Positions 1-64,000 of a DNA stretch of 64,000 bases are shown piece by piece. Below the pieces are notes generated by a model. The model saw only the letters and a list, made by a program, of their open reading frames with translations. It was not told where the DNA came from and made no database searches. How positions within the stretch are numbered: the first letter of the stretch is position 1; each line of letters begins with the position of its first letter. The translations under genes were made by a program, and so were the position numbers. The DNA is from Spirochaetales bacterium. GTDB taxonomy: Bacteria > Spirochaetota > GWE2-31-10. The stretch lies in contig JBNMHA010000001.1 in the NCBI GenBank assembly GCA_050872545.1, positions 4,047-68,046 on the forward strand, written 5' to 3'.

Positions 1-338
1 GGCTTGCCGGACTGAAAAAACTTTACGTTCCTGTTCGTCACGGCGAGGGAAAATTTATCACAAAGGATGCGGCAGTACTGGAGCGACTGAAAAAAAACGG
101 TCAAGTTGCGTTGCGTTACACTACAGAAGATGGCAGTGAAACTGTTTATCCTTATAATCCTAACGGTTCCGTTTATGATATTGCCGGCATTACAAATGAA
201 AAAGGAAATGTTTTGGGACTTATGCCGCATCCGGAAGCTTATATTTCAAAAGAGTTGCGTCCAAGATGGACAGAAGGAATTGTTGATGAGCATACGGGGC
301 TTGATATTTTCAAAAACGCCGTTTCATATTTCAAATAA
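1..338 (+). CDS. purQ: FGAM synthase glutamine amidotransferase domain (PurQ/PurL C-terminal fragment; 5' end outside the window)
   Basis: The frame is open from the window edge (frame 3) to TAA at 336-338. Translation contains HGEGKF and [10 protein letters not shown], which are characteristic of the class-I GATase of phosphoribosylformylglycinamidine synthase. Confidence 0.7.
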
Positions 339-360
339 CATGTTTTAATCTATTTAATTT

Positions 361-407
361 GGCTGTTCCGGAAGTACGAAAAACTTCACTGGAACAGCCT
401 TTTTTTA
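361..407 (+). terminator. Rho-independent terminator after the purQ fragment
   Basis: Hairpin GGCTGTTCC...GGAACAGCC (9-bp stem) followed by a T7 run, directly after the stop at 338. It also lies at the 3' end of the convergent minus-strand operon. Confidence 0.5.
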
Positions 408-410
408 TTT

Positions 411-575
411 CGTTAAAACTTAACACAAAGAGCGATTGCTGCACCGTTCGGCGTTGCCTGTTGTCTGTGGCTTCTGCCACACGAAAGTTCACCTTTGTTC
501 CCGGAAGTCAGCCCAATGTCTACCGAAAATCGGTTCATTTCACCTTTCAGCCAAGCCCTTGCACCTAATGCCCCG
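411..575 (-). repeat. Conserved 3'-end module, copy 1 of 4 (~165 nt, ~95% nucleotide identity), covering the last ~47 codons, the stop and the intergenic linker
   Basis: Direct comparison with the segments at 1327-1490, 2109-2275 and 3023-3190. Confidence 0.85.
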
Positions 576-1318
576 AACATGAACGATAAGCCAGTACTGC
601 TTACCAAACCGCCAAAAATAGAAAGTGCTCCGCCTAAAACTCGAATAGAATAAGTTGATGAATCTGATTTCCTTAGATTTTCTTCTATCACGCCTAAATG
701 TGTACCTGTAAATAATATTATTCCGCTTATAAACATAGGAACAAAACATCCTCCAACTACACCAAAAGAAATTGCTATTCTCTTGTATAATTTCAGGTGT
801 TTGTTTGAAAGATTGATAAAACGTTCTTTATCTTTAATTTCTCCATTTTGACAAACATCATCTCCTATAATGCTGAATATAATTCCACTCACCAAAAATA
901 CTTGAGAAATAAAAACGGGAAATAGTCCAAAGAAGAAAGTAAAAGGCAGCAAAATTGTACTCATATTCGGGGTTTCAACATCAAAGCATATCTTTTCCCA
1001 CCATTTTGGAATAACGTGATAAGCATATCCTACCGACGCAACTGTATAAGGAACAGACAATGCCAATGAAGTAAATCCTAAAAAACGAGTAGCATGACCT
1101 CTTATTATTTTATATTCTGGAGTTCTTCGCAATGCTCTGCGTTTATTTCGTGCATTACGTCTTTCTTGACGTTCCTGCTTTCTTATTTTTTTATAATCAT
1201 TTTCTATTGAAAAATCTGGTACTGCATTTTCTATTTCCGGCAAATTTTCTGTTTTTTCATTAGCGAAAAAACTTAATGTGCAAAAAAGTAAAACTGTTAT
1301 TAAAATCAATCGCTTCAT
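413..1318 (-). CDS. Polytopic membrane protein, paralog type A (copy 1): signal peptide, Arg/Lys-rich segment, 4-5 TM helices, conserved hydrophilic C-tail
   Basis: ORF of 301 aa. Its N-terminal 40 aa and C-terminal ~50 aa (...AWLKGEMNRFSVDIGLTSGNKGELSCGRSHRQQATPNGAAIALCVKF) are near-identical to the ORF at 2112..3014, while the core diverges. An 11-nt gap separates it from the upstream gene. Confidence 0.6.
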   Translation of the reverse strand: MKRLILITVLLFCTLSFFANEKTENLPEIENAVPDFSIENDYKKIRKQERQERRNARNKRRALRRTPEYKIIRGHATRFLGFTSLALSVPYTVASVGYAYHVIPKWWEKICFDVETPNMSTILLPFTFFFGLFPVFISQVFLVSGIIFSIIGDDVCQNGEIKDKERFINLSNKHLKLYKRIAISFGVVGGCFVPMFISGIILFTGTHLGVIEENLRKSDSSTYSIRVLGGALSIFGGLVSSTGLSFMFGALGARAWLKGEMNRFSVDIGLTSGNKGELSCGRSHRQQATPNGAAIALCVKF

Positions 1319-1326
1319 TTCTGTCT

Positions 1327-1490
1327 CCGTTAGAACTTAACGCAAAGAGCAATCGCTGCACCGTTCGGCGTTATTTGTTGTCTGCGGCTTCTGTCACACG
1401 AAAGTTCGCCTTTATTCCCGGAAGTCAACCCAATGTCTACTGAAAGTCGGTTCGTTTGCCCTTTCAGCCAAGCAGACATTGCGAGACTGG
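1327..1490 (-). repeat. Conserved 3'-end module, copy 2 of 4
   Basis: Nucleotide identity to the modules at 411-575, 2109-2275 and 3023-3190. Confidence 0.85.
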
Positions 1491-2100
1491 TTATCATAAT
1501 CGGAAGAGTAAACAAAGCTGAACTTCCAAATGAAATTAAAATAATTCCAAGAGTAAGCAAATCTTTGTTGTTTTCGTTAAAACAGGCTGCTCCAATTATA
1601 CCGCCGCCAGCTCCTGCAATTGTCAGCCCAACGCCTGTAACAATACCGAATACTAATGCTAATGTTTGCCAAAGTTTTATTCTTGATTTGTAATATTCTG
1701 CCAATTTTTCACTTGAACAATACTGCTGTCTTTTCTGATACAGTTTAACTCCTGTCGACAACATAATTATTCCCGGTATCATAAATCCTAAAGGAATAAC
1801 GCTGAAAAATACCGCATTAAAAAGCCCTAAAGGGAAAACTGTTAATGCAAAATTTATTGATAACGGAACACAGATTAATGACAAAATTCCCGAATGTGCC
1901 AAAAATATGCTTCCTATTGCTGTTCGCCGGATAGCTTTATATGTTTTCACTTCCATTGATTTTTCATCCAAGCGAAATTCCGGCTGTGTTTGCGTATCCT
2001 TTTCTATACAAAACGATGTTTTATCTTCTATTTCATTTGAATATATTTGAATAACCGAAAATATACTTATAAATATTGCTGCAACTAATAACTTGCTCAT
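1330..2100 (-). CDS. Polytopic membrane protein, paralog type B (copy 1)
   Basis: ORF of 256 aa. Its N-terminal ~45 aa (MSKLLVAAIFISIFSVIQIYSNEIEDKTSFCIEKDTQT...) and C-terminal ~60 aa are shared with the ORF at 3026..3799. The hydrophobic core is variable. Confidence 0.6.
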   Translation of the reverse strand: MSKLLVAAIFISIFSVIQIYSNEIEDKTSFCIEKDTQTQPEFRLDEKSMEVKTYKAIRRTAIGSIFLAHSGILSLICVPLSINFALTVFPLGLFNAVFFSVIPLGFMIPGIIMLSTGVKLYQKRQQYCSSEKLAEYYKSRIKLWQTLALVFGIVTGVGLTIAGAGGGIIGAACFNENNKDLLTLGIILISFGSSALFTLPIMITSLAMSAWLKGQTNRLSVDIGLTSGNKGELSCDRSRRQQITPNGAAIALCVKF

Positions 2101-2108
2101 TTCTGCCT

Positions 2109-2275
2109 CCGTTAAAACTTAACACAAAGAGCGATCGCTGCACCGTTCGGCGTTGCATGTTGTCTGCGGCTTCTGTCACACGAAAGTTCGCCTTTGTTCC
2201 CGTAAATCAGCCCAATGTCTACCGAAAGTCGGTTCATTTCACCTTTCAGCCAAGCCCTCGCACCTAATGCCCCGA
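2109..2275 (-). repeat. Conserved 3'-end module, copy 3 of 4
   Basis: Nucleotide identity to the other three copies. Confidence 0.85.
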
Positions 2276-3014
2276 ACATGAATGAGAATCCAAGTCCGGA
2301 AAATATTGTTCCTAAAGTTGTAAGAATTACACCGGATTGTAAGTTAAGAGTGTCTTGATATACTGTTCCACATTTTATTCCGCAAAGTATTCCAATTCCA
2401 CCAGCAAACATTGGGATAAATAATGTTCCAAATACAGCACCAACAATCGTAATGCTGCGAAATATTTTAGATAATTTGATTGAGACTATTTTAAATTGGG
2501 TTTCATCGATTTTTTCTATATTACGTTTTTTATAATATTTGCCGTATGCCAAACTTAAACCTATTCCCACACCGACAGAAGCAATTCCTAACAAAATAGG
2601 AACACTCAAGAAGATAAAAAACAAGGAATATGCAATCCCCCAACTCCAATCGTATGATGATGTGACATCAAATCCGGAATCAAAAAAAAATGCAGCAGCA
2701 GAAGCAAGCGGAATCATTACATGATAGATATAACCTGCTGTCAAAATAGTTGCCGGAACAGAAAAAACTGATGTTGTGACTGCACCAAAAACAATTAAAG
2801 AACTTTTTAACATTTTGTATTCTGCTGTTCTTTTTAAAGCTCTTTTTTCTCGTCGTCTCTCCAATTTTTCTTGCCGCCAAATTTCTCGCTGTTCATTTTC
2901 TATTGAAAAATCTGGTACTGCATTTTCTATTTCCGGCAACGCTTCAGCTTTTTCATTAGCGAAAAAACTTAGTGTGCAAAAAAGTAAAATTGTTATTAAA
3001 ATTAATCGTTTCAT
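2112..3014 (-). CDS. Polytopic membrane protein, paralog type A (copy 2)
   Basis: ORF of 300 aa, mosaic relative to 413..1318 (conserved termini, divergent core). Confidence 0.6.
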   Translation of the reverse strand: MKRLILITILLFCTLSFFANEKAEALPEIENAVPDFSIENEQREIWRQEKLERRREKRALKRTAEYKMLKSSLIVFGAVTTSVFSVPATILTAGYIYHVMIPLASAAAFFFDSGFDVTSSYDWSWGIAYSLFFIFLSVPILLGIASVGVGIGLSLAYGKYYKKRNIEKIDETQFKIVSIKLSKIFRSITIVGAVFGTLFIPMFAGGIGILCGIKCGTVYQDTLNLQSGVILTTLGTIFSGLGFSFMFGALGARAWLKGEMNRLSVDIGLIYGNKGELSCDRSRRQHATPNGAAIALCVKF

Positions 3015-3022
3015 TTCTGCCT

Positions 3023-3190
3023 CCGTTAAAACTTAACGCAAAGAGCGATTGCTGCACCGTTCGGCGTTGCCTGTTGTCTGTGGCTTCTGTCACACGAAAG
3101 TTCGCCTTTATTCCCAGAAGTCAGCCCAATGTCTACAAAAAACCGATTCATTTCACCTTTCAGCCAAGCAGACATTGCGAGACTGGTTAT
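3023..3190 (-). repeat. Conserved 3'-end module, copy 4 of 4
   Basis: Nucleotide identity to the other three copies. Confidence 0.85.
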
Positions 3191-3799
3191 CATAATCGGA
3201 AGAGTTGAAAACACACTTCCACTTCCCACGAATGTAAAAATATTACCTAAGATTCCGTAAGTCGGATTGCTCACTGAAGCAAATAAACTTACGCAAATTA
3301 ATCCTATTCCAGCCAATGCTATCCCTCCACTGCATGAACAAATAATTCCAGATACAATTGCTGATGTCTTTAGTTTCATCAATTTTTTTGTAATAAACGG
3401 CTGCAATTTTTCTAAATGCATATACGAATGCTTGTATTTTTTTATCCCAGAAGACAATAAAACACTGCCCGAGATTAATGTTCCTAATAACCCACCCACA
3501 GATAAACATGTTAATGTTGCACTTAAAACAATTGAACTTATTGAACGCAAATCTGTTAGTAAAAAAACATCAGTCACCGCACAAACATTGAATATTGTTG
3601 TTGCGCTACCTATTAGGATTGCTCCGGCATGAATTTTATTTATTTGGTTTACTAAAATTTTTTCATCCAAGCGAAATTCCGGATGAGTTTGTGTATCCTT
3701 TTCTATACAAAACGATGTTTTATCTTCTATTTCATTTGAATATATTTGAATAACCGAAAATATACTTATAAATATTGCTGCAACTAATAACTTGCTCAT
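3026..3799 (-). CDS. Polytopic membrane protein, paralog type B (copy 2)
   Basis: ORF of 257 aa, mosaic relative to 1330..2100. Confidence 0.6.
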   Translation of the reverse strand: MSKLLVAAIFISIFSVIQIYSNEIEDKTSFCIEKDTQTHPEFRLDEKILVNQINKIHAGAILIGSATTIFNVCAVTDVFLLTDLRSISSIVLSATLTCLSVGGLLGTLISGSVLLSSGIKKYKHSYMHLEKLQPFITKKLMKLKTSAIVSGIICSCSGGIALAGIGLICVSLFASVSNPTYGILGNIFTFVGSGSVFSTLPIMITSLAMSAWLKGEMNRFFVDIGLTSGNKGELSCDRSHRQQATPNGAAIALCVKF

Positions 3800-3811
3800 T
3801 TCTGCCTCCTG

Positions 3812-6800
3812 TTAATCAAAAAGATTAATTAATTTATCATTCATTAAATTAGAATCTATTTCATTCATAGCATCATTAAATACACAATAAATTCTAGTAG
3901 TTTGATGATCATAAAAACCATCCCATCCAAATGTAAAAGAATTTTCCAAAGGAATTGCTTTTTCGATTTGATACCAGTATTTCTCAATATTTTTGTCGTA
4001 ATAACTACGCCCTGCACCAGAAATAAATCCATCAATACTAATATTATTTGAGAAATCAACAAAGTGAGCTTCATCTCTGTAAAGAATATGGATTTCTTGA
4101 GAAATCTTACATGCTGCTAATCGAATTAACTGAACAGTTAAATATGTAAAATCTAAAAAAGTTACAGCTAGCGCAATCTGAAGTGCAATTTCCCAAGAAT
4201 AATTATAAGGCGGAATAATTCCATCATCAAAAGCCGGCGGAACAATTTCATCATCATTACTATAAAAATTGTACATTTTTACCTTTTTGTCGCCGCTGAG
4301 TGAATTAAATGTCTTATTCGGAAACTTAAAGCAATCTCTGTTAGATTTTTCGTTGTCTCCTATATCTGCTGTACTTGTTCCTACGCCGTTCAGTCCTACT
4401 ACAAATGGGATTTCACTCGCAAACTTTTCCATTTTGTCAGTTTGCAGATTGTGCATTGTGATGTTATTCACCGTTACACCGTGCGAATGCCCTATAAGTA
4501 TTATTTGAGACGCTCGGCAGTAAAAAAGGTTTGCCGCTACTCTGTCGTATATAAATTTTTCCAGTGCTTCGGCTGCCGCGTCACGGTATTCATAATTGTT
4601 TTCGCCCGACCAGTTGAAGTAATACGCTTTGTCATTTTGCGAATAATCCAAATTCAAAGCTTTTGCTACAGACGGCTGTTTAAAAAATTTTGCGGTATTT
4701 CCTTCACCGTTTTCGCAAAACATGTAATAGTTTCCATGCTGTTTAGCTTCAGTTACCCACTTATAAAAAAGCGTTCCATGTGTAAATATTACTATTCTGC
4801 TTGTAGGTACATCGTCAAGTTCCGATAAAAACTCCCGGCTGTCATCAGCTTCTTCCGTTACTTCAAACTTTACCACACTGTAATCTTTATACAATTTGTA
4901 CGTATAACTTGTAGTTACGCCTTGGCTGTCTTTTTGTGAACTGACATAAAGAGCCCAATATCCTTCGGTAGCTTTCCTTAAATCTTCCCTAAATGTGTCA
5001 TGCTCATAACCGCTTCCGTTGCTGGATGATGTATGTGATTTCATGTGAATGGAAACAGTTTTCACATATCTAAAATATGACGTACACAATTCATTGCCAT
5101 TTTTATCTAAAAGCGGAACACCTTTTACAAACTTTTTTGTAGGAATATACGGCTGTCCGTTTTTTTGCAGGTAGTATTCGGTATCGCCAATGCGAAAAAG
5201 ATTATTTGAATGAGGTTCACCGCTTTGGTAACAGGCATTCCGCACTGCATTTTCAGTCGCTGCAATTCTGAATTCGCCGACATTGTTTGAAAAAATTGCC
5301 GGAGTCTGCGGTACTTCTATTCTTACTTCCGGTTCATCCGCATCAATAAAATACATATCATTTTCAGGTTCTTTCTGTTCCACTCCGGCAAAGTCCGCCA
5401 GTTTCGCCACAATCTGCATTGCGGTTTCATTTGCCTTTATGTAATCATTATCCCGAAATGTTTTTTGCAGTTTTTTTGTGTCATCAAGCAAATCAATTTG
5501 TTTCCTTGTATCTTCATCCGCCGCCAAACTGACAAGGCGCGAAGTCAATTCCCACAACGTTATGCCCTCTGCACGCCGTACACTGCTTACGTTAGTTGAA
5601 ACTCCTATTAAATCAAAAGTTACTTCCTCATCACGGTCTGCATTTACAAGATACGGAAAACTCAATGTCATATTCGCACCGGCAGCCAATTCTACAGATG
5701 TAGATTTTAAATCCATTTGGACAAACGACGGAATATTTTCAAAACGCAGACATATCACATCAGTTTGCTTTGCATTATTTGTAACTGTTACTTTTATCTG
5801 GCTTTTTACACCTTTAGTGTAATAACCGACATTTGATTGAATCGAAAAATCGGCATCTACAACATTCAGTTTAATGACATGTTCACGTTTTACTTTAGGA
5901 TTGTTTGCCGAACTGCAAATTATCTTTACTTCAGTACTTTTCTTTTCAGTAAGCTTCACTGCAACTTCTATTGTTTCATGAGATTTTCCGTTTAATGCAG
6001 CTGTATTTTTAGATAACTTAACTTGGGCAAAATCAGAATCCGCACTGATAAAATATGAATCCTTAATATCCGTATTATTATGAATTACGATCGATGTTAA
6101 AATTTCTGCATTCAACGGCAATGACAATGAAGAATTTCCAGATATTGTGAAATCCGCATTGCTTGGATTAAACGTAATAGTAAAACTCTGCTTTTGCGCT
6201 GGATTGTTCACTGATGTCAAAGTAATTACTGCTTCTTTTGATGACGTTTCGTTTAGTTTCGCTTCCAATACAAGACTTTTGCTTTCACCGGATTTCACAG
6301 CAAATAAATTTGTCTCGGCTGATATTTCAAGACCAACGGATGGTTCTGTTTCTACTTTGTACGTATCATCAACATCACCATTATTTGTTATATTCAGTGT
6401 CTGCCGAGTACTTTCATTCACTGCTACAAACAACGCATTATTTCCAGATATTGTGAAATCCACGTTACTTGGATTAAACGTAATAATGAAACTTTGTTTC
6501 TGTGCCGGATTGTTCACTGATGTCAAAGTAATTACTGCTTCTTTTGATGATGTTTCGTTTAGTTTCGCTTCCAGCGCAAGACTTTTGCTTTCACCGGATT
6601 TCACGGCAAATAAATTTGTCTCGGCTAATATTTCAAGACCAGCGGATGATTCTGTTTCTACTTTGTACGTATCATCAACATCGCCGTTATTTGTTATGTT
6701 CAGTGTCTGCCGAGTACTTTCGTTCACCGCAACAAACAGCGCATTATTTCCAGATATTGTGAAATCCGCATTGCTCGGGTTAAACGTAATGGTAAAACTC

Positions 6801-8392
6801 TGCTTTTGCGCTGGATTGTTTACTGATGTCAAAGTAATTACTGCTTCTTTTGATGATGTTTCGTTTAGTTTCGCTTCCAGTGCAAGGCTTTTGCTTTCAC
6901 CGGATTTCACTGCAAATAAATTTGTCTCGGCTGATATTTCAAGACCGGCGGATGATTCTGTTTCTACTTTGTACGTATCATCAACATCGCCGTTATTTGT
7001 TATATTTAGCGTCTGCCGAGTACTTTCATTCACCGCAACAAACAACGCATTATTTCCAGATATTGAAAAATCCGCATTGCTTGGGTTAAACGTAATAATG
7101 AAACTCTGCTTTTGTGCCGGATTGTTTACAGATGTCAAAGTAATTACTGCTTCTTTTGATGATGTTTCGTTTAGTTTCGCTTCCAGTGCAAGACTTTTGC
7201 TTTCACCGGATTTCACTGCAAATAAATTTGTCTCGGCTAATATTTCAAGACCAACGGATGGTTCTGTTTCTACTTTGTACGTATCATCAACATCGCCGTT
7301 ATTTGTTATATTTAGCGTCTGCCGAGTGCTTTCATTCACCGCAACAAACAGCACATTATTTCCAGATATTGTGAAATCCACGTTACTTGGATTAAACGTA
7401 ATGGTAAAACTCTGCTTTTGCGCCGGATTGTTCACTGATGTCAAAGTAATTACTGCTTCTTTTGATGACGTTTCGTTTAGTTTCGCTTCCAGTGCAAGGC
7501 TTTTGCTTTCACCGGATTTCACGGCAAATAAATTTGTCTCGGCTGATATTTCAAGACCGACGGATGATTCTGTTTCAACTTTGTATGTATCATCAACATC
7601 GCCATTATTTGTTATGTTCAGTGTCTGCTGAGTACTTTCATTCACTGCTACAAACAGCGCATTATTTCCAGATATTGTGAAATCCGCGTTACTTGGATTA
7701 AACGTAATGGTAAAACTACAGTTTTCATTTGAATCATTTTCCGAAACTGCGGTAATATCGACTTTGCCGATTCTTGATTCCGGCAGCATAACGCTGTAAT
7801 CTACAGTTTCATACTCTCCGGAAGAGATTTTAACTTCAGTTTTTGTCAACGTTAAGCTAACATTTTCACATACCGCCGACAGCGCATATTTATCCGAAAA
7901 TTTTCCGGTATTTCTTACAATGAAATTTCCGGTCAATTGTTTATTCACCGGCAAATACAAAGATGAATCTCCGATTATCTCAACTTTTGCCGGAGTAGAA
8001 ATATCTACAGTCAACAAAATTTCTTTTTTATTCGGACGAAAAGATTCCCCGCCTACGACAAATATAGCTGCCTTGTAACTTCCTTTTTTCAAAGCTTTTA
8101 CGCAAAATATCGCTTCTTTCTTTTCACGTGCATTTACAGAAATTTTTTCTGCAAACTCCAAGTTGAAGCCTTCAGATTTTTCTGCTGACAAATAAAAATC
8201 CTGCGAATAATCCTCTTGATTTTCTATAAATACAGAAAGCAATTGCTCTGTTTCCAACGGCATTTTTTTAAGCAGCTGATTTTCCGACAGTGCAAATTTG
8301 TACTCTCTGTGAGTTTTCACTTCGTTCCATTGTTCCTGCGTACAGCTGAAAATAAACAGCAGCATTATCGACAACAAACTATAGTATTTCAT
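3812..8392 (-). CDS. Giant surface lipoprotein (1526 aa): lipobox, Ig/CARDB-like region, 5.3 near-identical 102-aa tandem repeats, C-terminal alpha/beta-hydrolase (lipase/esterase-like) domain
   Basis: Signal peptide with lipobox IFSC. The unit FTITFNPSN...AQKQS is repeated. The C-terminal region carries HG (FTHGT) and the nucleophile-elbow GHSHG motif typical of lipase/esterase folds. The gene overlaps its neighbours in the operon. Confidence 0.6.
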   Translation of the reverse strand: MKYYSLLSIMLLFIFSCTQEQWNEVKTHREYKFALSENQLLKKMPLETEQLLSVFIENQEDYSQDFYLSAEKSEGFNLEFAEKISVNAREKKEAIFCVKALKKGSYKAAIFVVGGESFRPNKKEILLTVDISTPAKVEIIGDSSLYLPVNKQLTGNFIVRNTGKFSDKYALSAVCENVSLTLTKTEVKISSGEYETVDYSVMLPESRIGKVDITAVSENDSNENCSFTITFNPSNADFTISGNNALFVAVNESTQQTLNITNNGDVDDTYKVETESSVGLEISAETNLFAVKSGESKSLALEAKLNETSSKEAVITLTSVNNPAQKQSFTITFNPSNVDFTISGNNVLFVAVNESTRQTLNITNNGDVDDTYKVETEPSVGLEILAETNLFAVKSGESKSLALEAKLNETSSKEAVITLTSVNNPAQKQSFIITFNPSNADFSISGNNALFVAVNESTRQTLNITNNGDVDDTYKVETESSAGLEISAETNLFAVKSGESKSLALEAKLNETSSKEAVITLTSVNNPAQKQSFTITFNPSNADFTISGNNALFVAVNESTRQTLNITNNGDVDDTYKVETESSAGLEILAETNLFAVKSGESKSLALEAKLNETSSKEAVITLTSVNNPAQKQSFIITFNPSNVDFTISGNNALFVAVNESTRQTLNITNNGDVDDTYKVETEPSVGLEISAETNLFAVKSGESKSLVLEAKLNETSSKEAVITLTSVNNPAQKQSFTITFNPSNADFTISGNSSLSLPLNAEILTSIVIHNNTDIKDSYFISADSDFAQVKLSKNTAALNGKSHETIEVAVKLTEKKSTEVKIICSSANNPKVKREHVIKLNVVDADFSIQSNVGYYTKGVKSQIKVTVTNNAKQTDVICLRFENIPSFVQMDLKSTSVELAAGANMTLSFPYLVNADRDEEVTFDLIGVSTNVSSVRRAEGITLWELTSRLVSLAADEDTRKQIDLLDDTKKLQKTFRDNDYIKANETAMQIVAKLADFAGVEQKEPENDMYFIDADEPEVRIEVPQTPAIFSNNVGEFRIAATENAVRNACYQSGEPHSNNLFRIGDTEYYLQKNGQPYIPTKKFVKGVPLLDKNGNELCTSYFRYVKTVSIHMKSHTSSSNGSGYEHDTFREDLRKATEGYWALYVSSQKDSQGVTTSYTYKLYKDYSVVKFEVTEEADDSREFLSELDDVPTSRIVIFTHGTLFYKWVTEAKQHGNYYMFCENGEGNTAKFFKQPSVAKALNLDYSQNDKAYYFNWSGENNYEYRDAAAEALEKFIYDRVAANLFYCRASQIILIGHSHGVTVNNITMHNLQTDKMEKFASEIPFVVGLNGVGTSTADIGDNEKSNRDCFKFPNKTFNSLSGDKKVKMYNFYSNDDEIVPPAFDDGIIPPYNYSWEIALQIALAVTFLDFTYLTVQLIRLAACKISQEIHILYRDEAHFVDFSNNISIDGFISGAGRSYYDKNIEKYWYQIEKAIPLENSFTFGWDGFYDHQTTRIYCVFNDAMNEIDSNLMNDKLINLFD
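6100..7717 (-). repeat. In-frame tandem repeat array inside the giant lipoprotein gene: 306-bp unit, about 5.3 copies, more than 95% identical
   Basis: Plus-strand shadow ORFs in 6147..7680 recur with a 306-nt period. The protein repeat 'ITFNPSN(A/V)DF(T/S)ISGNN' occurs six times. Confidence 0.9.
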
Positions 8393-8939
8393 TTTCCCTC
8401 CTTATTGTGAAATCAACAACCTTACACTTAATAAAAGGACGATAACTTATTGAACTGACATAACCATTGCCGAAATATGTACTGGCAGATAAACATTGCT
8501 GCACAACAAACGGATAAACAGATAAGGCTTTGTATATTCTGTTATAAAATGAACTTTCCGATTCAGTCACCGGTTCAAATTTTCTGCTAAATGTTATCAA
8601 TTGATTTTCCCGATAGAATATTTCAATTCCGTTGTCTTCACCGTAAACCATACACGGAAGCTTCTTAGGTGTTCTGTTCAATCGATACAAACTGCCGCTT
8701 TCAGAAATAAAAATAAGTTCTTGTTTTGAAAGTCCGTTTACATCGTAAATGTCATTAGCCTGATTTACTAACTTTACAGATGTCAAAGTTTCTTCATCGA
8801 CTTCACTTTCAATTTTTGCCGTATTGTCCACTTGTACTGTAACATTGTCTTCTTCCTGCAAAGTTTTATGGCTTTTCCAAGTACACCCGACATTGATGGC
8901 CACAAAAAGCAGCACAATTATTAACTTAGAAAAAATCAC
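8379..8939 (-). CDS. Hypothetical lipoprotein
   Basis: ORF of 186 aa with signal peptide and Cys (INVGC). Its start and stop overlap the flanking genes, consistent with operon coupling. Confidence 0.5.
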   Translation of the reverse strand: MIFSKLIIVLLFVAINVGCTWKSHKTLQEEDNVTVQVDNTAKIESEVDEETLTSVKLVNQANDIYDVNGLSKQELIFISESGSLYRLNRTPKKLPCMVYGEDNGIEIFYRENQLITFSRKFEPVTESESSFYNRIYKALSVYPFVVQQCLSASTYFGNGYVSSISYRPFIKCKVVDFTIRRENEIL

Positions 8940-10300
8940 ATTTCCTCCCCATAAAAAAAATTAATCTGATAAACAGCAAACTCGTATTTCGTATCGAGAG
9001 TTTTCTTCCTTGCTTCGATTATCCGTTCAATTGCATTTTTTATTTCGTATACTTCGATAAGCCCTTTCTGAAATGCCTCTGTAACTTCCCGATACTCTTC
9101 TTCCGACAATTTTTCATACGCTTCTAACGTTCTTATTTTTTTTCTGTAGTTTTGAATTTGTTTTGTATGCAAGGCATTTTTGTATTCTTTGATTTCTTGA
9201 TGTTCTTGAAGTTCATACTGAAGTTTCTTCTGCTCTTTCCTCAAGTCGCACAATCGCAGCTGTTGTTTGGAGAACGGTAAGGAAAAATTCAAAGGCATTT
9301 TTACAACGAAATTCAAGCTTCCGACTTTGTCATTCCAATATTTGCCGCTATTTTCAAACCAATCTCCTAACCAAGGATTGCGTGTATAACTGGGTGAAAA
9401 CAAGTAATTTACTTGAAGTGACGGAATGAAATGCGCAATTTCTTCCGCAATATTAAGTTTCAGTTCTTTTTGCCGCAACGAAAATTCTTCTTCACGATAT
9501 TCAGAACATGTTTTTTCATCAAAAAAACTCTCATTATGAAAATCTTCTAATTCGCCTGAAAAATAAATATTTTCTTCTCCAAGCAAAAAATTAAGGAACA
9601 TAAGACTTTTCTCATACAAGTTTTCTGTTTCATCAACTTCCTGTTGCAATTCATTTTTTTTCAATTCTGAATAAATAGTTCTGTATTTTTCCAAGCGATC
9701 ATCACATAAAGCCAGCATATTGCAAAATTGTTTTGTCAGTTCTGCATGTTCATTTGTCACTGCATTTTTTGCTTTATGATAAAAAACAGCAGCACAACCG
9801 GATAAAGCTGTTTTCCTAATTTCATTTTCAGCAAGTTCAAATGAAAGTTTGTTCTGCTTTAATAAATTTAACTTACTGCACAGTGACAAAATTGAAGCCA
9901 CGTTAAATTCCCAAACTGAATATGCTGTAAAATTTACACTCCAACGAGGTTTGGTCACATCAAAAGAGTTTGGGATAACTTCATCATATCCATTTGCAGT
10001 CGCACTTAATAAGTTAGGAAGCAATTCTTCGTATGTCGTTGTTCTGTCTTTATCACTCAAATTAGAACGAGAAAAGCTGCCGCATATTCCAAACTGCGGA
10101 ATAAACTCATCAAAACTTTCGATTATTTTCAGTTTTTTCTGCAATATGCTAATATTTTTTTGTTTAAGCGAAAGGCAATGTTTAACTGCCGTATCTGCGG
10201 CTTCTGCCGGAGTGATTAAAACATTTGCTCCGGCAAAAACTACAGAAAACAGAAATACTGAAATTGAAATAAGTTTTTGCATCGACAAAAATTCTTTCAT
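8936..10300 (-). CDS. Secreted coiled-coil protein, possibly a TolC-like outer-membrane channel
   Basis: ORF of 454 aa with a signal peptide. Long helical heptad-like segments alternate with short beta-like stretches, resembling the outer-membrane efflux protein architecture. The family assignment is uncertain. Confidence 0.35.
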   Translation of the reverse strand: MKEFLSMQKLISISVFLFSVVFAGANVLITPAEAADTAVKHCLSLKQKNISILQKKLKIIESFDEFIPQFGICGSFSRSNLSDKDRTTTYEELLPNLLSATANGYDEVIPNSFDVTKPRWSVNFTAYSVWEFNVASILSLCSKLNLLKQNKLSFELAENEIRKTALSGCAAVFYHKAKNAVTNEHAELTKQFCNMLALCDDRLEKYRTIYSELKKNELQQEVDETENLYEKSLMFLNFLLGEENIYFSGELEDFHNESFFDEKTCSEYREEEFSLRQKELKLNIAEEIAHFIPSLQVNYLFSPSYTRNPWLGDWFENSGKYWNDKVGSLNFVVKMPLNFSLPFSKQQLRLCDLRKEQKKLQYELQEHQEIKEYKNALHTKQIQNYRKKIRTLEAYEKLSEEEYREVTEAFQKGLIEVYEIKNAIERIIEARKKTLDTKYEFAVYQINFFYGEEM

Positions 10301-10315
10301 TTCATCACACCCTGT

Positions 10316-10669
10316 TTAGTCGGCACGAACAAAAGTGCCCCAACTCCAAAGTGTCAACTTTCCGCCTGACAATGTGTAAGCGTAAGTTTCATCTTTGTCT
10401 TTAAAGTTGATTATACCGCTTTCGGATTTATCAATTTCCCACTCAAAGCTATTTGAAACCGAACCATTTTTGTAAACATAGTCCACTTTCATTTTGTCAT
10501 TAGATGTGAATTCCAGATTATATTTCTCATACACAGAAAATTCTTTGCTATCAAAATCTTCCGGAACCCATTTCCCAATAAGTCCGCATTCCACTCCAGC
10601 AGGAGTACAGCTCGCCAATGCAAAAATAAATGCAACAGTAATAAAACAAATTTCTAATCCTCTTTTCAT
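10316..10669 (-). CDS. Small 'GKW-motif' lipoprotein (117 aa), first gene of operon 1
   Basis: Lipobox LASC followed by the motif TPAGVECGLIGKW. It is paralogous to 11321..11701 and 63449..63814. Confidence 0.6.
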   Translation of the reverse strand: MKRGLEICFITVAFIFALASCTPAGVECGLIGKWVPEDFDSKEFSVYEKYNLEFTSNDKMKVDYVYKNGSVSNSFEWEIDKSESGIINFKDKDETYAYTLSGGKLTLWSWGTFVRAD

Positions 10670-10706
10670 AGTTAATATCCTTGTAATAAAATTTCACGAA
10701 ACTGTA

Positions 10707-10738
10707 AGATTAGCCGGCTATTGCAATCTCGCTGTCAA
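10707..10738 (-). promoter_or_regulatory. Candidate sigma70-like promoter for operon 1
   Basis: On the minus strand: TTGACA (10738-10733), a 20-nt spacer, then TAATCT (10712-10707), about 40 nt upstream of the RBS AAGGAT and the ATG at 10669. The spacer is longer than optimal. Confidence 0.25.
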
Positions 10739-10770
10739 GTTTTATCGTTCATGAAAAGCGATTTTGCAAG

Positions 10771-10815
10771 AAAAAAAACTTCCCGGAGGTCAAGAAAATT
10801 CTCCGGGAAGTTTTT
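10771..10815. terminator. Bidirectional intrinsic terminator (A8, CTTCCCGGAG, 12-nt loop, CTCCGGGAAG, T5)
   Basis: Perfect 10-bp GC-rich inverted repeat flanked by an A-run and a T-run. It separates operon 2 and the repeat element from the operon-1 promoter. Confidence 0.65.
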
Positions 10816-11027
10816 CTTGGTAAATTTTTTGTTAGTTATATTGATTTTGAAATTAATACAAGTATAATTAAAATTTTTTGTTATAAACAAATCAAGACTT
10901 TATACCAATTTAGTATTATTTACAAAATGTGTGGCAATTTTCTTTGCAGGGGACAGACCTCAATTCTAACTTGGGATACAAGTAAATTCGGGTGGATATG
11001 AAAGTAAACTAAGGGACCGACCTATAT

Positions 11028-11205
11028 GCTATTTTAGAATTAAAGTCTGTCCCTTGTGTTAATGAGATCTCCGGGTCAAGCCCGAAGATGACATAAAATT
11101 TCACAAATTACTTTGTTATTCCCTAACTTGCGTCCTATTGTCATTGCCCGGTGCGACCGGATAATGACATTAGGCTTGTATGGTGTCAGACCTATATGCT
11201 ATTTC
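11028..11205. repeat. 187-bp structured repeat unit (1.1 copies) with internal inverted repeats
   Basis: Contains GGTCTGTCCC pairing with GGGACAGACC upstream, the hairpin ATCTCCGGG-tcaag-CCCGAAGAT, and CCTATTGTCATT-19nt-AATGACATTAGG. Confidence 0.7.
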
Positions 11206-11320
11206 CACATATAAATACAGCGCAAAAAGCATAAAAAAAGCGGCAAGAAATTTTTGTTTCTTACCGCTTATTTCAAAAAGGATTATGTTTATTATTTGCC
11301 GACAAAACAATTTTCCAAAA

Positions 11321-11701
11321 TTAACATGTTCGTTCTAAAACTAAAGATCTGGAGAAAATTAAGTATCCGCCGCTTAAAATACATGAAATTTCTCCGTCCG
11401 GAAGTCCTTTGCCCTCACCGTCAATACACTCAATTTCCAAAATTGTTCCATTAAAAATGCAGCCATCGCCTTCTTTACTTGTACCTGTTATTTTATATAC
11501 CTCAGAAAGTTTTTCACTTCCGTTATCCCAAGAATAAACGAAAGTATCATCTGCATAAAATTCTATAATATACGTAACTCCGCCGGATTCGCCGCTCCAT
11601 TTTCCCAATAAATCGCAACTAACGCCAGCACAAGTACACGATATTATCAAAAAAAACAAAGCAACCGGCAGCAATGCAAAAAATCCAATTTTACTTTTCA
11701 T
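11321..11701 (-). CDS. Small 'GKW-motif' lipoprotein (126 aa), last gene of operon 2
   Basis: Lipobox IISC followed by TCAGVSCDLLGKW. Its signal-peptide coding sequence and RBS are identical to those of 11711..12712. Confidence 0.6.
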   Translation of the reverse strand: MKSKIGFFALLPVALFFLIISCTCAGVSCDLLGKWSGESGGVTYIIEFYADDTFVYSWDNGSEKLSEVYKITGTSKEGDGCIFNGTILEIECIDGEGKGLPDGEISCILSGGYLIFSRSLVLERTC

Positions 11702-11710
11702 TGTCGTCTC

Positions 11711-12712
11711 CTAAATCAAAGAACATGTCAAATTTATCATGTTATATTTGTATACTTTATCTGTCCAAGCTTGAATTATGTAGATATTATCCCCATGCCG
11801 TGCGCTATCCGTATCTTTCGTTTTTATTGAAACTCTATCTTTTTCAACACCGCTTCTATCGAATGTTACAATCGATTTATTTGTTAAAAGAGTAATGAAA
11901 TCATCATTTTGATAGAGTGAATTCACACTAAAAAAGCCTCCTGTAGAAAAAACTTTTTCTACATTTAAAACATTATCAATTACCGAATAACGAAACAGAT
12001 CAACATCACGCCTTTCTCTTTCCCCATTATTTTCAGATACAACAAAAGTTCCGAGCAAATAAGGATCATAAAAATCTAAATACAAATAATCTTTATCAAA
12101 GCACGATAAATCAACAAATTTCTTTTGTGTAAGGTTATAAATATCGCTATACCCTAAACTATAAAGCAGAGAAACATAAACATTATTACCATTATGACCG
12201 GCAAATTTAGTCAAATACATTTCGCCTCCCGGCAGTGTCTCGTAGCGTATCTTTCTTGTTTGTGCATTATACACCGCATAAGTCACTGGAACATCTTTGA
12301 ATCCGGGAACACATGGTGCAATCCAAAGTTCATTATTTACATACGTAAAACATTCTGCAACTCTGGAAAGTTCAAAATGGAGTTCCTGTACTTTCCCGGT
12401 CAACGGATTCAAGCGGGCTATACGACCGTTTACAGTTAAAAAATACACGCTTTCATCAAAACTTTTATCATAAAAGAAATCACAAATTATACTTTCCGGG
12501 AATTTATACGTATATATCGCAGTTTCGGTTTTGGTATCGAAAGCAATTATTTTATGGCAATTGTCATCCCATCGGGATGTTAAGAAAATTGTATTTTCAT
12601 CAACATTTATTGGTTTGAAAGACGGAAACGGTGACAACGGTGCTTCACAAGACGTTATCAAAGAAAACAAAGCAAGCAGCAGCAATGCAAAAAATCCAAT
12701 TTTACTTTTCAT
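11711..12712 (-). CDS. Paralogous lipoprotein family member 1 (333 aa)
   Basis: Lipobox ITSC. The N-terminal ~180 aa and the C-terminal RHGDNIYIIQAWTDKVYKY.MINLTCSLI are shared with 12722..13735. A 9-nt intergenic gap precedes it. Confidence 0.6.
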   Translation of the reverse strand: MKSKIGFFALLLLALFSLITSCEAPLSPFPSFKPINVDENTIFLTSRWDDNCHKIIAFDTKTETAIYTYKFPESIICDFFYDKSFDESVYFLTVNGRIARLNPLTGKVQELHFELSRVAECFTYVNNELWIAPCVPGFKDVPVTYAVYNAQTRKIRYETLPGGEMYLTKFAGHNGNNVYVSLLYSLGYSDIYNLTQKKFVDLSCFDKDYLYLDFYDPYLLGTFVVSENNGERERRDVDLFRYSVIDNVLNVEKVFSTGGFFSVNSLYQNDDFITLLTNKSIVTFDRSGVEKDRVSIKTKDTDSARHGDNIYIIQAWTDKVYKYNMINLTCSLI

Positions 12713-12721
12713 TGTCGTCTC

Positions 12722-13735
12722 CTAAATCAAGGAACATGTCAAATTTATCATGTCATATTTGTATACTTTATCTGTCCAAGCTTGAATTATGTAGATATTA
12801 TCCCCATGCCGTGCGCTATACTCACCTTTTATGTCTATTGGAACTCTAGCTTTCTCTCTATAATTATTTTTTTTATCAAAAGCAATGAATGAATCTGTAG
12901 TCACATAAACTATAACATCATCATTTTGATAAAGTGAATTCATATTATAGAAACCATCAGCAAAAAAAAGTTTTTCTACACTCAACACATTATCAGTTAT
13001 CGAATAATGAAATACATCTGTATTACGCTGATTTTGCTGTTCATTCCAATGTACACAAACCATATAAGGGTCATAAAATTCTATACAAAAATAGCATTTA
13101 TTTTCCTTATCCAAACAGGATATATCCACACCTTTTTTCTGTGTAATATTGTAAATCTCTGCCGGCTGCTGTGAAATATAAAATGAAATATATGTATTTC
13201 CATTTTCATATCCGGCATATTCTTCACAAAAGATTACCCCACTCGGCAACGTTTCGTAGCGTACCTTTCCTGTTTGGGCATTATACACCGCATAAGTTAC
13301 CGGAACATCTTTGAATCCGGGAACACACGGTGCAATCCAAAGTTCATTATTTATATACGTAAAACGTTCTGCAACTCTGGAAAGTTCAAAATGAAGCTCT
13401 TGTACTTTCCCGGTTAACGGATTCAATCGGGCTATACGACCATTGAGAGTCAGAAAATACATGCTTTCATCAAAACTTTTGTCATAAAAGAAATCATAAA
13501 TTATACTTTCCGGGAATTTATACGTATATATCGCAGTTTCGGTTTTGGTATCAAAAGCAATTATTTTATGGCAATTGTCATCCCATCGGGATGTTAAGAA
13601 AATTGTATTTTCATCAACATTTATTGGTTTGAAAGACGGAAACGGTGACAACGGTGCTTCACAAGACGTTATCAAAGAAAATAAAACTAACATCGGCAAT
13701 AACAACAACACAAGAAAATTTATTCCGCTTTTCAT
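12722..13735 (-). CDS. Paralogous lipoprotein family member 2 (337 aa)
   Basis: Mosaic relative to 11711..12712. The RBS AAGGAG lies upstream. Confidence 0.6.
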   Translation of the reverse strand: MKSGINFLVLLLLPMLVLFSLITSCEAPLSPFPSFKPINVDENTIFLTSRWDDNCHKIIAFDTKTETAIYTYKFPESIIYDFFYDKSFDESMYFLTLNGRIARLNPLTGKVQELHFELSRVAERFTYINNELWIAPCVPGFKDVPVTYAVYNAQTGKVRYETLPSGVIFCEEYAGYENGNTYISFYISQQPAEIYNITQKKGVDISCLDKENKCYFCIEFYDPYMVCVHWNEQQNQRNTDVFHYSITDNVLSVEKLFFADGFYNMNSLYQNDDVIVYVTTDSFIAFDKKNNYREKARVPIDIKGEYSARHGDNIYIIQAWTDKVYKYDMINLTCSLI

Positions 13736-13926
13736 CGATTCTCCTTAGTGATAGGGGATGTCTAATAAGTTTAAGTCCTAGAGGTCATTGAGCCCGTCGA
13801 AATGACCAAATGTGGTTTCGATATAACCAAAAACTAAAGTTTTTGGCTTGCTCAAACATCGCATTTTCAACTTTTAGGACATTCCCTTTATTTAGTAACT
13901 GTTTGATACACAATTTGAAAATTACG

Positions 13927-14949
13927 CTATTCAATAACTTTCATTGAAAAATCTTCCAAATTGATTTTATAAATACTGTGAGTATCACCTTTTACGCAGT
14001 AAAAGAATCCGTCACGAACATAATTGGAAAAAGAAGATTGCATATTTAAAGAATTTGATTTTTTAAGTCTATAATTATCTTTAGCATAAACCAGAAAACT
14101 TCTTTTTTCAGGATCTATACCATAAACAAATAGATATTTTTCTGTTTCATATACTCCCTGAACTCTAATTTTTTTAATATTAAGAAGTTTATTTACTTCT
14201 AATTTTGGCACTATTGATTTTATTTTATATATAAATACTTCATCTATACTGTCTGCTACTAAAAACCCATTGTAATAATCGTACCAAGAACATTTAACAG
14301 AATTATCCAATGACGATATGTCAAGTTTTTTCTTATCTGTATAATTATATATTTCAGCTTCATCCATATATAATGGCAAGAAAACTTTATCATCCATTTT
14401 AAAAGGTGTTGCATTTAACAAAATTCCTTCCGGCAATTCTTCATAACGATACGAATCGGTAGCCGGTGTATATACAAAATATTTTACAGGGGTATTTTTA
14501 AAACCCGGATAATTCGGACTTACCCACACTTCGTTATTGAAAATTACCAAATCTTCCGGTTCTCTGATTAATTCTATATTTTTAATTTCACTCATTTTCC
14601 CGGAAGTTACATCCAGTTTTGCTGTTCGCCCATCCCCAAATATTACATATATATTGTTTTTATCTGTTTCATAATCATAGGCTACTTCATAAAGACTTAA
14701 ATTTTTATCGAATACATATCTGTAAAGAAGCTTTTGTTTATCTGAATCAAATACAATTATTTCATTTAATTCACTGCCATCTTTTGCGGTAGAGCCATCA
14801 CAATTATCAAAAACAAAAATATTTTCATGCATTTCTATAGATACATCAAACGTCGGCAAAGGAACATCTTTTTGGTTTTCCTCCATATTGCAGCCTACAC
14901 AACTTGTAAATAGACAGAATAAAGCTATGATTTTATATATAAATTTCAC
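13927..14949 (-). CDS. Paralogous lipoprotein family member 3 (about 341 aa from a GTG start)
   Basis: The ORF track starts at 14979, but AAGGAG followed by 6 nt and GTG at 14949 gives the typical signal peptide MKFIYKIIALFCLFTSC. The C-terminus ...KINLEDFSMKVIE is shared with the two upstream paralogs. Confidence 0.5.
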   Translation of the reverse strand: MKFIYKIIALFCLFTSCVGCNMEENQKDVPLPTFDVSIEMHENIFVFDNCDGSTAKDGSELNEIIVFDSDKQKLLYRYVFDKNLSLYEVAYDYETDKNNIYVIFGDGRTAKLDVTSGKMSEIKNIELIREPEDLVIFNNEVWVSPNYPGFKNTPVKYFVYTPATDSYRYEELPEGILLNATPFKMDDKVFLPLYMDEAEIYNYTDKKKLDISSLDNSVKCSWYDYYNGFLVADSIDEVFIYKIKSIVPKLEVNKLLNIKKIRVQGVYETEKYLFVYGIDPEKRSFLVYAKDNYRLKKSNSLNMQSSFSNYVRDGFFYCVKGDTHSIYKINLEDFSMKVIE

Positions 14950-14970
14950 TGTTTGTCTCCTTAGTGATAA

Positions 14971-14995
14971 CTCCCCCATAAAACAAGGGGGGGAG
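14971..14995. other. Intergenic GC hairpin with a homopolymer (C5, 9-nt loop, G7) immediately upstream of the RBS of the 13927 gene
   Basis: CTCCCCC-ATAAAACAA-GGGGGGGAG followed by TTTTATTT. A paralogous copy at 16148-16170 has G6. Confidence 0.7.
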
Positions 14996-15036
14996 TTTTA
15001 TTTAATGACTGCTTGATACACAATTTGAAAATTACA

Positions 15037-16128
15037 CTATTCAATAACTTTCATTGAAAAATCTTCCAAATTGATTTTTAAAACTGCCGGATTTTCTTCA
15101 CCTACAGAGTTTATTGTATAAACATATTTTCCAACTTGGTAAAATTGCTCCAAACTTATAGTCGGATTATATTTTTTCACATCTGGATAATGCTCCCTAA
15201 AAGAATCCAATATTTCGTTTGTTTCAGGATCATACTTTAGAATATCTTTATAAGCTTCGCCTGTATCTAAATACAAATAATCACCATACTCAAGATCTGC
15301 ATAACATACGACATCGAGTGTTTGCAGCGGCTTAGAAACTTTAAACTTTGATTCTCCAAATTCTTCAAGTTTGTACAACGTAGTTTTTGTTTCGTACATC
15401 ATTTTCTCTTCATTTCTTATTTTTTTTCTTTTTCCTACAATGCCTTTTTTGAAAAAAGAAACAAAATGAAAAGCCGTAACTGAATCATCGATTAAATCAG
15501 GAAAATAATCATTCAAATCGATATTCATATCTTTTTGCTTTGTCCAGTTATAAATATCTCTTTGTGTATATGCATTATAAACTGAATCCGCAGCTACAAC
15601 ATATATATCACCGTCATACTTAAAGGGAGAACCTAGAAATTTATACGGTTCTGAAGTAAGCTCTTCGGTTTGGTAATAATAACGATATATTTTATCATTA
15701 TGATTATCCATAAAAAGCAAGTTGTCACTTTCGAATTCAAACATAGAAACCGTTCCGCCCAATGTTGGTTCTCCAAAATATTTTATTTTAGCAGTAGCCG
15801 GATCAAACTCAGACAAACGTGCTAATTTTCTTGAATCCCTATGTCCATGATATACAAAATAGCATTTCTTCTGCTCCTTCACGTATTTAAAATCATGGGT
15901 AATGTTTTTATCTGGATCTAAATGATACCGCTTTACGATTCTATCTGTAGATAAATCAACTGCTAAAAATTGTCTGTTTTTTCCGCAATCAAAAAAGAAA
16001 TATATTGAATCAGTAACTTCTATAGGCTTAAATTCAGGAAATGAACCATCTATTTCTTCTGTACAGCAAGAAAATAAAACTAACATCGGCAATAGCAGCA
16101 ACACAGGAAATTTTATTCCGCCTTTCAT
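15037..16128 (-). CDS. Paralogous lipoprotein family member 4 (363 aa)
   Basis: Signal peptide ending LFSCC. It is about 75% identical to 16212..17309 and shares the C-terminus NPAVLKINLEDFSMKVIE. Confidence 0.6.
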   Translation of the reverse strand: MKGGIKFPVLLLLPMLVLFSCCTEEIDGSFPEFKPIEVTDSIYFFFDCGKNRQFLAVDLSTDRIVKRYHLDPDKNITHDFKYVKEQKKCYFVYHGHRDSRKLARLSEFDPATAKIKYFGEPTLGGTVSMFEFESDNLLFMDNHNDKIYRYYYQTEELTSEPYKFLGSPFKYDGDIYVVAADSVYNAYTQRDIYNWTKQKDMNIDLNDYFPDLIDDSVTAFHFVSFFKKGIVGKRKKIRNEEKMMYETKTTLYKLEEFGESKFKVSKPLQTLDVVCYADLEYGDYLYLDTGEAYKDILKYDPETNEILDSFREHYPDVKKYNPTISLEQFYQVGKYVYTINSVGEENPAVLKINLEDFSMKVIE

Positions 16129-16147
16129 CGATTCTCCTTAGTAATAA

Positions 16148-16170
16148 CTCCCCCATAAAACAGGGGGGAG
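16148..16170. other. Intergenic GC hairpin with a homopolymer (C5, 8-nt loop, G6) upstream of the RBS of the 15037 gene
   Basis: CTCCCCC-ATAAAACA-GGGGGGAG followed by TTTTATTT. Confidence 0.7.
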
Positions 16171-16211
16171 TTTTATTTAATGACTGTTTGATACACAATT
16201 TGAAAATTACG

Positions 16212-17309
16212 CTATTCAATAACTTTCATTGAAAAATCTTCCAAATTGATTTTTAAAACTGCCGGATTTTCTTCACCTACAGAGTTTATTGTATAAACAT
16301 ATTTTCCAACTTGGTGAAATTGCTCCCAACTTATAGGAGGGTTATATTTTTTCACATCTGGATAATGCTCCCTAAAAGAATCCAATATTTCGTTTGTTTC
16401 AGGATCATACTTTAGAATATCTTCATAAGCTTCACCGGTATTTAAATACAAGTAATTCCCATATTCAAAATTTTTATAACATCCTACATCAAGCACCTTC
16501 AACGGCTCGGAAACTTTAAACTTTGATTCTCCAAATTCTTCAAGTCTGTATAACGTAGTTTCAACGTCATAACGCATACTCTCATTATTTCTTGTTTTTT
16601 TCCTTTTCCCAACAATGCCTTTTTTGAAAAAAGAAATAAAATGAAAAGTTTCATTTGGAATATAATCATCAAGTAAATCAGGAAAATAATCATTTAAATC
16701 GATATTCATATCTTTTTGCTTTGTCCAGTTATAAATATCTCTTTGTGTATCTGAATCATAAACTGAATCTGCACCAACAACATATATATCACCGTCATAC
16801 TTGAAAGGAGACCCTAAATATTTATATGTTTCTGTAGTAAATTCACCTGTTTCATAATAATAACGATATATTTTATTCATATAATTATCCATAAAAAGCA
16901 AATAATCATCTTCAAGATTTAATGGAAAAACAAAACCTCCTAAAATCGGAACTTCAAAATATTTTATCTTTGCTGTAATTGGATCAAACTCTGCCAGCTT
17001 ATTCTTCCCCATTGCATCTCTATGTCCTAAATATGTGAAATAACATTTCTTTTGCTCCTTTATATAAATGAAATTATCAACAAGATTTTTATCCGGACTC
17101 AACTTGTATCTTTTAACAACTTTATCTGTAGATAAATCAACTGCTAAGAACTGTTTGTTTTTTTCACAATCAAAAAAGAAATACATTGAATCAGTAACTT
17201 CTATAGGCTTAAATTCAGGAAATGAGCCATCTATTTCTTCTGTACAGCAAGAAAATAAAACTAACATCGGCAATAGCAGCAACACATGAAAATTTATTCC
17301 GCTTTTCAT
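16212..17309 (-). CDS. Paralogous lipoprotein family member 5 (365 aa from the second ATG)
   Basis: The RBS GGAGAC lies inside the first ATG codons, which favours the start MKSGINFHVLLLL at 17309. It overlaps the upstream gene's stop. Confidence 0.55.
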   Translation of the reverse strand: MKSGINFHVLLLLPMLVLFSCCTEEIDGSFPEFKPIEVTDSMYFFFDCEKNKQFLAVDLSTDKVVKRYKLSPDKNLVDNFIYIKEQKKCYFTYLGHRDAMGKNKLAEFDPITAKIKYFEVPILGGFVFPLNLEDDYLLFMDNYMNKIYRYYYETGEFTTETYKYLGSPFKYDGDIYVVGADSVYDSDTQRDIYNWTKQKDMNIDLNDYFPDLLDDYIPNETFHFISFFKKGIVGKRKKTRNNESMRYDVETTLYRLEEFGESKFKVSEPLKVLDVGCYKNFEYGNYLYLNTGEAYEDILKYDPETNEILDSFREHYPDVKKYNPPISWEQFHQVGKYVYTINSVGEENPAVLKINLEDFSMKVIE

Positions 17310-18940
17310 TGTCGTCTCCATATCACAACATTAGTTTTTTTATTGTATATTTTTGTTCGACCATAATTCCACATGTAAAATCCTCCGGTAGATGTCCATT
17401 CCCATTTTCCTTTCCACCATTCCCACCATTTACCAGTCTTTTCCCATCTCCAATACCCAGTCGGAACCCATACACGGAACCAAGCATAACCATACTGGTC
17501 TGATGAAGAATCATAAATATCATCAGGAGTAATAATCCTTCCCACACAACCTCGAATAATTGCATGAGCAGGAAACAAAAGTAGAGCATCTAACCATACA
17601 AAAGATTGAAGAGCCGGATATTGATTTTTTACATCGGAATTCAAATCTATTCCTATACTTTTATATCCTGCATAAGGCATATAACTACAGTAAATATTTT
17701 TGGTTAAATCATATTTAAAATTATCATCATCTTCTTTGTCATTATATTTATTTACTGTATATGCTACAGCCCTTTCCATTTCTGTTTCAGAAGTACGTAT
17801 AGGTTCCAAAATTGCAATTCTTTCTCCATTAGTAAAATTTTTCAACGGTTCAAATGACGGATACCCTAAATGTTCAGGCATTCTGTCTCCCTGCAAATCA
17901 CCTTTTGATGTTTTAGGATACGCCGAGAAAACAAAACTTGTAGAATTCGTGGCATTTATCTTACCGTCTGCCATTTTCTTACCTCTTAAATCAATCAATC
18001 CAGCATGGTCGTATGTTCCATATATGCAGCCTTTACTTTTTAGTTTAGAAACCCTGCAAATAATTTGCCCTGTTTTCAATTTACCGTCTTTTATTTCTTC
18101 ATCCGTTATCAAGTTATTGCTATAATAACTGCCGCTGGAGCTGCTGCTTCGAGTTGCCATTGAATTTAGTTTTTTGTGATAGTTTTGAATCTTTTTAATG
18201 TCTATATTTTTATCCAATAAATCAGAGATTTCCATAACTTCATCTTGGTAATTCAAAAGTGCTAAAAAATGAACAAATGACGCTGCATTAACTTTCACTT
18301 CATTGTTTGCCAAAGTTGCTCTACTGTTTCTCGATTTTCTGTATGATAAATATTTTTTTATATTTAATTTTGTACTTCTGGAATTTGAATCATTATATAA
18401 TTCCATCATTGATAAATCTGCTTTAGCATCAACACTCTCATTAGCTGTTAAAATCAACTCTTCTTCAAAGAATTTTTTTTCAATCTCTTTCAACATCTCA
18501 CCTTCGGCAATTTTTGCCTGAATATAATCAGATGTTAAATCATCCTGATTTTTCAATTCCAGTGTTGTTAAATAGTGATATTCCACTTTTACATCATCAT
18601 TTGCACACGCTTCCTCAAACCCTATTTTTAATTCATCAGGCATACTCATATAGAAATCCAATAACTCTTCTTCTGCCTGAACTGTAACAAAATCTGAAGT
18701 TTCGTCTTCTTGTATTCCCCTACTTCTCCTACTTTGCGCAGACTTTATTTTTGTTAATAAATCATTTTCTAAAACTCGTTTATAATCTCTAGTTACGACT
18801 TCATTTTCTGAAATAATTTCTCTAACATCATTTTTTTCCGACACATTTTCTTTCTTCTCCGTGTTTGCCGCATCACAACCTGCGAATAATACAACTGCCG
18901 CCGATAAAACAGACAGACATAAAGCTTTACATCTTTTCAT
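17306..18940 (-). CDS. Lipoprotein (544 aa) with a possible papain-fold (NlpC/P60-like) region and a tryptophan-rich C-terminal tail, first gene of operon 2
   Basis: Lipobox FAGC. Candidate catalytic residues lie in the order Cys (YCSYM) then His (FPAHAI). The last ~45 aa contain 12 Trp (WFRVWVPTGYWRWEKTGKWWEWWKGKWEW...). The enzymatic assignment is speculative. Confidence 0.4.
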   Translation of the reverse strand: MKRCKALCLSVLSAAVVLFAGCDAANTEKKENVSEKNDVREIISENEVVTRDYKRVLENDLLTKIKSAQSRRSRGIQEDETSDFVTVQAEEELLDFYMSMPDELKIGFEEACANDDVKVEYHYLTTLELKNQDDLTSDYIQAKIAEGEMLKEIEKKFFEEELILTANESVDAKADLSMMELYNDSNSRSTKLNIKKYLSYRKSRNSRATLANNEVKVNAASFVHFLALLNYQDEVMEISDLLDKNIDIKKIQNYHKKLNSMATRSSSSSGSYYSNNLITDEEIKDGKLKTGQIICRVSKLKSKGCIYGTYDHAGLIDLRGKKMADGKINATNSTSFVFSAYPKTSKGDLQGDRMPEHLGYPSFEPLKNFTNGERIAILEPIRTSETEMERAVAYTVNKYNDKEDDDNFKYDLTKNIYCSYMPYAGYKSIGIDLNSDVKNQYPALQSFVWLDALLLFPAHAIIRGCVGRIITPDDIYDSSSDQYGYAWFRVWVPTGYWRWEKTGKWWEWWKGKWEWTSTGGFYMWNYGRTKIYNKKTNVVIWRRQ

Positions 18941-18977
18941 AATTAATATCCTTGTAATAAGATTTCACGAAATTGTA

Positions 18978-19009
18978 AGATTAGCCAGCTATTGCAATCT
19001 TATTGTCAA
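18978..19009 (-). promoter_or_regulatory. Candidate sigma70-like promoter for operon 2 (copy of the 10707-10738 element)
   Basis: TTGACA (19009-19004), 20-nt spacer, TAATCT (18983-18978), inside the duplicated module. Confidence 0.25.
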
Positions 19010-19041
19010 GTTTTATCGTTCATGAAAAGCGATTTTGCAAG

Positions 19042-19086
19042 AAAAAAAACTTCCCGGAGGTCAAGAAAATTCTCCGGGAAGTTTTT
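19042..19086. terminator. Bidirectional intrinsic terminator (copy of 10771-10815)
   Basis: A8, CTTCCCGGAG, loop, CTCCGGGAAG, T5. It would terminate the mrp-plus-repeat transcript. Confidence 0.65.
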
Positions 19087-19288
19087 CTTGGTAAATTTTT
19101 TGTTAGTTCTATTGATTTTGAAATTAGTATAATTATAATAAAAAGTTTTTAATTATCAAATAATTAAGATTTTATGCCTATTTAGTATTATTTACAAAAT
19201 GTGTAACAATTTTTTTGCAGGGGACAGACCTCAATTCTATTTTAAGATACAAGCAAATTCGGGTGAATATAAAATATACTAAGGGACA

Positions 19289-19671
19289 GATTAGTATCCC
19301 ATCTTGGGATTAAGGTCTGTCCCTTGTGTTAATGAGATCTCCGGGGCAAGCCCGAAGATGACACGGATTTTCACAAATCACTTTGTTATTCCCGAACTTG
19401 CTTCCTATTGTCATTGCCCGGCGTGATCAGATAATGACAATAGACTTGTATGGTGTCAGACCTATATGCTATTTCGGAATTAAGGTCTACCCCCTTGTGC
19501 TAATGAGATCTCCGGGTCTAGCACGAAGATGACGCGAAATTTCACAAATCATCTTGTTATTCCCGAACTTGCTTCCTATTGTCATTACCCGACGTAACCG
19601 GACAATGACAATAGACTTGCATAGTGTCAGATCTATATTCTATTCCGGAATCATGGTCTGTCCCTTATAAT
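19289..19671. repeat. Tandem array of the 187-bp structured repeat (units 19289-19475 and 19476-19660, plus a partial unit)
   Basis: Units are about 88% identical. Each carries the hairpin ATCT(C/T)CGGG-5nt-CCCGAAGAT and CTATTGTCATT-19nt-AATGACAATAG. Confidence 0.85.
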
Positions 19672-20892
19672 TTAATGACAACAGCCACCACTGCAACTGC
19701 CACCTTCATGACCGGAGCAAGTTCCTTCTCGGTCTGTCAATTTATTTTCTATATAAAGTTGAATAATCGACGAACATTTCCCGACACCTACGCCGCGAAA
19801 AAGTTTTATTCCGAAAGAACGGCAAATATTTGCAGCTTCATCACCCATTCCGCCTGCAATTATCACTTCTACTTTCTTTTCATTTTTCAGCCAAGCAATT
19901 ACATCAGCATGACTTCCTTTGATTACCGAAATCTCTTCTTCTGCCGCTACTGATTTTTGTTTTGTCGTATACAAAGTAAAATATTTTGTATGACCAAAAT
20001 GCGGATTCAGCAGACCATCTTCCGACGGAATTGCCACAACAATTTCTCTATTTGCAATTTCTTCAACTTTAGTCATAACATTCTTGCCAATTTGTGCCAT
20101 AGCTTTTCCTGCAGCGGTTTCTGCATAAAGCGTAACATAAGGTTTGCCTGCGTCCGTTGCATTTACAACCTGCGGTTCCAATGGAATTTTTCCCAATACT
20201 TCGGTACCAAAATCCTCTGCTGTTTGCAAAGTTCCATCAGTTTTAAAAATATCAACAGTTTCACCACAATGCGGACAAACAAAACCGGACATATTTTCAA
20301 CAATTCCTATTACAGGAAGATTCAGCATTCCGGCAAATTTCAATGACTTGCGAACATCCAGCAACGCAACCTGCTGCGGAGTAGAAACAATAACTGTTCC
20401 GGATACATCACCGATTGTCTGAATTACGGACAACGGCTCATCACCTGTTCCCGGCGGGCAATCTACAATTAAGAAATCAAGCTCCGGCCAAAAAATTTCA
20501 TCCAAAAACTGACGTATCACGCCATTTTTTGCCGGTCCGCGCCAAATAATCGGGTCATCGGGTGATTCTAAAATCGATGCAACTGTTACAACATACAAAT
20601 TTTCCTGAGTCGGAACTTGTATCGGAACAGGCAGCCCCTGTTCATTAGTTTTCAAGCGCATTCCCTCGATTCCTGTCATCTTAGCTACTGACGGTCCATG
20701 TACATCTACATCCAGTAATCCAACTTTTTTTCCCTGTGACGCAAGATAATACGCAAGATTTACACTAACCGTACTCTTGCCTACACCACCTTTTCCACTC
20801 ATTACTACAATTTTATGCTTCATCTTATTAAGATTTTCCTGCAAAAAAGACTGCTGCATATCTCCCATTTTTATCTCCTTCTTTAATATCAA
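19672..20892 (-). CDS. mrp: Mrp/NBP35-family Fe-S cluster carrier ATPase fused to a NifB/NifX-like (dinitrogenase FeMo-cofactor-binding) domain with a Cys/His-rich tail
   Basis: Walker A GKGGVGKST, the ParA/Mrp fold, a C-terminal DUF with AGGMGDEAANICRSFGIKL, and the terminal CSGHEGGSCSGGCCH. Confidence 0.7.
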   Translation of the reverse strand: MILKKEIKMGDMQQSFLQENLNKMKHKIVVMSGKGGVGKSTVSVNLAYYLASQGKKVGLLDVDVHGPSVAKMTGIEGMRLKTNEQGLPVPIQVPTQENLYVVTVASILESPDDPIIWRGPAKNGVIRQFLDEIFWPELDFLIVDCPPGTGDEPLSVIQTIGDVSGTVIVSTPQQVALLDVRKSLKFAGMLNLPVIGIVENMSGFVCPHCGETVDIFKTDGTLQTAEDFGTEVLGKIPLEPQVVNATDAGKPYVTLYAETAAGKAMAQIGKNVMTKVEEIANREIVVAIPSEDGLLNPHFGHTKYFTLYTTKQKSVAAEEEISVIKGSHADVIAWLKNEKKVEVIIAGGMGDEAANICRSFGIKLFRGVGVGKCSSIIQLYIENKLTDREGTCSGHEGGSCSGGCCH

Positions 20893-21030
20893 TGATATAA
20901 CCTGTTTTATTCATGCGTACTTTTTTCAATCTTTTATTACGCTTAACTTGTTTTTTAAAGTTCTGCCTCGATAAATAAAAAAGAACCTCCAAATTAATGG
21001 AGGCTCTGTTCAAATATTAACAGACTAAAT

Positions 21031-22113
21031 TTATTTTATTTCCAAAGTCCAGCCAAATTCATCTTTGATTTCACCAAGCTGAATTCCGGTGATAGTATCA
21101 TAAATTTTCTTACTTAATTCCCCGATTCCGCCGTCTTTTACTTGAAGTACCTGATCTTCAAAGCGCAAATGACCTACCGGAGAAATAACAGCGGCTGTTC
21201 CTGTGCCGAAAACTTCTTCCAATGTTCCGCTCTTTGCAGCTTCAAACAATTCATCTACAGAAATTCTGCGTTCTTCTACCGGAACGCCCCAATGCTTGCA
21301 CAAATTGATAACAGAATCTCTTGTTACGCCCGGCAGAATACTTCCGTTAAGCACCGGCGTTACAACAGTTCCGTTAATTTTGAAGAAAATGTTCATTGCA
21401 CCGACTTCTTCAATATATTTACGCTCTACTCCATCCAGCCATAAAACTTGCGAATAACCTTCATCATGCGCTTTTACCTGCGCCTTCAAGCTTGCACAAT
21501 AATTTGCTCCGGTTTTAGCTTCTCCTAAACCGCCGCGTATTGCACGAACATAATCATCTTCTATCCAAATTTTTACAGGATTCAAACCTTCAGGATAATA
21601 TGCGCCTACCGGTGAAAGAATTATCATAAATAAATAAGTATTTGACGGACGAACACCTAAAAACGGATCTGTCGCAATAATAAACGGTCTTATATACAAA
21701 GATGTTCCCGGTTTTGTCGGAATCCAAGCCTTATCGGTTTTTACAACTGCTTCAATAGCCTGTATAAAATCTTCTTGTGGAATTTCGGGAATGCAAATTC
21801 TTTTGTTTGTATTATTTGCACGTTCTGCATTTTTATCTGGGCGAAACAACAAAATTCTGCCGTCTTTTGTTTTATATGCTTTTAAACCTTCAAACATTTC
21901 CTGTCCGTAATGAAATACCATCGATGAAGGTGCCAGTTCCAACGGCTGATACGGAACAATACGAGGATCAAACCAACCTTTGCCTGTTTCATAATTCATA
22001 ATAAACATGTGGTCTGTAAAAATTGTTCCGAATTTTAAAGGATTATCTTCCCCCGGAATCTCTTTCGGATTAGTAGTTTTCTCATAACGAATATTCAACA
22101 TAATGTCCTCCAT
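21031..22113 (-). CDS. ilvE: Branched-chain amino acid aminotransferase (fold type IV PLP enzyme)
   Basis: Length of 360 aa and sequence resemblance to IlvE (…FGTIFTDHMF…, EGLKAYK…, …GTGTAAVISPV…). Confidence 0.75.
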   Translation of the reverse strand: MEDIMLNIRYEKTTNPKEIPGEDNPLKFGTIFTDHMFIMNYETGKGWFDPRIVPYQPLELAPSSMVFHYGQEMFEGLKAYKTKDGRILLFRPDKNAERANNTNKRICIPEIPQEDFIQAIEAVVKTDKAWIPTKPGTSLYIRPFIIATDPFLGVRPSNTYLFMIILSPVGAYYPEGLNPVKIWIEDDYVRAIRGGLGEAKTGANYCASLKAQVKAHDEGYSQVLWLDGVERKYIEEVGAMNIFFKINGTVVTPVLNGSILPGVTRDSVINLCKHWGVPVEERRISVDELFEAAKSGTLEEVFGTGTAAVISPVGHLRFEDQVLQVKDGGIGELSKKIYDTITGIQLGEIKDEFGWTLEIK

Positions 22114-22186
22114 CTAAATACAATTTACAATAAAGTAAAAACGACGGCATTCTATGATTATTTCATATAATTGTAAATGAGAAAAA

Positions 22187-23686
22187 TTATAACCTTCCGT
22201 ATAATGCTGTTATTTCAGCAAGAAATTCTTCATGTTCCGATGTCAAATCATCCCACTTGAATCGCCACTGCCAATTTCCGGAAGCACTTCCCGGCAAGTT
22301 CATTCGAGCTTCACTGCCTTTTCCAAGCAAATCCTGCATAGGCGCAACGGCAATATTTGCAGTACTTGCCCAAGCCGCACGAATAAAATCATAATGCAGC
22401 ATGTCTTTATTTTTTATTCCCAAGTATTTATCTGCCATTTTCTTGTCAATATCTTTTGCCGCATTATACCAACCGTGAACAGTATCGTTATCATGCGTTC
22501 CTGTATAAACAGCACAGTTTTTATCATAAACATGAGGGAAAAACGTTTTGCTGCTAGCTTCTTCGGAATCAAATGCAAATTGCAAAATTTTCATTCCGGG
22601 AAGATTATATTTTTCACGCAGTGCAACAACATCTTCTGTTATCACTCCCAAATCTTCCGCCAGAATAGGAATATTACCGAAAGTTTTTTGCAGAGCTTCA
22701 AAAAGTTCGTTACCCGGAGCCTGCTTCCATTCTCCGTTTATTGCTGTTTCTTCACCGTAAGGAACTTGCCAAAATGCACACAACCCACGGAAGTGATCCA
22801 AACGCAAAATATCAGCCCAATGCAGATTTGCCTCGATTCTCTTAATCCACCATTTAAAACCGTTCGATTTCATATAATCCCAGCGGTAAATAGGATTGCC
22901 CCACAGCTGTCCGGTCGCCGAAAAATAATCAGGCGGAACACCGGCTACTTTCTGCGACAGACCGGTTTTATCATCCAGTAAAAACAATTCGGGAGAAGCC
23001 CAAGCATCACTGGAATCAGCAGCGATATATAAAGGAATATCACCAATAATCTGGATAAAATTGCGGTTTGCATACGCTTTTAGTTCCAGCCATTGTTCTG
23101 AAAATATATACTGCAAAAACTGATAAAACATAATTTCATCGGCAAGTTCTTTTTTATAATGTTCCAATGCATCATGTTTACGCAGTCGAATATCCTCATC
23201 CCAAGTAAACCAAGCTTTTCCGCCGAATTTATCCTTTAAACTCATAAACAGCGCATAGTCATCAAGCCAATCTTTATTCTTGAAAATAAAGTTCTGAAAC
23301 TTCGCATTCTCACGAACTTTTTTTTCACACTTAAATCTTTCAAATGCCTTCTTGAGAATAGGAAACTTCCATTTAATTACTTTGCCGTAATCAACTTTTT
23401 CAGAAGTAAAAGAATGTTCTTCAATATCATTCATTGTTAAAAAACCGCGCAGTACAAGGCATTCCAAATCTATCAGCAGCGGATTACCGGCAAAAGCGGA
23501 AAAACATTGATAAGGCGAATCACCGTATCCGGTATGACCAAGCGGACATACCTGCCACAAAGACTGCCTAGACACAATCAAAAAATCTACAAATCTGTAC
23601 GCTTCACGTCCTAAAGTTCCGATACCGTATTTACCCGGCAGTGATGTAGGATGGAGTAAAATTCCGCTTTTGCGTTTTTCATTCAT
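22187..23686 (-). CDS. malQ: 4-alpha-glucanotransferase (amylomaltase, GH77)
   Basis: The motif SGILLHPTSLPGKYGIGTLG lies at the N-terminus. I chose the start at the ATG preceded by GGAGG; the ORF track extends to 23734. Confidence 0.75.
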   Translation of the reverse strand: MNEKRKSGILLHPTSLPGKYGIGTLGREAYRFVDFLIVSRQSLWQVCPLGHTGYGDSPYQCFSAFAGNPLLIDLECLVLRGFLTMNDIEEHSFTSEKVDYGKVIKWKFPILKKAFERFKCEKKVRENAKFQNFIFKNKDWLDDYALFMSLKDKFGGKAWFTWDEDIRLRKHDALEHYKKELADEIMFYQFLQYIFSEQWLELKAYANRNFIQIIGDIPLYIAADSSDAWASPELFLLDDKTGLSQKVAGVPPDYFSATGQLWGNPIYRWDYMKSNGFKWWIKRIEANLHWADILRLDHFRGLCAFWQVPYGEETAINGEWKQAPGNELFEALQKTFGNIPILAEDLGVITEDVVALREKYNLPGMKILQFAFDSEEASSKTFFPHVYDKNCAVYTGTHDNDTVHGWYNAAKDIDKKMADKYLGIKNKDMLHYDFIRAAWASTANIAVAPMQDLLGKGSEARMNLPGSASGNWQWRFKWDDLTSEHEEFLAEITALYGRL

Positions 23687-23708
23687 CGGTAAGCCTCCGC
23701 ACTTCGTA

Positions 23709-24620
23709 TTATAAATATGATTTTCTGTACTCATCAGCCGCAGTATGAAGCTGTTTTATTCTATTCATAACTTCATCAACCTGACATTGACGACTTTCCT
23801 CTTTTCCTTCTACATTAGGATTTGCGGCTGCAACTTCGGCAATAAATGATTTTGTATCAGTTACTTCTCCAAAGTTGAAAACCATAACATCCTGAAGGAA
23901 AGATTCACGCGTCATATCTTCATGTTCCTTAGGCGGCATATTGTTTCCGTTAATCGAACAGCAGCAAATATAATCAAAAATATTCAGATATGCCATAGTT
24001 TCTTTCATTCCCTTGCCGCTTGACGGATCCCACTCTCTGTAGCGTGTTCCTGCCGGATAAAGAACAAAAATATTGCCTTTGTTTTTTAACTCCATAATTT
24101 TTCGAGTTGCACGCATGTTTATTTTTTTTGCCAGTTCATATTCTTCTTTTTTACTGTCATCATGTGCAATTTTATTCATTCCGCGAATCGGGTAAATAAC
24201 AATTCTTGTAAACATTTCAGTATAAAGCTTAACCAGCGGAGTCTGATTCAATTTCACTCCGGCAACAAAAACAAGCTTGTCGAACAACTTCGCAACTTCT
24301 TCATCACCGCAGTCTTCAAAGCGTGTAAACATACTCGGAACATCCATATTGGAAAGGTGCTCCGACAATATCAAGCAGGATTTGCCTGATTCTGCAAGCT
24401 GTCCGAGTTTTCTTATATTCTCCATTCCTAAAATAGTACTGCCCGGCAAATGACCTAAGCGCATAATTTCAAGCAGCATAGGACGATTCTTTGTATATGC
24501 CTGTTGATAAATATTTTCCGGTGTAATTACCGTATCTTCATTCATTTTTGAGTTCTGCATCATTTTCTTTGCATAATCAAAAAATTCTTTTGTCTTTTCC
24601 CTGCTTTCACTCATTTTCAT
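23709..24620 (-). CDS. Lysophospholipid acyltransferase-like protein (PlsC/GPAT superfamily)
   Basis: An HX4D motif (EHLSNMD), a length of 303 aa and a soluble acyltransferase-like profile. Confidence 0.45.
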   Translation of the reverse strand: MKMSESREKTKEFFDYAKKMMQNSKMNEDTVITPENIYQQAYTKNRPMLLEIMRLGHLPGSTILGMENIRKLGQLAESGKSCLILSEHLSNMDVPSMFTRFEDCGDEEVAKLFDKLVFVAGVKLNQTPLVKLYTEMFTRIVIYPIRGMNKIAHDDSKKEEYELAKKINMRATRKIMELKNKGNIFVLYPAGTRYREWDPSSGKGMKETMAYLNIFDYICCCSINGNNMPPKEHEDMTRESFLQDVMVFNFGEVTDTKSFIAEVAAANPNVEGKEESRQCQVDEVMNRIKQLHTAADEYRKSYL

Positions 24621-25242
24621 TTCCTCCCATATTATCTTCTATATTATTTTCCCATTGATAAAAAACCAATACATTAATTCCGTAACGGCGATAATCAGTC
24701 TGAACCAATTTTCCTATTTGGCTATCAAATGAATCCGTGTACTTTGCATGAATTACAATTATTCCGTTGTCTTTTAGCAGCTCTTTCTGCTCCAACAGTT
24801 CCAAAAGCGACTGCTTATCTTCCATTTTGAACGGAGGATCAAGCATTATGAAATCGTACTTTTTCACACAGCGACGAATATAAGCAAATGCATCCGAAAT
24901 TATCGGGTTAATTTTTCCGGTAAGCCCCAATCTGTCAATATTACCGTTCAAGACAACCTTTTTACCATAGTCGCCTTCTACTACATCTGCGGATTTCACC
25001 ATTCCTCGTGAATATCCTTCAATAGAAATTGATGCCGAACCTGAAAAAAGATCAAGCATTTCCATATCTTTGCGCCCAAACATGATATTGAACAACGCCT
25101 GTTTGCACATCGAAGTCATCGGGCGAATTTCTCCCGGTGGGCAGTCCAGCTTTCTTCCTTTTAATGTTCCTGAGGCAACACGAATGGATAACTTTTTTAT
25201 ATTGTTGTTTCGAGGATTCCTTTTTGTTCCGCCTTTCTGCAT
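24607..25242 (-). CDS. rsmD: 16S rRNA (guanine966-N2)-methyltransferase RsmD-like
   Basis: The DPPF/DPPY-type motif IMLDPPFKM together with an N-terminal RsmD-like region. Confidence 0.6.
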   Translation of the reverse strand: MQKGGTKRNPRNNNIKKLSIRVASGTLKGRKLDCPPGEIRPMTSMCKQALFNIMFGRKDMEMLDLFSGSASISIEGYSRGMVKSADVVEGDYGKKVVLNGNIDRLGLTGKINPIISDAFAYIRRCVKKYDFIMLDPPFKMEDKQSLLELLEQKELLKDNGIIVIHAKYTDSFDSQIGKLVQTDYRRYGINVLVFYQWENNIEDNMGGNENE

Positions 25243-25245
25243 AAC

Positions 25246-26568
25246 TTATCCTAATATCGGAATAATTTTTGGGTCAACTTTGAGGATTTTTGCATCCTGC
25301 TGCCTAATCTTTTCAATTGCACGCTGAATTTGAACAAAAGTACAAGGCATTGTAGCAACGGAGAAAATTGCTGTCTCGCCGGAAGTTCTTACATTGTGGC
25401 TTACAGTTTCAATGTTAATATTTTCACTGCCGATTGCCGTCGTGATTATTCCGGTAATTCCCGGAATATCTTCCGTATCAAATGTAATGTTGTAAGCAAT
25501 TTTCATTTCATCAAATGAAAGGAACTTCAAATTTTGTGTCGGATAACTGCGTAGACTTGCAGTTCCGTAACGAGCAATAAACACAATATCGGAAACGATC
25601 GCACTTCCTGTTTCCGTAGAACCGGCACCTTGTCCAATCAAAATATTTTCATAAGAATATTTTCCGGTAACTTTTACCGCGTTTGTCGCATTGTTAATTT
25701 CCGACAAGAAATTTTCATCACGCACCATCATCGGGCGCACAGTCGCATAAACGCCGTCATTCTCTTTCTTTGCAAAACAAATTAGTTTTATCACCGCTCC
25801 GATTTCTTTCGCAAATGCAGTATCTTCCGCTGTAATCGTGTCAATTCCTAAAATCGGCAGTTCATCCACGCCGACATCCAGCCCATAAATAATTTTAAGC
25901 AACAAAATCAACTTGTGACCGGCATCATGACCGTTAATATCAAGAGTCGGATCTGCTTCCGCATAACCTTTTTCCTGCGCACTTTTTAACGCATCTGCAA
26001 AACTTTTGCCCTCATTTGCCATTTTTGAAAGAATGTAATTACTTGTTCCATTCATAATTCCCTGAACACATGTAATTTCATCTCCGGTAAAGCATTCATT
26101 CACGCCTTTTATTATAGGAATTGCGCCACAAACAGCCGCTTCAAAACCTATAGTTCTGTTGTTTTGAAACGCAGTATCGATAATGGTTTTACTGTATTTT
26201 GCGAGCAAAGCTTTATTTGCTGTAACAAGATGTTTTCCTGAGTTCAAAACGCCTTTTACCGTATTAAGCAGATTTTCTGATGAACCGCCAATAGTTTCCA
26301 CTACTAAATCAATCGAATCATCATCAAGAATTGCCTGCGTAAACTTAGGCATATCGTCTTTAGTCAATTCTTTTCCTTCTCCGCAGAATAATTCGATAGG
26401 AATTCCATGACGTTCAGATGATTTTTTAGGAAATAAATCGAGGATTTTAGCTATCTCAATTTGTTTTCCGCTTTTTATTGCTAATGACTGTGCTTGTTCT
26501 AATATGATTTTGGCAACTCCGCCACCGACTGTTCCACAGCCGAGAATTGCTACTCTGAATTTCTCCAT
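25246..26568 (-). CDS. hom: Homoserine dehydrogenase with C-terminal ACT domain
   Basis: The NAD-binding site ILGCGTVGGGV, a central catalytic domain and a length of 440 aa. Confidence 0.75.
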   Translation of the reverse strand: MEKFRVAILGCGTVGGGVAKIILEQAQSLAIKSGKQIEIAKILDLFPKKSSERHGIPIELFCGEGKELTKDDMPKFTQAILDDDSIDLVVETIGGSSENLLNTVKGVLNSGKHLVTANKALLAKYSKTIIDTAFQNNRTIGFEAAVCGAIPIIKGVNECFTGDEITCVQGIMNGTSNYILSKMANEGKSFADALKSAQEKGYAEADPTLDINGHDAGHKLILLLKIIYGLDVGVDELPILGIDTITAEDTAFAKEIGAVIKLICFAKKENDGVYATVRPMMVRDENFLSEINNATNAVKVTGKYSYENILIGQGAGSTETGSAIVSDIVFIARYGTASLRSYPTQNLKFLSFDEMKIAYNITFDTEDIPGITGIITTAIGSENINIETVSHNVRTSGETAIFSVATMPCTFVQIQRAIEKIRQQDAKILKVDPKIIPILG

Positions 26569-26702
26569 TTATATCTCCCAAATGTTAATTATTAGGTTCA
26601 ATTTCGAGTTTTGGTAAAAACTGTCATTCCTATGCAGCGGCACGACAGTGACATAAAAAATACTCCCCGACATTCGACCTATTAGCTTATTAAAATTTCC
26701 AC

Positions 26703-26732
26703 AGTTATAATTGATGAGTGTAAAATTGTCAA
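26703..26732 (-). promoter_or_regulatory. Candidate sigma70 promoter for hom
   Basis: On the minus strand: TTGACA (26732-26727), 18-nt spacer, TATAAC (26708-26703), about 135 nt upstream of the hom ATG. Confidence 0.35.
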
Positions 26733-26889
26733 ATCTTGCCATTTTGTCGGTTTTTCACTGGATTAATCGGTAAAAATCCGATACAATCACCCGGCTTAAA
26801 AAAATGTTACAAAAAAACAATTGTTTCAATCAGCAAATTTTGCCGATTCGCACAATCAATACTTTTAACAGTTGTTTAATGGAGGAAAA

Positions 26890-28161
26890 ATGGGTGTCAC
26901 TGCAATTTGCGGAATAAACTGGGGAGATGAAGGAAAAGGCAGAATGGTCGACTATTTTGCCGAGACTGCGGATTATATTGTTCGCTTTCAAGGTGGAAAT
27001 AACGCCGGTCATACCGTTATGAATCAATTCGGAAAATTTGCGCTGCACTTGCTTCCATCCGGAATTTTCAATAAAAAAGCAATGAACATTATCGGCAACG
27101 GTGCCGTTGTAAATCCGCAGGCTTTATATGAAGAAATACAAACTATTGAGAAATCAGTAGGTAAAATTTCAAATCTGCTTGTTTCAGAACGCGCTCATGT
27201 TATTTTTCCGTATCATATACTTTTTGATGAACTGGAAGAAGAACGCTTAAAAGATAAAAAATTCGGCTCAACAAAACGTGGAATCGCACCTGTCTACAGT
27301 GATAAATATCTTAAAACCGGTATTTTAATGTCTGATTTATTAAACCGTGATTACTTGGCGCAGCGAGTAAGAAATAATCTGGAATACAAAAATATTATAG
27401 TACAAAGTGTCTACAACAGACCGGCAATCAATGCTGATGAAATGATTGAATGGGGCTGGAATTACGGTCAGAAATTGAAAGAATATATTGCAAATACCGT
27501 AACACCGATTCACAAAGCAATCAAAGAAGATAAAAAAATACTTTTAGAAGGTCAGTTAGGCGCTCTGCGTGATATTGAATTCGGGATTTATCCTTACACT
27601 ACATCGTCATCACCTATTCCCGGATATGCCGGAGCCGGTGCCGCAGTGCCACCGTACGAAATCAAACGTGTTACCGGAGTAATGAAAGCGTATTCCACAT
27701 GTGTCGGAGAAGGTCCGTTTGTTACCGAACTTTTTGATGAAACAGCAGATGAAATCAGAACAAAAGGTCATGAATTCGGAGCTTCTACAGGTCGTGCAAG
27801 AAGAATCGGCTGGTTCGACGGTGTTGCTTCCCGTTATGGATGCGACATTACAGGAGCAACCGAGTTGGCACTTACGCTACTTGACGTCTTGACCGGTCAA
27901 AAAGAATTAAAAATATGCGATGGATACGAAGTTGACGGAAAAACAATAACTGATTTTCCTACAACCGAAAAATTATACAATGCAAAACCACATTACATTA
28001 CATTGCCCGGCTGGGAAGAAGACATTACAGCAATCCGAGAGTACGATAAACTTCCGCTTAATGCACAAAAATACATAAAGAAAATAGAAGAAATTGTTAA
28101 TGTAAGAATTAAATACATTTCAGTCGGTCCGGAAAGGGAGCAGCTGATTAAAAAAGATTAA
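26890..28161 (+). CDS. purA: Adenylosuccinate synthetase
   Basis: The GTP-binding P-loop motif GDEGKGR, the motif GGNNAGHTV and the TKRGIGP-like motif TKRGIAP. The ATG at 26890 is preceded by GGAGG. Confidence 0.85.
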   Translation: MGVTAICGINWGDEGKGRMVDYFAETADYIVRFQGGNNAGHTVMNQFGKFALHLLPSGIFNKKAMNIIGNGAVVNPQALYEEIQTIEKSVGKISNLLVSERAHVIFPYHILFDELEEERLKDKKFGSTKRGIAPVYSDKYLKTGILMSDLLNRDYLAQRVRNNLEYKNIIVQSVYNRPAINADEMIEWGWNYGQKLKEYIANTVTPIHKAIKEDKKILLEGQLGALRDIEFGIYPYTTSSSPIPGYAGAGAAVPPYEIKRVTGVMKAYSTCVGEGPFVTELFDETADEIRTKGHEFGASTGRARRIGWFDGVASRYGCDITGATELALTLLDVLTGQKELKICDGYEVDGKTITDFPTTEKLYNAKPHYITLPGWEEDITAIREYDKLPLNAQKYIKKIEEIVNVRIKYISVGPEREQLIKKD

Positions 28162-29302
28162 ATCCGTAAAACGTGATTTCATAAAAAGGGGAAGTCGAAA
28201 CATATTTGATTTCCCTTTTTTCATTGGAACTGTCAGCATTTCGGTACGTCAGTCTTATTCTGTATAAATACTTTTTGTTGAATTTGATTTTGTCCGACCG
28301 CAGTTTTTCTCTCTGCAAATTTTGAAACAAAGTTTTCTTTGCACAACTTCTTACCGGTTCCGAAAATACATAATCGGCAACAAGTTCTTCTTTATTATTT
28401 CTTTCATACAGCAGAATTTCCATTTCTGTTAAATATGACAAATCCTGTAATTCCCATTCAATCGTATTCAAATCCTCCGACAAAACCGTTACTGTCGGTG
28501 CACCGTAATTCGGTCCATTTTCATTGCCATAAATATCTTTTAGGAAATAAATATCTTGAATAATGCCACTCTTCCCAAAAAAGAATTGGATATGATATTC
28601 GCCGCATTCGATATAATCACTGTGTGTTGAGTCTTTAATATTTGAAATTGCTTTATATACATTATCATCAAACACATCAGGCTTTATATCCCAATAGAAA
28701 TCTTTTGAAGGCGGAATTATACGCACTTTTTCAAGAACAACATCATCAGTCGTTTCTGCATAACAAGAAAACATAAGCGAAACATTTCGTGCATTGTTGG
28801 TAAAATCCGAATTAATTGACTGAATATCAAAAGCCAAATCTTTAGGATAATATATATTTCTGCATTCACCTTCAAAAGTTTCCAGCACTTCGTTATCTTT
28901 GTTCTTACATGCAATCTTAAATTTTATGCAGTCATAGTTAAAATAGCTTGTAACCGAAATGCTTTCTGAAAAAGTTGATTGAAGTTTATTTTCGCCGATT
29001 TTACCGTCAGCAAGAAGAATATCATCCATATCGAACAACTGATATTCAAGAAATACCTTTTCTTTATGAAAAGAAACAATAAAAGAAAAGGTATATTCTA
29101 CAGAATAAAATTCTGAATTATTTTTTTTTTCTGCATTTGTTACAGAAAGAGACGACTTGAATTCTGTAAGCTTTTCTTTCGGCAGCTCTACATCCGAAAG
29201 GTTCTGCTCTTTTTTAATCTTTTCTTCTCTCACTTCCGCTTTATTCAGACAGGAAAAAAGCAGAAGTGGAAAAATTAAGAGTAAAAAGTTGCAATATTTC
29301 AT
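28148..29302 (-). CDS. Hypothetical lipoprotein co-transcribed with the che operon
   Basis: ORF of 384 aa with signal peptide LFSC. Its start overlaps the cheY stop by 4 nt. It contains an A10 tract at about 29120-29130. Confidence 0.5.
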   Translation of the reverse strand: MKYCNFLLLIFPLLLFSCLNKAEVREEKIKKEQNLSDVELPKEKLTEFKSSLSVTNAEKKNNSEFYSVEYTFSFIVSFHKEKVFLEYQLFDMDDILLADGKIGENKLQSTFSESISVTSYFNYDCIKFKIACKNKDNEVLETFEGECRNIYYPKDLAFDIQSINSDFTNNARNVSLMFSCYAETTDDVVLEKVRIIPPSKDFYWDIKPDVFDDNVYKAISNIKDSTHSDYIECGEYHIQFFFGKSGIIQDIYFLKDIYGNENGPNYGAPTVTVLSEDLNTIEWELQDLSYLTEMEILLYERNNKEELVADYVFSEPVRSCAKKTLFQNLQREKLRSDKIKFNKKYLYRIRLTYRNADSSNEKREIKYVSTSPFYEITFYGFNLF

Positions 29303-29736
29303 TTTCTTACAACACTTGCAAGACGTTCCAAAACTTTTACTCGATCTAAAGGTTTGATAATGAAATTTTTTGCGCCCAAAAGAAGTGCCTTTTTTACTAA
29401 TTCTTCTTTACCCAATGCACTGATCATAACTACTCTTGCATTTTTATCAAATTTCATAATTTGTTCCAATGCGGTAATTCCATCCATTTTAGGCATTGTT
29501 ATATCCATTGTTACAAGGTCAATATTCGGATAATGTTCCTTATATTTCGCTATAGCCTCTTCTCCGTCGCCGGCAGAATCTACAACCTCATAATCTTGAG
29601 ACAAAAGAATTTGCTGCAGCTGTTTTTTTACAAATATAGAATCATCAACCAATAATACTCGATATTTAGAGCCATCATCTTTCAACCCATCCGGGACTTT
29701 TGCATTAATCGTAGGAAAATCTGATGTGGATTTCAT
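29299..29736 (-). CDS. cheY: Chemotaxis response regulator CheY
   Basis: Receiver-domain motifs LLVDDS, MDITMP (phospho-acceptor Asp) and the conserved Lys. Confidence 0.85.
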   Translation of the reverse strand: MKSTSDFPTINAKVPDGLKDDGSKYRVLLVDDSIFVKKQLQQILLSQDYEVVDSAGDGEEAIAKYKEHYPNIDLVTMDITMPKMDGITALEQIMKFDKNARVVMISALGKEELVKKALLLGAKNFIIKPLDRVKVLERLASVVRK

Positions 29737-29752
29737 AATACTTCATTCCTTT

Positions 29753-30223
29753 TTATTTATAAATATTTTCTTTGATTGCTACATTTATACAAAGATTGCC
29801 TTCTTCCAATTCCAATGGAACAACCAACGCTTCTATTTTATTATCTGTCAAACGTAAATTATCACCAACAAACAAAGCCGGTGGAGTTAAATCAAATTTA
29901 AATCCAAGTTCATGGAGTTTTGTAACTGCATTTCCAGTAATCATATTTCCAAGCTCTGTCAATGTTGCAGATACTAATTCATCCAAACTGTCTAAACGTT
30001 CTCCATTCATTGATGATGCTACATTCAACGCAGTTTCTTCTGACATATCCAAAACTACACGACCTGAAACCTGACCTGCAAGACCTACAATAATAGCAAC
30101 ACCTTGAATATTGTTAATACTTGTAGATAGCTTTGGAGTTCCTCTTTTTACATTTTCTGAAACTGTCGATTTTAACACCGACATAGCAGATTCTACGAAT
30201 GGATTGATATACTCAACTCTCAT
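29753..30223 (-). CDS. cheX: CheY-P phosphatase CheX (CheC/CheX/FliY family)
   Basis: Length of 156 aa with the E-x2-N motif (LTELGNMITGNAV), positioned between cheW and cheY. Confidence 0.75.
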   Translation of the reverse strand: MRVEYINPFVESAMSVLKSTVSENVKRGTPKLSTSINNIQGVAIIVGLAGQVSGRVVLDMSEETALNVASSMNGERLDSLDELVSATLTELGNMITGNAVTKLHELGFKFDLTPPALFVGDNLRLTDNKIEALVVPLELEEGNLCINVAIKENIYK

Positions 30224-30244
30224 TTTGTTTTCTCCCCATAAAAT

Positions 30245-31570
30245 TTATTTTTTTATAAGAACAGAAAAATCCTGTCCTTCCATTCTGATAAAAGCATCAG
30301 AAGCAACTACTTCTGAATCTCCAACAATTAGAATTCCATTAGGAACCAGATGTTCCGCCACATCTTTTATGAACTGAGCATATTCAGCTTCTTTCATAAA
30401 CAGAGACAAATCACGTGCAACAATAATCTGGAACTTTCTGTCATCAGTAGACAAATTTTTTGCATCATGGAATTCAAAATAGATCTGATCATTTATTTCT
30501 TTTTTTACTTTGTATTGATTTCCGCCGGCATCGATAAAGTTCTTATTGATTTCCATCCAGCTAGGAATTTCACTGCTGTCAACTTCTATTCCTGATGCAT
30601 TACTGATTGCCGCTAAATTGCTGTCCGTTGCAACCAACTGAACATTAGAAAAAGTATTCTGCAAAATAAAATACAGCGAAAATGTTTCATATCCGTTTCC
30701 GCAGCCAATATCCATTCCCTTTATTTCAGATGAAGCAATTTTTTTCAACAAAGGACAAATTTCATTTTTAAAAGAATTATATTGCTTTTCATTCCAGAAA
30801 CTTTCCGTATTTGCAGAATAGAATTCTTTAACTATTTTATCCGCATCATCTTTTGTCAGTTTAGGCATGTCTTTTACATTATTTTCTTTCACATAAACAG
30901 AGTAAAGTTCTCTGAATTTATTTTTATTTGCAGAATGAATATGTACACCGCCGAGTTCTTCGACTTGATTGGAAAAATATACAAAAACTTCTTCTGCCAA
31001 ATCAGATTCCTGCGCCAATATTTCCTTTTTAGCTTTTTCTTTATCTCCAAAAATAGCTTCTGTATCCAAAATAACGTACAATCTTTTTTCTATATCAATA
31101 ATTCCGGAAATATATTCTTCGTTAATACTGCCTAACAATGAACTTGGCGGCTGTATATTGCTCTTTTGAATAGGAAAAACTTGCATAATTTCTTCAACAA
31201 TTACACCAATCAGTAAATTTCCTACTTTTAAAATAATAACAGATTCGCCTTCTTCGGGAACATCGTGCTCAACATTAAGATGAAATAATTTAGAAAGTTC
31301 TATAATCGGGATAATCTCTCCACGCAGGTTAAACACTCCACGTACAAAATCCAAAGCGTTCGGAATCGGAGTAAACTTCTTTTCACATAAAATTTCTTTA
31401 ACCATCATAATGTCAATTCCGTAAAACTGATTGCCTATTCGGAAAGACACTATTTTGGAATCATACTCAATCATTTGTTTGTTATCTCGTTCCTGAATAG
31501 AAAGTGAACTATTAATTTTCTGCTGATTTTGCATTAAATACTTAAAATCCATACCTTTAATTTCGCTCAT
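30245..31570 (-). CDS. cheW: CheW-like coupling domain fused to a CheR-type SAM-dependent methyltransferase
   Basis: An N-terminal CheW fold (…FRIGNQFYGIDIMMVKEI…) and a C-terminal SAM-binding motif (GMDIGCGNGYETFSLYF). Confidence 0.7.
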   Translation of the reverse strand: MSEIKGMDFKYLMQNQQKINSSLSIQERDNKQMIEYDSKIVSFRIGNQFYGIDIMMVKEILCEKKFTPIPNALDFVRGVFNLRGEIIPIIELSKLFHLNVEHDVPEEGESVIILKVGNLLIGVIVEEIMQVFPIQKSNIQPPSSLLGSINEEYISGIIDIEKRLYVILDTEAIFGDKEKAKKEILAQESDLAEEVFVYFSNQVEELGGVHIHSANKNKFRELYSVYVKENNVKDMPKLTKDDADKIVKEFYSANTESFWNEKQYNSFKNEICPLLKKIASSEIKGMDIGCGNGYETFSLYFILQNTFSNVQLVATDSNLAAISNASGIEVDSSEIPSWMEINKNFIDAGGNQYKVKKEINDQIYFEFHDAKNLSTDDRKFQIIVARDLSLFMKEAEYAQFIKDVAEHLVPNGILIVGDSEVVASDAFIRMEGQDFSVLIKK

Positions 31571-31573
31571 AGT

Positions 31574-33958
31574 TTAATCCTTTCTGTTATTCTTTCGATT
31601 TTGTTGATTTTCCTGTTCTTGTTTCATTCCTAACTCAATAATCTGAGACACATCAAGAATCAAACTAACGGTTCCGTCACCAAGAACAGTTGCACCTGCA
31701 ATTCCCGGAGTTGTAGTATATTTGTCTTTCAGCGGTTTGATTACAATATCTTCTTCCCCAATTAAAGAATCAACAAGCAGTCCCATTTTCTTATCATTTA
31801 TTCCGACAATTACAACAAAATAAGATTCCAGTTCTTCAGATTTCTTCAAGTTGAACAAACGGCTCAACCTTAGCAATGAAAGAACTTCATTTCTTACATT
31901 AATAACTTCATAATTGTCGATTGACTTAATATCTTTCGGACTGATTCTGATACTTTCAATTACGGAAGATATTGGCAGTACATATATTTCAGATTGAACT
32001 CTTACCATCAAACCTTGAATAATCGCTAAAGTAAGTGGCAGTTTAATGATAAAAGTTGTTCCTTTGCCATGCACTGATGTAATACGAACAGTTCCGCTCA
32101 TCTTTTCAATATTTTTCTTTACAACATCAAGCCCAACTCCACGACCGGAAACAGACGTTATTTTTTCAGCCGTAGAAAATCCCGGTTCAAAAAGCAACGC
32201 AAACATGTCCTGTTCGCTCAACTGCTTATCAGGTGAAATAATTTTCTTTTCAATTGCTTTTTTTCTGACTCCCTCAGCGTCAATTCCACGTCCATCATCT
32301 GAAATATAGATTGAAATTAAGTTTCCTTCATTAGCAGCTTTTAATTTTACTGTTCCCGGAACACTTTTTCCTGCGGCAATACGTTCTTCCGGTGTTTCCA
32401 TACCGTGATCTACCGCATTTCTTATCATGTGAATTAACGGATCTGATAAATCATCAAGCATAGCTTTATCAACTTCTGTTTCTTCACCTTCCATTACCAG
32501 ATTTATTTCTTTATGCAAATCTCTCGACAAGTCTCTTACTAAACGAGGGAAACGGCTGAAAACCTGCTTAATTTGAATCATTCTTACGCGCATAACACCT
32601 TCACGCAAATCAGAAGATATTCTATCTAAGTTCTGAGATGTCGAACGGAATTTTTCTACTACATCTTTATAATCATTTAAAAATGAATCAAATTGTCCTG
32701 CAAATCCAGCAATATCTTTCTGATACTCGTTTTTCAGTCCATCTGCATTGTTGCCCGCAGAATTATGAGCCAGCAATCCAGCAAAATGTTTATTTTTATC
32801 CTTAAAAGAATTCATTAATGTAGAAAAGTTATCAATGCTTTCATAATACTTAATAGCCAGCTGATTAAATGTCGCTTTATTAATAACTATTTCTGATACC
32901 AAATTAAGAAGTTCGTCGATTCGGGATGAATCTACACGAAGTACAGAAGATGTAAGATTTTTAGCGTCTTTTACAGCCGGAGTCGGAGCTTTCTTTTTTA
33001 TTTCCTCTTGACTCTTCTTTACTTCTTTAGCTGCTTCCGCAACTTGAGGCGGCGGAGCTTTTTCGATATAAGCACTTAACGTTTCTTTTACGTCATTTTT
33101 CTTAGGTAAAGCAGTCGGTTTTGCTGCCGGTTCTTCTGATTCGGAATCAGAAGGCGTAAAAGGCACAACCGTAATTTTTTTAGTCATATCCGGCAAATCA
33201 ATAACTTCTTGCAATTTTTCCTTAGATTCAGAAGAAGCAACAATATAAACTACTGTCTGGTAGAAATCATCAGAATATAAAGAATCAAAATCCGGCACTG
33301 TCTTCAAAACTGTACCAACATCACGCAACGATGTAAAAACCTGAATTCCCCCAACAGTTCGCATTGGGTTATCTTCATTAAAGTCTACCGTTACCTGCCA
33401 CATCGGTAAATGTTCTGTATTTGCCTGCTTGATTTCTATCAAATCATATTCGCCAAACTCGTAAATGCCGTCATTTTGAGCAGGCTCTTCTTTTTTTTCA
33501 GCAACCGGCTCTTTCTTTTTTTCCGGTTCAGCTTTTTTTGCCGGTTTTGAAGCAGAATCACCGCCGACAGAATGTTCAGCAATCTTTTTCAATTCATTCA
33601 ATGTATCATCAATATTTTCAGAATAAACGTTTCCTTGAGCTCTTGCTGCAACCATCTCTTTTATTATATCAAGTGCACGCAGCAGAATATCTACAATCTC
33701 GGATGAAACTTTTACCGCTCCGTTTCTGATTTCATCCATTGCATCTTCCATTGTATGCGTAAAATGGCTTATTTCCAAAAACTGAACTGTCGCCGATCCA
33801 CCTTTTAAAGTATGTGCCGCTCGGAACAAAGCATCAATCGCTTCTGTATCCGATGTATTGCTTTCGAGAACAAGCAAACTTTGTTCTATTCCGTCAATTA
33901 AATCATACGCTTCTTCAAACCATTCTTTTAAAAGCTCTTCATCAATAAAATCACTCAT
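31574..33958 (-). CDS. cheA: Chemotaxis histidine kinase CheA
   Basis: HPt with AHTLKGG, a dimerisation domain, an HATPase_c region (G-boxes) and a C-terminal CheW-like domain. Confidence 0.9.
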   Translation of the reverse strand: MSDFIDEELLKEWFEEAYDLIDGIEQSLLVLESNTSDTEAIDALFRAAHTLKGGSATVQFLEISHFTHTMEDAMDEIRNGAVKVSSEIVDILLRALDIIKEMVAARAQGNVYSENIDDTLNELKKIAEHSVGGDSASKPAKKAEPEKKKEPVAEKKEEPAQNDGIYEFGEYDLIEIKQANTEHLPMWQVTVDFNEDNPMRTVGGIQVFTSLRDVGTVLKTVPDFDSLYSDDFYQTVVYIVASSESKEKLQEVIDLPDMTKKITVVPFTPSDSESEEPAAKPTALPKKNDVKETLSAYIEKAPPPQVAEAAKEVKKSQEEIKKKAPTPAVKDAKNLTSSVLRVDSSRIDELLNLVSEIVINKATFNQLAIKYYESIDNFSTLMNSFKDKNKHFAGLLAHNSAGNNADGLKNEYQKDIAGFAGQFDSFLNDYKDVVEKFRSTSQNLDRISSDLREGVMRVRMIQIKQVFSRFPRLVRDLSRDLHKEINLVMEGEETEVDKAMLDDLSDPLIHMIRNAVDHGMETPEERIAAGKSVPGTVKLKAANEGNLISIYISDDGRGIDAEGVRKKAIEKKIISPDKQLSEQDMFALLFEPGFSTAEKITSVSGRGVGLDVVKKNIEKMSGTVRITSVHGKGTTFIIKLPLTLAIIQGLMVRVQSEIYVLPISSVIESIRISPKDIKSIDNYEVINVRNEVLSLLRLSRLFNLKKSEELESYFVVIVGINDKKMGLLVDSLIGEEDIVIKPLKDKYTTTPGIAGATVLGDGTVSLILDVSQIIELGMKQEQENQQNRKNNRKD

Positions 33959-34243
33959 AAAAACCCCTTACGAACACCGATGATACGAATAAATTAATAT
34001 AATGTACTACATTTTTTTAGGAATGTAGCAAAATAATTGGTTTTCACAATAAAGATTGCATTTTACTCTTTCCTTTTTAAAAAGTAAAGTTTTACTTAAA
34101 ATCAAGTTTACTTGTAAAACATTCGGAAAACAGATATAATTACGAGTTATATATTATAAATTACGCTAATCAGCACAACTCAAACAGTTGTCAATTCATA
34201 ATTCCAGAGGAGGCGTATTATAAATCCGTCTAACCCATTAATT

Positions 34244-35896
34244 GTGCAAAGCGATAACTCACTGCTTCTTGAAGTTTATAACCCAAATTTTGAAATAGTA
34301 CGAAACGAACTTTCAAAATTTGCTGAATTAGTAAAATCTCCGGAACATATTCATACATATTTAATAAGTTCTATAAGTATTTGGAACGCATCTGCCAGCG
34401 GTGTCGCATTGGAAGAAATCATTTCTACAATAGAAAACTACTCAAAGTTCGATGTTCCGCAAAACGTTATCGAAAACATAAAAACAATCTACCAGCGTTT
34501 TGGGAAAATAGAATTAATCAAAGGTCAAAGCGACGACGAACTGCTTCTTAACGTGAAAGAAAAAAATATTGAATTGGAAATTTTAGCCAATCCCAAATTA
34601 AAAAAATATTTGCAAATGAAAGATGAGTCGGGCAAATATAAAATCAGTCTTGAAGTGCGCGGTGATTTAAAAGTCGATTTCTTCAATTATAATCTTCCAA
34701 TAAATGATATTGCCGGTTATACACCGGGCAAATTTCTTGATATAAATCTGCGAGAAACTACATTAGAAAACAAACCTTTTGCGCCAAGGGAATACCAAAA
34801 ATTGGCTTCCGAATCTTTTTATCAAGCTGGAACAAATTTAGGAGGACACGGAACTATCGTTCTGCCGTGCGGCTCGGGTAAAACAATAATCGGAATCGAT
34901 ATATTAGCCAAAGTAAAAATGTGTACTCTTATTTTAGCCACAAGCGTTGCGTCTGTTCACCAGTGGATCAGAGAAATTCTCGATAAAACAACAATTACAC
35001 CGGATCAAATAGGCGAATACACCGGAGATAAAAAAGAAATTAAGCCAATTACGGTAACTACCTATCAAATGCTGATTTACAGGAAAAAACAGACAGATGA
35101 GTTTCCGCATTTCGGTATTTTCCAAGCGCAAGACTGGGGATTAATTATTTATGATGAAGTTCATCTGCTGCCGGCTCCGGTATTTAAAGTTACATCCGGA
35201 ATTCAAAGCAAACGCCGTTTAGGACTTACCGCAACTTTAGTTCGTGAAGACGGTCATGAAAAAGATGTATTCTGCTTAATAGGTCCAAAGCGTTTTGATA
35301 CACCTTGGAAAGTTCTTGAAAAACAAGGGTGGATTTCCGAAGCATTGTGTCACGAAATAAAACTTCCTCTGCCTGAGGATGAAATGATTGACTATCTTAC
35401 TGCCGACCAAAAGTCAAAATTTGCACAATCATCCCAAAATCCGTACAAAATTGACGCTGTAAAAGATATTTTGCTGAAACATCAAAATCAGCAGGTTTTG
35501 ATAATCGGTCAGTATATAGACCAATTAAAAACCATTGCAGAAGCACTAAATGTTCCGCTGATAACAGGGAAAACTCCAAATGCAGAACGTGAAGATTTAT
35601 ATGCAAAATTTCGTACAAAAGAAATTCGAATTTTGGTTGTAAGCAAAATTGCTAATTTTTCAATAGATCTGCCGGATGCAAGCGTTTTGCTGCAAATCAG
35701 CGGAACATACGGCTCACGTCAAGAAGAAGCACAGCGGCTAGGCAGAATACTTCGCCCAAAAGAAGAAAACATATCGTACTTTTACACATTTACAACAAAA
35801 GATTCACTGGAAGAAGACTACGCGCACAAACGCCAGAGATTTCTTACAGAGCAGGGATATTCTTACCAAATTGATTATTGGGAACCAAGGAAGTAA
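34244..35896 (+). CDS. XPB/ERCC3-like SF2 DNA helicase
   Basis: Walker A (GSGKT), the DEVH box and the XPB-specific RED motif (TATLVREDGHE), followed by a C-terminal helicase domain. Confidence 0.8.
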   Translation: MQSDNSLLLEVYNPNFEIVRNELSKFAELVKSPEHIHTYLISSISIWNASASGVALEEIISTIENYSKFDVPQNVIENIKTIYQRFGKIELIKGQSDDELLLNVKEKNIELEILANPKLKKYLQMKDESGKYKISLEVRGDLKVDFFNYNLPINDIAGYTPGKFLDINLRETTLENKPFAPREYQKLASESFYQAGTNLGGHGTIVLPCGSGKTIIGIDILAKVKMCTLILATSVASVHQWIREILDKTTITPDQIGEYTGDKKEIKPITVTTYQMLIYRKKQTDEFPHFGIFQAQDWGLIIYDEVHLLPAPVFKVTSGIQSKRRLGLTATLVREDGHEKDVFCLIGPKRFDTPWKVLEKQGWISEALCHEIKLPLPEDEMIDYLTADQKSKFAQSSQNPYKIDAVKDILLKHQNQQVLIIGQYIDQLKTIAEALNVPLITGKTPNAEREDLYAKFRTKEIRILVVSKIANFSIDLPDASVLLQISGTYGSRQEEAQRLGRILRPKEENISYFYTFTTKDSLEEDYAHKRQRFLTEQGYSYQIDYWEPRK

Positions 35897-35900
35897 AAAC

Positions 35901-37376
35901 ATGCCTAACGAATACAAGCTAAATTCTTTGAAAGACGATGAAATTTTAAAATTATACGAGCTTTTTTTCGGTCCGATTCTTAAACATCAGGAAACGGAAT
36001 TTTATCTGGAAAGTTTAAAATCATTTTTGAACAAAGATTCTTCGATTGAAAAAATTGTTAATAAACTGAACGCACTGGAAATAGAAATAATCAAATTGTT
36101 ATCACAGTTGGAGCAAGTACCCTCTGCATTTCTGAACGAAAAATTAAGCATTATCTTCGGAGAACATCCATCGCTTATCGGGAAAATGCTGCAAAACCTT
36201 GTTTCAAAAAATTATATCTTTACGCATGATGAAAAATATTTCTTTGTTCCGGAACTGCTTTCCAAACATTACAAAAGAGAAGGAATAACAGCTGTAAAAG
36301 TTGATACAGCAGAACAAATTTACAACAGTGAAAAATTCAGCGACGTAATTAATGTCATTATTTATTTTCTTTCCAAAGGGTTAAAATTTTCAAAAAGCGG
36401 AGGATTATACAAAAAAGATTTTGAAATTCTTTCTACAATCTTTTGTACGTCTTCCGGCTATTTGCGAGACGAATACGATATTATCGGATATTTTTTTTCC
36501 ACTTCATTTATATATGAAGATGAGCTTCAAACTGAAAAAATTCAAGACTTCTTCAAGTTGTCTCAATTGGAACGAATGCTTACATTGACAGAAAAAGTTT
36601 TCCCATACCTAAAACCTGTAATATCACAAGTTTATGCGGACAAAACAAGTTATAGAATAAACAAAAACGATTTAAAACTTCTGTTCAAAATATTGCTGCT
36701 TGCGTCAGTACTGAATCATGAACCTTACAGAGCCGATTTTGACAGCATTATTGACTTTCTTACAAAAATCGGACTTTGCCGCACTGAAAACGACGACATT
36801 ATTTTCGTATATTACGAATCATCAAATGTTCTTCCTATGGAACTCAAAATTACAAGCAATTTTGCCATATATACAAATTCCTGCAATACAGACAGTGATT
36901 ATTACTTGTGCGCATTGTTCAGCGAATTTATTAAATACGACAAAATTACAGAACTGGAAATCAATGACCGCTCTATCTGCCGGGCAATACAAAACGGCTA
37001 TACATTTGAACAATTTGAAGATTTCATTCTGCAGCACAGCATTAATTTGGGCTCAAATGTAAGTACAACGATAAAAGAATGGTTCTCGCGTCATAATTCA
37101 TTCTTTTACGTAGAAGGCACAGTTTTCTTTGCCGAATCGCTTGAAAAAGGCAAAACTATAACACGCTTGATAGAAAGCGGAACAATAAAAGCATTTCCGG
37201 TAAAAAAAGATTCAGTGTTTTTGATTCCGGATGAAGAAAAAGAGCTGTTTTTCTCGTTTATGTCACGCTCCAATTTTACATTCTTTGAAAAAAAACCGCA
37301 TAAAACTCCGGATAAGGAAATACAAACCGAAGAACCGATCGAATATAAGACTTTTCTTACTTTTAACAACAACTGA
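35901..37376 (+). CDS. XPB-associated protein of unknown function (candidate Bax1-like partner)
   Basis: The ATG lies 4 nt after the XPB stop, with the RBS AAGGAAG, which suggests translational coupling. It is about 490 aa long and I recognised no catalytic motif. Confidence 0.4.
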   Translation: MPNEYKLNSLKDDEILKLYELFFGPILKHQETEFYLESLKSFLNKDSSIEKIVNKLNALEIEIIKLLSQLEQVPSAFLNEKLSIIFGEHPSLIGKMLQNLVSKNYIFTHDEKYFFVPELLSKHYKREGITAVKVDTAEQIYNSEKFSDVINVIIYFLSKGLKFSKSGGLYKKDFEILSTIFCTSSGYLRDEYDIIGYFFSTSFIYEDELQTEKIQDFFKLSQLERMLTLTEKVFPYLKPVISQVYADKTSYRINKNDLKLLFKILLLASVLNHEPYRADFDSIIDFLTKIGLCRTENDDIIFVYYESSNVLPMELKITSNFAIYTNSCNTDSDYYLCALFSEFIKYDKITELEINDRSICRAIQNGYTFEQFEDFILQHSINLGSNVSTTIKEWFSRHNSFFYVEGTVFFAESLEKGKTITRLIESGTIKAFPVKKDSVFLIPDEEKELFFSFMSRSNFTFFEKKPHKTPDKEIQTEEPIEYKTFLTFNNN

Positions 37377-37427
37377 AAGAAAAAAATAATATAATTTCGT
37401 AATCATAATTTTATTTAGGAGGAATCT

Positions 37428-38753
37428 ATGGCTATAAAAAATTTCGTTTTAGATACAAACGTTATTCTCCATGATGCAAACTGCATAATGAATTTTGCAG
37501 AAAACAACATCATCATTCCTATGGCGGTACTTGAAGAAGTCGATAAATTCAAAAAAGGCGATGAACAAAAAAACTTTCAAGCACGCTATTTCATCAGAAA
37601 ACTGGATTCAATTTATACCGATTCAATTGATTTCAAAACCGGAGCAAAACTCGGTGAAGGCAAAGGAACACTGCGTATAATTGCAGGTGACGACAATTCT
37701 CCGGAAGTAAAAAAATTATTTATGGCTGATTTTGCCGACCACAGGATTTTAACGGTTGCCTACAATATGAAGTACCGTGATAATCTTGAAAATGTAGTCC
37801 TTGTCACAAAAGACATAAATCTGCGAATGAAAGCCAAAGCTCTTAATATAAAAGCAGAAGACTACACAAGCGGCACTGTAAGAGATGTCGACACGCTTTA
37901 TACTGGAAAATGTGAAATTGAAGATAATTCCGGAGAAATCAGCAACAAAATTTTTGACAGCGGCATAAATATAAAAGAATTTGAGAAAATAACCGGCAAA
38001 AATCTTACCTTTAACCAATATGTCATTATTAAAAGTAACAACAATTCGATTCTTGCACGATATGACGCAGCTTCCGGCAAAGTTCGCCCTGTAGAAACAA
38101 AAAGTGCCTACGGAATTCGTCCGCGAAATGCAGAACAAACATTTGCAATGGATGCGCTGCTTGATGACAATATCCCGATTGTAACAATTTCCGGCAAAGC
38201 AGGAACAGGAAAAACTCTTCTTGCGCTGGCGTGCGGACTGGAACGACGTTCCGGCTACAAGCAAATATTTGTTTCGCGTCCTATTATTCCGTTAAGCAAT
38301 AAGGAAATCGGATTTTTGCCGGGCGATATAAAATCTAAGCTCAATCCATACATGCAGCCACTGTGGGATAACCTTAAAGTTATAAAAAATCAGTATTCCG
38401 AAAAAGCAAAGGAATCACAAAAAATAGAAGATTTAACCGAAACAGGAAAACTTCTTATTGAACCGCTTGCATACATTCGCGGTCGTTCATTAAACAAAAT
38501 TTACTTCATTGTAGATGAAGCGCAAAACCTTACACCGCATGAAGTAAAAACTATAATCACACGTGTTGGCGAGGGAACTAAAATTATATTTACCGGCGAC
38601 CCACACCAGATTGACACGCCGTATTTAGATATTCACTCCAACGGGCTTACATATTTAATTTCACGTTTTACCGGACAAAAATTATTTGCTCATTTAACAC
38701 TTGAAAAAGGCGAACGTTCGGCACTTGCGGAACTGGCAAGCGACCTTCTGTAA
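37428..38753 (+). CDS. PIN-domain / PhoH-like ATPase (YlaK-type)
   Basis: An N-terminal PIN (VLDTNVILHD) and the PhoH Walker A motif GKAGTGKT. Confidence 0.8.
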   Translation: MAIKNFVLDTNVILHDANCIMNFAENNIIIPMAVLEEVDKFKKGDEQKNFQARYFIRKLDSIYTDSIDFKTGAKLGEGKGTLRIIAGDDNSPEVKKLFMADFADHRILTVAYNMKYRDNLENVVLVTKDINLRMKAKALNIKAEDYTSGTVRDVDTLYTGKCEIEDNSGEISNKIFDSGINIKEFEKITGKNLTFNQYVIIKSNNNSILARYDAASGKVRPVETKSAYGIRPRNAEQTFAMDALLDDNIPIVTISGKAGTGKTLLALACGLERRSGYKQIFVSRPIIPLSNKEIGFLPGDIKSKLNPYMQPLWDNLKVIKNQYSEKAKESQKIEDLTETGKLLIEPLAYIRGRSLNKIYFIVDEAQNLTPHEVKTIITRVGEGTKIIFTGDPHQIDTPYLDIHSNGLTYLISRFTGQKLFAHLTLEKGERSALAELASDLL

Positions 38754-40280
38754 ATGCAGCCCGAAAACAAAAGAATTGCCCGAAATACTTTAATGCTTTA
38801 TTTCCGGCAAATACTCATTCTGCTCACAAGCTTGTATACAGTGCGCATTGTACTACAGGCTCTGGGAGCAGAAGATTACGGAATTTACAATGTTGTTGCC
38901 GGAACTGTTACCATGTTCGGCTTTTTAAGCAGCAGCATGGCTACAGCGTCGCAGCGTTTTTTCAGTTTTGAAATGGGACAAGGAAATGCGGAAAAGTTGC
39001 AAAGAATCTTCAGTCTGATGTTTATAATATACGTCATTCTGGCAATCTTTATATTTGCAGCTGCCGAGACTGTCGGACTGTGGTTCCTGAAAAACAAGCT
39101 TGTGATTCCCGAAGAACGCTTAAAAGCCGCATTTTGGATTTACCAATTTACAATCCTTTCATTCATAATCACGATATTAACAACGCCTTATATGGCTGCA
39201 ATAATCGCTCATGAGAACATGAAAATTTATGCTTATGCCGGTATCGCAGAAGCAGCTCTGAAATTTGCAGTCGCTCTATCTTTAAAATTTCTGCCTTTTG
39301 ATAAATTAACAATTTACGGTTTTCTGCTAATGCTTGTAACTTCAATAAACACCGCAGTCTACAGATTTTACTGTGCCGCACACTATCCGGAATGCCGACT
39401 AATTTTTGTTTGGGATAAAGAAAAGGTTAAAGAAATTATTTCATACAGCAGCTGGAATCTTTTCGGCTCAAGCGTCGGCATTATCAAAAATCAAGTTCTC
39501 AATATTTTACTAAACGTATTTTTCAACCCGATTGTAAACGCGGCACGCAGCATATCAATACAAGTAAATAATGCAGTAAACAGTTTTGCCAACAACTTCA
39601 CCACGGCAATGCGTCCGCAAATTATAAAACAATACGCCGCCGGAAATTACGAAAATGCTGCCGGATTGGTTTTCAGCGGCTGCAAATACACTTTTTTTCT
39701 GATGTTCATTTTTTCAATGCCGCTTATCTTGGAAATGGACTACGTGCTGAAAATCTGGCTTTCAAATCCGCCGAAATTAGCCGCAATTTTCACTCGACTG
39801 GCATTAATCGACGCAGTAATAACATCAATCAGCTACCAAATAATGACGCTAGCTCAAGCTACCGGAAAAATAAAATTGTATCAAAGTTTAGTCGGCGGCA
39901 TTCTTCTGCTGAACCTGCCGATAAGCTACGTCGTTTTAAAACAGGGTGCTCCGGCGTATTCCGTAATGATTGTCACTATTATTATTTCATGTCTCGCAAC
40001 AATCGCTCGACTGCTGATTCTCAAGCGTTTAGTGCCTTTTTCATTAACAAAATTTTTCACTAAATCTATGCTGCCGATGTTCAGTGCAGCTTCGGCAGCC
40101 TGCATATTCCCGACAATCATACATTTCACAATGGCTGAAAATTTTGTGCGCTTCTGCACTGTTGTACTTATCGCTGTTTTTACGACCGTTTTCTGCATTT
40201 TTGCGGTCGGACTTTCCCACAGTGAACGAATCGGCATTTTAGAGTTTATAAAAAAGAAAATTTCACACGGCAGCAAATAA
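38754..40280 (+). CDS. Polysaccharide flippase (Wzx/MOP superfamily)
   Basis: ORF of 508 aa with about 12-14 predicted TM helices, sitting in a polysaccharide-modification context. Confidence 0.6.
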   Translation: MQPENKRIARNTLMLYFRQILILLTSLYTVRIVLQALGAEDYGIYNVVAGTVTMFGFLSSSMATASQRFFSFEMGQGNAEKLQRIFSLMFIIYVILAIFIFAAAETVGLWFLKNKLVIPEERLKAAFWIYQFTILSFIITILTTPYMAAIIAHENMKIYAYAGIAEAALKFAVALSLKFLPFDKLTIYGFLLMLVTSINTAVYRFYCAAHYPECRLIFVWDKEKVKEIISYSSWNLFGSSVGIIKNQVLNILLNVFFNPIVNAARSISIQVNNAVNSFANNFTTAMRPQIIKQYAAGNYENAAGLVFSGCKYTFFLMFIFSMPLILEMDYVLKIWLSNPPKLAAIFTRLALIDAVITSISYQIMTLAQATGKIKLYQSLVGGILLLNLPISYVVLKQGAPAYSVMIVTIIISCLATIARLLILKRLVPFSLTKFFTKSMLPMFSAASAACIFPTIIHFTMAENFVRFCTVVLIAVFTTVFCIFAVGLSHSERIGILEFIKKKISHGSK

Positions 40281-40337
40281 GCGTATCTGGAAAAAAATAC
40301 GGCCTTGTGATACAACACCGGGAAAAGAGGTTTACAG

Positions 40338-41243
40338 ATGGAATTCATACTGGACTGCTGCACTTGCATAGTAAAGCAAGCGGCTCAAGTAGCTGATATA
40401 AAAAATTTTGAAAAAGACAAAGCGAATAAAATAATGCGGAACATTCTGCAGAACTTGGCAAATGCCGATTATACAAAATCAACTCCGCAGCTTATGGGTG
40501 AAGTCTGGGATATTCTGGAAGAAGAACTCGGCACGCGCGATGTTTACCGAGAAATAAAATATTACTACGACAACGCAGTTCTGGAACAAAAAAACCGCAT
40601 TACCGAAAATATTGCGTCACATAACAGCGACTACGACAGATTTACCAAAGCACTGATTTTTTCAATCTGCGGAAATCTTATTGATCTGGCAGCAACGGCT
40701 TCTTTTGACACACAAACTTTTTTTAATACAGCGGTTAATCTCGCCGCAACTCCGTTTGCGGTAAATGACACGCAGCTTTTGTATAATGCTCTTAAATCCT
40801 GCAAGGAATTACTTTATTTGGGAGACAATTGCGGCGAAATTGTGACCGATAAAATCTTTATTCAGGAAATAAAACGTCAATTTCCGCAAATTCATTTTAC
40901 TTACGCTGTGCGCGGCTTTGCGGTACTGAATGATGTGACAATGTACGATGCCGATACAATAAATATGCACGAGGCAGCAACAGTGATTTCAAACGGAAGC
41001 AAAGCCGCCGGTACCGTTTTGGAAGAAGTTGATGATAAATTTAAAACAGCTTTTAATAATGCAGATATAATAATTTCAAAAGGGCAGGGGAATTACGAAA
41101 GTTTACACCCAATCGAAAGAGAAAACCTCTTTTTCCTGCTGATGGCAAAATGTCCGGTAATTGCAAAACTTTTCAATGTTCCGCCGATGTCTGCTATCTG
41201 CATGAAAAACACATGTGGCAAAAAAGGTTCGCATGAAAATTAA
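40338..41243 (+). CDS. DUF89 (ARMT1-like) metal-dependent phosphatase family protein
   Basis: The motifs LGDNCGE and KGQGNYE are characteristic of the family. Confidence 0.55.
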   Translation: MEFILDCCTCIVKQAAQVADIKNFEKDKANKIMRNILQNLANADYTKSTPQLMGEVWDILEEELGTRDVYREIKYYYDNAVLEQKNRITENIASHNSDYDRFTKALIFSICGNLIDLAATASFDTQTFFNTAVNLAATPFAVNDTQLLYNALKSCKELLYLGDNCGEIVTDKIFIQEIKRQFPQIHFTYAVRGFAVLNDVTMYDADTINMHEAATVISNGSKAAGTVLEEVDDKFKTAFNNADIIISKGQGNYESLHPIERENLFFLLMAKCPVIAKLFNVPPMSAICMKNTCGKKGSHEN

Positions 41244-42402
41244 TGAATTAAGAAACTGCACCGGATGTCACGCATGTTATTCTGCATGTCCGCAAGAATC
41301 AATTACAATGCACCGCGATAATGAAGGCTTTCTTTATCCTGTCGTAAATAAAATTTCCTGTACAAAATGCGGACTTTGCGAGAAAGTTTGTCCAATTATC
41401 ACGCCGCTTCAGCGTATCGCAACGTCCGACTCCGCAGCATTTGCAGCTATCAACAAAAACGACAAAATCAGAGCCGAAAGTTCAAGCGGCGGAATTTTCA
41501 CCGCAATTGCAGAAAAAATAACAACTATGGGTGGCGTTGTATTCGGCGCAAAGTTCGCATCCGACTTTTCCGTAATTCACAGCCACACAAGCAACACCGA
41601 CAACATTGCTGACTTCAGAGGCTCAAAATATGTGCAAAGTATAATAGGAAATTCTTATAAGGAATGCAAAGATTTGCTTGATTCCGGCAAAACAGTCTTA
41701 TTTTCCGGTACACCTTGTCAAATCGGTGGTCTGAAAGCCTTTTTGAAAAAAGATTACTGCAATCTTATTACTATAGATTTTATTTGCCACGGTGTACCGT
41801 CGCCTTTGCTTTGGAAAAAATATATCAGCTTCAAATCAGCGGACGATCAAAGAATTACAAAAATCACTTTCCGAGACAAAAGCAACGGTTGGGAAAATTA
41901 CTCATTCACTGTTAATTATGCTGACGGCAATGTTTGCAGGCAAATTTTCCGAAGTAATGAATATATGCGGTTATTCCTGAAAGATGTCAGCCTGCGTCCG
42001 TCATGTTACAATTGCAATTTCAAAGGAATTTCCCGGTATTCGGATATTACACTTGGCGATTTTTGGGGAATCCATCAGGAGCTTCCGAGTTTTAATGATA
42101 ATCGCGGAACGTCTTTTATTATCGTTCACACCGATAATGGTAAAGAAATAATTGCGAAACTCGACAACTGCATAATACAAGAAATTTCAACAGAACAAGG
42201 CGCAAAACATAATCCGTCACTGACAAAATCTGCGAACAGCCCGGCTTCACGAAACGCTTTCTTTGCAGATTTGCACGCTGGAAATTTCAACATAAAAAAA
42301 CTTGCCGCTAAGTATGCTGCCGAATCATTTTCAGTACGGCTTAAAAAAGCATTAAACTGCGCTTTAAGAAAATTATCGAAAATATTAAGGAAGAAAAAAT
42401 GA
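41233..42402 (+). CDS. FrhB-like (coenzyme F420 hydrogenase beta-subunit family) 4Fe-4S protein
   Basis: The ferredoxin motifs CTGCHACYSACP and CTKCGLCEKVCP, plus an FrhB-like C-terminal domain. This family commonly pairs with pyruvyl transferases. Confidence 0.55.
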   Translation: MKINELRNCTGCHACYSACPQESITMHRDNEGFLYPVVNKISCTKCGLCEKVCPIITPLQRIATSDSAAFAAINKNDKIRAESSSGGIFTAIAEKITTMGGVVFGAKFASDFSVIHSHTSNTDNIADFRGSKYVQSIIGNSYKECKDLLDSGKTVLFSGTPCQIGGLKAFLKKDYCNLITIDFICHGVPSPLLWKKYISFKSADDQRITKITFRDKSNGWENYSFTVNYADGNVCRQIFRSNEYMRLFLKDVSLRPSCYNCNFKGISRYSDITLGDFWGIHQELPSFNDNRGTSFIIVHTDNGKEIIAKLDNCIIQEISTEQGAKHNPSLTKSANSPASRNAFFADLHAGNFNIKKLAAKYAAESFSVRLKKALNCALRKLSKILRKKK

Positions 42403-43511
42403 AAATCGGAATTATGACATTCTGGTGGTCTGATGATAACTATGGACAGCTGCTACAGTGTTACGCTCTGCAAAAATATTTACGTGATTTGGGTCATGCT
42501 CCGTATCTTATAAGATACAAATGGTATTCTGATGTAATCAAAAATCCGTTGCCTATGCGCATTTTGAAAGCTTTGAATCCGGTATTTATGTACAATTTTT
42601 TAATAAATAAAAAAAATAAGGCACTGCTGAAAAAAGAAGCAGCCATAAATTCACGCGGTTTTGATGACTTTAGAAAACGTTACATTGCACAATCGGAAAC
42701 ACAATTTTTTTCACTGCGGCAACTTAGGGAAAATCCGCCGACAGCTGATGTTTACATTGTCGGGTCAGATCAAGTTTGGAACTTCTGGAACAATCCAGTT
42801 CGGCGTTTCCGTAATGTTATTCATGCATATTTTCTTGACTTCGGGGCGCAAGAAACAAAGCGCGCTTCTTATGCTGCAAGCTGGGGAGTAAAAAATATAA
42901 GCTCGGAATATATAAAAGAAATTTCCCCATTGCTTGCAAAATTCGATTATATAAGCGTGCGTGAATCAAGCGGAATCGATTTATGCAGGAAATGCGGCGC
43001 AAAATCCGCAGAATGGGTTCCTGACCCGACGCAGCTTTTATCTGCTGATAATTATCGTAATTTGTACAATGAAAACAATTTGCGAAAGCCGCAGAATAAA
43101 TATCTTCTTCTTTATATTTTAAACAACAAATGCAGTATCGATATTCAAGCTGTTTACGATTTTGCCGCAGCCCGAAAGTTAGAAGTAATTTATGTAACCG
43201 GCAACGGAACAATTGATAAATATCCGAAATTTTTTGCAACTATTCCCGAATGGCTTTACCTTATTGACAATGCCGAATATGTGATAACCAATTCATTTCA
43301 TTGCAGCGTATTTTCAATTTTGTTTGGCAAACAATTTGCCGCACTGCCACTGACAGGCAAACATGTGGGAATGAACGACAGATTGGAATCACTTTTTAAG
43401 CGTTATGAAATAGAACCTCGCTTTATTCATGCGAATGATTTTTCTGTACTGGATAAGCCCTACGCCGCAAAGTCGGCAACAAATACAACTGTTAATAAGG
43501 AGCTGATTTAA
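42399..43511 (+). CDS. Polysaccharide pyruvyl transferase
   Basis: ORF of 370 aa resembling the pyruvyl-transferase fold. It is coupled to the FrhB-like gene by an ATGA overlap. Confidence 0.6.
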   Translation: MKIGIMTFWWSDDNYGQLLQCYALQKYLRDLGHAPYLIRYKWYSDVIKNPLPMRILKALNPVFMYNFLINKKNKALLKKEAAINSRGFDDFRKRYIAQSETQFFSLRQLRENPPTADVYIVGSDQVWNFWNNPVRRFRNVIHAYFLDFGAQETKRASYAASWGVKNISSEYIKEISPLLAKFDYISVRESSGIDLCRKCGAKSAEWVPDPTQLLSADNYRNLYNENNLRKPQNKYLLLYILNNKCSIDIQAVYDFAAARKLEVIYVTGNGTIDKYPKFFATIPEWLYLIDNAEYVITNSFHCSVFSILFGKQFAALPLTGKHVGMNDRLESLFKRYEIEPRFIHANDFSVLDKPYAAKSATNTTVNKELI

Positions 43512-44833
43512 TGAACTGGGAACTTTTAATTACATGCAGCGACAATAATGATAACAACGGACGAGATTTATTCCAACGAGATCATGACAGATTAATTTTT
43601 TCATCAGCATTCCGCAGCTTGAACCAAAAGACACAGGTTTTTCCGATGCCCGAAAGTTATTTTATCCACAACCGAATGACGCACAGCATAGAAACATCAT
43701 GCGTAGGGCGGTCACTCGGAGAAAATACCGCCGCAAGGATTGCCGAAATTAATAAAATAAAAAACGCGTATGAGTTCCAAGTAAAAATCGGACGAATTAC
43801 AGAAACAGCCTGCCTTGCTCATGACATAGGCAATCCGCCGTTCGGTCATTCCGGCGAATCTGCAATTTCAAGCTTTTTTGAAACAAATTCGGCAGTTTTA
43901 TCCGAACTGAACGAGAAGCAAAAAAATGACTTACTAAATTTTGAAGGCAATGCGCAAGGCTTTCGGCTTTTGTCACGTAAAGAAAGCGAACTAGATGTTA
44001 CTTACAATGTTTTAGCTGCATTTACCAAATATCCGCGTGAAAGTCATGTCACCGATTACAAAGATTGTAAAGCACACGAAAGAAAAGACCAAAAGAAGTA
44101 CGGTTTTTTCCAAAGTGAGAAAAACATTTTTGTAAATATTGCCGCTGAATTCAATTTTCATTCACTTACAAATAGAAATGACATTGCATTTGCCCGTTCG
44201 CCTTTGGCTTTTCTCGTAGAAGCTGCAGATGACATTTGTTACACAATAATGGATATAGAAGATGGAGTACGGTTGAAAATTTTACCGTTTGCAAAAGCGA
44301 AAGAACTTCTTATGCCGATACTAAAAGTTTCCGAGCACAACAGTATTACTCAACGCTGCAGCAGACTTTCCGATGACATTCAAAAAATTGGTTATCTGCG
44401 TGCAAAAGTTATAAACGAACTGACACGGCAATGCTGCGATTGTTTTATTGAAAACTTAACTGAAATCGAAAATGGAACATATCCCAAATCTTTGATTACC
44501 GAAATTCCGAGTGCAAAATCTGTTAATGCTCTGAAAAAACTGGCGGAAAATAATTTGTACAATTATCAGCCGGTAGCGGAAATCGAAACTGCCGGTTTTG
44601 AGATTATTCACGGACTGCTTGAAATTATTTTGGAACTGCAAACTTCTCCCGACACAAAGCGCAATAAACAGCGTGCTTTGTTATTCCCGGAGCATATTGT
44701 AAAACCGGCGGAAAATCTTTCGCATTATGAAAAGTTATTGACTGCAACAGATTTTGTTTCCGGACTGACTGACGGCGCAGCAATTAATTTGTTCAATAAA
44801 ATACGCGGAGTTTCATTTCCGCGCATTTATTAG
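43511..44833 (+). CDS. dgt: dGTP triphosphohydrolase-like HD-domain protein
   Basis: The HD motif (AHDIGNPPFGH) and a length of 440 aa. Its start overlaps the upstream stop (TAATG). Confidence 0.75.
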   Translation: MNWELLITCSDNNDNNGRDLFQRDHDRLIFSSAFRSLNQKTQVFPMPESYFIHNRMTHSIETSCVGRSLGENTAARIAEINKIKNAYEFQVKIGRITETACLAHDIGNPPFGHSGESAISSFFETNSAVLSELNEKQKNDLLNFEGNAQGFRLLSRKESELDVTYNVLAAFTKYPRESHVTDYKDCKAHERKDQKKYGFFQSEKNIFVNIAAEFNFHSLTNRNDIAFARSPLAFLVEAADDICYTIMDIEDGVRLKILPFAKAKELLMPILKVSEHNSITQRCSRLSDDIQKIGYLRAKVINELTRQCCDCFIENLTEIENGTYPKSLITEIPSAKSVNALKKLAENNLYNYQPVAEIETAGFEIIHGLLEIILELQTSPDTKRNKQRALLFPEHIVKPAENLSHYEKLLTATDFVSGLTDGAAINLFNKIRGVSFPRIY

Positions 44834-44852
44834 ACTGCTTCATTAAAAAACG

Positions 44853-45896
44853 CTATTTGGGTACAAATTCCAGTTTATATTTTTGTTCGATTCGCCGATT
44901 TTCCGCATCAACAGCATTTCTTTTTGCTTCATATTCGAGCAGTCTCTTAATATTTTCCGTCATTTCCTCAAAAGCAATTTCGCCCTCATCGTTAATTTCT
45001 TCAACTTTCAGAAGTTCATAACCTACGGCAGTTTCTATAATTTCCGAAACTTCACCTTTATTTAAATTAAAAGCCGCACGCTCCAACTTTTCATCCTGCA
45101 AGCTTCCTCTTGTAATAAAATCAGGAAGAAAGCCGCCGTTTTCTGTGCTGATTTTATCTTCTGAATATTTTTTTGCAGCCGCCGCAAAATCTTTTCCGGC
45201 AGAAATTTCATTTTTTGCACGGTTGATTTTGGCAAATGATTTCTGTTTATTAAAGTCCGGTGAAAAACTGACAAATATATGACGCACCTGCAGTGACGGG
45301 TTAATTTTGGAAATACTTGGGTTGGTTTTGTAGTAAGCTAAAATATCTTCATCATCGGCTTCATCGTAAGAGATTTTCTCATTTCGATATTTTTCGATAA
45401 TCACATTTTTCTTTAAATCTTCCGCAATAAACGAGTAACTTAACGGAGAATCTTTTAAATACATTTTAAACTGCTCTACATCCCCAATATAAGCTTCCAC
45501 TTGTTTATTAATTTCATCTTCATTATAAACAAAGCCCGATGCGGCAATTTCACGGTAATAAAGTTCTTTCTGAGCAAGAGAATACGCCATAAAATAGAAC
45601 AGTTCGTTAATTCGGTCTTTTGACACCGCAGAAAAATCAAGACTGTCCGCCGAAACCTGATAATACAAAAACGGCAGAACGTATTTATTGGTTACAGAAA
45701 ATTCTGTTGTATTTACTAAAGGCACTTCATTTTCCAAAGAAAACAACTTGGATTTCTTTTCCATATTCTTCGCAAAAATAAAAATATTGCCAGTGTAGTT
45801 AAATGCATCGGTAGATAAAAAAGGGCTGCATTCTTTTCCGGCAGAGCATGACATTAAAACAATAGAAGCTATCAATAAAAAATATTTAACTTTCAC
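44853..45896 (-). CDS. Periplasmic peptidyl-prolyl isomerase (SurA/PrsA-like, parvulin domain)
   Basis: A signal peptide, an N-terminal chaperone-like region and a parvulin region (…LQVRHIFVSF…). Confidence 0.55.
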   Translation of the reverse strand: MKVKYFLLIASIVLMSCSAGKECSPFLSTDAFNYTGNIFIFAKNMEKKSKLFSLENEVPLVNTTEFSVTNKYVLPFLYYQVSADSLDFSAVSKDRINELFYFMAYSLAQKELYYREIAASGFVYNEDEINKQVEAYIGDVEQFKMYLKDSPLSYSFIAEDLKKNVIIEKYRNEKISYDEADDEDILAYYKTNPSISKINPSLQVRHIFVSFSPDFNKQKSFAKINRAKNEISAGKDFAAAAKKYSEDKISTENGGFLPDFITRGSLQDEKLERAAFNLNKGEVSEIIETAVGYELLKVEEINDEGEIAFEEMTENIKRLLEYEAKRNAVDAENRRIEQKYKLEFVPK

Positions 45897-45925
45897 TTAA
45901 CAAATCTCCGTATAACAAAAAGAAA

Positions 45926-45950
45926 AAAGACCTCACTTGCCTGAGGTCTC
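45926..45950 (-). terminator. Intrinsic terminator downstream of the STAS gene
   Basis: On the minus strand: GAGACCTCAGG-loop-GAGGTCT followed by TTTTTTCTTTTT. Confidence 0.45.
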
Positions 45951-45969
45951 TGCTGATAAATACAATAAT

Positions 45970-46356
45970 TTACTGAATTTGAATTTCAATCAAGCCGGGA
46001 GCTAACATAGACAACATTTTCAATGAAGTTTCCTGCCAAGTTATCTGAGAATTTGCGATAACTTTGAAATTATATTTCTTATCTGCCGGCAACGGAGTAA
46101 CTTTAGTTATCCATTTAATGAGGGTTTTTATTCCGCTGGAATTTAAAAATGTTAATTTTGAAAAATCCAGTTCTACATATTTAATACCATTCTCAATTAT
46201 TTTGTTGTGTATTTGTTCAAAAAAAGGAACAAATATCGGTTCAGGATTCTGAACATCAATATCACCTGAGAAACTTACTTTCACACCGTTATCAAGATCT
46301 GTAAGCTCTACATTTGCCTTTTCTGTAACAACATTATCCAATCCAAATTTATTCAT
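45970..46356 (-). CDS. STAS-domain anti-sigma-factor antagonist
   Basis: ORF of 128 aa with a SpoIIAA-like fold, including the conserved Ser/Gly region (…NSSGIKTLIK…). Confidence 0.6.
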   Translation of the reverse strand: MNKFGLDNVVTEKANVELTDLDNGVKVSFSGDIDVQNPEPIFVPFFEQIHNKIIENGIKYVELDFSKLTFLNSSGIKTLIKWITKVTPLPADKKYNFKVIANSQITWQETSLKMLSMLAPGLIEIQIQ

Positions 46357-46372
46357 ACAATACTACCCCATT

Positions 46373-46855
46373 CTATTTTAAGTCAAAAATTACTGAAACT
46401 TTCAATAAATTGTTTTCTGTTGAAAATTTTATATCTGCATTACTCTCATAACGTATTCTGGCAAGTCCAAGCTGAGAACCGCCGTCTGTTCTCAATGCAG
46501 CTTCCGCCATCTTCTTCAAGTAAACTTCTTCAGGATTACCGCTGTTGATTCTTTCAATTTCATTTCGCAGAACTTCACAGTTCACCGGATTTGAAAAGTT
46601 TTCAACTGAAAGATAAAGCTTGTTTTCTTCCGGCTTATGCTCCACAGTAACTTTAGTTCCTTCTTCAGATGCATACTTTACCGCATTTTCCAGAAGCTCG
46701 CTTGCAGCCATTGATATTACATCGGCTTTCTTGCAGTCTGTCAACGCTATAGCAAGAAAACTTTGGAGAAATGAACGCACCGCAGCAATGTAAGTCCATC
46801 TCGGTCCGAAAACGAGTTCTATAAAACCATCTTTTATATTTTTTGAGAGTTCCAT
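46373..46855 (-). CDS. Anti-sigma regulatory factor (RsbW/SpoIIAB-like Ser kinase, HATPase_c)
   Basis: ORF of 160 aa with an N-box-like ELLENAVKYA, adjacent to the STAS gene. Confidence 0.55.
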   Translation of the reverse strand: MELSKNIKDGFIELVFGPRWTYIAAVRSFLQSFLAIALTDCKKADVISMAASELLENAVKYASEEGTKVTVEHKPEENKLYLSVENFSNPVNCEVLRNEIERINSGNPEEVYLKKMAEAALRTDGGSQLGLARIRYESNADIKFSTENNLLKVSVIFDLK

Positions 46856-47052
46856 AAAATATTTCTCTATTTATTAATTTTTAATGGAGTCACGATACAA
46901 TATTGTTTGGTGTATTGCAACAATTTTCTAACCTTTAACTTTTTTCACATTTTTTTAAACAGAAGTGCATTCTTTTCTTAATGTTCTTTGTTAAAGTAAA
47001 ATTATAAAATTGTCGACCTTGTTATATATTTAAACAAAAAAGGTCTGAACAA

Positions 47053-48507
47053 ATGAAGAACATATCTTTGCATACAAGAACAATTATAACAGCCGCCTCA
47101 TTAATATTTTTCATTTTCGCTTTAATGTTCATTGGAAGTATTTCTCTATCCAAAAAGCAGATAAAGAAACGATTCAATGCCGAAATAGAACAATTCAAAT
47201 CTACAGCTGCCGGCTGCTTATATTTGCCTATAAAGGAAAAACAAACTGAAAACGTATCTGAAATTCTTTCCGGATTACTGCAAAAAAAAGATGTCTTGTG
47301 CATTGAAATATATCTTGCAAATTCACCTAAAGAAATATTTTTTGCCAAACAAAAAATTGACGGCGATATAAAAGAAACTACGCTCCCTTTTACCGAAACT
47401 CCGAAACAAATTGCAACTCAGATGACGTTGCGTCCAATAGATAACACAGGAATAAGTGCAGGATATATAAGATTTTTCTTCGATACCGCATCAATGCACG
47501 CCGATTACAATGAAGCAAGAAGAAGAAGCTTAATTCTGTTTATTTGCGGCTGGCTTGTATTATCTGCGCTTATATATCTTTTTGTTCAAAGAACTTATCT
47601 TTCTCCATTAAAAAAATTAACGGTTAATATTGAAAACCTAAGTGTAACTTCTTTCGACAGCCAAATTTACATGAAAACATTCCAGAATTCTCAAAGAGAA
47701 TTTGCTGTAATTGAGAACTTTCTGAATCAGTACATAAGAAAAACTGCCAATATTACAGAACGGCTTCAAAATTTTTTCCGACAACTCAAAGATGTTTCCA
47801 AAGAGAACTTGAAGTTATCTTTGGATTTTGAAGATTCTGTTAATTCCGAAGCAAGTGCAATTGAGGAAATTTCGGCTACGTTGGTAGAATCAAGTGCATC
47901 TATTTTAAATATTTCAAACAGCACGCATTCAAGTGCAGAAAAACTTTCTACAAGTGCGGAAAAAGCTAAGGCAAGCTTTACATTAATAGATCAAATCACT
48001 TCGTCAATAACCGATATTTCCGAACAATCTAAAAAAATTCAGAATGCGCTGTCACTGATTTACGATGTTACAAATGAAACGGAAATGCTAGCAATGAATG
48101 CGTCCATTGAAGCTGCAAAAGCCGGAGAATTCGGAAAGGGTTTTTCTGTTGTAGCAAACGAAATCCGAGAACTGGCAGAAAAATCGCAGGAATCTGTTTC
48201 CGACATAGATGAGAAAATCAAACAGAACAACGAAATTGTAGAAAACACACAAACCGTCATTGCCGACAGTCAAAAGACATTGAAAGAAATTCTGGAAATG
48301 ACAGTTGTTTCCGACCAATTTTTGTCACAAATCGCCGTAGCAATTAACGAAACTTCTACCGGACAAGATGAGTTGTTGAAAGCTGTTGATAATATAAATG
48401 CTGCAATGACAAAAATTGTTGGTCTTGTAAGTGAAATGAAGACAAGAGCAAAAAGAATTGATGAAATCTCTTCTGTAATGGAAAGTGTTCTAAAACAACA
48501 GAAGTAA
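47053..48507 (+). CDS. Methyl-accepting chemotaxis protein
   Basis: An N-terminal TM, a periplasmic region, a second TM, and the signalling domain with [33 protein letters not shown]. Confidence 0.85.
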   Translation: MKNISLHTRTIITAASLIFFIFALMFIGSISLSKKQIKKRFNAEIEQFKSTAAGCLYLPIKEKQTENVSEILSGLLQKKDVLCIEIYLANSPKEIFFAKQKIDGDIKETTLPFTETPKQIATQMTLRPIDNTGISAGYIRFFFDTASMHADYNEARRRSLILFICGWLVLSALIYLFVQRTYLSPLKKLTVNIENLSVTSFDSQIYMKTFQNSQREFAVIENFLNQYIRKTANITERLQNFFRQLKDVSKENLKLSLDFEDSVNSEASAIEEISATLVESSASILNISNSTHSSAEKLSTSAEKAKASFTLIDQITSSITDISEQSKKIQNALSLIYDVTNETEMLAMNASIEAAKAGEFGKGFSVVANEIRELAEKSQESVSDIDEKIKQNNEIVENTQTVIADSQKTLKEILEMTVVSDQFLSQIAVAINETSTGQDELLKAVDNINAAMTKIVGLVSEMKTRAKRIDEISSVMESVLKQQK

Positions 48508-48513
48508 AAAAAA

Positions 48514-48568
48514 TGAAGTGTATTCCAAATCTTTCGTGTTAGGAAATACACTTCATTTTTTCATAAGC
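48514..48568. terminator. Bidirectional terminator between the MCP gene and the convergent small gene
   Basis: The 10-bp inverted repeat GAAGTGTATT...AATACACTTC followed by a T-run. Confidence 0.5.
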
Positions 48569-48588
48569 GACTTATTTTATTTAAGCAA

Positions 48589-49011
48589 TTAATTCAAATC
48601 AATTTCTATTTCATCAATATTAAATTTTTCGGCAACTTCAGAGCTTACAAGTTCCGCATATCGGTAAACAGAATCACTGTGATTATCGGAAAGATAAAGT
48701 TTAACAGTATCGGCTTTTTTATTTTTCAAAATGATATTCATTTGAGGTGCAATAGTTTCATCATTTTCAGTAAATCGGAAAGCTTTCTTTTCTCTAAAAA
48801 ATTTATTAGGAACATACAAAACCTTAACTGAATGATCTCGGTCAAAATAATTGATTATAAGACCTTCTCTGCACTGAAAAACTTTTTTAATCATATAATT
48901 ATTTACAGTGTATTTATCTTCTTTTCCTTCTTCAGATGTTTCCTGAGCAAACGCACCCACAGCACAAACGGCAAACGCCAAAATAAAAACCAACATTTTT
49001 CTATACATCAA
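48589..49011 (-). CDS. Hypothetical secreted protein
   Basis: ORF of 140 aa with a signal peptide ending AFA-QE. Confidence 0.4.
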   Translation of the reverse strand: MMYRKMLVFILAFAVCAVGAFAQETSEEGKEDKYTVNNYMIKKVFQCREGLIINYFDRDHSVKVLYVPNKFFREKKAFRFTENDETIAPQMNIILKNKKADTVKLYLSDNHSDSVYRYAELVSSEVAEKFNIDEIEIDLN

Positions 49012-49231
49012 AATTCCTCCTTAAATCCTTTTATAGAAACTTCCCATATATTACCGAAAAGCAGTATAAAATCAAGAAAAAAAAGAGAAAATAATTTACT
49101 TTGCCGGAACATTAAGATATACTCCGGCAACAAAAAAACAGATAATCTTAAAGAAAAACTCTGATTCTTATTGAAGACAAGCTTTAATTTTAATCAAACA
49201 TTGTGATTTTATAAGGTTAGAAGAGGAGTAA

Positions 49232-49735
49232 ATGTTGGACTTACAAGAATTGCATCTTGCAGTAAACGACACATTCAAAGTACTTCCCGCTCCGGGACTG
49301 CTCTTATTGTCAAATGACGGAACCCAAAAAAATCTTATTACCATAGGTTGGCTGCAATTCGGAAATCTTTGGAACAAATGGACAGTAAACGTTTTCATCC
49401 GTCTATCACGTCACTCATTTAAAATATTAAACAACAGCGAATATTTTTCACTGAATGTTTTAGCCCCACAGAAATATATAAACCAAATAAATCTGTGTGC
49501 ACAGACATCCGGCAGAAACTGCGACAAAATAAAAGAAAGCGGATTGACAATTGCTGAAAACAGTGAAACAAAAATAATCTCAATAGCCGAAGCTCAAACC
49601 GTATTTGAATGCAAAATTCTCAATAAAGTAATGTTGGACAAAGCAAATCTTTCCGACGATTTACACAAAAAATTTTATTCAAACGATGACTTTCACCAAC
49701 TTATTACCGCAGAAATACTAAATATTAAAAGATAA
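49232..49735 (+). CDS. Flavin reductase-like FMN-binding domain protein
   Basis: Length of 167 aa with an N-terminal …LLLSNDGTQKNLITIGW… segment that resembles the split-barrel flavin-reductase-like fold. Confidence 0.5.
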   Translation: MLDLQELHLAVNDTFKVLPAPGLLLLSNDGTQKNLITIGWLQFGNLWNKWTVNVFIRLSRHSFKILNNSEYFSLNVLAPQKYINQINLCAQTSGRNCDKIKESGLTIAENSETKIISIAEAQTVFECKILNKVMLDKANLSDDLHKKFYSNDDFHQLITAEILNIKR

Positions 49736-49745
49736 GGACTGTACT

Positions 49746-51107
49746 ATGAAAAAAGAAGCAGAAGAAATCAACAGTATATTAAAAAATTCATCACCTACCT
49801 TTTACTCTGTATTAAGCGAATTGGGAAAACGTCTTTACATGCCGAAAGGGATTATTTTCCAAAGCAATCAATCAAAAAATCATGCAAATCATTATAATGC
49901 GTCTATCGGGATTGCCAAAGAAAACATCGGTTTTGACGAAAGCAAAGGCATTACCGTAGAGAATCTTGCGCCGATGACGCTTAATTCCATAGGCAAGTAT
50001 TTTACCGGATTGGGACAAAACGAAATTTTCAATTATGCACCGCAACCCGGACTTCCGGCATTGCGCGACTACTGGCATGAAAAAATTGTACGCCAAAATC
50101 CGTGCCTGAAAAGTAAAGAACAAATAAGCCGTCCTATTTTAACAGGCGGACTGACTCATGCAATAAGTTTGGCAGCAGAGCTGTTTACCGATCCGGGCGA
50201 TGAACTTTACCTTGCCGATAAATTTTGGGAAAACTATTCATTGATTTTCGATGTGAGATACCAAGTAAATCTGATTCATTATAAATTGTACAAAGATGAT
50301 TACTCCGGTTTTAACCTCGAATCATTGGAAAATACTTTGCGAAAATCCAAGAAAGACAAGCTGATTATGCTGTTTAATTTTCCGAATAACCCAACAGGCT
50401 ACACTGCAACTGAAAAAGAAATGGACGCAATCCGAGATATTTTAGTTCGTATTGCGGAAACTGGAAAAAAACTTGTCGTTCTGTGCGATGATGCTTATTA
50501 CGGTTTATTCTACGATAAAGACATTTATCCCGGCTCAATTTTTTCAAAGCTTGCAGGCGTACATGACAACATTGTTGCTGTAAAAATCGACGGCGTATCG
50601 AAAGAATGTTACGCTTGGGGATTTCGAGTTGGTTTCATAACTTTTGCTGATAATTTCCAATCGGAAGACGGTTACGGTGTAATGGAAGAAAAAGCAGTCG
50701 CCGGCATACGAAGTTCTGTTTCTTCATGTTCCAGCATTGCGCAGTCCGTTTTAAGCCACGCAATAAAAGATGAAGATTACCCTAAAGAAAAGGCTGAAAA
50801 ATTTGCAATATTGGAATCACGCGTCGCAAAGGTAAAAGAAATCGTTTACCGTGAAGAATACAAATCTTACTGGGACGTTTATCCGTTTAATTCCGGTTAT
50901 TTTATGTGCCTAAAGATAAAAAATATACCGGCAGAAACAGTCCGCAAACATGCTCTTTTCCGCTATGGATTGGGTACAATCGCATTTGACCAAGATTTGC
51001 GTGTAGCATTCTCGTGCATTTCAGAAGAAAATCTTGAAACTGTTTTCCATATCATAGCTAAATCAATAGAAGATATTAAAAAAGGCGACATTGAAACAGG
51101 GAACTAA
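49746..51107 (+). CDS. PLP-dependent aminotransferase (class I/II)
   Basis: A candidate Schiff-base lysine in VSKE, an NPTG motif and a length of 453 aa. The substrate is unassigned. Confidence 0.6.
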   Translation: MKKEAEEINSILKNSSPTFYSVLSELGKRLYMPKGIIFQSNQSKNHANHYNASIGIAKENIGFDESKGITVENLAPMTLNSIGKYFTGLGQNEIFNYAPQPGLPALRDYWHEKIVRQNPCLKSKEQISRPILTGGLTHAISLAAELFTDPGDELYLADKFWENYSLIFDVRYQVNLIHYKLYKDDYSGFNLESLENTLRKSKKDKLIMLFNFPNNPTGYTATEKEMDAIRDILVRIAETGKKLVVLCDDAYYGLFYDKDIYPGSIFSKLAGVHDNIVAVKIDGVSKECYAWGFRVGFITFADNFQSEDGYGVMEEKAVAGIRSSVSSCSSIAQSVLSHAIKDEDYPKEKAEKFAILESRVAKVKEIVYREEYKSYWDVYPFNSGYFMCLKIKNIPAETVRKHALFRYGLGTIAFDQDLRVAFSCISEENLETVFHIIAKSIEDIKKGDIETGN

Positions 51108-51113
51108 TTAATA

Positions 51114-51686
51114 ATGAAAGTAAGCATAAGAATTAAAAATGAAGATTGGAAACGCGACCTTCAAGAAGCAGCGATGAATACTATCAATAAAAAATGGAAT
51201 GAAGGAAAAGAGCTGACCGAAGAACTGCTGCGAAAATACATAATAAGTGAACATTCGCCTATTCGTGCAGTGGAACTGAGAATTACCCTTTATGAAATTC
51301 CAAGCCCGAACAGCGTTCACTTTGCTCGTCATGTTCATTCAGTTCCTTATGTTACCACACACCGCCCGGACAGAACAGGTCAAGAACGCAGCGTAAATGA
51401 CACATGCACACATATAATGGATGTAAATATTCAAGCACTGATTGACATGGCACGAAAACGCCTTTGCATCGGGAAAGTAGACAAAGTAACTTATGCTTAT
51501 ATGCTGGAAATAAAAAAAGAGCTTATTGCAATGGGAAGTTACTACAAAGTAATCGGTGAATGTTTAGTACCAAACTGCGTGTACAGAGGCGGCTGCCCGG
51601 AATTCAAATCATGTGGGTTCTGCAGCAAATATACCGAAACAGGAATTGCTGAACGTTACAAAAAATACAACGACGAGTTATCATAA
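51114..51686 (+). CDS. Hypothetical protein with a C-terminal Cys cluster
   Basis: ORF of 190 aa ending CLVPNCVYRGGCPEFKSCGFC. Confidence 0.4.
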   Translation: MKVSIRIKNEDWKRDLQEAAMNTINKKWNEGKELTEELLRKYIISEHSPIRAVELRITLYEIPSPNSVHFARHVHSVPYVTTHRPDRTGQERSVNDTCTHIMDVNIQALIDMARKRLCIGKVDKVTYAYMLEIKKELIAMGSYYKVIGECLVPNCVYRGGCPEFKSCGFCSKYTETGIAERYKKYNDELS

Positions 51687-51943
51687 TCTTTCATCACCAC
51701 GCAGCCTTGCAAAATTCTCTTTGACTGCATACTTTTTCCCTTAATACAAATTCACTTTTTTTTCTTAAAAAGTTATAAAGCATACAAAATTTTTTAGGCA
51801 TTCGAGCTTTGTCTCATTTTTGTTTTTATGAAAATGTAAAAAATGAGAAATTGAAATAATTTTGTTTATAAACTCTCGTTCTGCTTTAAACCACTTTTTA
51901 TAACAAAGAAACATGTGAAAACTAATGCAAAAAGAGGCTTTTT

Positions 51944-54856
51944 ATGAAACTTGGACTTGACATTGGCTCTACTACAATAAAATGTACAGTTTTGGATGAT
52001 GACAATAAAATTGTTCATCAATCATACGACCGACACTATTCACGAATAATAGAACAGGCAAAAATACTTTTTAATGACCTGTCAAAGAAGTTCCCCGATG
52101 CCGAAATGAAAGTTGCAGTTTCGGGTTCCGCCGGAATGGGAATTGCCGACAGTCTGAATCTTCCTTTTATACAAGAAGTTTATGCTACAAAAGTTGCGGC
52201 TGAACATTTTGCCCCAGAAACGGACGCAATCATTGAACTCGGCGGCGAAGACGCAGAAATTCTTTTTCTGACCGGGAATTTGGAAGTCAGAATGAACGGC
52301 TCTTGCGCCGGCGGAACAGGTGCATTTATAGACCAAATGTCTACACTGCTGAATCTGACTGTAGCACAAATGAATGAAGAGGCTGCAAAAGCGCAAAAAG
52401 TTTATACAATAGCTTCCCGGTGCGGAGTTTTTGCGAAGTCCGATATTCAGCCGTTATTAAATCAAGGTGCATTAAAAAGTGATATTTCGGCAAGTATATT
52501 TGCCGCCGTTGTTAATCAAACTATTGCTGGACTGGCTCAAGGACGTCCGATTGAAGGCAACATTTTATATCTGGGCGGTCCGCTTACATTTATTTCCGAA
52601 CTACGCAAAGCATTTGATGAGGCTCTCGGCAAAAAAGGTTTATGCCCGGAAAACTCCCTTTACTTTGTAGCTTTAGGAAGTGCAATGCAAGCTTCTACAT
52701 CAATAAAGTTATCTGATGTCGCAGAAAGAATCAGCCATTACAAAGGCAATTGTGCCTCATCTACAACATTGCCGGCACTTTTCAAAAATGAAGCGGAATA
52801 CCACGAATTTGCTACTCGCCATGAAAAGGACAAAGTTCCGTGCAGAGACCCAAATTCTTATACCGGAGACGTTTTTTTAGGAATTGACGCCGGTTCTACT
52901 ACTATCAAAATGACCGTAATAAATACGGAGCGTGAAATCCTGCTGACAAGTTATCAGTCCAACAGCGGAAATCCGATTCCTTTGGTGTTAAAATTTTTGG
53001 AAGATTTCTACAAGAATCATCCGAATTTGCATTTGGCAGGAGCTGCGGTTACAGGTTACGGAGAGGAAATTATTAAAAATGCCTTTCTGATTGATGAAAA
53101 TATTGTTGAGACAGTAGCTCATTTTACTGCCGCAAAAGCATTTTTGCCCGATGTAGAATTCATTATAGATATAGGCGGTCAAGATATTAAATGTTTTAAA
53201 ATTGCCAACGGAACAATAGACAATATTTTCCTTAATGAAGCATGTTCCTCCGGCTGCGGTTCATTTTTGCAAACATTTGCAAGTGCGCTCGGATACTCAA
53301 TTGCAGATTTTGCGAAATTCGGACTGAAAGCCGACCACCCTGTAGATTTAGGCTCACGCTGTACGGTTTTTATGAATTCATCTGTAAAACAAGCCCAAAA
53401 AGACGGCGCAACAATCGAAAATATTTCAGCCGGGTTGTCTATAAGCGTAGTAAAAAATGCACTTTACAAAGTAATACGAGTAGGTTCGGCAAATGAACTC
53501 GGAACAAAAATAGTAGTTCAGGGCGGAACATTTTTAAATGATGCCGTACTTAGAGCTTTTGAGCAAGAACTAGGCGTAAATGTTGTTCGTCCGTCATTAT
53601 CCGGGTTGATGGGTGCATACGGTGCGGCTCTTTACGCTGCCGAACATGTAAAAAACGGCACAACCGTACTTTCTGCAGAACAATTAAAAACATTTAAACA
53701 TGAAGTAAAAGCTACGACCTGCGGGCTTTGCAGCAACCACTGTCAACTTACCATAAACACATTCGGAAACGGCAGAAAATTCATCGGCGGCAACAGATGT
53801 GAACGCCCGGTAACAAAGCGCGATTCAATCAACAATTTGGACATGTACCAATATAAACTTGAATTACTGCAAAATTACTGCAAGCCACAGACAAATCCGG
53901 GCAAGCGTGGAAAAATCGGAATTCCTATGGGGTTGAATTTTTATGAATTGCTTCCGTTCTGGTATGCATTTTTTACATCATTGGGTTTTGAAATTGTAAC
54001 ATCTCCTGTATCAAACAGAACTTTGTTTTTGGATGGGCAGCACACGATTCCGTCCGATACAGTTTGTTTCCCGGCAAAACTACTGCATGGTCATATCAAA
54101 GCATTAGCAGATAAAGGAATAAAAAGAATTTTTTATCCTTGTTTGTCGTACAATTTAAATGAAAAACTTGGAGACAATCATTACAACTGCCCTGTTGTAG
54201 CGTATTATCCGGAAGTTATTCACGCAAATATGCCGGAAATCAAACAAATAGATTTCAAATACGATTACTTAGGAATTCACCGAAAAAAAGATTTTCCTAA
54301 GAAAGTTCTGCCAATTCTGCAAGATTGGGCAAAAGACATTAAACTTAAAGAAGTTCAAAAAGCTGCGGACAAAGCATACGAAGCGCATGAAAATTATTTA
54401 GCTAAAATTCGTGCAAAAGGTTGGGAAATGATTAACGAAGCCAGAAGCAAAAAAATGCCTATCATCATCCTTGCCGGCAGACCGTACCACATTGACCCGG
54501 AAATTAACCATGGAATTAACAGATTGCTTGCAGCCTGCGGTGTCGCGGTAATATCGGAAGATGTCGTAAGCGACAAAGTAGAGCGTTTCCCGACTGCGGT
54601 ACTGAACCAATGGACTTATCATTCAAGATTGTACGCTGCAGCTAAGTACATCGGAGATGTAAAAGACATGAATTTAATTCAGCTGGTTTCATTCGGCTGC
54701 GGAGTTGACGCAATCACTACAGATGAAGTACGAAGTATCCTTGAAGAAAAAGGAAAAATCTATACACAATTAAAAATCGATGAAATTACAAATCTGGGTG
54801 CGGTAAAAATCAGACTGCGAAGCCTTTTTGCTGCAATCGGTCACAAGGAGAGTTAA
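51944..54856 (+). CDS. CoA-substrate-specific enzyme activase (tandem BadF/BadG/BcrA/BcrD-type ATPase domains; 2-hydroxyglutaryl-CoA dehydratase activator-like)
   Basis: Two acetate/sugar-kinase-like ATPase modules (DIGSTTIKCTV and IDAGSTTIKMTV) and a length of 970 aa. Confidence 0.65.
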   Translation: MKLGLDIGSTTIKCTVLDDDNKIVHQSYDRHYSRIIEQAKILFNDLSKKFPDAEMKVAVSGSAGMGIADSLNLPFIQEVYATKVAAEHFAPETDAIIELGGEDAEILFLTGNLEVRMNGSCAGGTGAFIDQMSTLLNLTVAQMNEEAAKAQKVYTIASRCGVFAKSDIQPLLNQGALKSDISASIFAAVVNQTIAGLAQGRPIEGNILYLGGPLTFISELRKAFDEALGKKGLCPENSLYFVALGSAMQASTSIKLSDVAERISHYKGNCASSTTLPALFKNEAEYHEFATRHEKDKVPCRDPNSYTGDVFLGIDAGSTTIKMTVINTEREILLTSYQSNSGNPIPLVLKFLEDFYKNHPNLHLAGAAVTGYGEEIIKNAFLIDENIVETVAHFTAAKAFLPDVEFIIDIGGQDIKCFKIANGTIDNIFLNEACSSGCGSFLQTFASALGYSIADFAKFGLKADHPVDLGSRCTVFMNSSVKQAQKDGATIENISAGLSISVVKNALYKVIRVGSANELGTKIVVQGGTFLNDAVLRAFEQELGVNVVRPSLSGLMGAYGAALYAAEHVKNGTTVLSAEQLKTFKHEVKATTCGLCSNHCQLTINTFGNGRKFIGGNRCERPVTKRDSINNLDMYQYKLELLQNYCKPQTNPGKRGKIGIPMGLNFYELLPFWYAFFTSLGFEIVTSPVSNRTLFLDGQHTIPSDTVCFPAKLLHGHIKALADKGIKRIFYPCLSYNLNEKLGDNHYNCPVVAYYPEVIHANMPEIKQIDFKYDYLGIHRKKDFPKKVLPILQDWAKDIKLKEVQKAADKAYEAHENYLAKIRAKGWEMINEARSKKMPIIILAGRPYHIDPEINHGINRLLAACGVAVISEDVVSDKVERFPTAVLNQWTYHSRLYAAAKYIGDVKDMNLIQLVSFGCGVDAITTDEVRSILEEKGKIYTQLKIDEITNLGAVKIRLRSLFAAIGHKES

Positions 54857-54861
54857 TTCTT

Positions 54862-56169
54862 ATGAAAGAAAATATAACAGATGATGTAAACAATAGACTG
54901 CGTGACAGTCAGGGAAGAGTTCTTTTCACAAAAGATATGAAAGATTTCACCATTTTGATTCCGATGATGCTTCCTATTCATTTTACACTGATAAAAAATG
55001 TTTTTAATCACGCCGGTTACAATATGGAGCTGCTGACAAACACCGGACCTGCCGTAGTACAGGAAGGGCTGAAATATGTTCACAACGACACATGCTATCC
55101 GGCATTGCTGGTTATCGGGCAGTTAATAGATGCACTAAAAAGCGGAAAATACGATGTAAACAAAACAGCGTTAATCATTACACAAACCGGCGGAGGCTGC
55201 CGTGCATCCAACTACATCCACCTGCTGCGTAAAGCATTAAATAAAGCCGGATTCGGTTTTGTTCCGGTAATTTCGCTTAACATCGGCGGCTTGGAAAAAA
55301 ATGCCGGCTTCAAATTGACAATTCCGATTCTACGCCGAGCAATTGCCGCATTAGCTTACGGTGATGTGCTTATGACATTGAATAATCAAGTAAAAGCATA
55401 CGAGGACAATCCCGGTGAAACCAAAAAGCTTACAGATGAATGGGTAGCAAAACTTGCCGATGAAGTAAGCTGCGACAGAGGTTTAACAACAAAAGAAATG
55501 GAGAAAAATCTTCATGCAATAATAAAATCATTCAGTGATATTCCGCGCCATGTTGTTCCTAAAGTGAAAGTCGGAATTGTCGGTGAAATTTTTGTTAAAT
55601 ATTCCGGTCTGGGAAATAACGAACTGGAAGCTTTCCTTGCGTCACAAGACTGTGAAGTTATGGTGCCGGGTTTAATGGGATTTATGCTGTTCAAAATTGA
55701 CAACCGACTGGAAGATATTCGACTTTACGGCGGAAGCCGCATGAAAAAAATCGTAGTTTCCATATTAATGCAATTCTTTACAAAGATGGAAACTCTTATG
55801 ATTGATATTTTCAAAGATTATCCAGAATTTATTCCGCCTTCATCATATAAGCACACAAAATCATTAGTAAAAGGAATGATCGGCTACGGAAATAAAATGG
55901 GCGAAGGCTGGCTTCTTACCGCCGAAATTCTCGAACTTATTGAACTAGGTTATGCAAATGTTGTTTGTACGCAACCTTTCGGATGTCTGCCAAATCATAT
56001 TTGCGCAAAAGGTATGATTCATAAAATCAGAGAAAGATACAATGACGCAAATATTGTCGCTGTAGACTACGACCCGGGCGCAACAAAAGTTAATCAGGAA
56101 AACAGAATAAAGCTCATGCTTTCTATTGCACGGGAAAATCTCGCAGGAAAAAATAAAACTCATGAGTAA
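54862..56169 (+). CDS. 2-hydroxyacyl-CoA dehydratase family protein (HgdB/D-component-like partner of the activase)
   Basis: A length of 435 aa and a position immediately downstream of the activase. I assign the family by its typical pairing. Confidence 0.45.
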   Translation: MKENITDDVNNRLRDSQGRVLFTKDMKDFTILIPMMLPIHFTLIKNVFNHAGYNMELLTNTGPAVVQEGLKYVHNDTCYPALLVIGQLIDALKSGKYDVNKTALIITQTGGGCRASNYIHLLRKALNKAGFGFVPVISLNIGGLEKNAGFKLTIPILRRAIAALAYGDVLMTLNNQVKAYEDNPGETKKLTDEWVAKLADEVSCDRGLTTKEMEKNLHAIIKSFSDIPRHVVPKVKVGIVGEIFVKYSGLGNNELEAFLASQDCEVMVPGLMGFMLFKIDNRLEDIRLYGGSRMKKIVVSILMQFFTKMETLMIDIFKDYPEFIPPSSYKHTKSLVKGMIGYGNKMGEGWLLTAEILELIELGYANVVCTQPFGCLPNHICAKGMIHKIRERYNDANIVAVDYDPGATKVNQENRIKLMLSIARENLAGKNKTHE

Positions 56170-57427
56170 ATTATATTTAGTAAAAGCCGGAACAAACGAA
56201 TCTTTTGAAGTTCAAGACAACTGCACTGTAGGAAGGGAAGCATCAAATGAAATTGTGCTTTCTTCTTCCTACATCAGCAAGTACCACTGCAAACTGACAA
56301 AGAAAGAAAATGTTTGGCTGCTAAGCGATTTAAATTCCACAAACGGAACATTTTTAAACGGTGAAAAAGTCACTCACACTACTGTACTGCGCGACAAAGA
56401 TACGATAATGCTCGGTTGCAGCGATTTCACTTACAATGTGAAAGTTGACAATGACATTGAAATCCCGGAAATAAAAACGACTGTTCTGAATAATGAAAAT
56501 ATTGAGATTCTGCAGCATAATGAAAAGCCGCAGACTTTTTCAGAACACTTCAAACTGACCAATAATGCAAATCATGACAAACTTTTATACATTTTAGTTC
56601 CGTCTGTTGCCGGGATATTTCTGCTTTTCCTAATTATCGCAAGCATTATCGGGTATTTTAAACAACCGAAAGCTGATGAAAAAAATACTGCGGCTGCCAA
56701 TGTAATTGTCCGCAATGAACACACCGCTTTGGGAACCGGCATTACTCAAAATCAGCAAGTAACGCTTCCTGAAAAAGAAAAAATGCATTACATCGAGGAT
56801 TTTATCGTAGAACGATTGATGAAACTCGGTGAAAAGCGTGAAAACATCACAACCGATATGATTACCAGAACAATTTATTACATGGAATATTACAGACAAG
56901 GACAAACTTTTTATGACAGAATGGAAAAGCGCAAAAAGTACGTGCAGATTATCGAAGATGAACTGAAAAAAGTTAATTTGCCTGCAAGTTATTCTTTTAT
57001 TCCTTTTGTTGAATCCGGATACGAACCTGAAGCATACAATAAAAAATCTGGAGCAAGAGGGATGTGGCAGTTTGTCCCTGCAACAGCCAAAGAGTACGGC
57101 TTAGCAGTCACAAAAAACCGAGACGACCGTACAGATGTCCGCAAATCCGCCAAAGCCGCCGCAAGATACCTTTCCGATATGTGTGCGGTTTTCGGTAATG
57201 ACGCATTTCTACTTGTGACTGCTTCATTTAATTGCGGCGATGGACGGTTGAGAATTGCACTGAAAGAAGCCAATGCACATGACGGAGATTCCAAAAGAAA
57301 ACGCTCCTTTTTTTACTTATACGATAAAAAACTGATTCCACCTGAAACAAGAGATTATGTTTTCAAAGTCGTTGCGGCGGCTTTGCTTTCTGAATATCTT
57401 GCCCAACAGGAAATTACGGAGAAATAA
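56162..57427 (+). CDS. FHA-domain protein with C-terminal lytic transglycosylase (SLT) domain
   Basis: An FHA region (…TVGREASNEIVL…SKYHC…NSTNGTFLNGEKV), one TM and the SLT motif …GARGMWQF…. Confidence 0.65.
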   Translation: MSKLYLVKAGTNESFEVQDNCTVGREASNEIVLSSSYISKYHCKLTKKENVWLLSDLNSTNGTFLNGEKVTHTTVLRDKDTIMLGCSDFTYNVKVDNDIEIPEIKTTVLNNENIEILQHNEKPQTFSEHFKLTNNANHDKLLYILVPSVAGIFLLFLIIASIIGYFKQPKADEKNTAAANVIVRNEHTALGTGITQNQQVTLPEKEKMHYIEDFIVERLMKLGEKRENITTDMITRTIYYMEYYRQGQTFYDRMEKRKKYVQIIEDELKKVNLPASYSFIPFVESGYEPEAYNKKSGARGMWQFVPATAKEYGLAVTKNRDDRTDVRKSAKAAARYLSDMCAVFGNDAFLLVTASFNCGDGRLRIALKEANAHDGDSKRKRSFFYLYDKKLIPPETRDYVFKVVAAALLSEYLAQQEITEK

Positions 57428-58138
57428 ATGGCTTCTTGGGAAAACTTTCTTGATGAAAACAAAGAACTTGTTGATTCTATATTTACACACTTAAAGGAAG
57501 AAACTCGAAACGGAATTGAAATTACACCGCCGAAAGAACTTAGGCTGCGCTTTACATCACGTCAGCTTTCATCGGTAAAAATATTAATTTTAGGACAAGA
57601 CCCGTATCCGCAATCCGGCGTAGCTACAGGACGAGCGTTTGAAGTAGGAACGCTGCATTCTTGGTTCGACAGCTTCAGAAATACATCGCTGAAAAACATT
57701 GTCCGTGCAATTTACGCTGCTGGAAATGACAGAATTTTGAAATTCAATGAAATTTTGCAGGAAATAAAAGCCGGCAATTTTAAAATTCTTGCGCCAAACG
57801 AACTATTTGCAGCACTTGAAGCGCAGGGCGTTCTGTTTTTAAACACCGCATTCAGCTGCCGAGTCGGTGAACCGGGTTCACACATAAAACTTTGGGAACC
57901 ATTTACCGCTAAATTGCTTTCATTTATATCAAAAGAAAACCCGGAAATTCTCTGGTTCATCTGGGGAAGCATTGCCGAAAAGCAAACGCAAAATCTTTCC
58001 ATTAAGAAACTGGTGTCATCACATCCTATGATATGCTGCAATAAACCGAAAGATTTTCTGTTTGACGTAAATATGTTTAAGCAAACAAAAGACTTAATCT
58101 GCTGGACAGGAATACACGATCAGTGCATTAATGATTAA
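57428..58138 (+). CDS. Uracil-DNA glycosylase superfamily protein
   Basis: The GQDPY motif (ILILGQDPYPQ) and a length of 236 aa. Confidence 0.5.
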   Translation: MASWENFLDENKELVDSIFTHLKEETRNGIEITPPKELRLRFTSRQLSSVKILILGQDPYPQSGVATGRAFEVGTLHSWFDSFRNTSLKNIVRAIYAAGNDRILKFNEILQEIKAGNFKILAPNELFAALEAQGVLFLNTAFSCRVGEPGSHIKLWEPFTAKLLSFISKENPEILWFIWGSIAEKQTQNLSIKKLVSSHPMICCNKPKDFLFDVNMFKQTKDLICWTGIHDQCIND

Positions 58139-58186
58139 TCATTAGGTCTAATAATCAATATATGATTTCACAAAAGGGGGAGGAAA

Positions 58187-58777
58187 ATGAATCATATTAA
58201 CAAGAAATTTTTATCTATTATAATTCTTCTAACGGCTTTTTGTGCCAACGCAATCGAGATTGTAAATCCGGAATCACCGAAAGAACCGGAAGCAGAAAAG
58301 AAAAACATCACAAAAAAACAATACAACATCGAGTTTAAAAAACAAGACGGGCTTTTTTACCGCGGCTATACAGAAAGCATGACAGGTTTTTATCTTGACA
58401 AACTGACTTGGGACGGCAACAGCGAGGGAAATCAGGCGAAACTCATAGATTTTGTGAAATCAATCAATATTAAAGGCTACAAAATGAGTAAACGAACAGC
58501 CGAAAATTTGTCACTCGTATATTATATTCCGTATATTTTTGATATTGAACTGAAAAACGGCACAATAATCAAAGACGCTAAAGGCAGAATTCCGCAAATT
58601 GATTCATTTTATGTCTTTGATGAAACCGGGAAAGAAAAGTGCTTTACATATTTTATGCGCTACTGGCTTGAAGACAAGCGGATTTTTTCCGACAACAATT
58701 CCGATGATTACGATGAAACGCCGCCTTTGCCTAAAGAACTTGTCACATTCATCGAATTCGGTACGACAAAGAAATAA
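58187..58777 (+). CDS. Hypothetical secreted protein
   Basis: A signal peptide (…FCANA) and a length of 196 aa. Confidence 0.4.
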   Translation: MNHINKKFLSIIILLTAFCANAIEIVNPESPKEPEAEKKNITKKQYNIEFKKQDGLFYRGYTESMTGFYLDKLTWDGNSEGNQAKLIDFVKSINIKGYKMSKRTAENLSLVYYIPYIFDIELKNGTIIKDAKGRIPQIDSFYVFDETGKEKCFTYFMRYWLEDKRIFSDNNSDDYDETPPLPKELVTFIEFGTTKK

Positions 58778-58789
58778 AGGAAACAAAAA

Positions 58790-59056
58790 ATGCGACTTGA
58801 TAAATATTTAAAAACCGCACTTATTTTCAAAACCAGAAGCGGCGGTGAGAAAAATATAGAAAACGGCGGCGTTTTGCTTAACGGCAAACCAGCTAAACCG
58901 GCCTCCAATGTAAAAGAAGGCGACTTAATCACAATCCGCACTTTGGAAAAAGAAACAACTTACAAAATTGTACAACTTCTGGAAAAAAATGTATCGCGTC
59001 AAATGGCAAAAGAAATGTACGAAATCGTAAGCGAGACAAAGTTAGATATTATCTGA
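58790..59056 (+). CDS. S4-domain RNA-binding protein (Hsp15/YlmH-like)
   Basis: MRLDKYLK…GKPAKPASNVKEGDLITI, matching the S4 fold. Confidence 0.6.
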   Translation: MRLDKYLKTALIFKTRSGGEKNIENGGVLLNGKPAKPASNVKEGDLITIRTLEKETTYKIVQLLEKNVSRQMAKEMYEIVSETKLDII

Positions 59057-59075
59057 CACAAAGTCTGGAAAGTTT

Positions 59076-59369
59076 TTGGTAATGTACGGCATAAGCGATA
59101 AAGTTCTGAATTCCATTATAGAATCAGCCATTTCTTATGAATTGGAATACGTCATTTTATTCGGATCACGTGCAAGAGGTGATTATAAAGAACGAAGCGA
59201 TATAGATTTGGCAGTACTCGGCAAGAACGCAGATATATTCGGCATTGAGGCAGAAGAAAAAATTCCTACGTTATTAAAATTTGATGTTGTAAATATGGGC
59301 AAACCAATTCAAAAAGATTTGCTTGATTCAATAAAAAAGGACGGAGTAATTATTTATGAAAAAATATGA
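59076..59369 (+). CDS. Nucleotidyltransferase (MNT-type antitoxin)
   Basis: A GSRARGD motif with DIDLAV, matching the minimal nucleotidyltransferase signature. Confidence 0.65.
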   Translation: MVMYGISDKVLNSIIESAISYELEYVILFGSRARGDYKERSDIDLAVLGKNADIFGIEAEEKIPTLLKFDVVNMGKPIQKDLLDSIKKDGVIIYEKI

Positions 59370-59760
59370 AAACTTTTGCCGGGCATATAAAAACCTTTCA
59401 GATGCAATTACACTTGAACCTCCTTACAGCACTGTAGTTCTTACCGGACTTGTAGGATTATTTGAAATCACATTTGAACAAGCTTGGAAAATGATGAAAG
59501 AATTGCTGGAATACAGCGGTTACTCCGAGAACTGCACGGACTCACCGCGAATGGTAATAAAAACCGCATACCAAGCCGGAATGATAAATGATGAAACCGC
59601 CTGGCTTAACGCTCTGGCAGCACGCAACAATGTAACGCACTCTTATAACGAAGATATTGCATTGTCCATTATTGATGATACAAAACGGCTTTTTATGAAA
59701 ATGTTTGCGCAGCTGAAAGACGAAACAGAACATAAATGGCTGCCAATGAATGAATTATGA
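59356..59760 (+). CDS. HepT-like nucleotidyltransferase substrate-binding protein (HI0074 family toxin)
   Basis: Length of 134 aa, overlapping the MNT gene by 14 nt, and helical. Confidence 0.55.
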   Translation: MKKYENFCRAYKNLSDAITLEPPYSTVVLTGLVGLFEITFEQAWKMMKELLEYSGYSENCTDSPRMVIKTAYQAGMINDETAWLNALAARNNVTHSYNEDIALSIIDDTKRLFMKMFAQLKDETEHKWLPMNEL

Positions 59761-59864
59761 TAACTTTTATGTGAAATGTAGCTGATATTTCTCATAATTA
59801 TGAGATAAACTACAACTTTTATTCCGCTTAAAATCCTCACTTTGTAACTTTTACAAGAATTCTA

Positions 59865-59886
59865 CCCCCCCCCCCACGTTTTTTTT
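59865..59886. promoter_or_regulatory. Homopolymeric C11 tract followed by T8 upstream of the MCP gene
   Basis: CCCCCCCCCCC ACG TTTTTTTT at 59865-59886, about 145 nt upstream of the ATG at 60019. Confidence 0.6.
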
Positions 59887-60018
59887 ACATTTTCGCCAAC
59901 TTTTAATACTTAATTTCTTTTTCATTGAATTTTGAATTTAATTCTTCTATTTTTATCCTAAATATTCATTATATTGTTCAATCAATCGCAACATACGCAA
60001 ATCCAAAGGAGGTTTTCC

Positions 60019-62121
60019 ATGAAATCGGCAGCAAAAAAACAAGGAAAACTTGTTCATAATTTCATTTTATCAATCGGTTTATGTATTTTTGTATTCATTA
60101 CTTTTCAAATATTTTACTTATCTAATGAAGTAAAAAGCAAAATCTCACAGTTATACCAAGCATCATGCAGTGAAATCGTTGTTGCAAGAGCGGCTCAAAT
60201 TTCAGAATGGAATGAAATCTTTATTAATGACTTGCGCTACTTGACAGAACAAAAAGTTGTGAAAAACGGAAATATTGACGAGATTCACACTTGGATAGAA
60301 GAACACGGCGACTTTCCTAATCCCGAATTCGGAATGACATTATTTGCAGACATCAACGGCAATACAACTGTTTTCAATAGTTCTGCAAGTGCGAATATTT
60401 CAGACAGAAACTACTTTAAAAACTTTATCAGTAAAAAACCTGCCGAGTTTACAACAGCACCGGTAAAAGAACGGGCTTACGAACGCTACATGTATTTCTG
60501 TGCAAAAACCGCCTACAATTCACAAAATATTCCGATTGGATTCTTTGCAAACGGCGTTTACCTAGATAACCTGATAGAAATATGCAACAACATTAAATTG
60601 GGTAACAATGCGCATTCCGTTATTCTCGACGGTGACGGAAGAGTTATTTCCCATTACAACAAAGACTACATAATGAAAGTAAATTACCTTACAGATCCGG
60701 AAGGTGCCGACAACAAAGGATTGCAAAATCTTGCAAGAAAAATGGTTGCCGGAGAAACATCAAGCTCTTGGATAAGGAAAGATAAAGTAGATTACTTTGC
60801 AGCGTTTGCGCCGGTGCCGGGAACCGACTGGTCAATTGCTTTGGAAATTCCGAAACTGCAAATTAACAAAATTGCCAATGTGCTTTCACTTACTATTTTT
60901 GTATTCGGCATTATAATGGCACTGGCAATTACCGTTGTCGTAGTGTTTCTTTTCTCAAAAATTACAAAGCCTCTTAATGAGTTTGAACATGCGATGCTTG
61001 AAATTGCTTCCGGAGAAGCCGATTTGACCAAAAGAATTAACATTGACCGCAATGACGAAATAGGTCGACTTGCTGCAAGTTTCAACATGTTTATGGAAAG
61101 AAACCAAAATATTATACTGACAATCAAACAATCGGAACAACGGCTTTCCGAAATTGAAAGTGAAACGGCGCAGAAACTTGTTGATACAAAAGACGCAATC
61201 AAACAATTGTCATACAACATTGATAATATTGAAACGCAAGAAAAAAATCAGTCGGGTGCAGTGGATGAAACAGCCGGCGCAGTAGAAGAAATTACGCAGA
61301 ATATTGACTCGCTGGAACGAATGATTCAAACAACAGCCGCCGGAATGACGCAAGCTTCCGCTGCAATCGAACAGATGATAAGTAATATTAATTCAATCAA
61401 TACTTCTGTGGAAAAAATGTCTGCTGACTTTAATGAACTGCAAAAAGATGCACACGTCGGAATCGAAAAGCAGCACGCTGTAAATGAAACTGTTATTTCA
61501 ATTTCAGAACAATCTGCAATGCTTATGAATGCAAACAACGCTATTGCCAATATTGCCAACCAGACAAATATGCTGGCAATGAATGCCGCTATAGAAGCCG
61601 CTCATGCCGGAGATGCCGGAAAAGGTTTCTCGGTAGTTGCCGATGAAATCCGCAAATTATCAGAAACTTCTGCGGAACAATCACGCACAATAGGAGATGA
61701 ACTGAAAAAAATTACCGGCTCAATTTCATCTGTTGTAAAAATGTCTGATGATTCTGCAAAAACTTTCAGTTCCGTATCGAAAAGAATCGAACAAACAGAC
61801 AACGTCATAAATCAAATTCACAACGCTATGGAAGAACAAAAAGACGGCTCCACTCAAATCCTTGAAGCACTTCGTACAGTAAACGACAATACTTCGGAAC
61901 TGAAAGTTGCCGCTACGGAAATGGCAGCCGGAAACAAAACAATTCTTGAAAGTATGAAACTTCTGCGTGATGTAACGCTTACAATCAATAATTCAATAGA
62001 AAAAATGGCTGTTGAAACAGAACATCTTCAGGAGGTAGAAAAACGATTGTCCGAAATGACAGAAGATATGTCTGCATCGGTTAAACAAATCGGTGAAGAA
62101 ATAGATCAATTCCAAGTATAA
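60019..62121 (+). CDS. Methyl-accepting chemotaxis protein with a periplasmic Cache-like sensor
   Basis: RBS AAGGAGG, TM, a roughly 250-aa periplasmic domain, TM, HAMP, and the MA domain [33 protein letters not shown]. Confidence 0.85.
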
Positions 62122-62149
62122 TTAAAAAAGTAACCAAGGCTAAATCTAA

Positions 62150-62185
62150 TCTCAAGGCAGCTTTCCGTTGGTAGCTGCCTTCCTT
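62150..62185. terminator. Bidirectional terminator between the MCP gene and capA
   Basis: AAGGCAGCT-ttccgttggt-AGCTGCCTT followed by CCTTTATTT. Confidence 0.55.
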
Positions 62186-63327
62186 TATTTATCAGGCGTG
62201 TCAATTTTTTCCCAAGGCAGAATTTCTCCGAGTTGCTCTTTCATCAGATTGAAGCGCGTTATGTAATAATCTTTCAGTTCGTCCGATTCCAAACTATCGA
62301 TAAATGCTTCGTTAAACTCATAAAGCTTTATCTGTGCTGACGAATAATCAACTTTTGTCGTTATCTGAATCGGCGTAAGTCGGTACTCAAATTTTTTGTT
62401 CTGCCAATGTCTAAGCACATCAACTTTAAGGATATACGAATCCCCGGTATACTCGCGAAAAGCTCCGGGATTTTTATAATTCATTTTGTAACGTTGCCCG
62501 GAAATAAAATTTCCCATTGAGTACATTATCAACGTTTCACGATTATCCGAAGCTGCGTATTTTTCCCAAGCTTGTACGACATGCGGATGATGTGCCCAAA
62601 TAATATCCGCACCGCTTTCTGCCAATTTTCTGAAATATTCTCGGCGCAAATCGGTAATACTGCGCACATATTCAGGTTCCGCCGTATGAACAGAAAGAAC
62701 AAGCAAATCGCACATCGTTCTTTCTCTGATTTCAGCAACTTTCTCGGCAAACTCCCGGCGATATTCCTTGTTGTAATAGTAAAGCTGCACTTTATGCCTG
62801 CTTTCGTCATAAAGATTAAGAATTTCCGTCACTGCCACAAACGCAATTCGCAAATTATTCTTGCATATAATCTGCACATCAAGCCCGTCAAACGCAGTTT
62901 TCCGTATTCCCGAAAAATAGATTTTTCTATGTCCTTTCTTATCGTATTTTTTTTGCAGAAATTTTGCCGAATCAAGCGTTGCCAAAACTCCGCTGATTCC
63001 TTGGTCATTGGAATGATTATTTGCAAGAGAAAAAATATCCACACCTGCGTTAATAACAGCTTCCACATATTCACTGTGGACATTAAAATTAGGGTAGGTA
63101 GAATATGGAAGCGAATTATCTATTGGGAATTCAAGATTGCCGAAAGTTAAATCGTCCGCTAGAAGATATTCGGCTACATTCTCATACATTACGGAAAAAT
63201 CTTTCATATTAAAATTAACATCATGCGCCATAACATCGCCGATAAAACTAAGCTTCAAAACTTGGGAAGAACAGCCGCACAAAAATACTGCGGCAACAAA
63301 AGATAAAAAATAATTCCTCACTTTCAC
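62185..63327 (-). CDS. capA: CapA/PgsA-family metallophosphatase (poly-gamma-glutamate/capsule biosynthesis-like)
   Basis: A signal peptide, the metallophosphatase motifs and the YSMGNFIS motif. Confidence 0.65.
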   Translation of the reverse strand: MKVRNYFLSFVAAVFLCGCSSQVLKLSFIGDVMAHDVNFNMKDFSVMYENVAEYLLADDLTFGNLEFPIDNSLPYSTYPNFNVHSEYVEAVINAGVDIFSLANNHSNDQGISGVLATLDSAKFLQKKYDKKGHRKIYFSGIRKTAFDGLDVQIICKNNLRIAFVAVTEILNLYDESRHKVQLYYYNKEYRREFAEKVAEIRERTMCDLLVLSVHTAEPEYVRSITDLRREYFRKLAESGADIIWAHHPHVVQAWEKYAASDNRETLIMYSMGNFISGQRYKMNYKNPGAFREYTGDSYILKVDVLRHWQNKKFEYRLTPIQITTKVDYSSAQIKLYEFNEAFIDSLESDELKDYYITRFNLMKEQLGEILPWEKIDTPDK

Positions 63328-63448
63328 TCCAAAAGCGATACTTTATTTATCTTATATCGCAATGTCAACAGTTATTTTTTATTACTTTACAGAAAACTTT
63401 TATTAATGTAAAAATAACGATAAATCAAAATTCAAAGGAGGTCATTTT

Positions 63449-63814
63449 ATGACTAAAAAATTTCTATCTTTATTTGCAGTATTAAGTATTGCTGCTATGG
63501 CTATTTTGAGTAGCTGTACTTCTGCCGGTGTAGAATGCGGTTTAATCGGAAAATGGGAATACTCTGAAAGTGGATTAAAAATCACTGCAGAATTTACATC
63601 CGATGACTTGTTCAAAGTTACTACAGAAGCAACTGTTTTCTCAGTAACAACCACAAATACTACCGAATCTAATGTTAAATCCGTAAAAGATCATACTGTA
63701 ACAACTGAAAAAAGTGGTGTAGAAGCAGACGTTGAATACAAAGATTTGGGATGTGATTCTGTTAAATTCAAATTTGTCGGTGAAGATTGGCGAACTTATA
63801 AAAAAGTATTCTAA
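63449..63814 (+). CDS. Small 'GKW-motif' lipoprotein, third family member
   Basis: Lipobox LSSC followed by TSAGVECGLIGKW. The RBS AAGGAGG lies upstream. Confidence 0.6.
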   Translation: MTKKFLSLFAVLSIAAMAILSSCTSAGVECGLIGKWEYSESGLKITAEFTSDDLFKVTTEATVFSVTTTNTTESNVKSVKDHTVTTEKSGVEADVEYKDLGCDSVKFKFVGEDWRTYKKVF

Positions 63815-63844
63815 TAGCTAAACACTGAAATTTAACCGTACAAA

Positions 63845-63895
63845 CAAAATGCCTCCGGGAACTGTAAAACGCTCAATTCCCGAAGGCATTTTTTT
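63845..63895 (+). terminator. Intrinsic terminator after the small lipoprotein gene
   Basis: GCCTCCGGGAA...TTCCCGAAGGC hairpin followed by T7. Confidence 0.6.
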
Positions 63896-64000
63896 GTTTT
63901 CATACGTAGGTTTATGCTTATGTCATTGCGTCTATTTGTAAAATCTATAAGTATAACTGCTCGCTATTTTCTTTACCAAAACCGTATCTGGCGTGTAATC

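Follow-up and report, generated by a model that had tools for sequence, protein, structure and literature searches.

In the BIME clusters of E. coli the REPs Y and Z alternate in orientation, are joined by fixed linkers and are repeated in tandem. These REPs carry a GTAG tag and go together with a RAYT, and their linkers of 10-30 bp are bound by IHF or gyrase. In REPIN-RAYT systems the REPs flank the RAYT genes. CGTC-tagged REPs exhibit a CGTC or TGTC tag (CCTC is allowed) outside the stem, a stem of 8-9 bp beginning with A-T pairs, a loop of 4-5 nt belonging to few major types and a short, unpaired 3' tail with the consensus CCA (PMC3733652; Di Nocera et al. 2013, BMC Genomics 14:522). Their dimers are inverted, mostly with the tags outside (HH), and enclose spacers of 20-100 bp which sometimes contain small stem-loops. 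They are mostly extragenic, located downstream of genes, present many times per genome and have been recorded in Spirochaetes (PMC3733652). Neisseria dRS3 represents family CGTC-1, and clusters of CGTC REPs were described as rare apart from Neisseria and Wolbachia. In 2013 these elements were said to 'lack a dedicated transposase' (PMC3733652).

In the NIME arrays, dRS3 hairpins (ATTCCC-N8-GGGAAT) surround RS elements of 50-150 bp, which fall into >100 families (PMC1797815). Such arrays are found beside variable surface-protein genes, differ in repeat number between strains, receive opportunistic IS insertions and promote recombination or exchange of the flanking surface-protein genes (PMC1797815).

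Here we analysed a structured tandem repeat in a Spirochaetales bacterium (GCA_050872545.1, contig JBNMHA010000001.1) and compared it with these systems. The analysed stretch of 64,000 nt is referred to as the window.

A 171-bp unit is present at two loci

TRF reports a tandem repeat of 2.1 copies with 85% matches downstream of mrp (locus B). Its period is 171 bp. A preliminary description of this DNA had reported the repeat, which TRF and blastn both recover, with a length of 187 bp, whereby the extra 16 nt belong to the next unit. The third copy is a single unit at locus A (blastn, repeat families), with 89% and 84-85% identity to the two copies of locus B (E = 3e-65 and 1e-53, blastn). This copy had been placed at 11028-11205 before and extends over 11019-11205 in our analysis. 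The loci thus differ in copy number as described (2.1 at locus B vs one at locus A). The last partial unit of locus B ends at ~19666-19671 and, in agreement with the preliminary description, abuts the mrp stop codon on the minus strand (19672-19674). The coordinates of all features are summarized in Table 1.

No copies of the unit beyond loci A and B were found within the 64-kb window. Stop codons occur in all six frames although 171 equals 3 x 57, and the unit contains no ORF. A search of the protein collection with a 56-aa reading frame of the unit that is free of stops, a route to further copies through spurious ORFs, yielded no candidates. An exact scan of the GTDB genomes with the unit pattern TTGTGNTAATGAGATCTCCGGG gave 0 matches. 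Close mrp homologues are confined to Logan and ENA assemblies, hence the species is evidently not among the GTDB genomes scanned. In the JGI metagenomes the pattern TTTCACAAATNANNTTGTTATT matched 34 times, none of the matches being homologous outside the pattern. The whole 171-nt unit has no match in any other genome or JGI metagenome, and the species is apparently missing from both collections.

Table 1. Features of loci A and B in the window.
Feature	Position	Strand	Description	Basis
Tandem array, locus B	19309-19666		plus-strand modules core-X-core-Y-core-Y-core-truncated Y, then mrp stop	TRF, repeat families, blastn, core positions
Single unit, locus A	11019-11205		core-X-core-Y-core, breaks off after CTATTTC at 11205	
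mrp gene	19672-20868	-	MrpORP-type Fe-S cluster carrier with ParA/NUBPL and NifX-like domains; array begins 7 nt past stop	
Duplication copy B	18932-19475		first 9 nt of 544-aa lipoprotein gene, leader, terminator hairpin, AT-rich promoter-like stretch, IR-L, module X, first unit	
Duplication copy A	10661-11205		precedes 117-aa lipocalin-like lipoprotein gene	
Bidirectional terminator-like hairpin	19045-19089		CTTCCCGGAG...CTCCGGGAAG, A-run/T-run flanks; ~100 nt upstream of lipoprotein start codon; locus A copy 10774-10818	
Divergent sigma-70-like promoter matches	19112-19159	plus and minus	plus TTGATT-16-TATAAT 19112-19139 (also 10841-10868); minus TTGATA-16-TATAAT 19159-19132	consensus scans only
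IR-L	19219-19238	+	GGGGACAGACCTCAATTCTA; inverted partner of ...TAGAATTAAGGTCTGTCCC opening each unit; locus A copy 10948-10967	
Hairpin P1, copy 1	19336-19362	-	CGTC-type REP: tGTC ATCTTCGGG CTTGC CCCGGAGAT C	hairpin scans, family match
Hairpin P1, copy 2	19507-19533	-	cGTC ATCTTCGTG CTAGA CCCGGAGAT C; one stem mismatch	
Hairpin P1, locus A	11066-11092	-	GTCATCTTCGGGCTTGACCCGGAGATC, identical to copies from many phyla	
Hairpin P2, copy 1	19405-19443	+	core 19410-19436: tGTC ATTGCCCGG CGTGA TCAGATAAT G; 11-bp outer palindrome	
Hairpin P2, copy 2	19576-19614	+	core 19581-19607; minus strand with 18 pairs, 4 being G.U	
Hairpin P2, locus A	11135-11174	+	core 11140-11166	
Putative third CGTC-type hairpin remnant	19385-19401	+	in linker; GTTATTCCCGAACTTGC, 3' arm lost	

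Hairpins within the unit resemble CGTC-tagged REPs

The two hairpins of each unit point in opposite directions (P1 lies on the minus strand, P2 on the plus strand) and alternate with linkers of 47 and 70 bp (hairpins at 19336, 19410, 19507 and 19581). One linker carries the putative remnant of a third REP, suggested by comparison with members such as GTCATTCCCGACTTGATCGGGAATC. The other carries an extra stem-loop in which the GGGACAGACC-type core pairs with GGTCTGTCCC. As noticed in the preliminary description, GGGACAGACC at 19221-19230 is repeated exactly, in inverted form, as GGTCTGTCCC at 19314-19323 and 19655-19664. The 9-bp stem ATCTCCGGG/CCCGAAGAT, reported as exact as well, is interrupted on the plus strand by a C.A mismatch, which corresponds to G.U on the minus strand. 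The third reported stem of 11 bp is indeed exact (19405-19415 with 19433-19443). Its loop, however, measures 17 nt instead of 19 nt and pairs further within itself.

Like CGTC REPs, P1 and P2 are extragenic and carry a CGTC/TGTC tag outside a 9-bp stem that opens with AT and encloses a 5-nt loop. The tags read tGTC, tGTC and cGTC in P1 and tGTC in the P2 copies. The P1 stem ATCTTCGGG/CCCGGAGAT is paired at 9/9 positions on the minus strand, one G.T included. The P2 stem ATTGCCCGG/CCGGATAAT is paired at 8/9 positions at locus A and more decayed in the first copy of locus B, which by its sequence is a partly decayed CGTC-type REP. The loops are CTTGA, CTTGC and CTAGA in P1 and the divergent CGTGA, TGCGA and CGTAA in P2. 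P2(+) at 19410-19436 and P1(-) at 19507-19533 form an inverted pair with the tags outside and a 70-bp spacer with a stem-loop, as known for CGTC REP dimers. Unlike those, the tails read CTC (P1) and G/GAC (P2) instead of CCA, with agreement limited to the first C of P1, and P2 is decayed. The degeneration of P2, with loops different from CTTGA and a plus-strand stem mismatched at 1-2 positions, the tails off the CCA consensus and the lack of matches to the whole unit elsewhere count against an assignment to REPs.

High copy number is a hallmark of REPs. Here the hairpins are known solely within the 171-bp tandem unit at two loci and not as a dispersed high-copy family. No isolated CGTC-type hairpin was found outside the units in ~100 kb of DNA of the species (64-kb window and ~40 kb of strain contigs), which also counts against such an assignment.

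The arrangement is similar to BIMEs in that two different REPs of opposite orientation follow each other in head-to-tail repeats, joined by two linkers in alternation, and in the intergenic position with predicted read-through from the upstream gene. In contrast to BIMEs, the tag is CGTC/TGTC, the linkers measure 47 and 70 bp and there is no RAYT. As in NIMEs, REP-type hairpins alternate with AT-richer spacers of the 50-150 bp class in one intergenic array, which lies beside variable lipoprotein genes, differs in repeat number between strains and has received an IS. Different from NIMEs are the hairpins (a 5-nt loop on a 9-bp stem in place of ATTCCC-N8-GGGAAT) and the composition as a very short, regular tandem of one unit (1-3 units) instead of a mosaic of >100 RS families.

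The array varies among strains and is absent from two stretches of a sister species

Strains of the same species differ in number and order of modules. The core-X-core-Y-core of the window corresponds to core-X-core-Y-core-X-core-Y in L017 and L018, and L002 possesses at least three Y units. The same IS200/IS605 element (NF033573, 159 bits) is inserted after TGTGTTAA(T) in the locus B unit of L002 and in the locus A unit of L017. In the sister species, mrp is 88% identical and followed by a plain terminator. In the two stretches inspected, no unit follows mrp and none precedes the orthologue of the 544-aa gene (81% identical).

The fit of tag, stem, loop and inverted dimer, the variation among strains and the absence from the two sister-species stretches support, among the candidates considered previously, the 'REP/MITE-like mobile repeat'. 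The 171-bp unit is thus probably a non-coding, locally amplified and partly decayed cluster of CGTC-tagged REPs with a BIME/NIME-like architecture. On this reading, the repeat is ordinary selfish or structural DNA of an already catalogued type and not a new RNA gene.

Several other element types were considered and dismissed. A MITE would be in line with the inverted repeat GGGACAGACC.../...GGTCTGTCCC, but a target-site duplication, which the preliminary description proposed to look for, is not present at the array edges (flanks tttgcag / ttataat at locus B, whereas locus A ends inside the unit). An association with a RAYT was rejected as well: the only Y1 protein near units, found in L002, scores 159 bits as IS200/IS605 (cut-off 55) vs 35 bits as REP-associated tyrosine transposase (cut-off 80) and is a common IS200/IS605 TnpA that has end hairpins of its own. 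The 64-kb window contains no Y1 gene. Integron attC sites, CRISPR-like arrays, self-cleaving ribozymes, retron/omega-RNA and DGR template/variable repeats were dropped, as their defining partners, motifs or Rfam matches are absent.

Folding and predicted transcription of the array

Compared to shuffled sequences, locus B folds with z = -7.5 on the plus and z = -10.5 on the minus strand, locus A with z = -5.7 and z = -8.4, respectively. The minus strand gives the better fold in 6/6 unit variants, showing G.U where the plus strand shows A.C. P2 of the second copy at locus B forms 14 Watson-Crick and 4 G.U pairs without mismatch on the minus strand vs 4 mismatches on the plus strand. This G.U bias could mean selection on the RNA rather than a transcription-coupled C-to-T bias, an observation counting against a REP origin. 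From the mrp stop codon to 19089 the sequence contains no terminator, and the array begins 7 nt past the stop in all strains. The transcription as mrp 3' UTR assumed in the preliminary description is hence plausible as a prediction, whereby the array would be transcribed passively.

Many REPs are viewed as transcribed RNA elements in the literature (PMC3733652). Together with the better fold of the minus strand and the missing terminator, this is what one would expect if the units were a selected minus-strand RNA, i.e. a stability or processing element of the mrp 3' UTR or an sRNA derived from it. We consider this explanation unlikely. The whole window gave no Rfam match at gathering thresholds. 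At E <= 10 both loci gave sub-threshold chance matches only, none of them on the hairpins, in accordance with the earlier impression by eye that no known family is present. Covariation among the copies, suggested before as a check of the stems, amounts to a compensatory change in 1/57 predicted pairs on either strand, a comparison that is underpowered with six close variants. Moreover, the unit at locus A follows a separate terminator (11238-11269) and hence is not part of a 3' UTR there, the sister species does without the unit and natural strains tolerate a 766-bp IS inside it. The G.U excess may also originate from strand-biased C-to-T mutation. Finally, P1 and P2 are one hairpin family in opposite orientations, which fits a DNA element and not a single transcript. 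The 3' UTR-derived sRNA and the protein-binding array put forward earlier are both left without positive support (no Rfam family, one compensatory pair, tolerated IS).

The units are part of a duplication upstream of two lipoprotein operons

The units are located within a ~545-bp duplication (10661-11205 vs 18932-19475) of ~90% identity. Its non-repeat part is 90% identical as well (E = 1e-138, blastn). The duplication constitutes the upstream region of two lipoprotein operons on the minus strand, and the direct repeats flank an 8.3-kb block of paralogous lipoprotein genes. The terminator at 19045-19089 lies in this duplication as a component of the downstream operon's conserved leader. The intrinsic terminator previously seen as flanking the repeat thus exists as a hairpin, but it is part of that leader and separated from the repeats by ~130 nt of promoter-like sequence. 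The gene content downstream varies among strains. No recombination endpoint was mapped to the units.

The position upstream of two operons raises the question of a cis-regulatory device, either an array of regulator sites or an invertible segment between IR-L and the GGTCTGTCCC repeats. An inverted repeat of 10-20 bp does bracket 66-430 bp, and the adjacent lipoprotein genes form paralogous, strain-variable clusters. Such a device is nevertheless very improbable. Neither a recombinase nor a regulator gene is found nearby, and the bracketed segment does not include the promoter-like hexamers. All assemblies that extend into the region (window, L002, L004, L005, L017 and L018) have the modules in one and the same orientation. 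Furthermore, the orthologous lipoprotein gene of the sister species has kept the leader while units are absent, and within the species the number of units varies and an IS interrupts them.

A possible link of the hairpin family to a GIY-YIG nuclease in other genomes

P1 and its flanks are 100% identical over 27-34 nt to sequences at ~39 loci in Chlorobium, Patescibacteria, Elusimicrobia, Alphaproteobacteria, Campylobacterales, Clostridia, Desulfovibrionaceae and four gut Treponema MAGs. The hairpins neighbouring these matches follow the pattern GTC-AT(N7)-CTTGA-(N7')AT-C. Across phyla the family thus shows a (C/T)GTC tag, a 9-bp stem opening with AT and the 5-nt loop CTTGA, and the tails of its members end in CC. 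Stem positions are paired in 93% as opposed to 26-47% with slid partners, and the stems covary strongly (49 double-change cells, 0/500 shuffles as high). 45/61 family hairpins lie outside any open frame of 120 codons. A literature search by hairpin sequence, partly swamped by irrelevant 'rime1' matches, returned only the Neisseria REP. The presence of only three copies, all within 8.6 kb and inside a region rich in tandem gene duplications, and a unit not found elsewhere might suggest that some arbitrary stretch between genes was recently duplicated, segmentally and in tandem, and resembles REPs by chance. This is hardly credible given that P1 is identical over 27 nt including tag and tail base to a hairpin in dozens of unrelated genomes, that P2 and the linker remnant fit the same pattern of tag, AT-stem and loop and that hairpin scans find such GC-rich hairpins nowhere else in the 36% GC window.

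In Rhizobium, Shinella, Sphingobium, Azospirillum and Aeromonas, inverted family hairpins flank a GIY-YIG gene within ~110 bp upstream and within ~80 bp downstream. In Azospirillum this gene sits in the intergenic space of sufB and sufC. The stretch examined in Sinorhizobium shows hairpins upstream of the GIY-YIG gene, covering this side and ending before the downstream side. On a Desulfovibrionaceae contig a hairpin is located immediately upstream of the GIY-YIG gene, while in a Patescibacteria MAG the P1 hairpin itself encodes the final codons and the stop of the GIY-YIG gene. Within 40-kb contexts, 10/18 family hairpins are found at a distance of <=120 bp from a GIY-YIG gene (nominal P = 7e-15 taking hairpins as independent, 1e-5 with clusters counted), and in Aeromonas and Azospirillum the flanking hairpins are the sole family hairpins in 40 kb.

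The situation is reminiscent of REPIN-RAYT systems: the element described here is a non-autonomous inverted REP doublet, and elsewhere, in several phyla, inverted hairpins of this type are found on the two sides of a small nuclease gene. In contrast to these systems, the flanked gene encodes a GIY-YIG nuclease instead of a Y1/HUH transposase and the tag is not GTAG. As CGTC REPs were reported without a dedicated enzyme, the GIY-YIG nuclease (~95 aa) is a candidate. We tentatively propose a small mobile unit hairpin(+)-GIY-YIG-hairpin(-), of which CGTC REPs could be the terminal hairpins as well as the derivatives lacking the gene. The present array might then be what remains of such gene-less doublets after tandem amplification and decay. 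The spacer between P2 and P1, inspected by eye, contains no GIY-YIG coding remnants. Within the literature library searched, no paper contains both 'GIY-YIG' and 'repetitive extragenic palindromic'. The link between CGTC hairpins and GIY-YIG genes is apparently unreported so far.

Discussion

Based on the sequence comparisons, the following scenario seems plausible. The REPs would have arrived or spread as selfish DNA relying on an enzyme provided in trans. One copy of the unit was carried together with the promoter and leader cassette to a second lipoprotein operon. Expansion and contraction of the array may result from slippage or from unequal recombination between its repeated cores. As mrp and the array have no terminator between them, the array would be read through on the minus strand, and its hairpins would act only incidentally as a barrier to 3'-exonucleases or as a stop-proximal structure. 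A dedicated cellular function does not seem to be required to explain the array.

A conspicuous structured repeat is thereby explained as ordinary REP-cluster DNA, which calls for caution against annotating such elements as sRNA or riboswitch. For the organism, the array lies where the conserved mrp side gives way to a strain-variable lipoprotein island, a boundary at which assemblies break and the IS has landed repeatedly. It further indicates that clusters of CGTC-type REPs with NIME/BIME architecture occur also in an uncultured gut-type spirochaete. If true, the link to GIY-YIG would provide a testable candidate for the mobilising enzyme of a superfamily that includes the dRS3/NIME of Neisseria and the rickettsial RPEs.

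Structure of the repeat array behind mrp

The repeat next to mrp (Fe-S cluster carrier gene, minus strand; locus B) was evaluated using Tandem Repeats Finder, which reports one array at 19309-19666 with 2.1 copies, a period of 171 bp and 85% matches. Repeat and copy number of the preliminary description hence stand, while its period of 187 bp extends 16 nt beyond a single 171-bp unit into the following one. As proposed, the array adjoins mrp, ending directly before the stop codon (19672-19674, minus strand). Blastn retrieves a third copy at 11019-11205 (locus A), which shares 89% identity with the first local copy (E = 3e-65) and 84-85% with the second (E ~1e-53). Further unit copies were not found in the 64-kb window.

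Three inverted repeats had been described as exact. This holds for GGGACAGACC / GGTCTGTCCC and for the stem CTATTGTCATT/AATGACAATAG, the loop of which is however 17 nt long instead of 19 nt. The stem ATCTCCGGG/CCCGAAGAT is present with one C.A mismatch on the plus strand, corresponding to a G.U pair on the minus strand. The units fold far better than shuffled sequence on both strands, the minus strand being the better one (locus B: z = -10.5 minus, -7.5 plus; locus A: z = -8.4 minus, -5.7 plus). Stop codons occur in all six reading frames of the unit, and an Rfam scan gives no known family, in agreement with the reading by eye.

Genomic context

The window originates from an uncultured member of the Spirochaetota and has a G+C content of 36%. 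The units are embedded in a ~545-bp duplication (10661-11205 vs 18932-19475) whose non-repeat part is 90% identical. It represents the upstream region of two minus-strand lipoprotein operons including the first nine coding bases; features are summarized in the table. The 8.3 kb enclosed by both direct repeats (10661-19475) are occupied by paralogous lipoprotein genes in tandem duplication. Behind the lipocalin-like gene, the operon encodes an OEP-family outer-membrane protein as well as a 1526-aa repeat protein. Recombinase, transposase or regulator genes are not found near the units.

Features of the duplication, the inserted IS element and the GIY-YIG loci
Feature	Position	Strand	Remark
544-aa lipoprotein	start 18940	minus	first gene of one operon
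117-aa lipocalin-like lipoprotein	start 10669	minus	first gene of other operon
Bidirectional terminator-type hairpin	19045-19089 and 10774-10818		in common stretch
AT-rich segment			divergent sigma-70-like hexamers; part of common stretch
IR-L, inverted-repeat arm	19219-19238		20 nt; part of common stretch
Module X			53 nt; part of common stretch
IS200/IS605 element	L002 11539-12304 (tnpA 11703-12164); L017 1-57		own end hairpins CCACCCG...CGGGTGG
GIY-YIG genes with inverted CGTC-type hairpins	L042 (4640-4967), L139 (326-750), L175, L178, L182, L183, L186, L188		from several orders and phyla; 40-kb contexts L189-L192

Several further elements were observed in this region. The leaders of both lipoprotein operons (18941-19130 and 10670-10860, minus strand) include, ~100 nt before the start codon, a strong hairpin of terminator type with T8 behind it, and the sister species shows a weak AT-rich hairpin at the corresponding position (L006, 18600-18790). 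The leader hairpin may be an attenuator or just the terminator of the upstream gene. The paralogous lipoprotein block (11321-18940) consists of 78-94% identical segments spaced 1.0-1.2 kb. A conserved hairpin CCCCC-ATAAAACA(A/G)-GGGGG between its genes (14956-14991, 16133-16168) is probably their terminator, duplicated along with them. The 1526-aa ORF (3812-8392, minus strand) contains a 306-bp tandem repeat (6134-7717, 5.2 copies, 92% matches); as the ORF matches Ig-like and fibronectin-III-like domains, the repeat probably encodes repeated surface-protein domains.

Variation among strains and in a sister species

Close strains (mrp 97-98% identical) were available only in Logan and ENA assemblies, with nearly all contigs broken within the repeats. 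The array is made up of the modules X and Y and a recurring 10-nt core, G[GT]G[AT]CAGA[CT]C, the junction where modules join in differing orders. At locus A two strains (L017, L018) exhibit core-X-core-Y-core-X-core-Y and the window core-X-core-Y-core. A third strain (L002) carries at least three Y units after mrp. The gene content of L017 and L018 beyond the lipocalin/OEP operon differs from the window as well.

Moreover, a 766-bp IS200/IS605 element is inserted at the same unit position, directly behind TGTGTTAA(T), in L002 at locus B and in L017 at locus A. Owing to this shared site in two strains at different loci, the unit is a preferred target of this IS. TnpA of this element scores 159 bits on NF033573 (IS200/IS605) and is not a RAYT, the transposase tied to other REPs.

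In the sister species (mrp 88% identical), mrp is followed after ~60 nt by an ordinary terminator and then by different genes. Its orthologue of the 544-aa gene (81% identical) keeps ~190 nt of the leader and no units. Taken together, at the loci open to comparison the units prove young and dispensable; they are structurally unstable and tolerant of disruption.

The hairpins belong to a widespread family

GTDB genomes were scanned for the 9-bp hairpin pattern, with many chance matches in GC-rich genes. At ~39 loci, identity reaches 27-34 bases when the flanks are counted (...GG ATCTCCGGGTCAAGCCCGAAGAT GAC...). They derive from Chlorobium, Patescibacteria, Saccharibacteria, Elusimicrobia, Muiribacteriota, Campylobacterales, Alpha- and Gammaproteobacteria, Clostridia, Desulfovibrionaceae and four gut or rumen Treponema MAGs, commonly with multiple copies in one genome. 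Read on the opposite strand, this match to P1 (the minus-strand hairpin of the unit) is GTC-ATCTTCGGG-CTTGA-CCCGGAGAT-C, one member of a family GTC-AT(N7)-CTTGA-(N7')AT-C that recurs beside it in the same loci.

Across 26 aligned members the 9-bp stem covaries between a conserved tag and around a conserved loop: pairing is seen in 93% of cells vs 26-47% with partners slid, and the 49 double-change cells were reached by none of 500 shuffles. Family hairpins mostly lie outside any 120-codon open frame (45 of 61). The second window hairpin (P2, plus strand; GTCATTGCCCGGCGTGATCAGATAATG) is a degenerate member in opposite orientation, and a unit linker holds the 5' half of a third one (GTTATTCCCGAACTTGC).

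Short tandem repeats built from the 3' half of P1 (CCCGAAGATGACA, with spacers of 7-12 nt) follow the hairpin in some genomes (L037, ~540-600; L056; L058; L072, ~3610-3680). A Campylobacterales MAG (L046, 5639-5839) contains an 88-bp tandem array with one GTCATTCCCGACTTGATCGGGAATC hairpin and, where read, also a P1-type hairpin per unit. Tandem arrays of CGTC-type doublets are thus not unique to the window.

Relation to CGTC REPs and origin of the array

CGTC REPs, on record in Proteobacteria, Chlorobi, Bacteroidetes, Spirochaetes and Thermotogae and including Neisseria dRS3 as family 1, carry a CGTC/TGTC tag, an 8-9 bp stem starting with AT and a 4-5 nt loop. They mostly form dimers with the tags outside and 20-100 bp spacers, possibly with small stem-loops inside (PMC3733652). 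The hairpin family agrees in tag, stem, loop, dimers and spacers, the CCA tail being the only defining feature absent. The REP/MITE-like mobile repeat among the initial candidates is therefore favoured, in its REP form.

The unit is ordered P1(-), 47-bp linker, P2(+), 70-bp linker with stem-loop. Hence two different REPs alternate in orientation with two alternating linkers in head-to-tail repeats, a design shared with BIME clusters of E. coli and NIME arrays of Neisseria. In the latter, the number of repeats differs from strain to strain, IS insertions accumulate and variable surface-protein genes lie alongside (PMC1797815); the window array resembles them in all three respects. We consider it likely that the array is a CGTC-type REP cluster of BIME/NIME-like architecture. 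Based on this architecture and these parallels, the element reads as a partly decayed cluster whose local amplification would have proceeded at the repeated cores, through slippage or unequal exchange. One copy would later have been carried, with a promoter and leader cassette, ahead of the second lipoprotein operon.

Isolated CGTC hairpins outside the units were not found in ~100 kb of DNA from this species, nor the whole unit in GTDB genomes or JGI metagenomes, both apparently devoid of the lineage. Instead of belonging to an active REP population, the cluster may thus be a fossil or a fragment gained by horizontal transfer.

Minus-strand transcription very probably continues from mrp through the array, as the stretch from the stop codon to 19089 contains no terminator. 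In each of the six unit variants this strand gives the better fold, G.U pairs taking the place of A.C on the plus strand, which fits either weak selection on RNA hairpins or a transcription-coupled C-to-T bias. The RNA-level function suggested initially (sRNA or stability element) is not demonstrated by covariation, which yields a single compensatory pair among the six variants. Judging from E. coli REP work, the hairpins might protect 3' ends or, as the first begins 7 nt past the stop codon, interfere with translation termination.

GIY-YIG nuclease genes beside the hairpins

CGTC REPs were catalogued in 2013 without a dedicated transposase (PMC3733652). The few small GIY-YIG nuclease genes (~95 aa, Pfam PF01541) contained in the loci analysed immediately adjoin family hairpins. 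In a Patescibacteria MAG (L042), the final codons and stop of the gene are encoded by the P1 hairpin. In L139, a Desulfovibrionaceae contig, the gene start directly adjoins a hairpin, and the next strict-pattern hairpin lies ~65 bp past the stop. Tblastn with the L139 nuclease against a plasmid and chromid collection gave 33 records, of which 12 diverse ones as well as S. meliloti pSymB were inspected. In Rhizobium, Shinella, Sphingobium, Azospirillum (here between sufB and sufC) and Aeromonas, the gene is preceded by a hairpin(+) at a distance of ~25-110 bp and followed by a hairpin(-) within ~80 bp. Sinorhizobium meliloti has hairpins upstream, the sequence inspected ending before the downstream side; in Photobacterium the nearest one lies ~200 bp downstream, and in N. 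gonorrhoeae the gene resides inside a dRS3 array. Family hairpins are absent at five inspected GIY-YIG loci.

Within 40-kb contexts, Aeromonas and Azospirillum have no family members other than the flanking hairpins; Sphingobium has one additional gene-less doublet, and in Rhizobium a ~271-bp tandem array made of doublets follows shortly downstream. Altogether, 10 of 18 hairpins fall in the 1.3% of sequence ≤ 120 bp from a GIY-YIG gene (nominal P = 7e-15 with hairpins as independent, 1e-5 with clusters counted). An alphaproteobacterial MAG (L113, 4599-5907) shows a second nuclease type between such hairpins: two inverted P1 hairpins surround a 1.25-kb segment encoding a 182-aa HNH endonuclease (Pfam PF01844).

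The hairpin-GIY-YIG-hairpin geometry equals that known for RAYT genes and their REPs, which suggests, by analogy, that the gene-less doublets derive from this unit as the autonomous form. Alternatively, the gene could preferentially land inside doublets. A literature search of incomplete coverage yielded no publication that connects GIY-YIG nucleases with REPs. The window element is probably a further case of a known repeat type; the GIY-YIG association is possibly of greater weight, as a lead.
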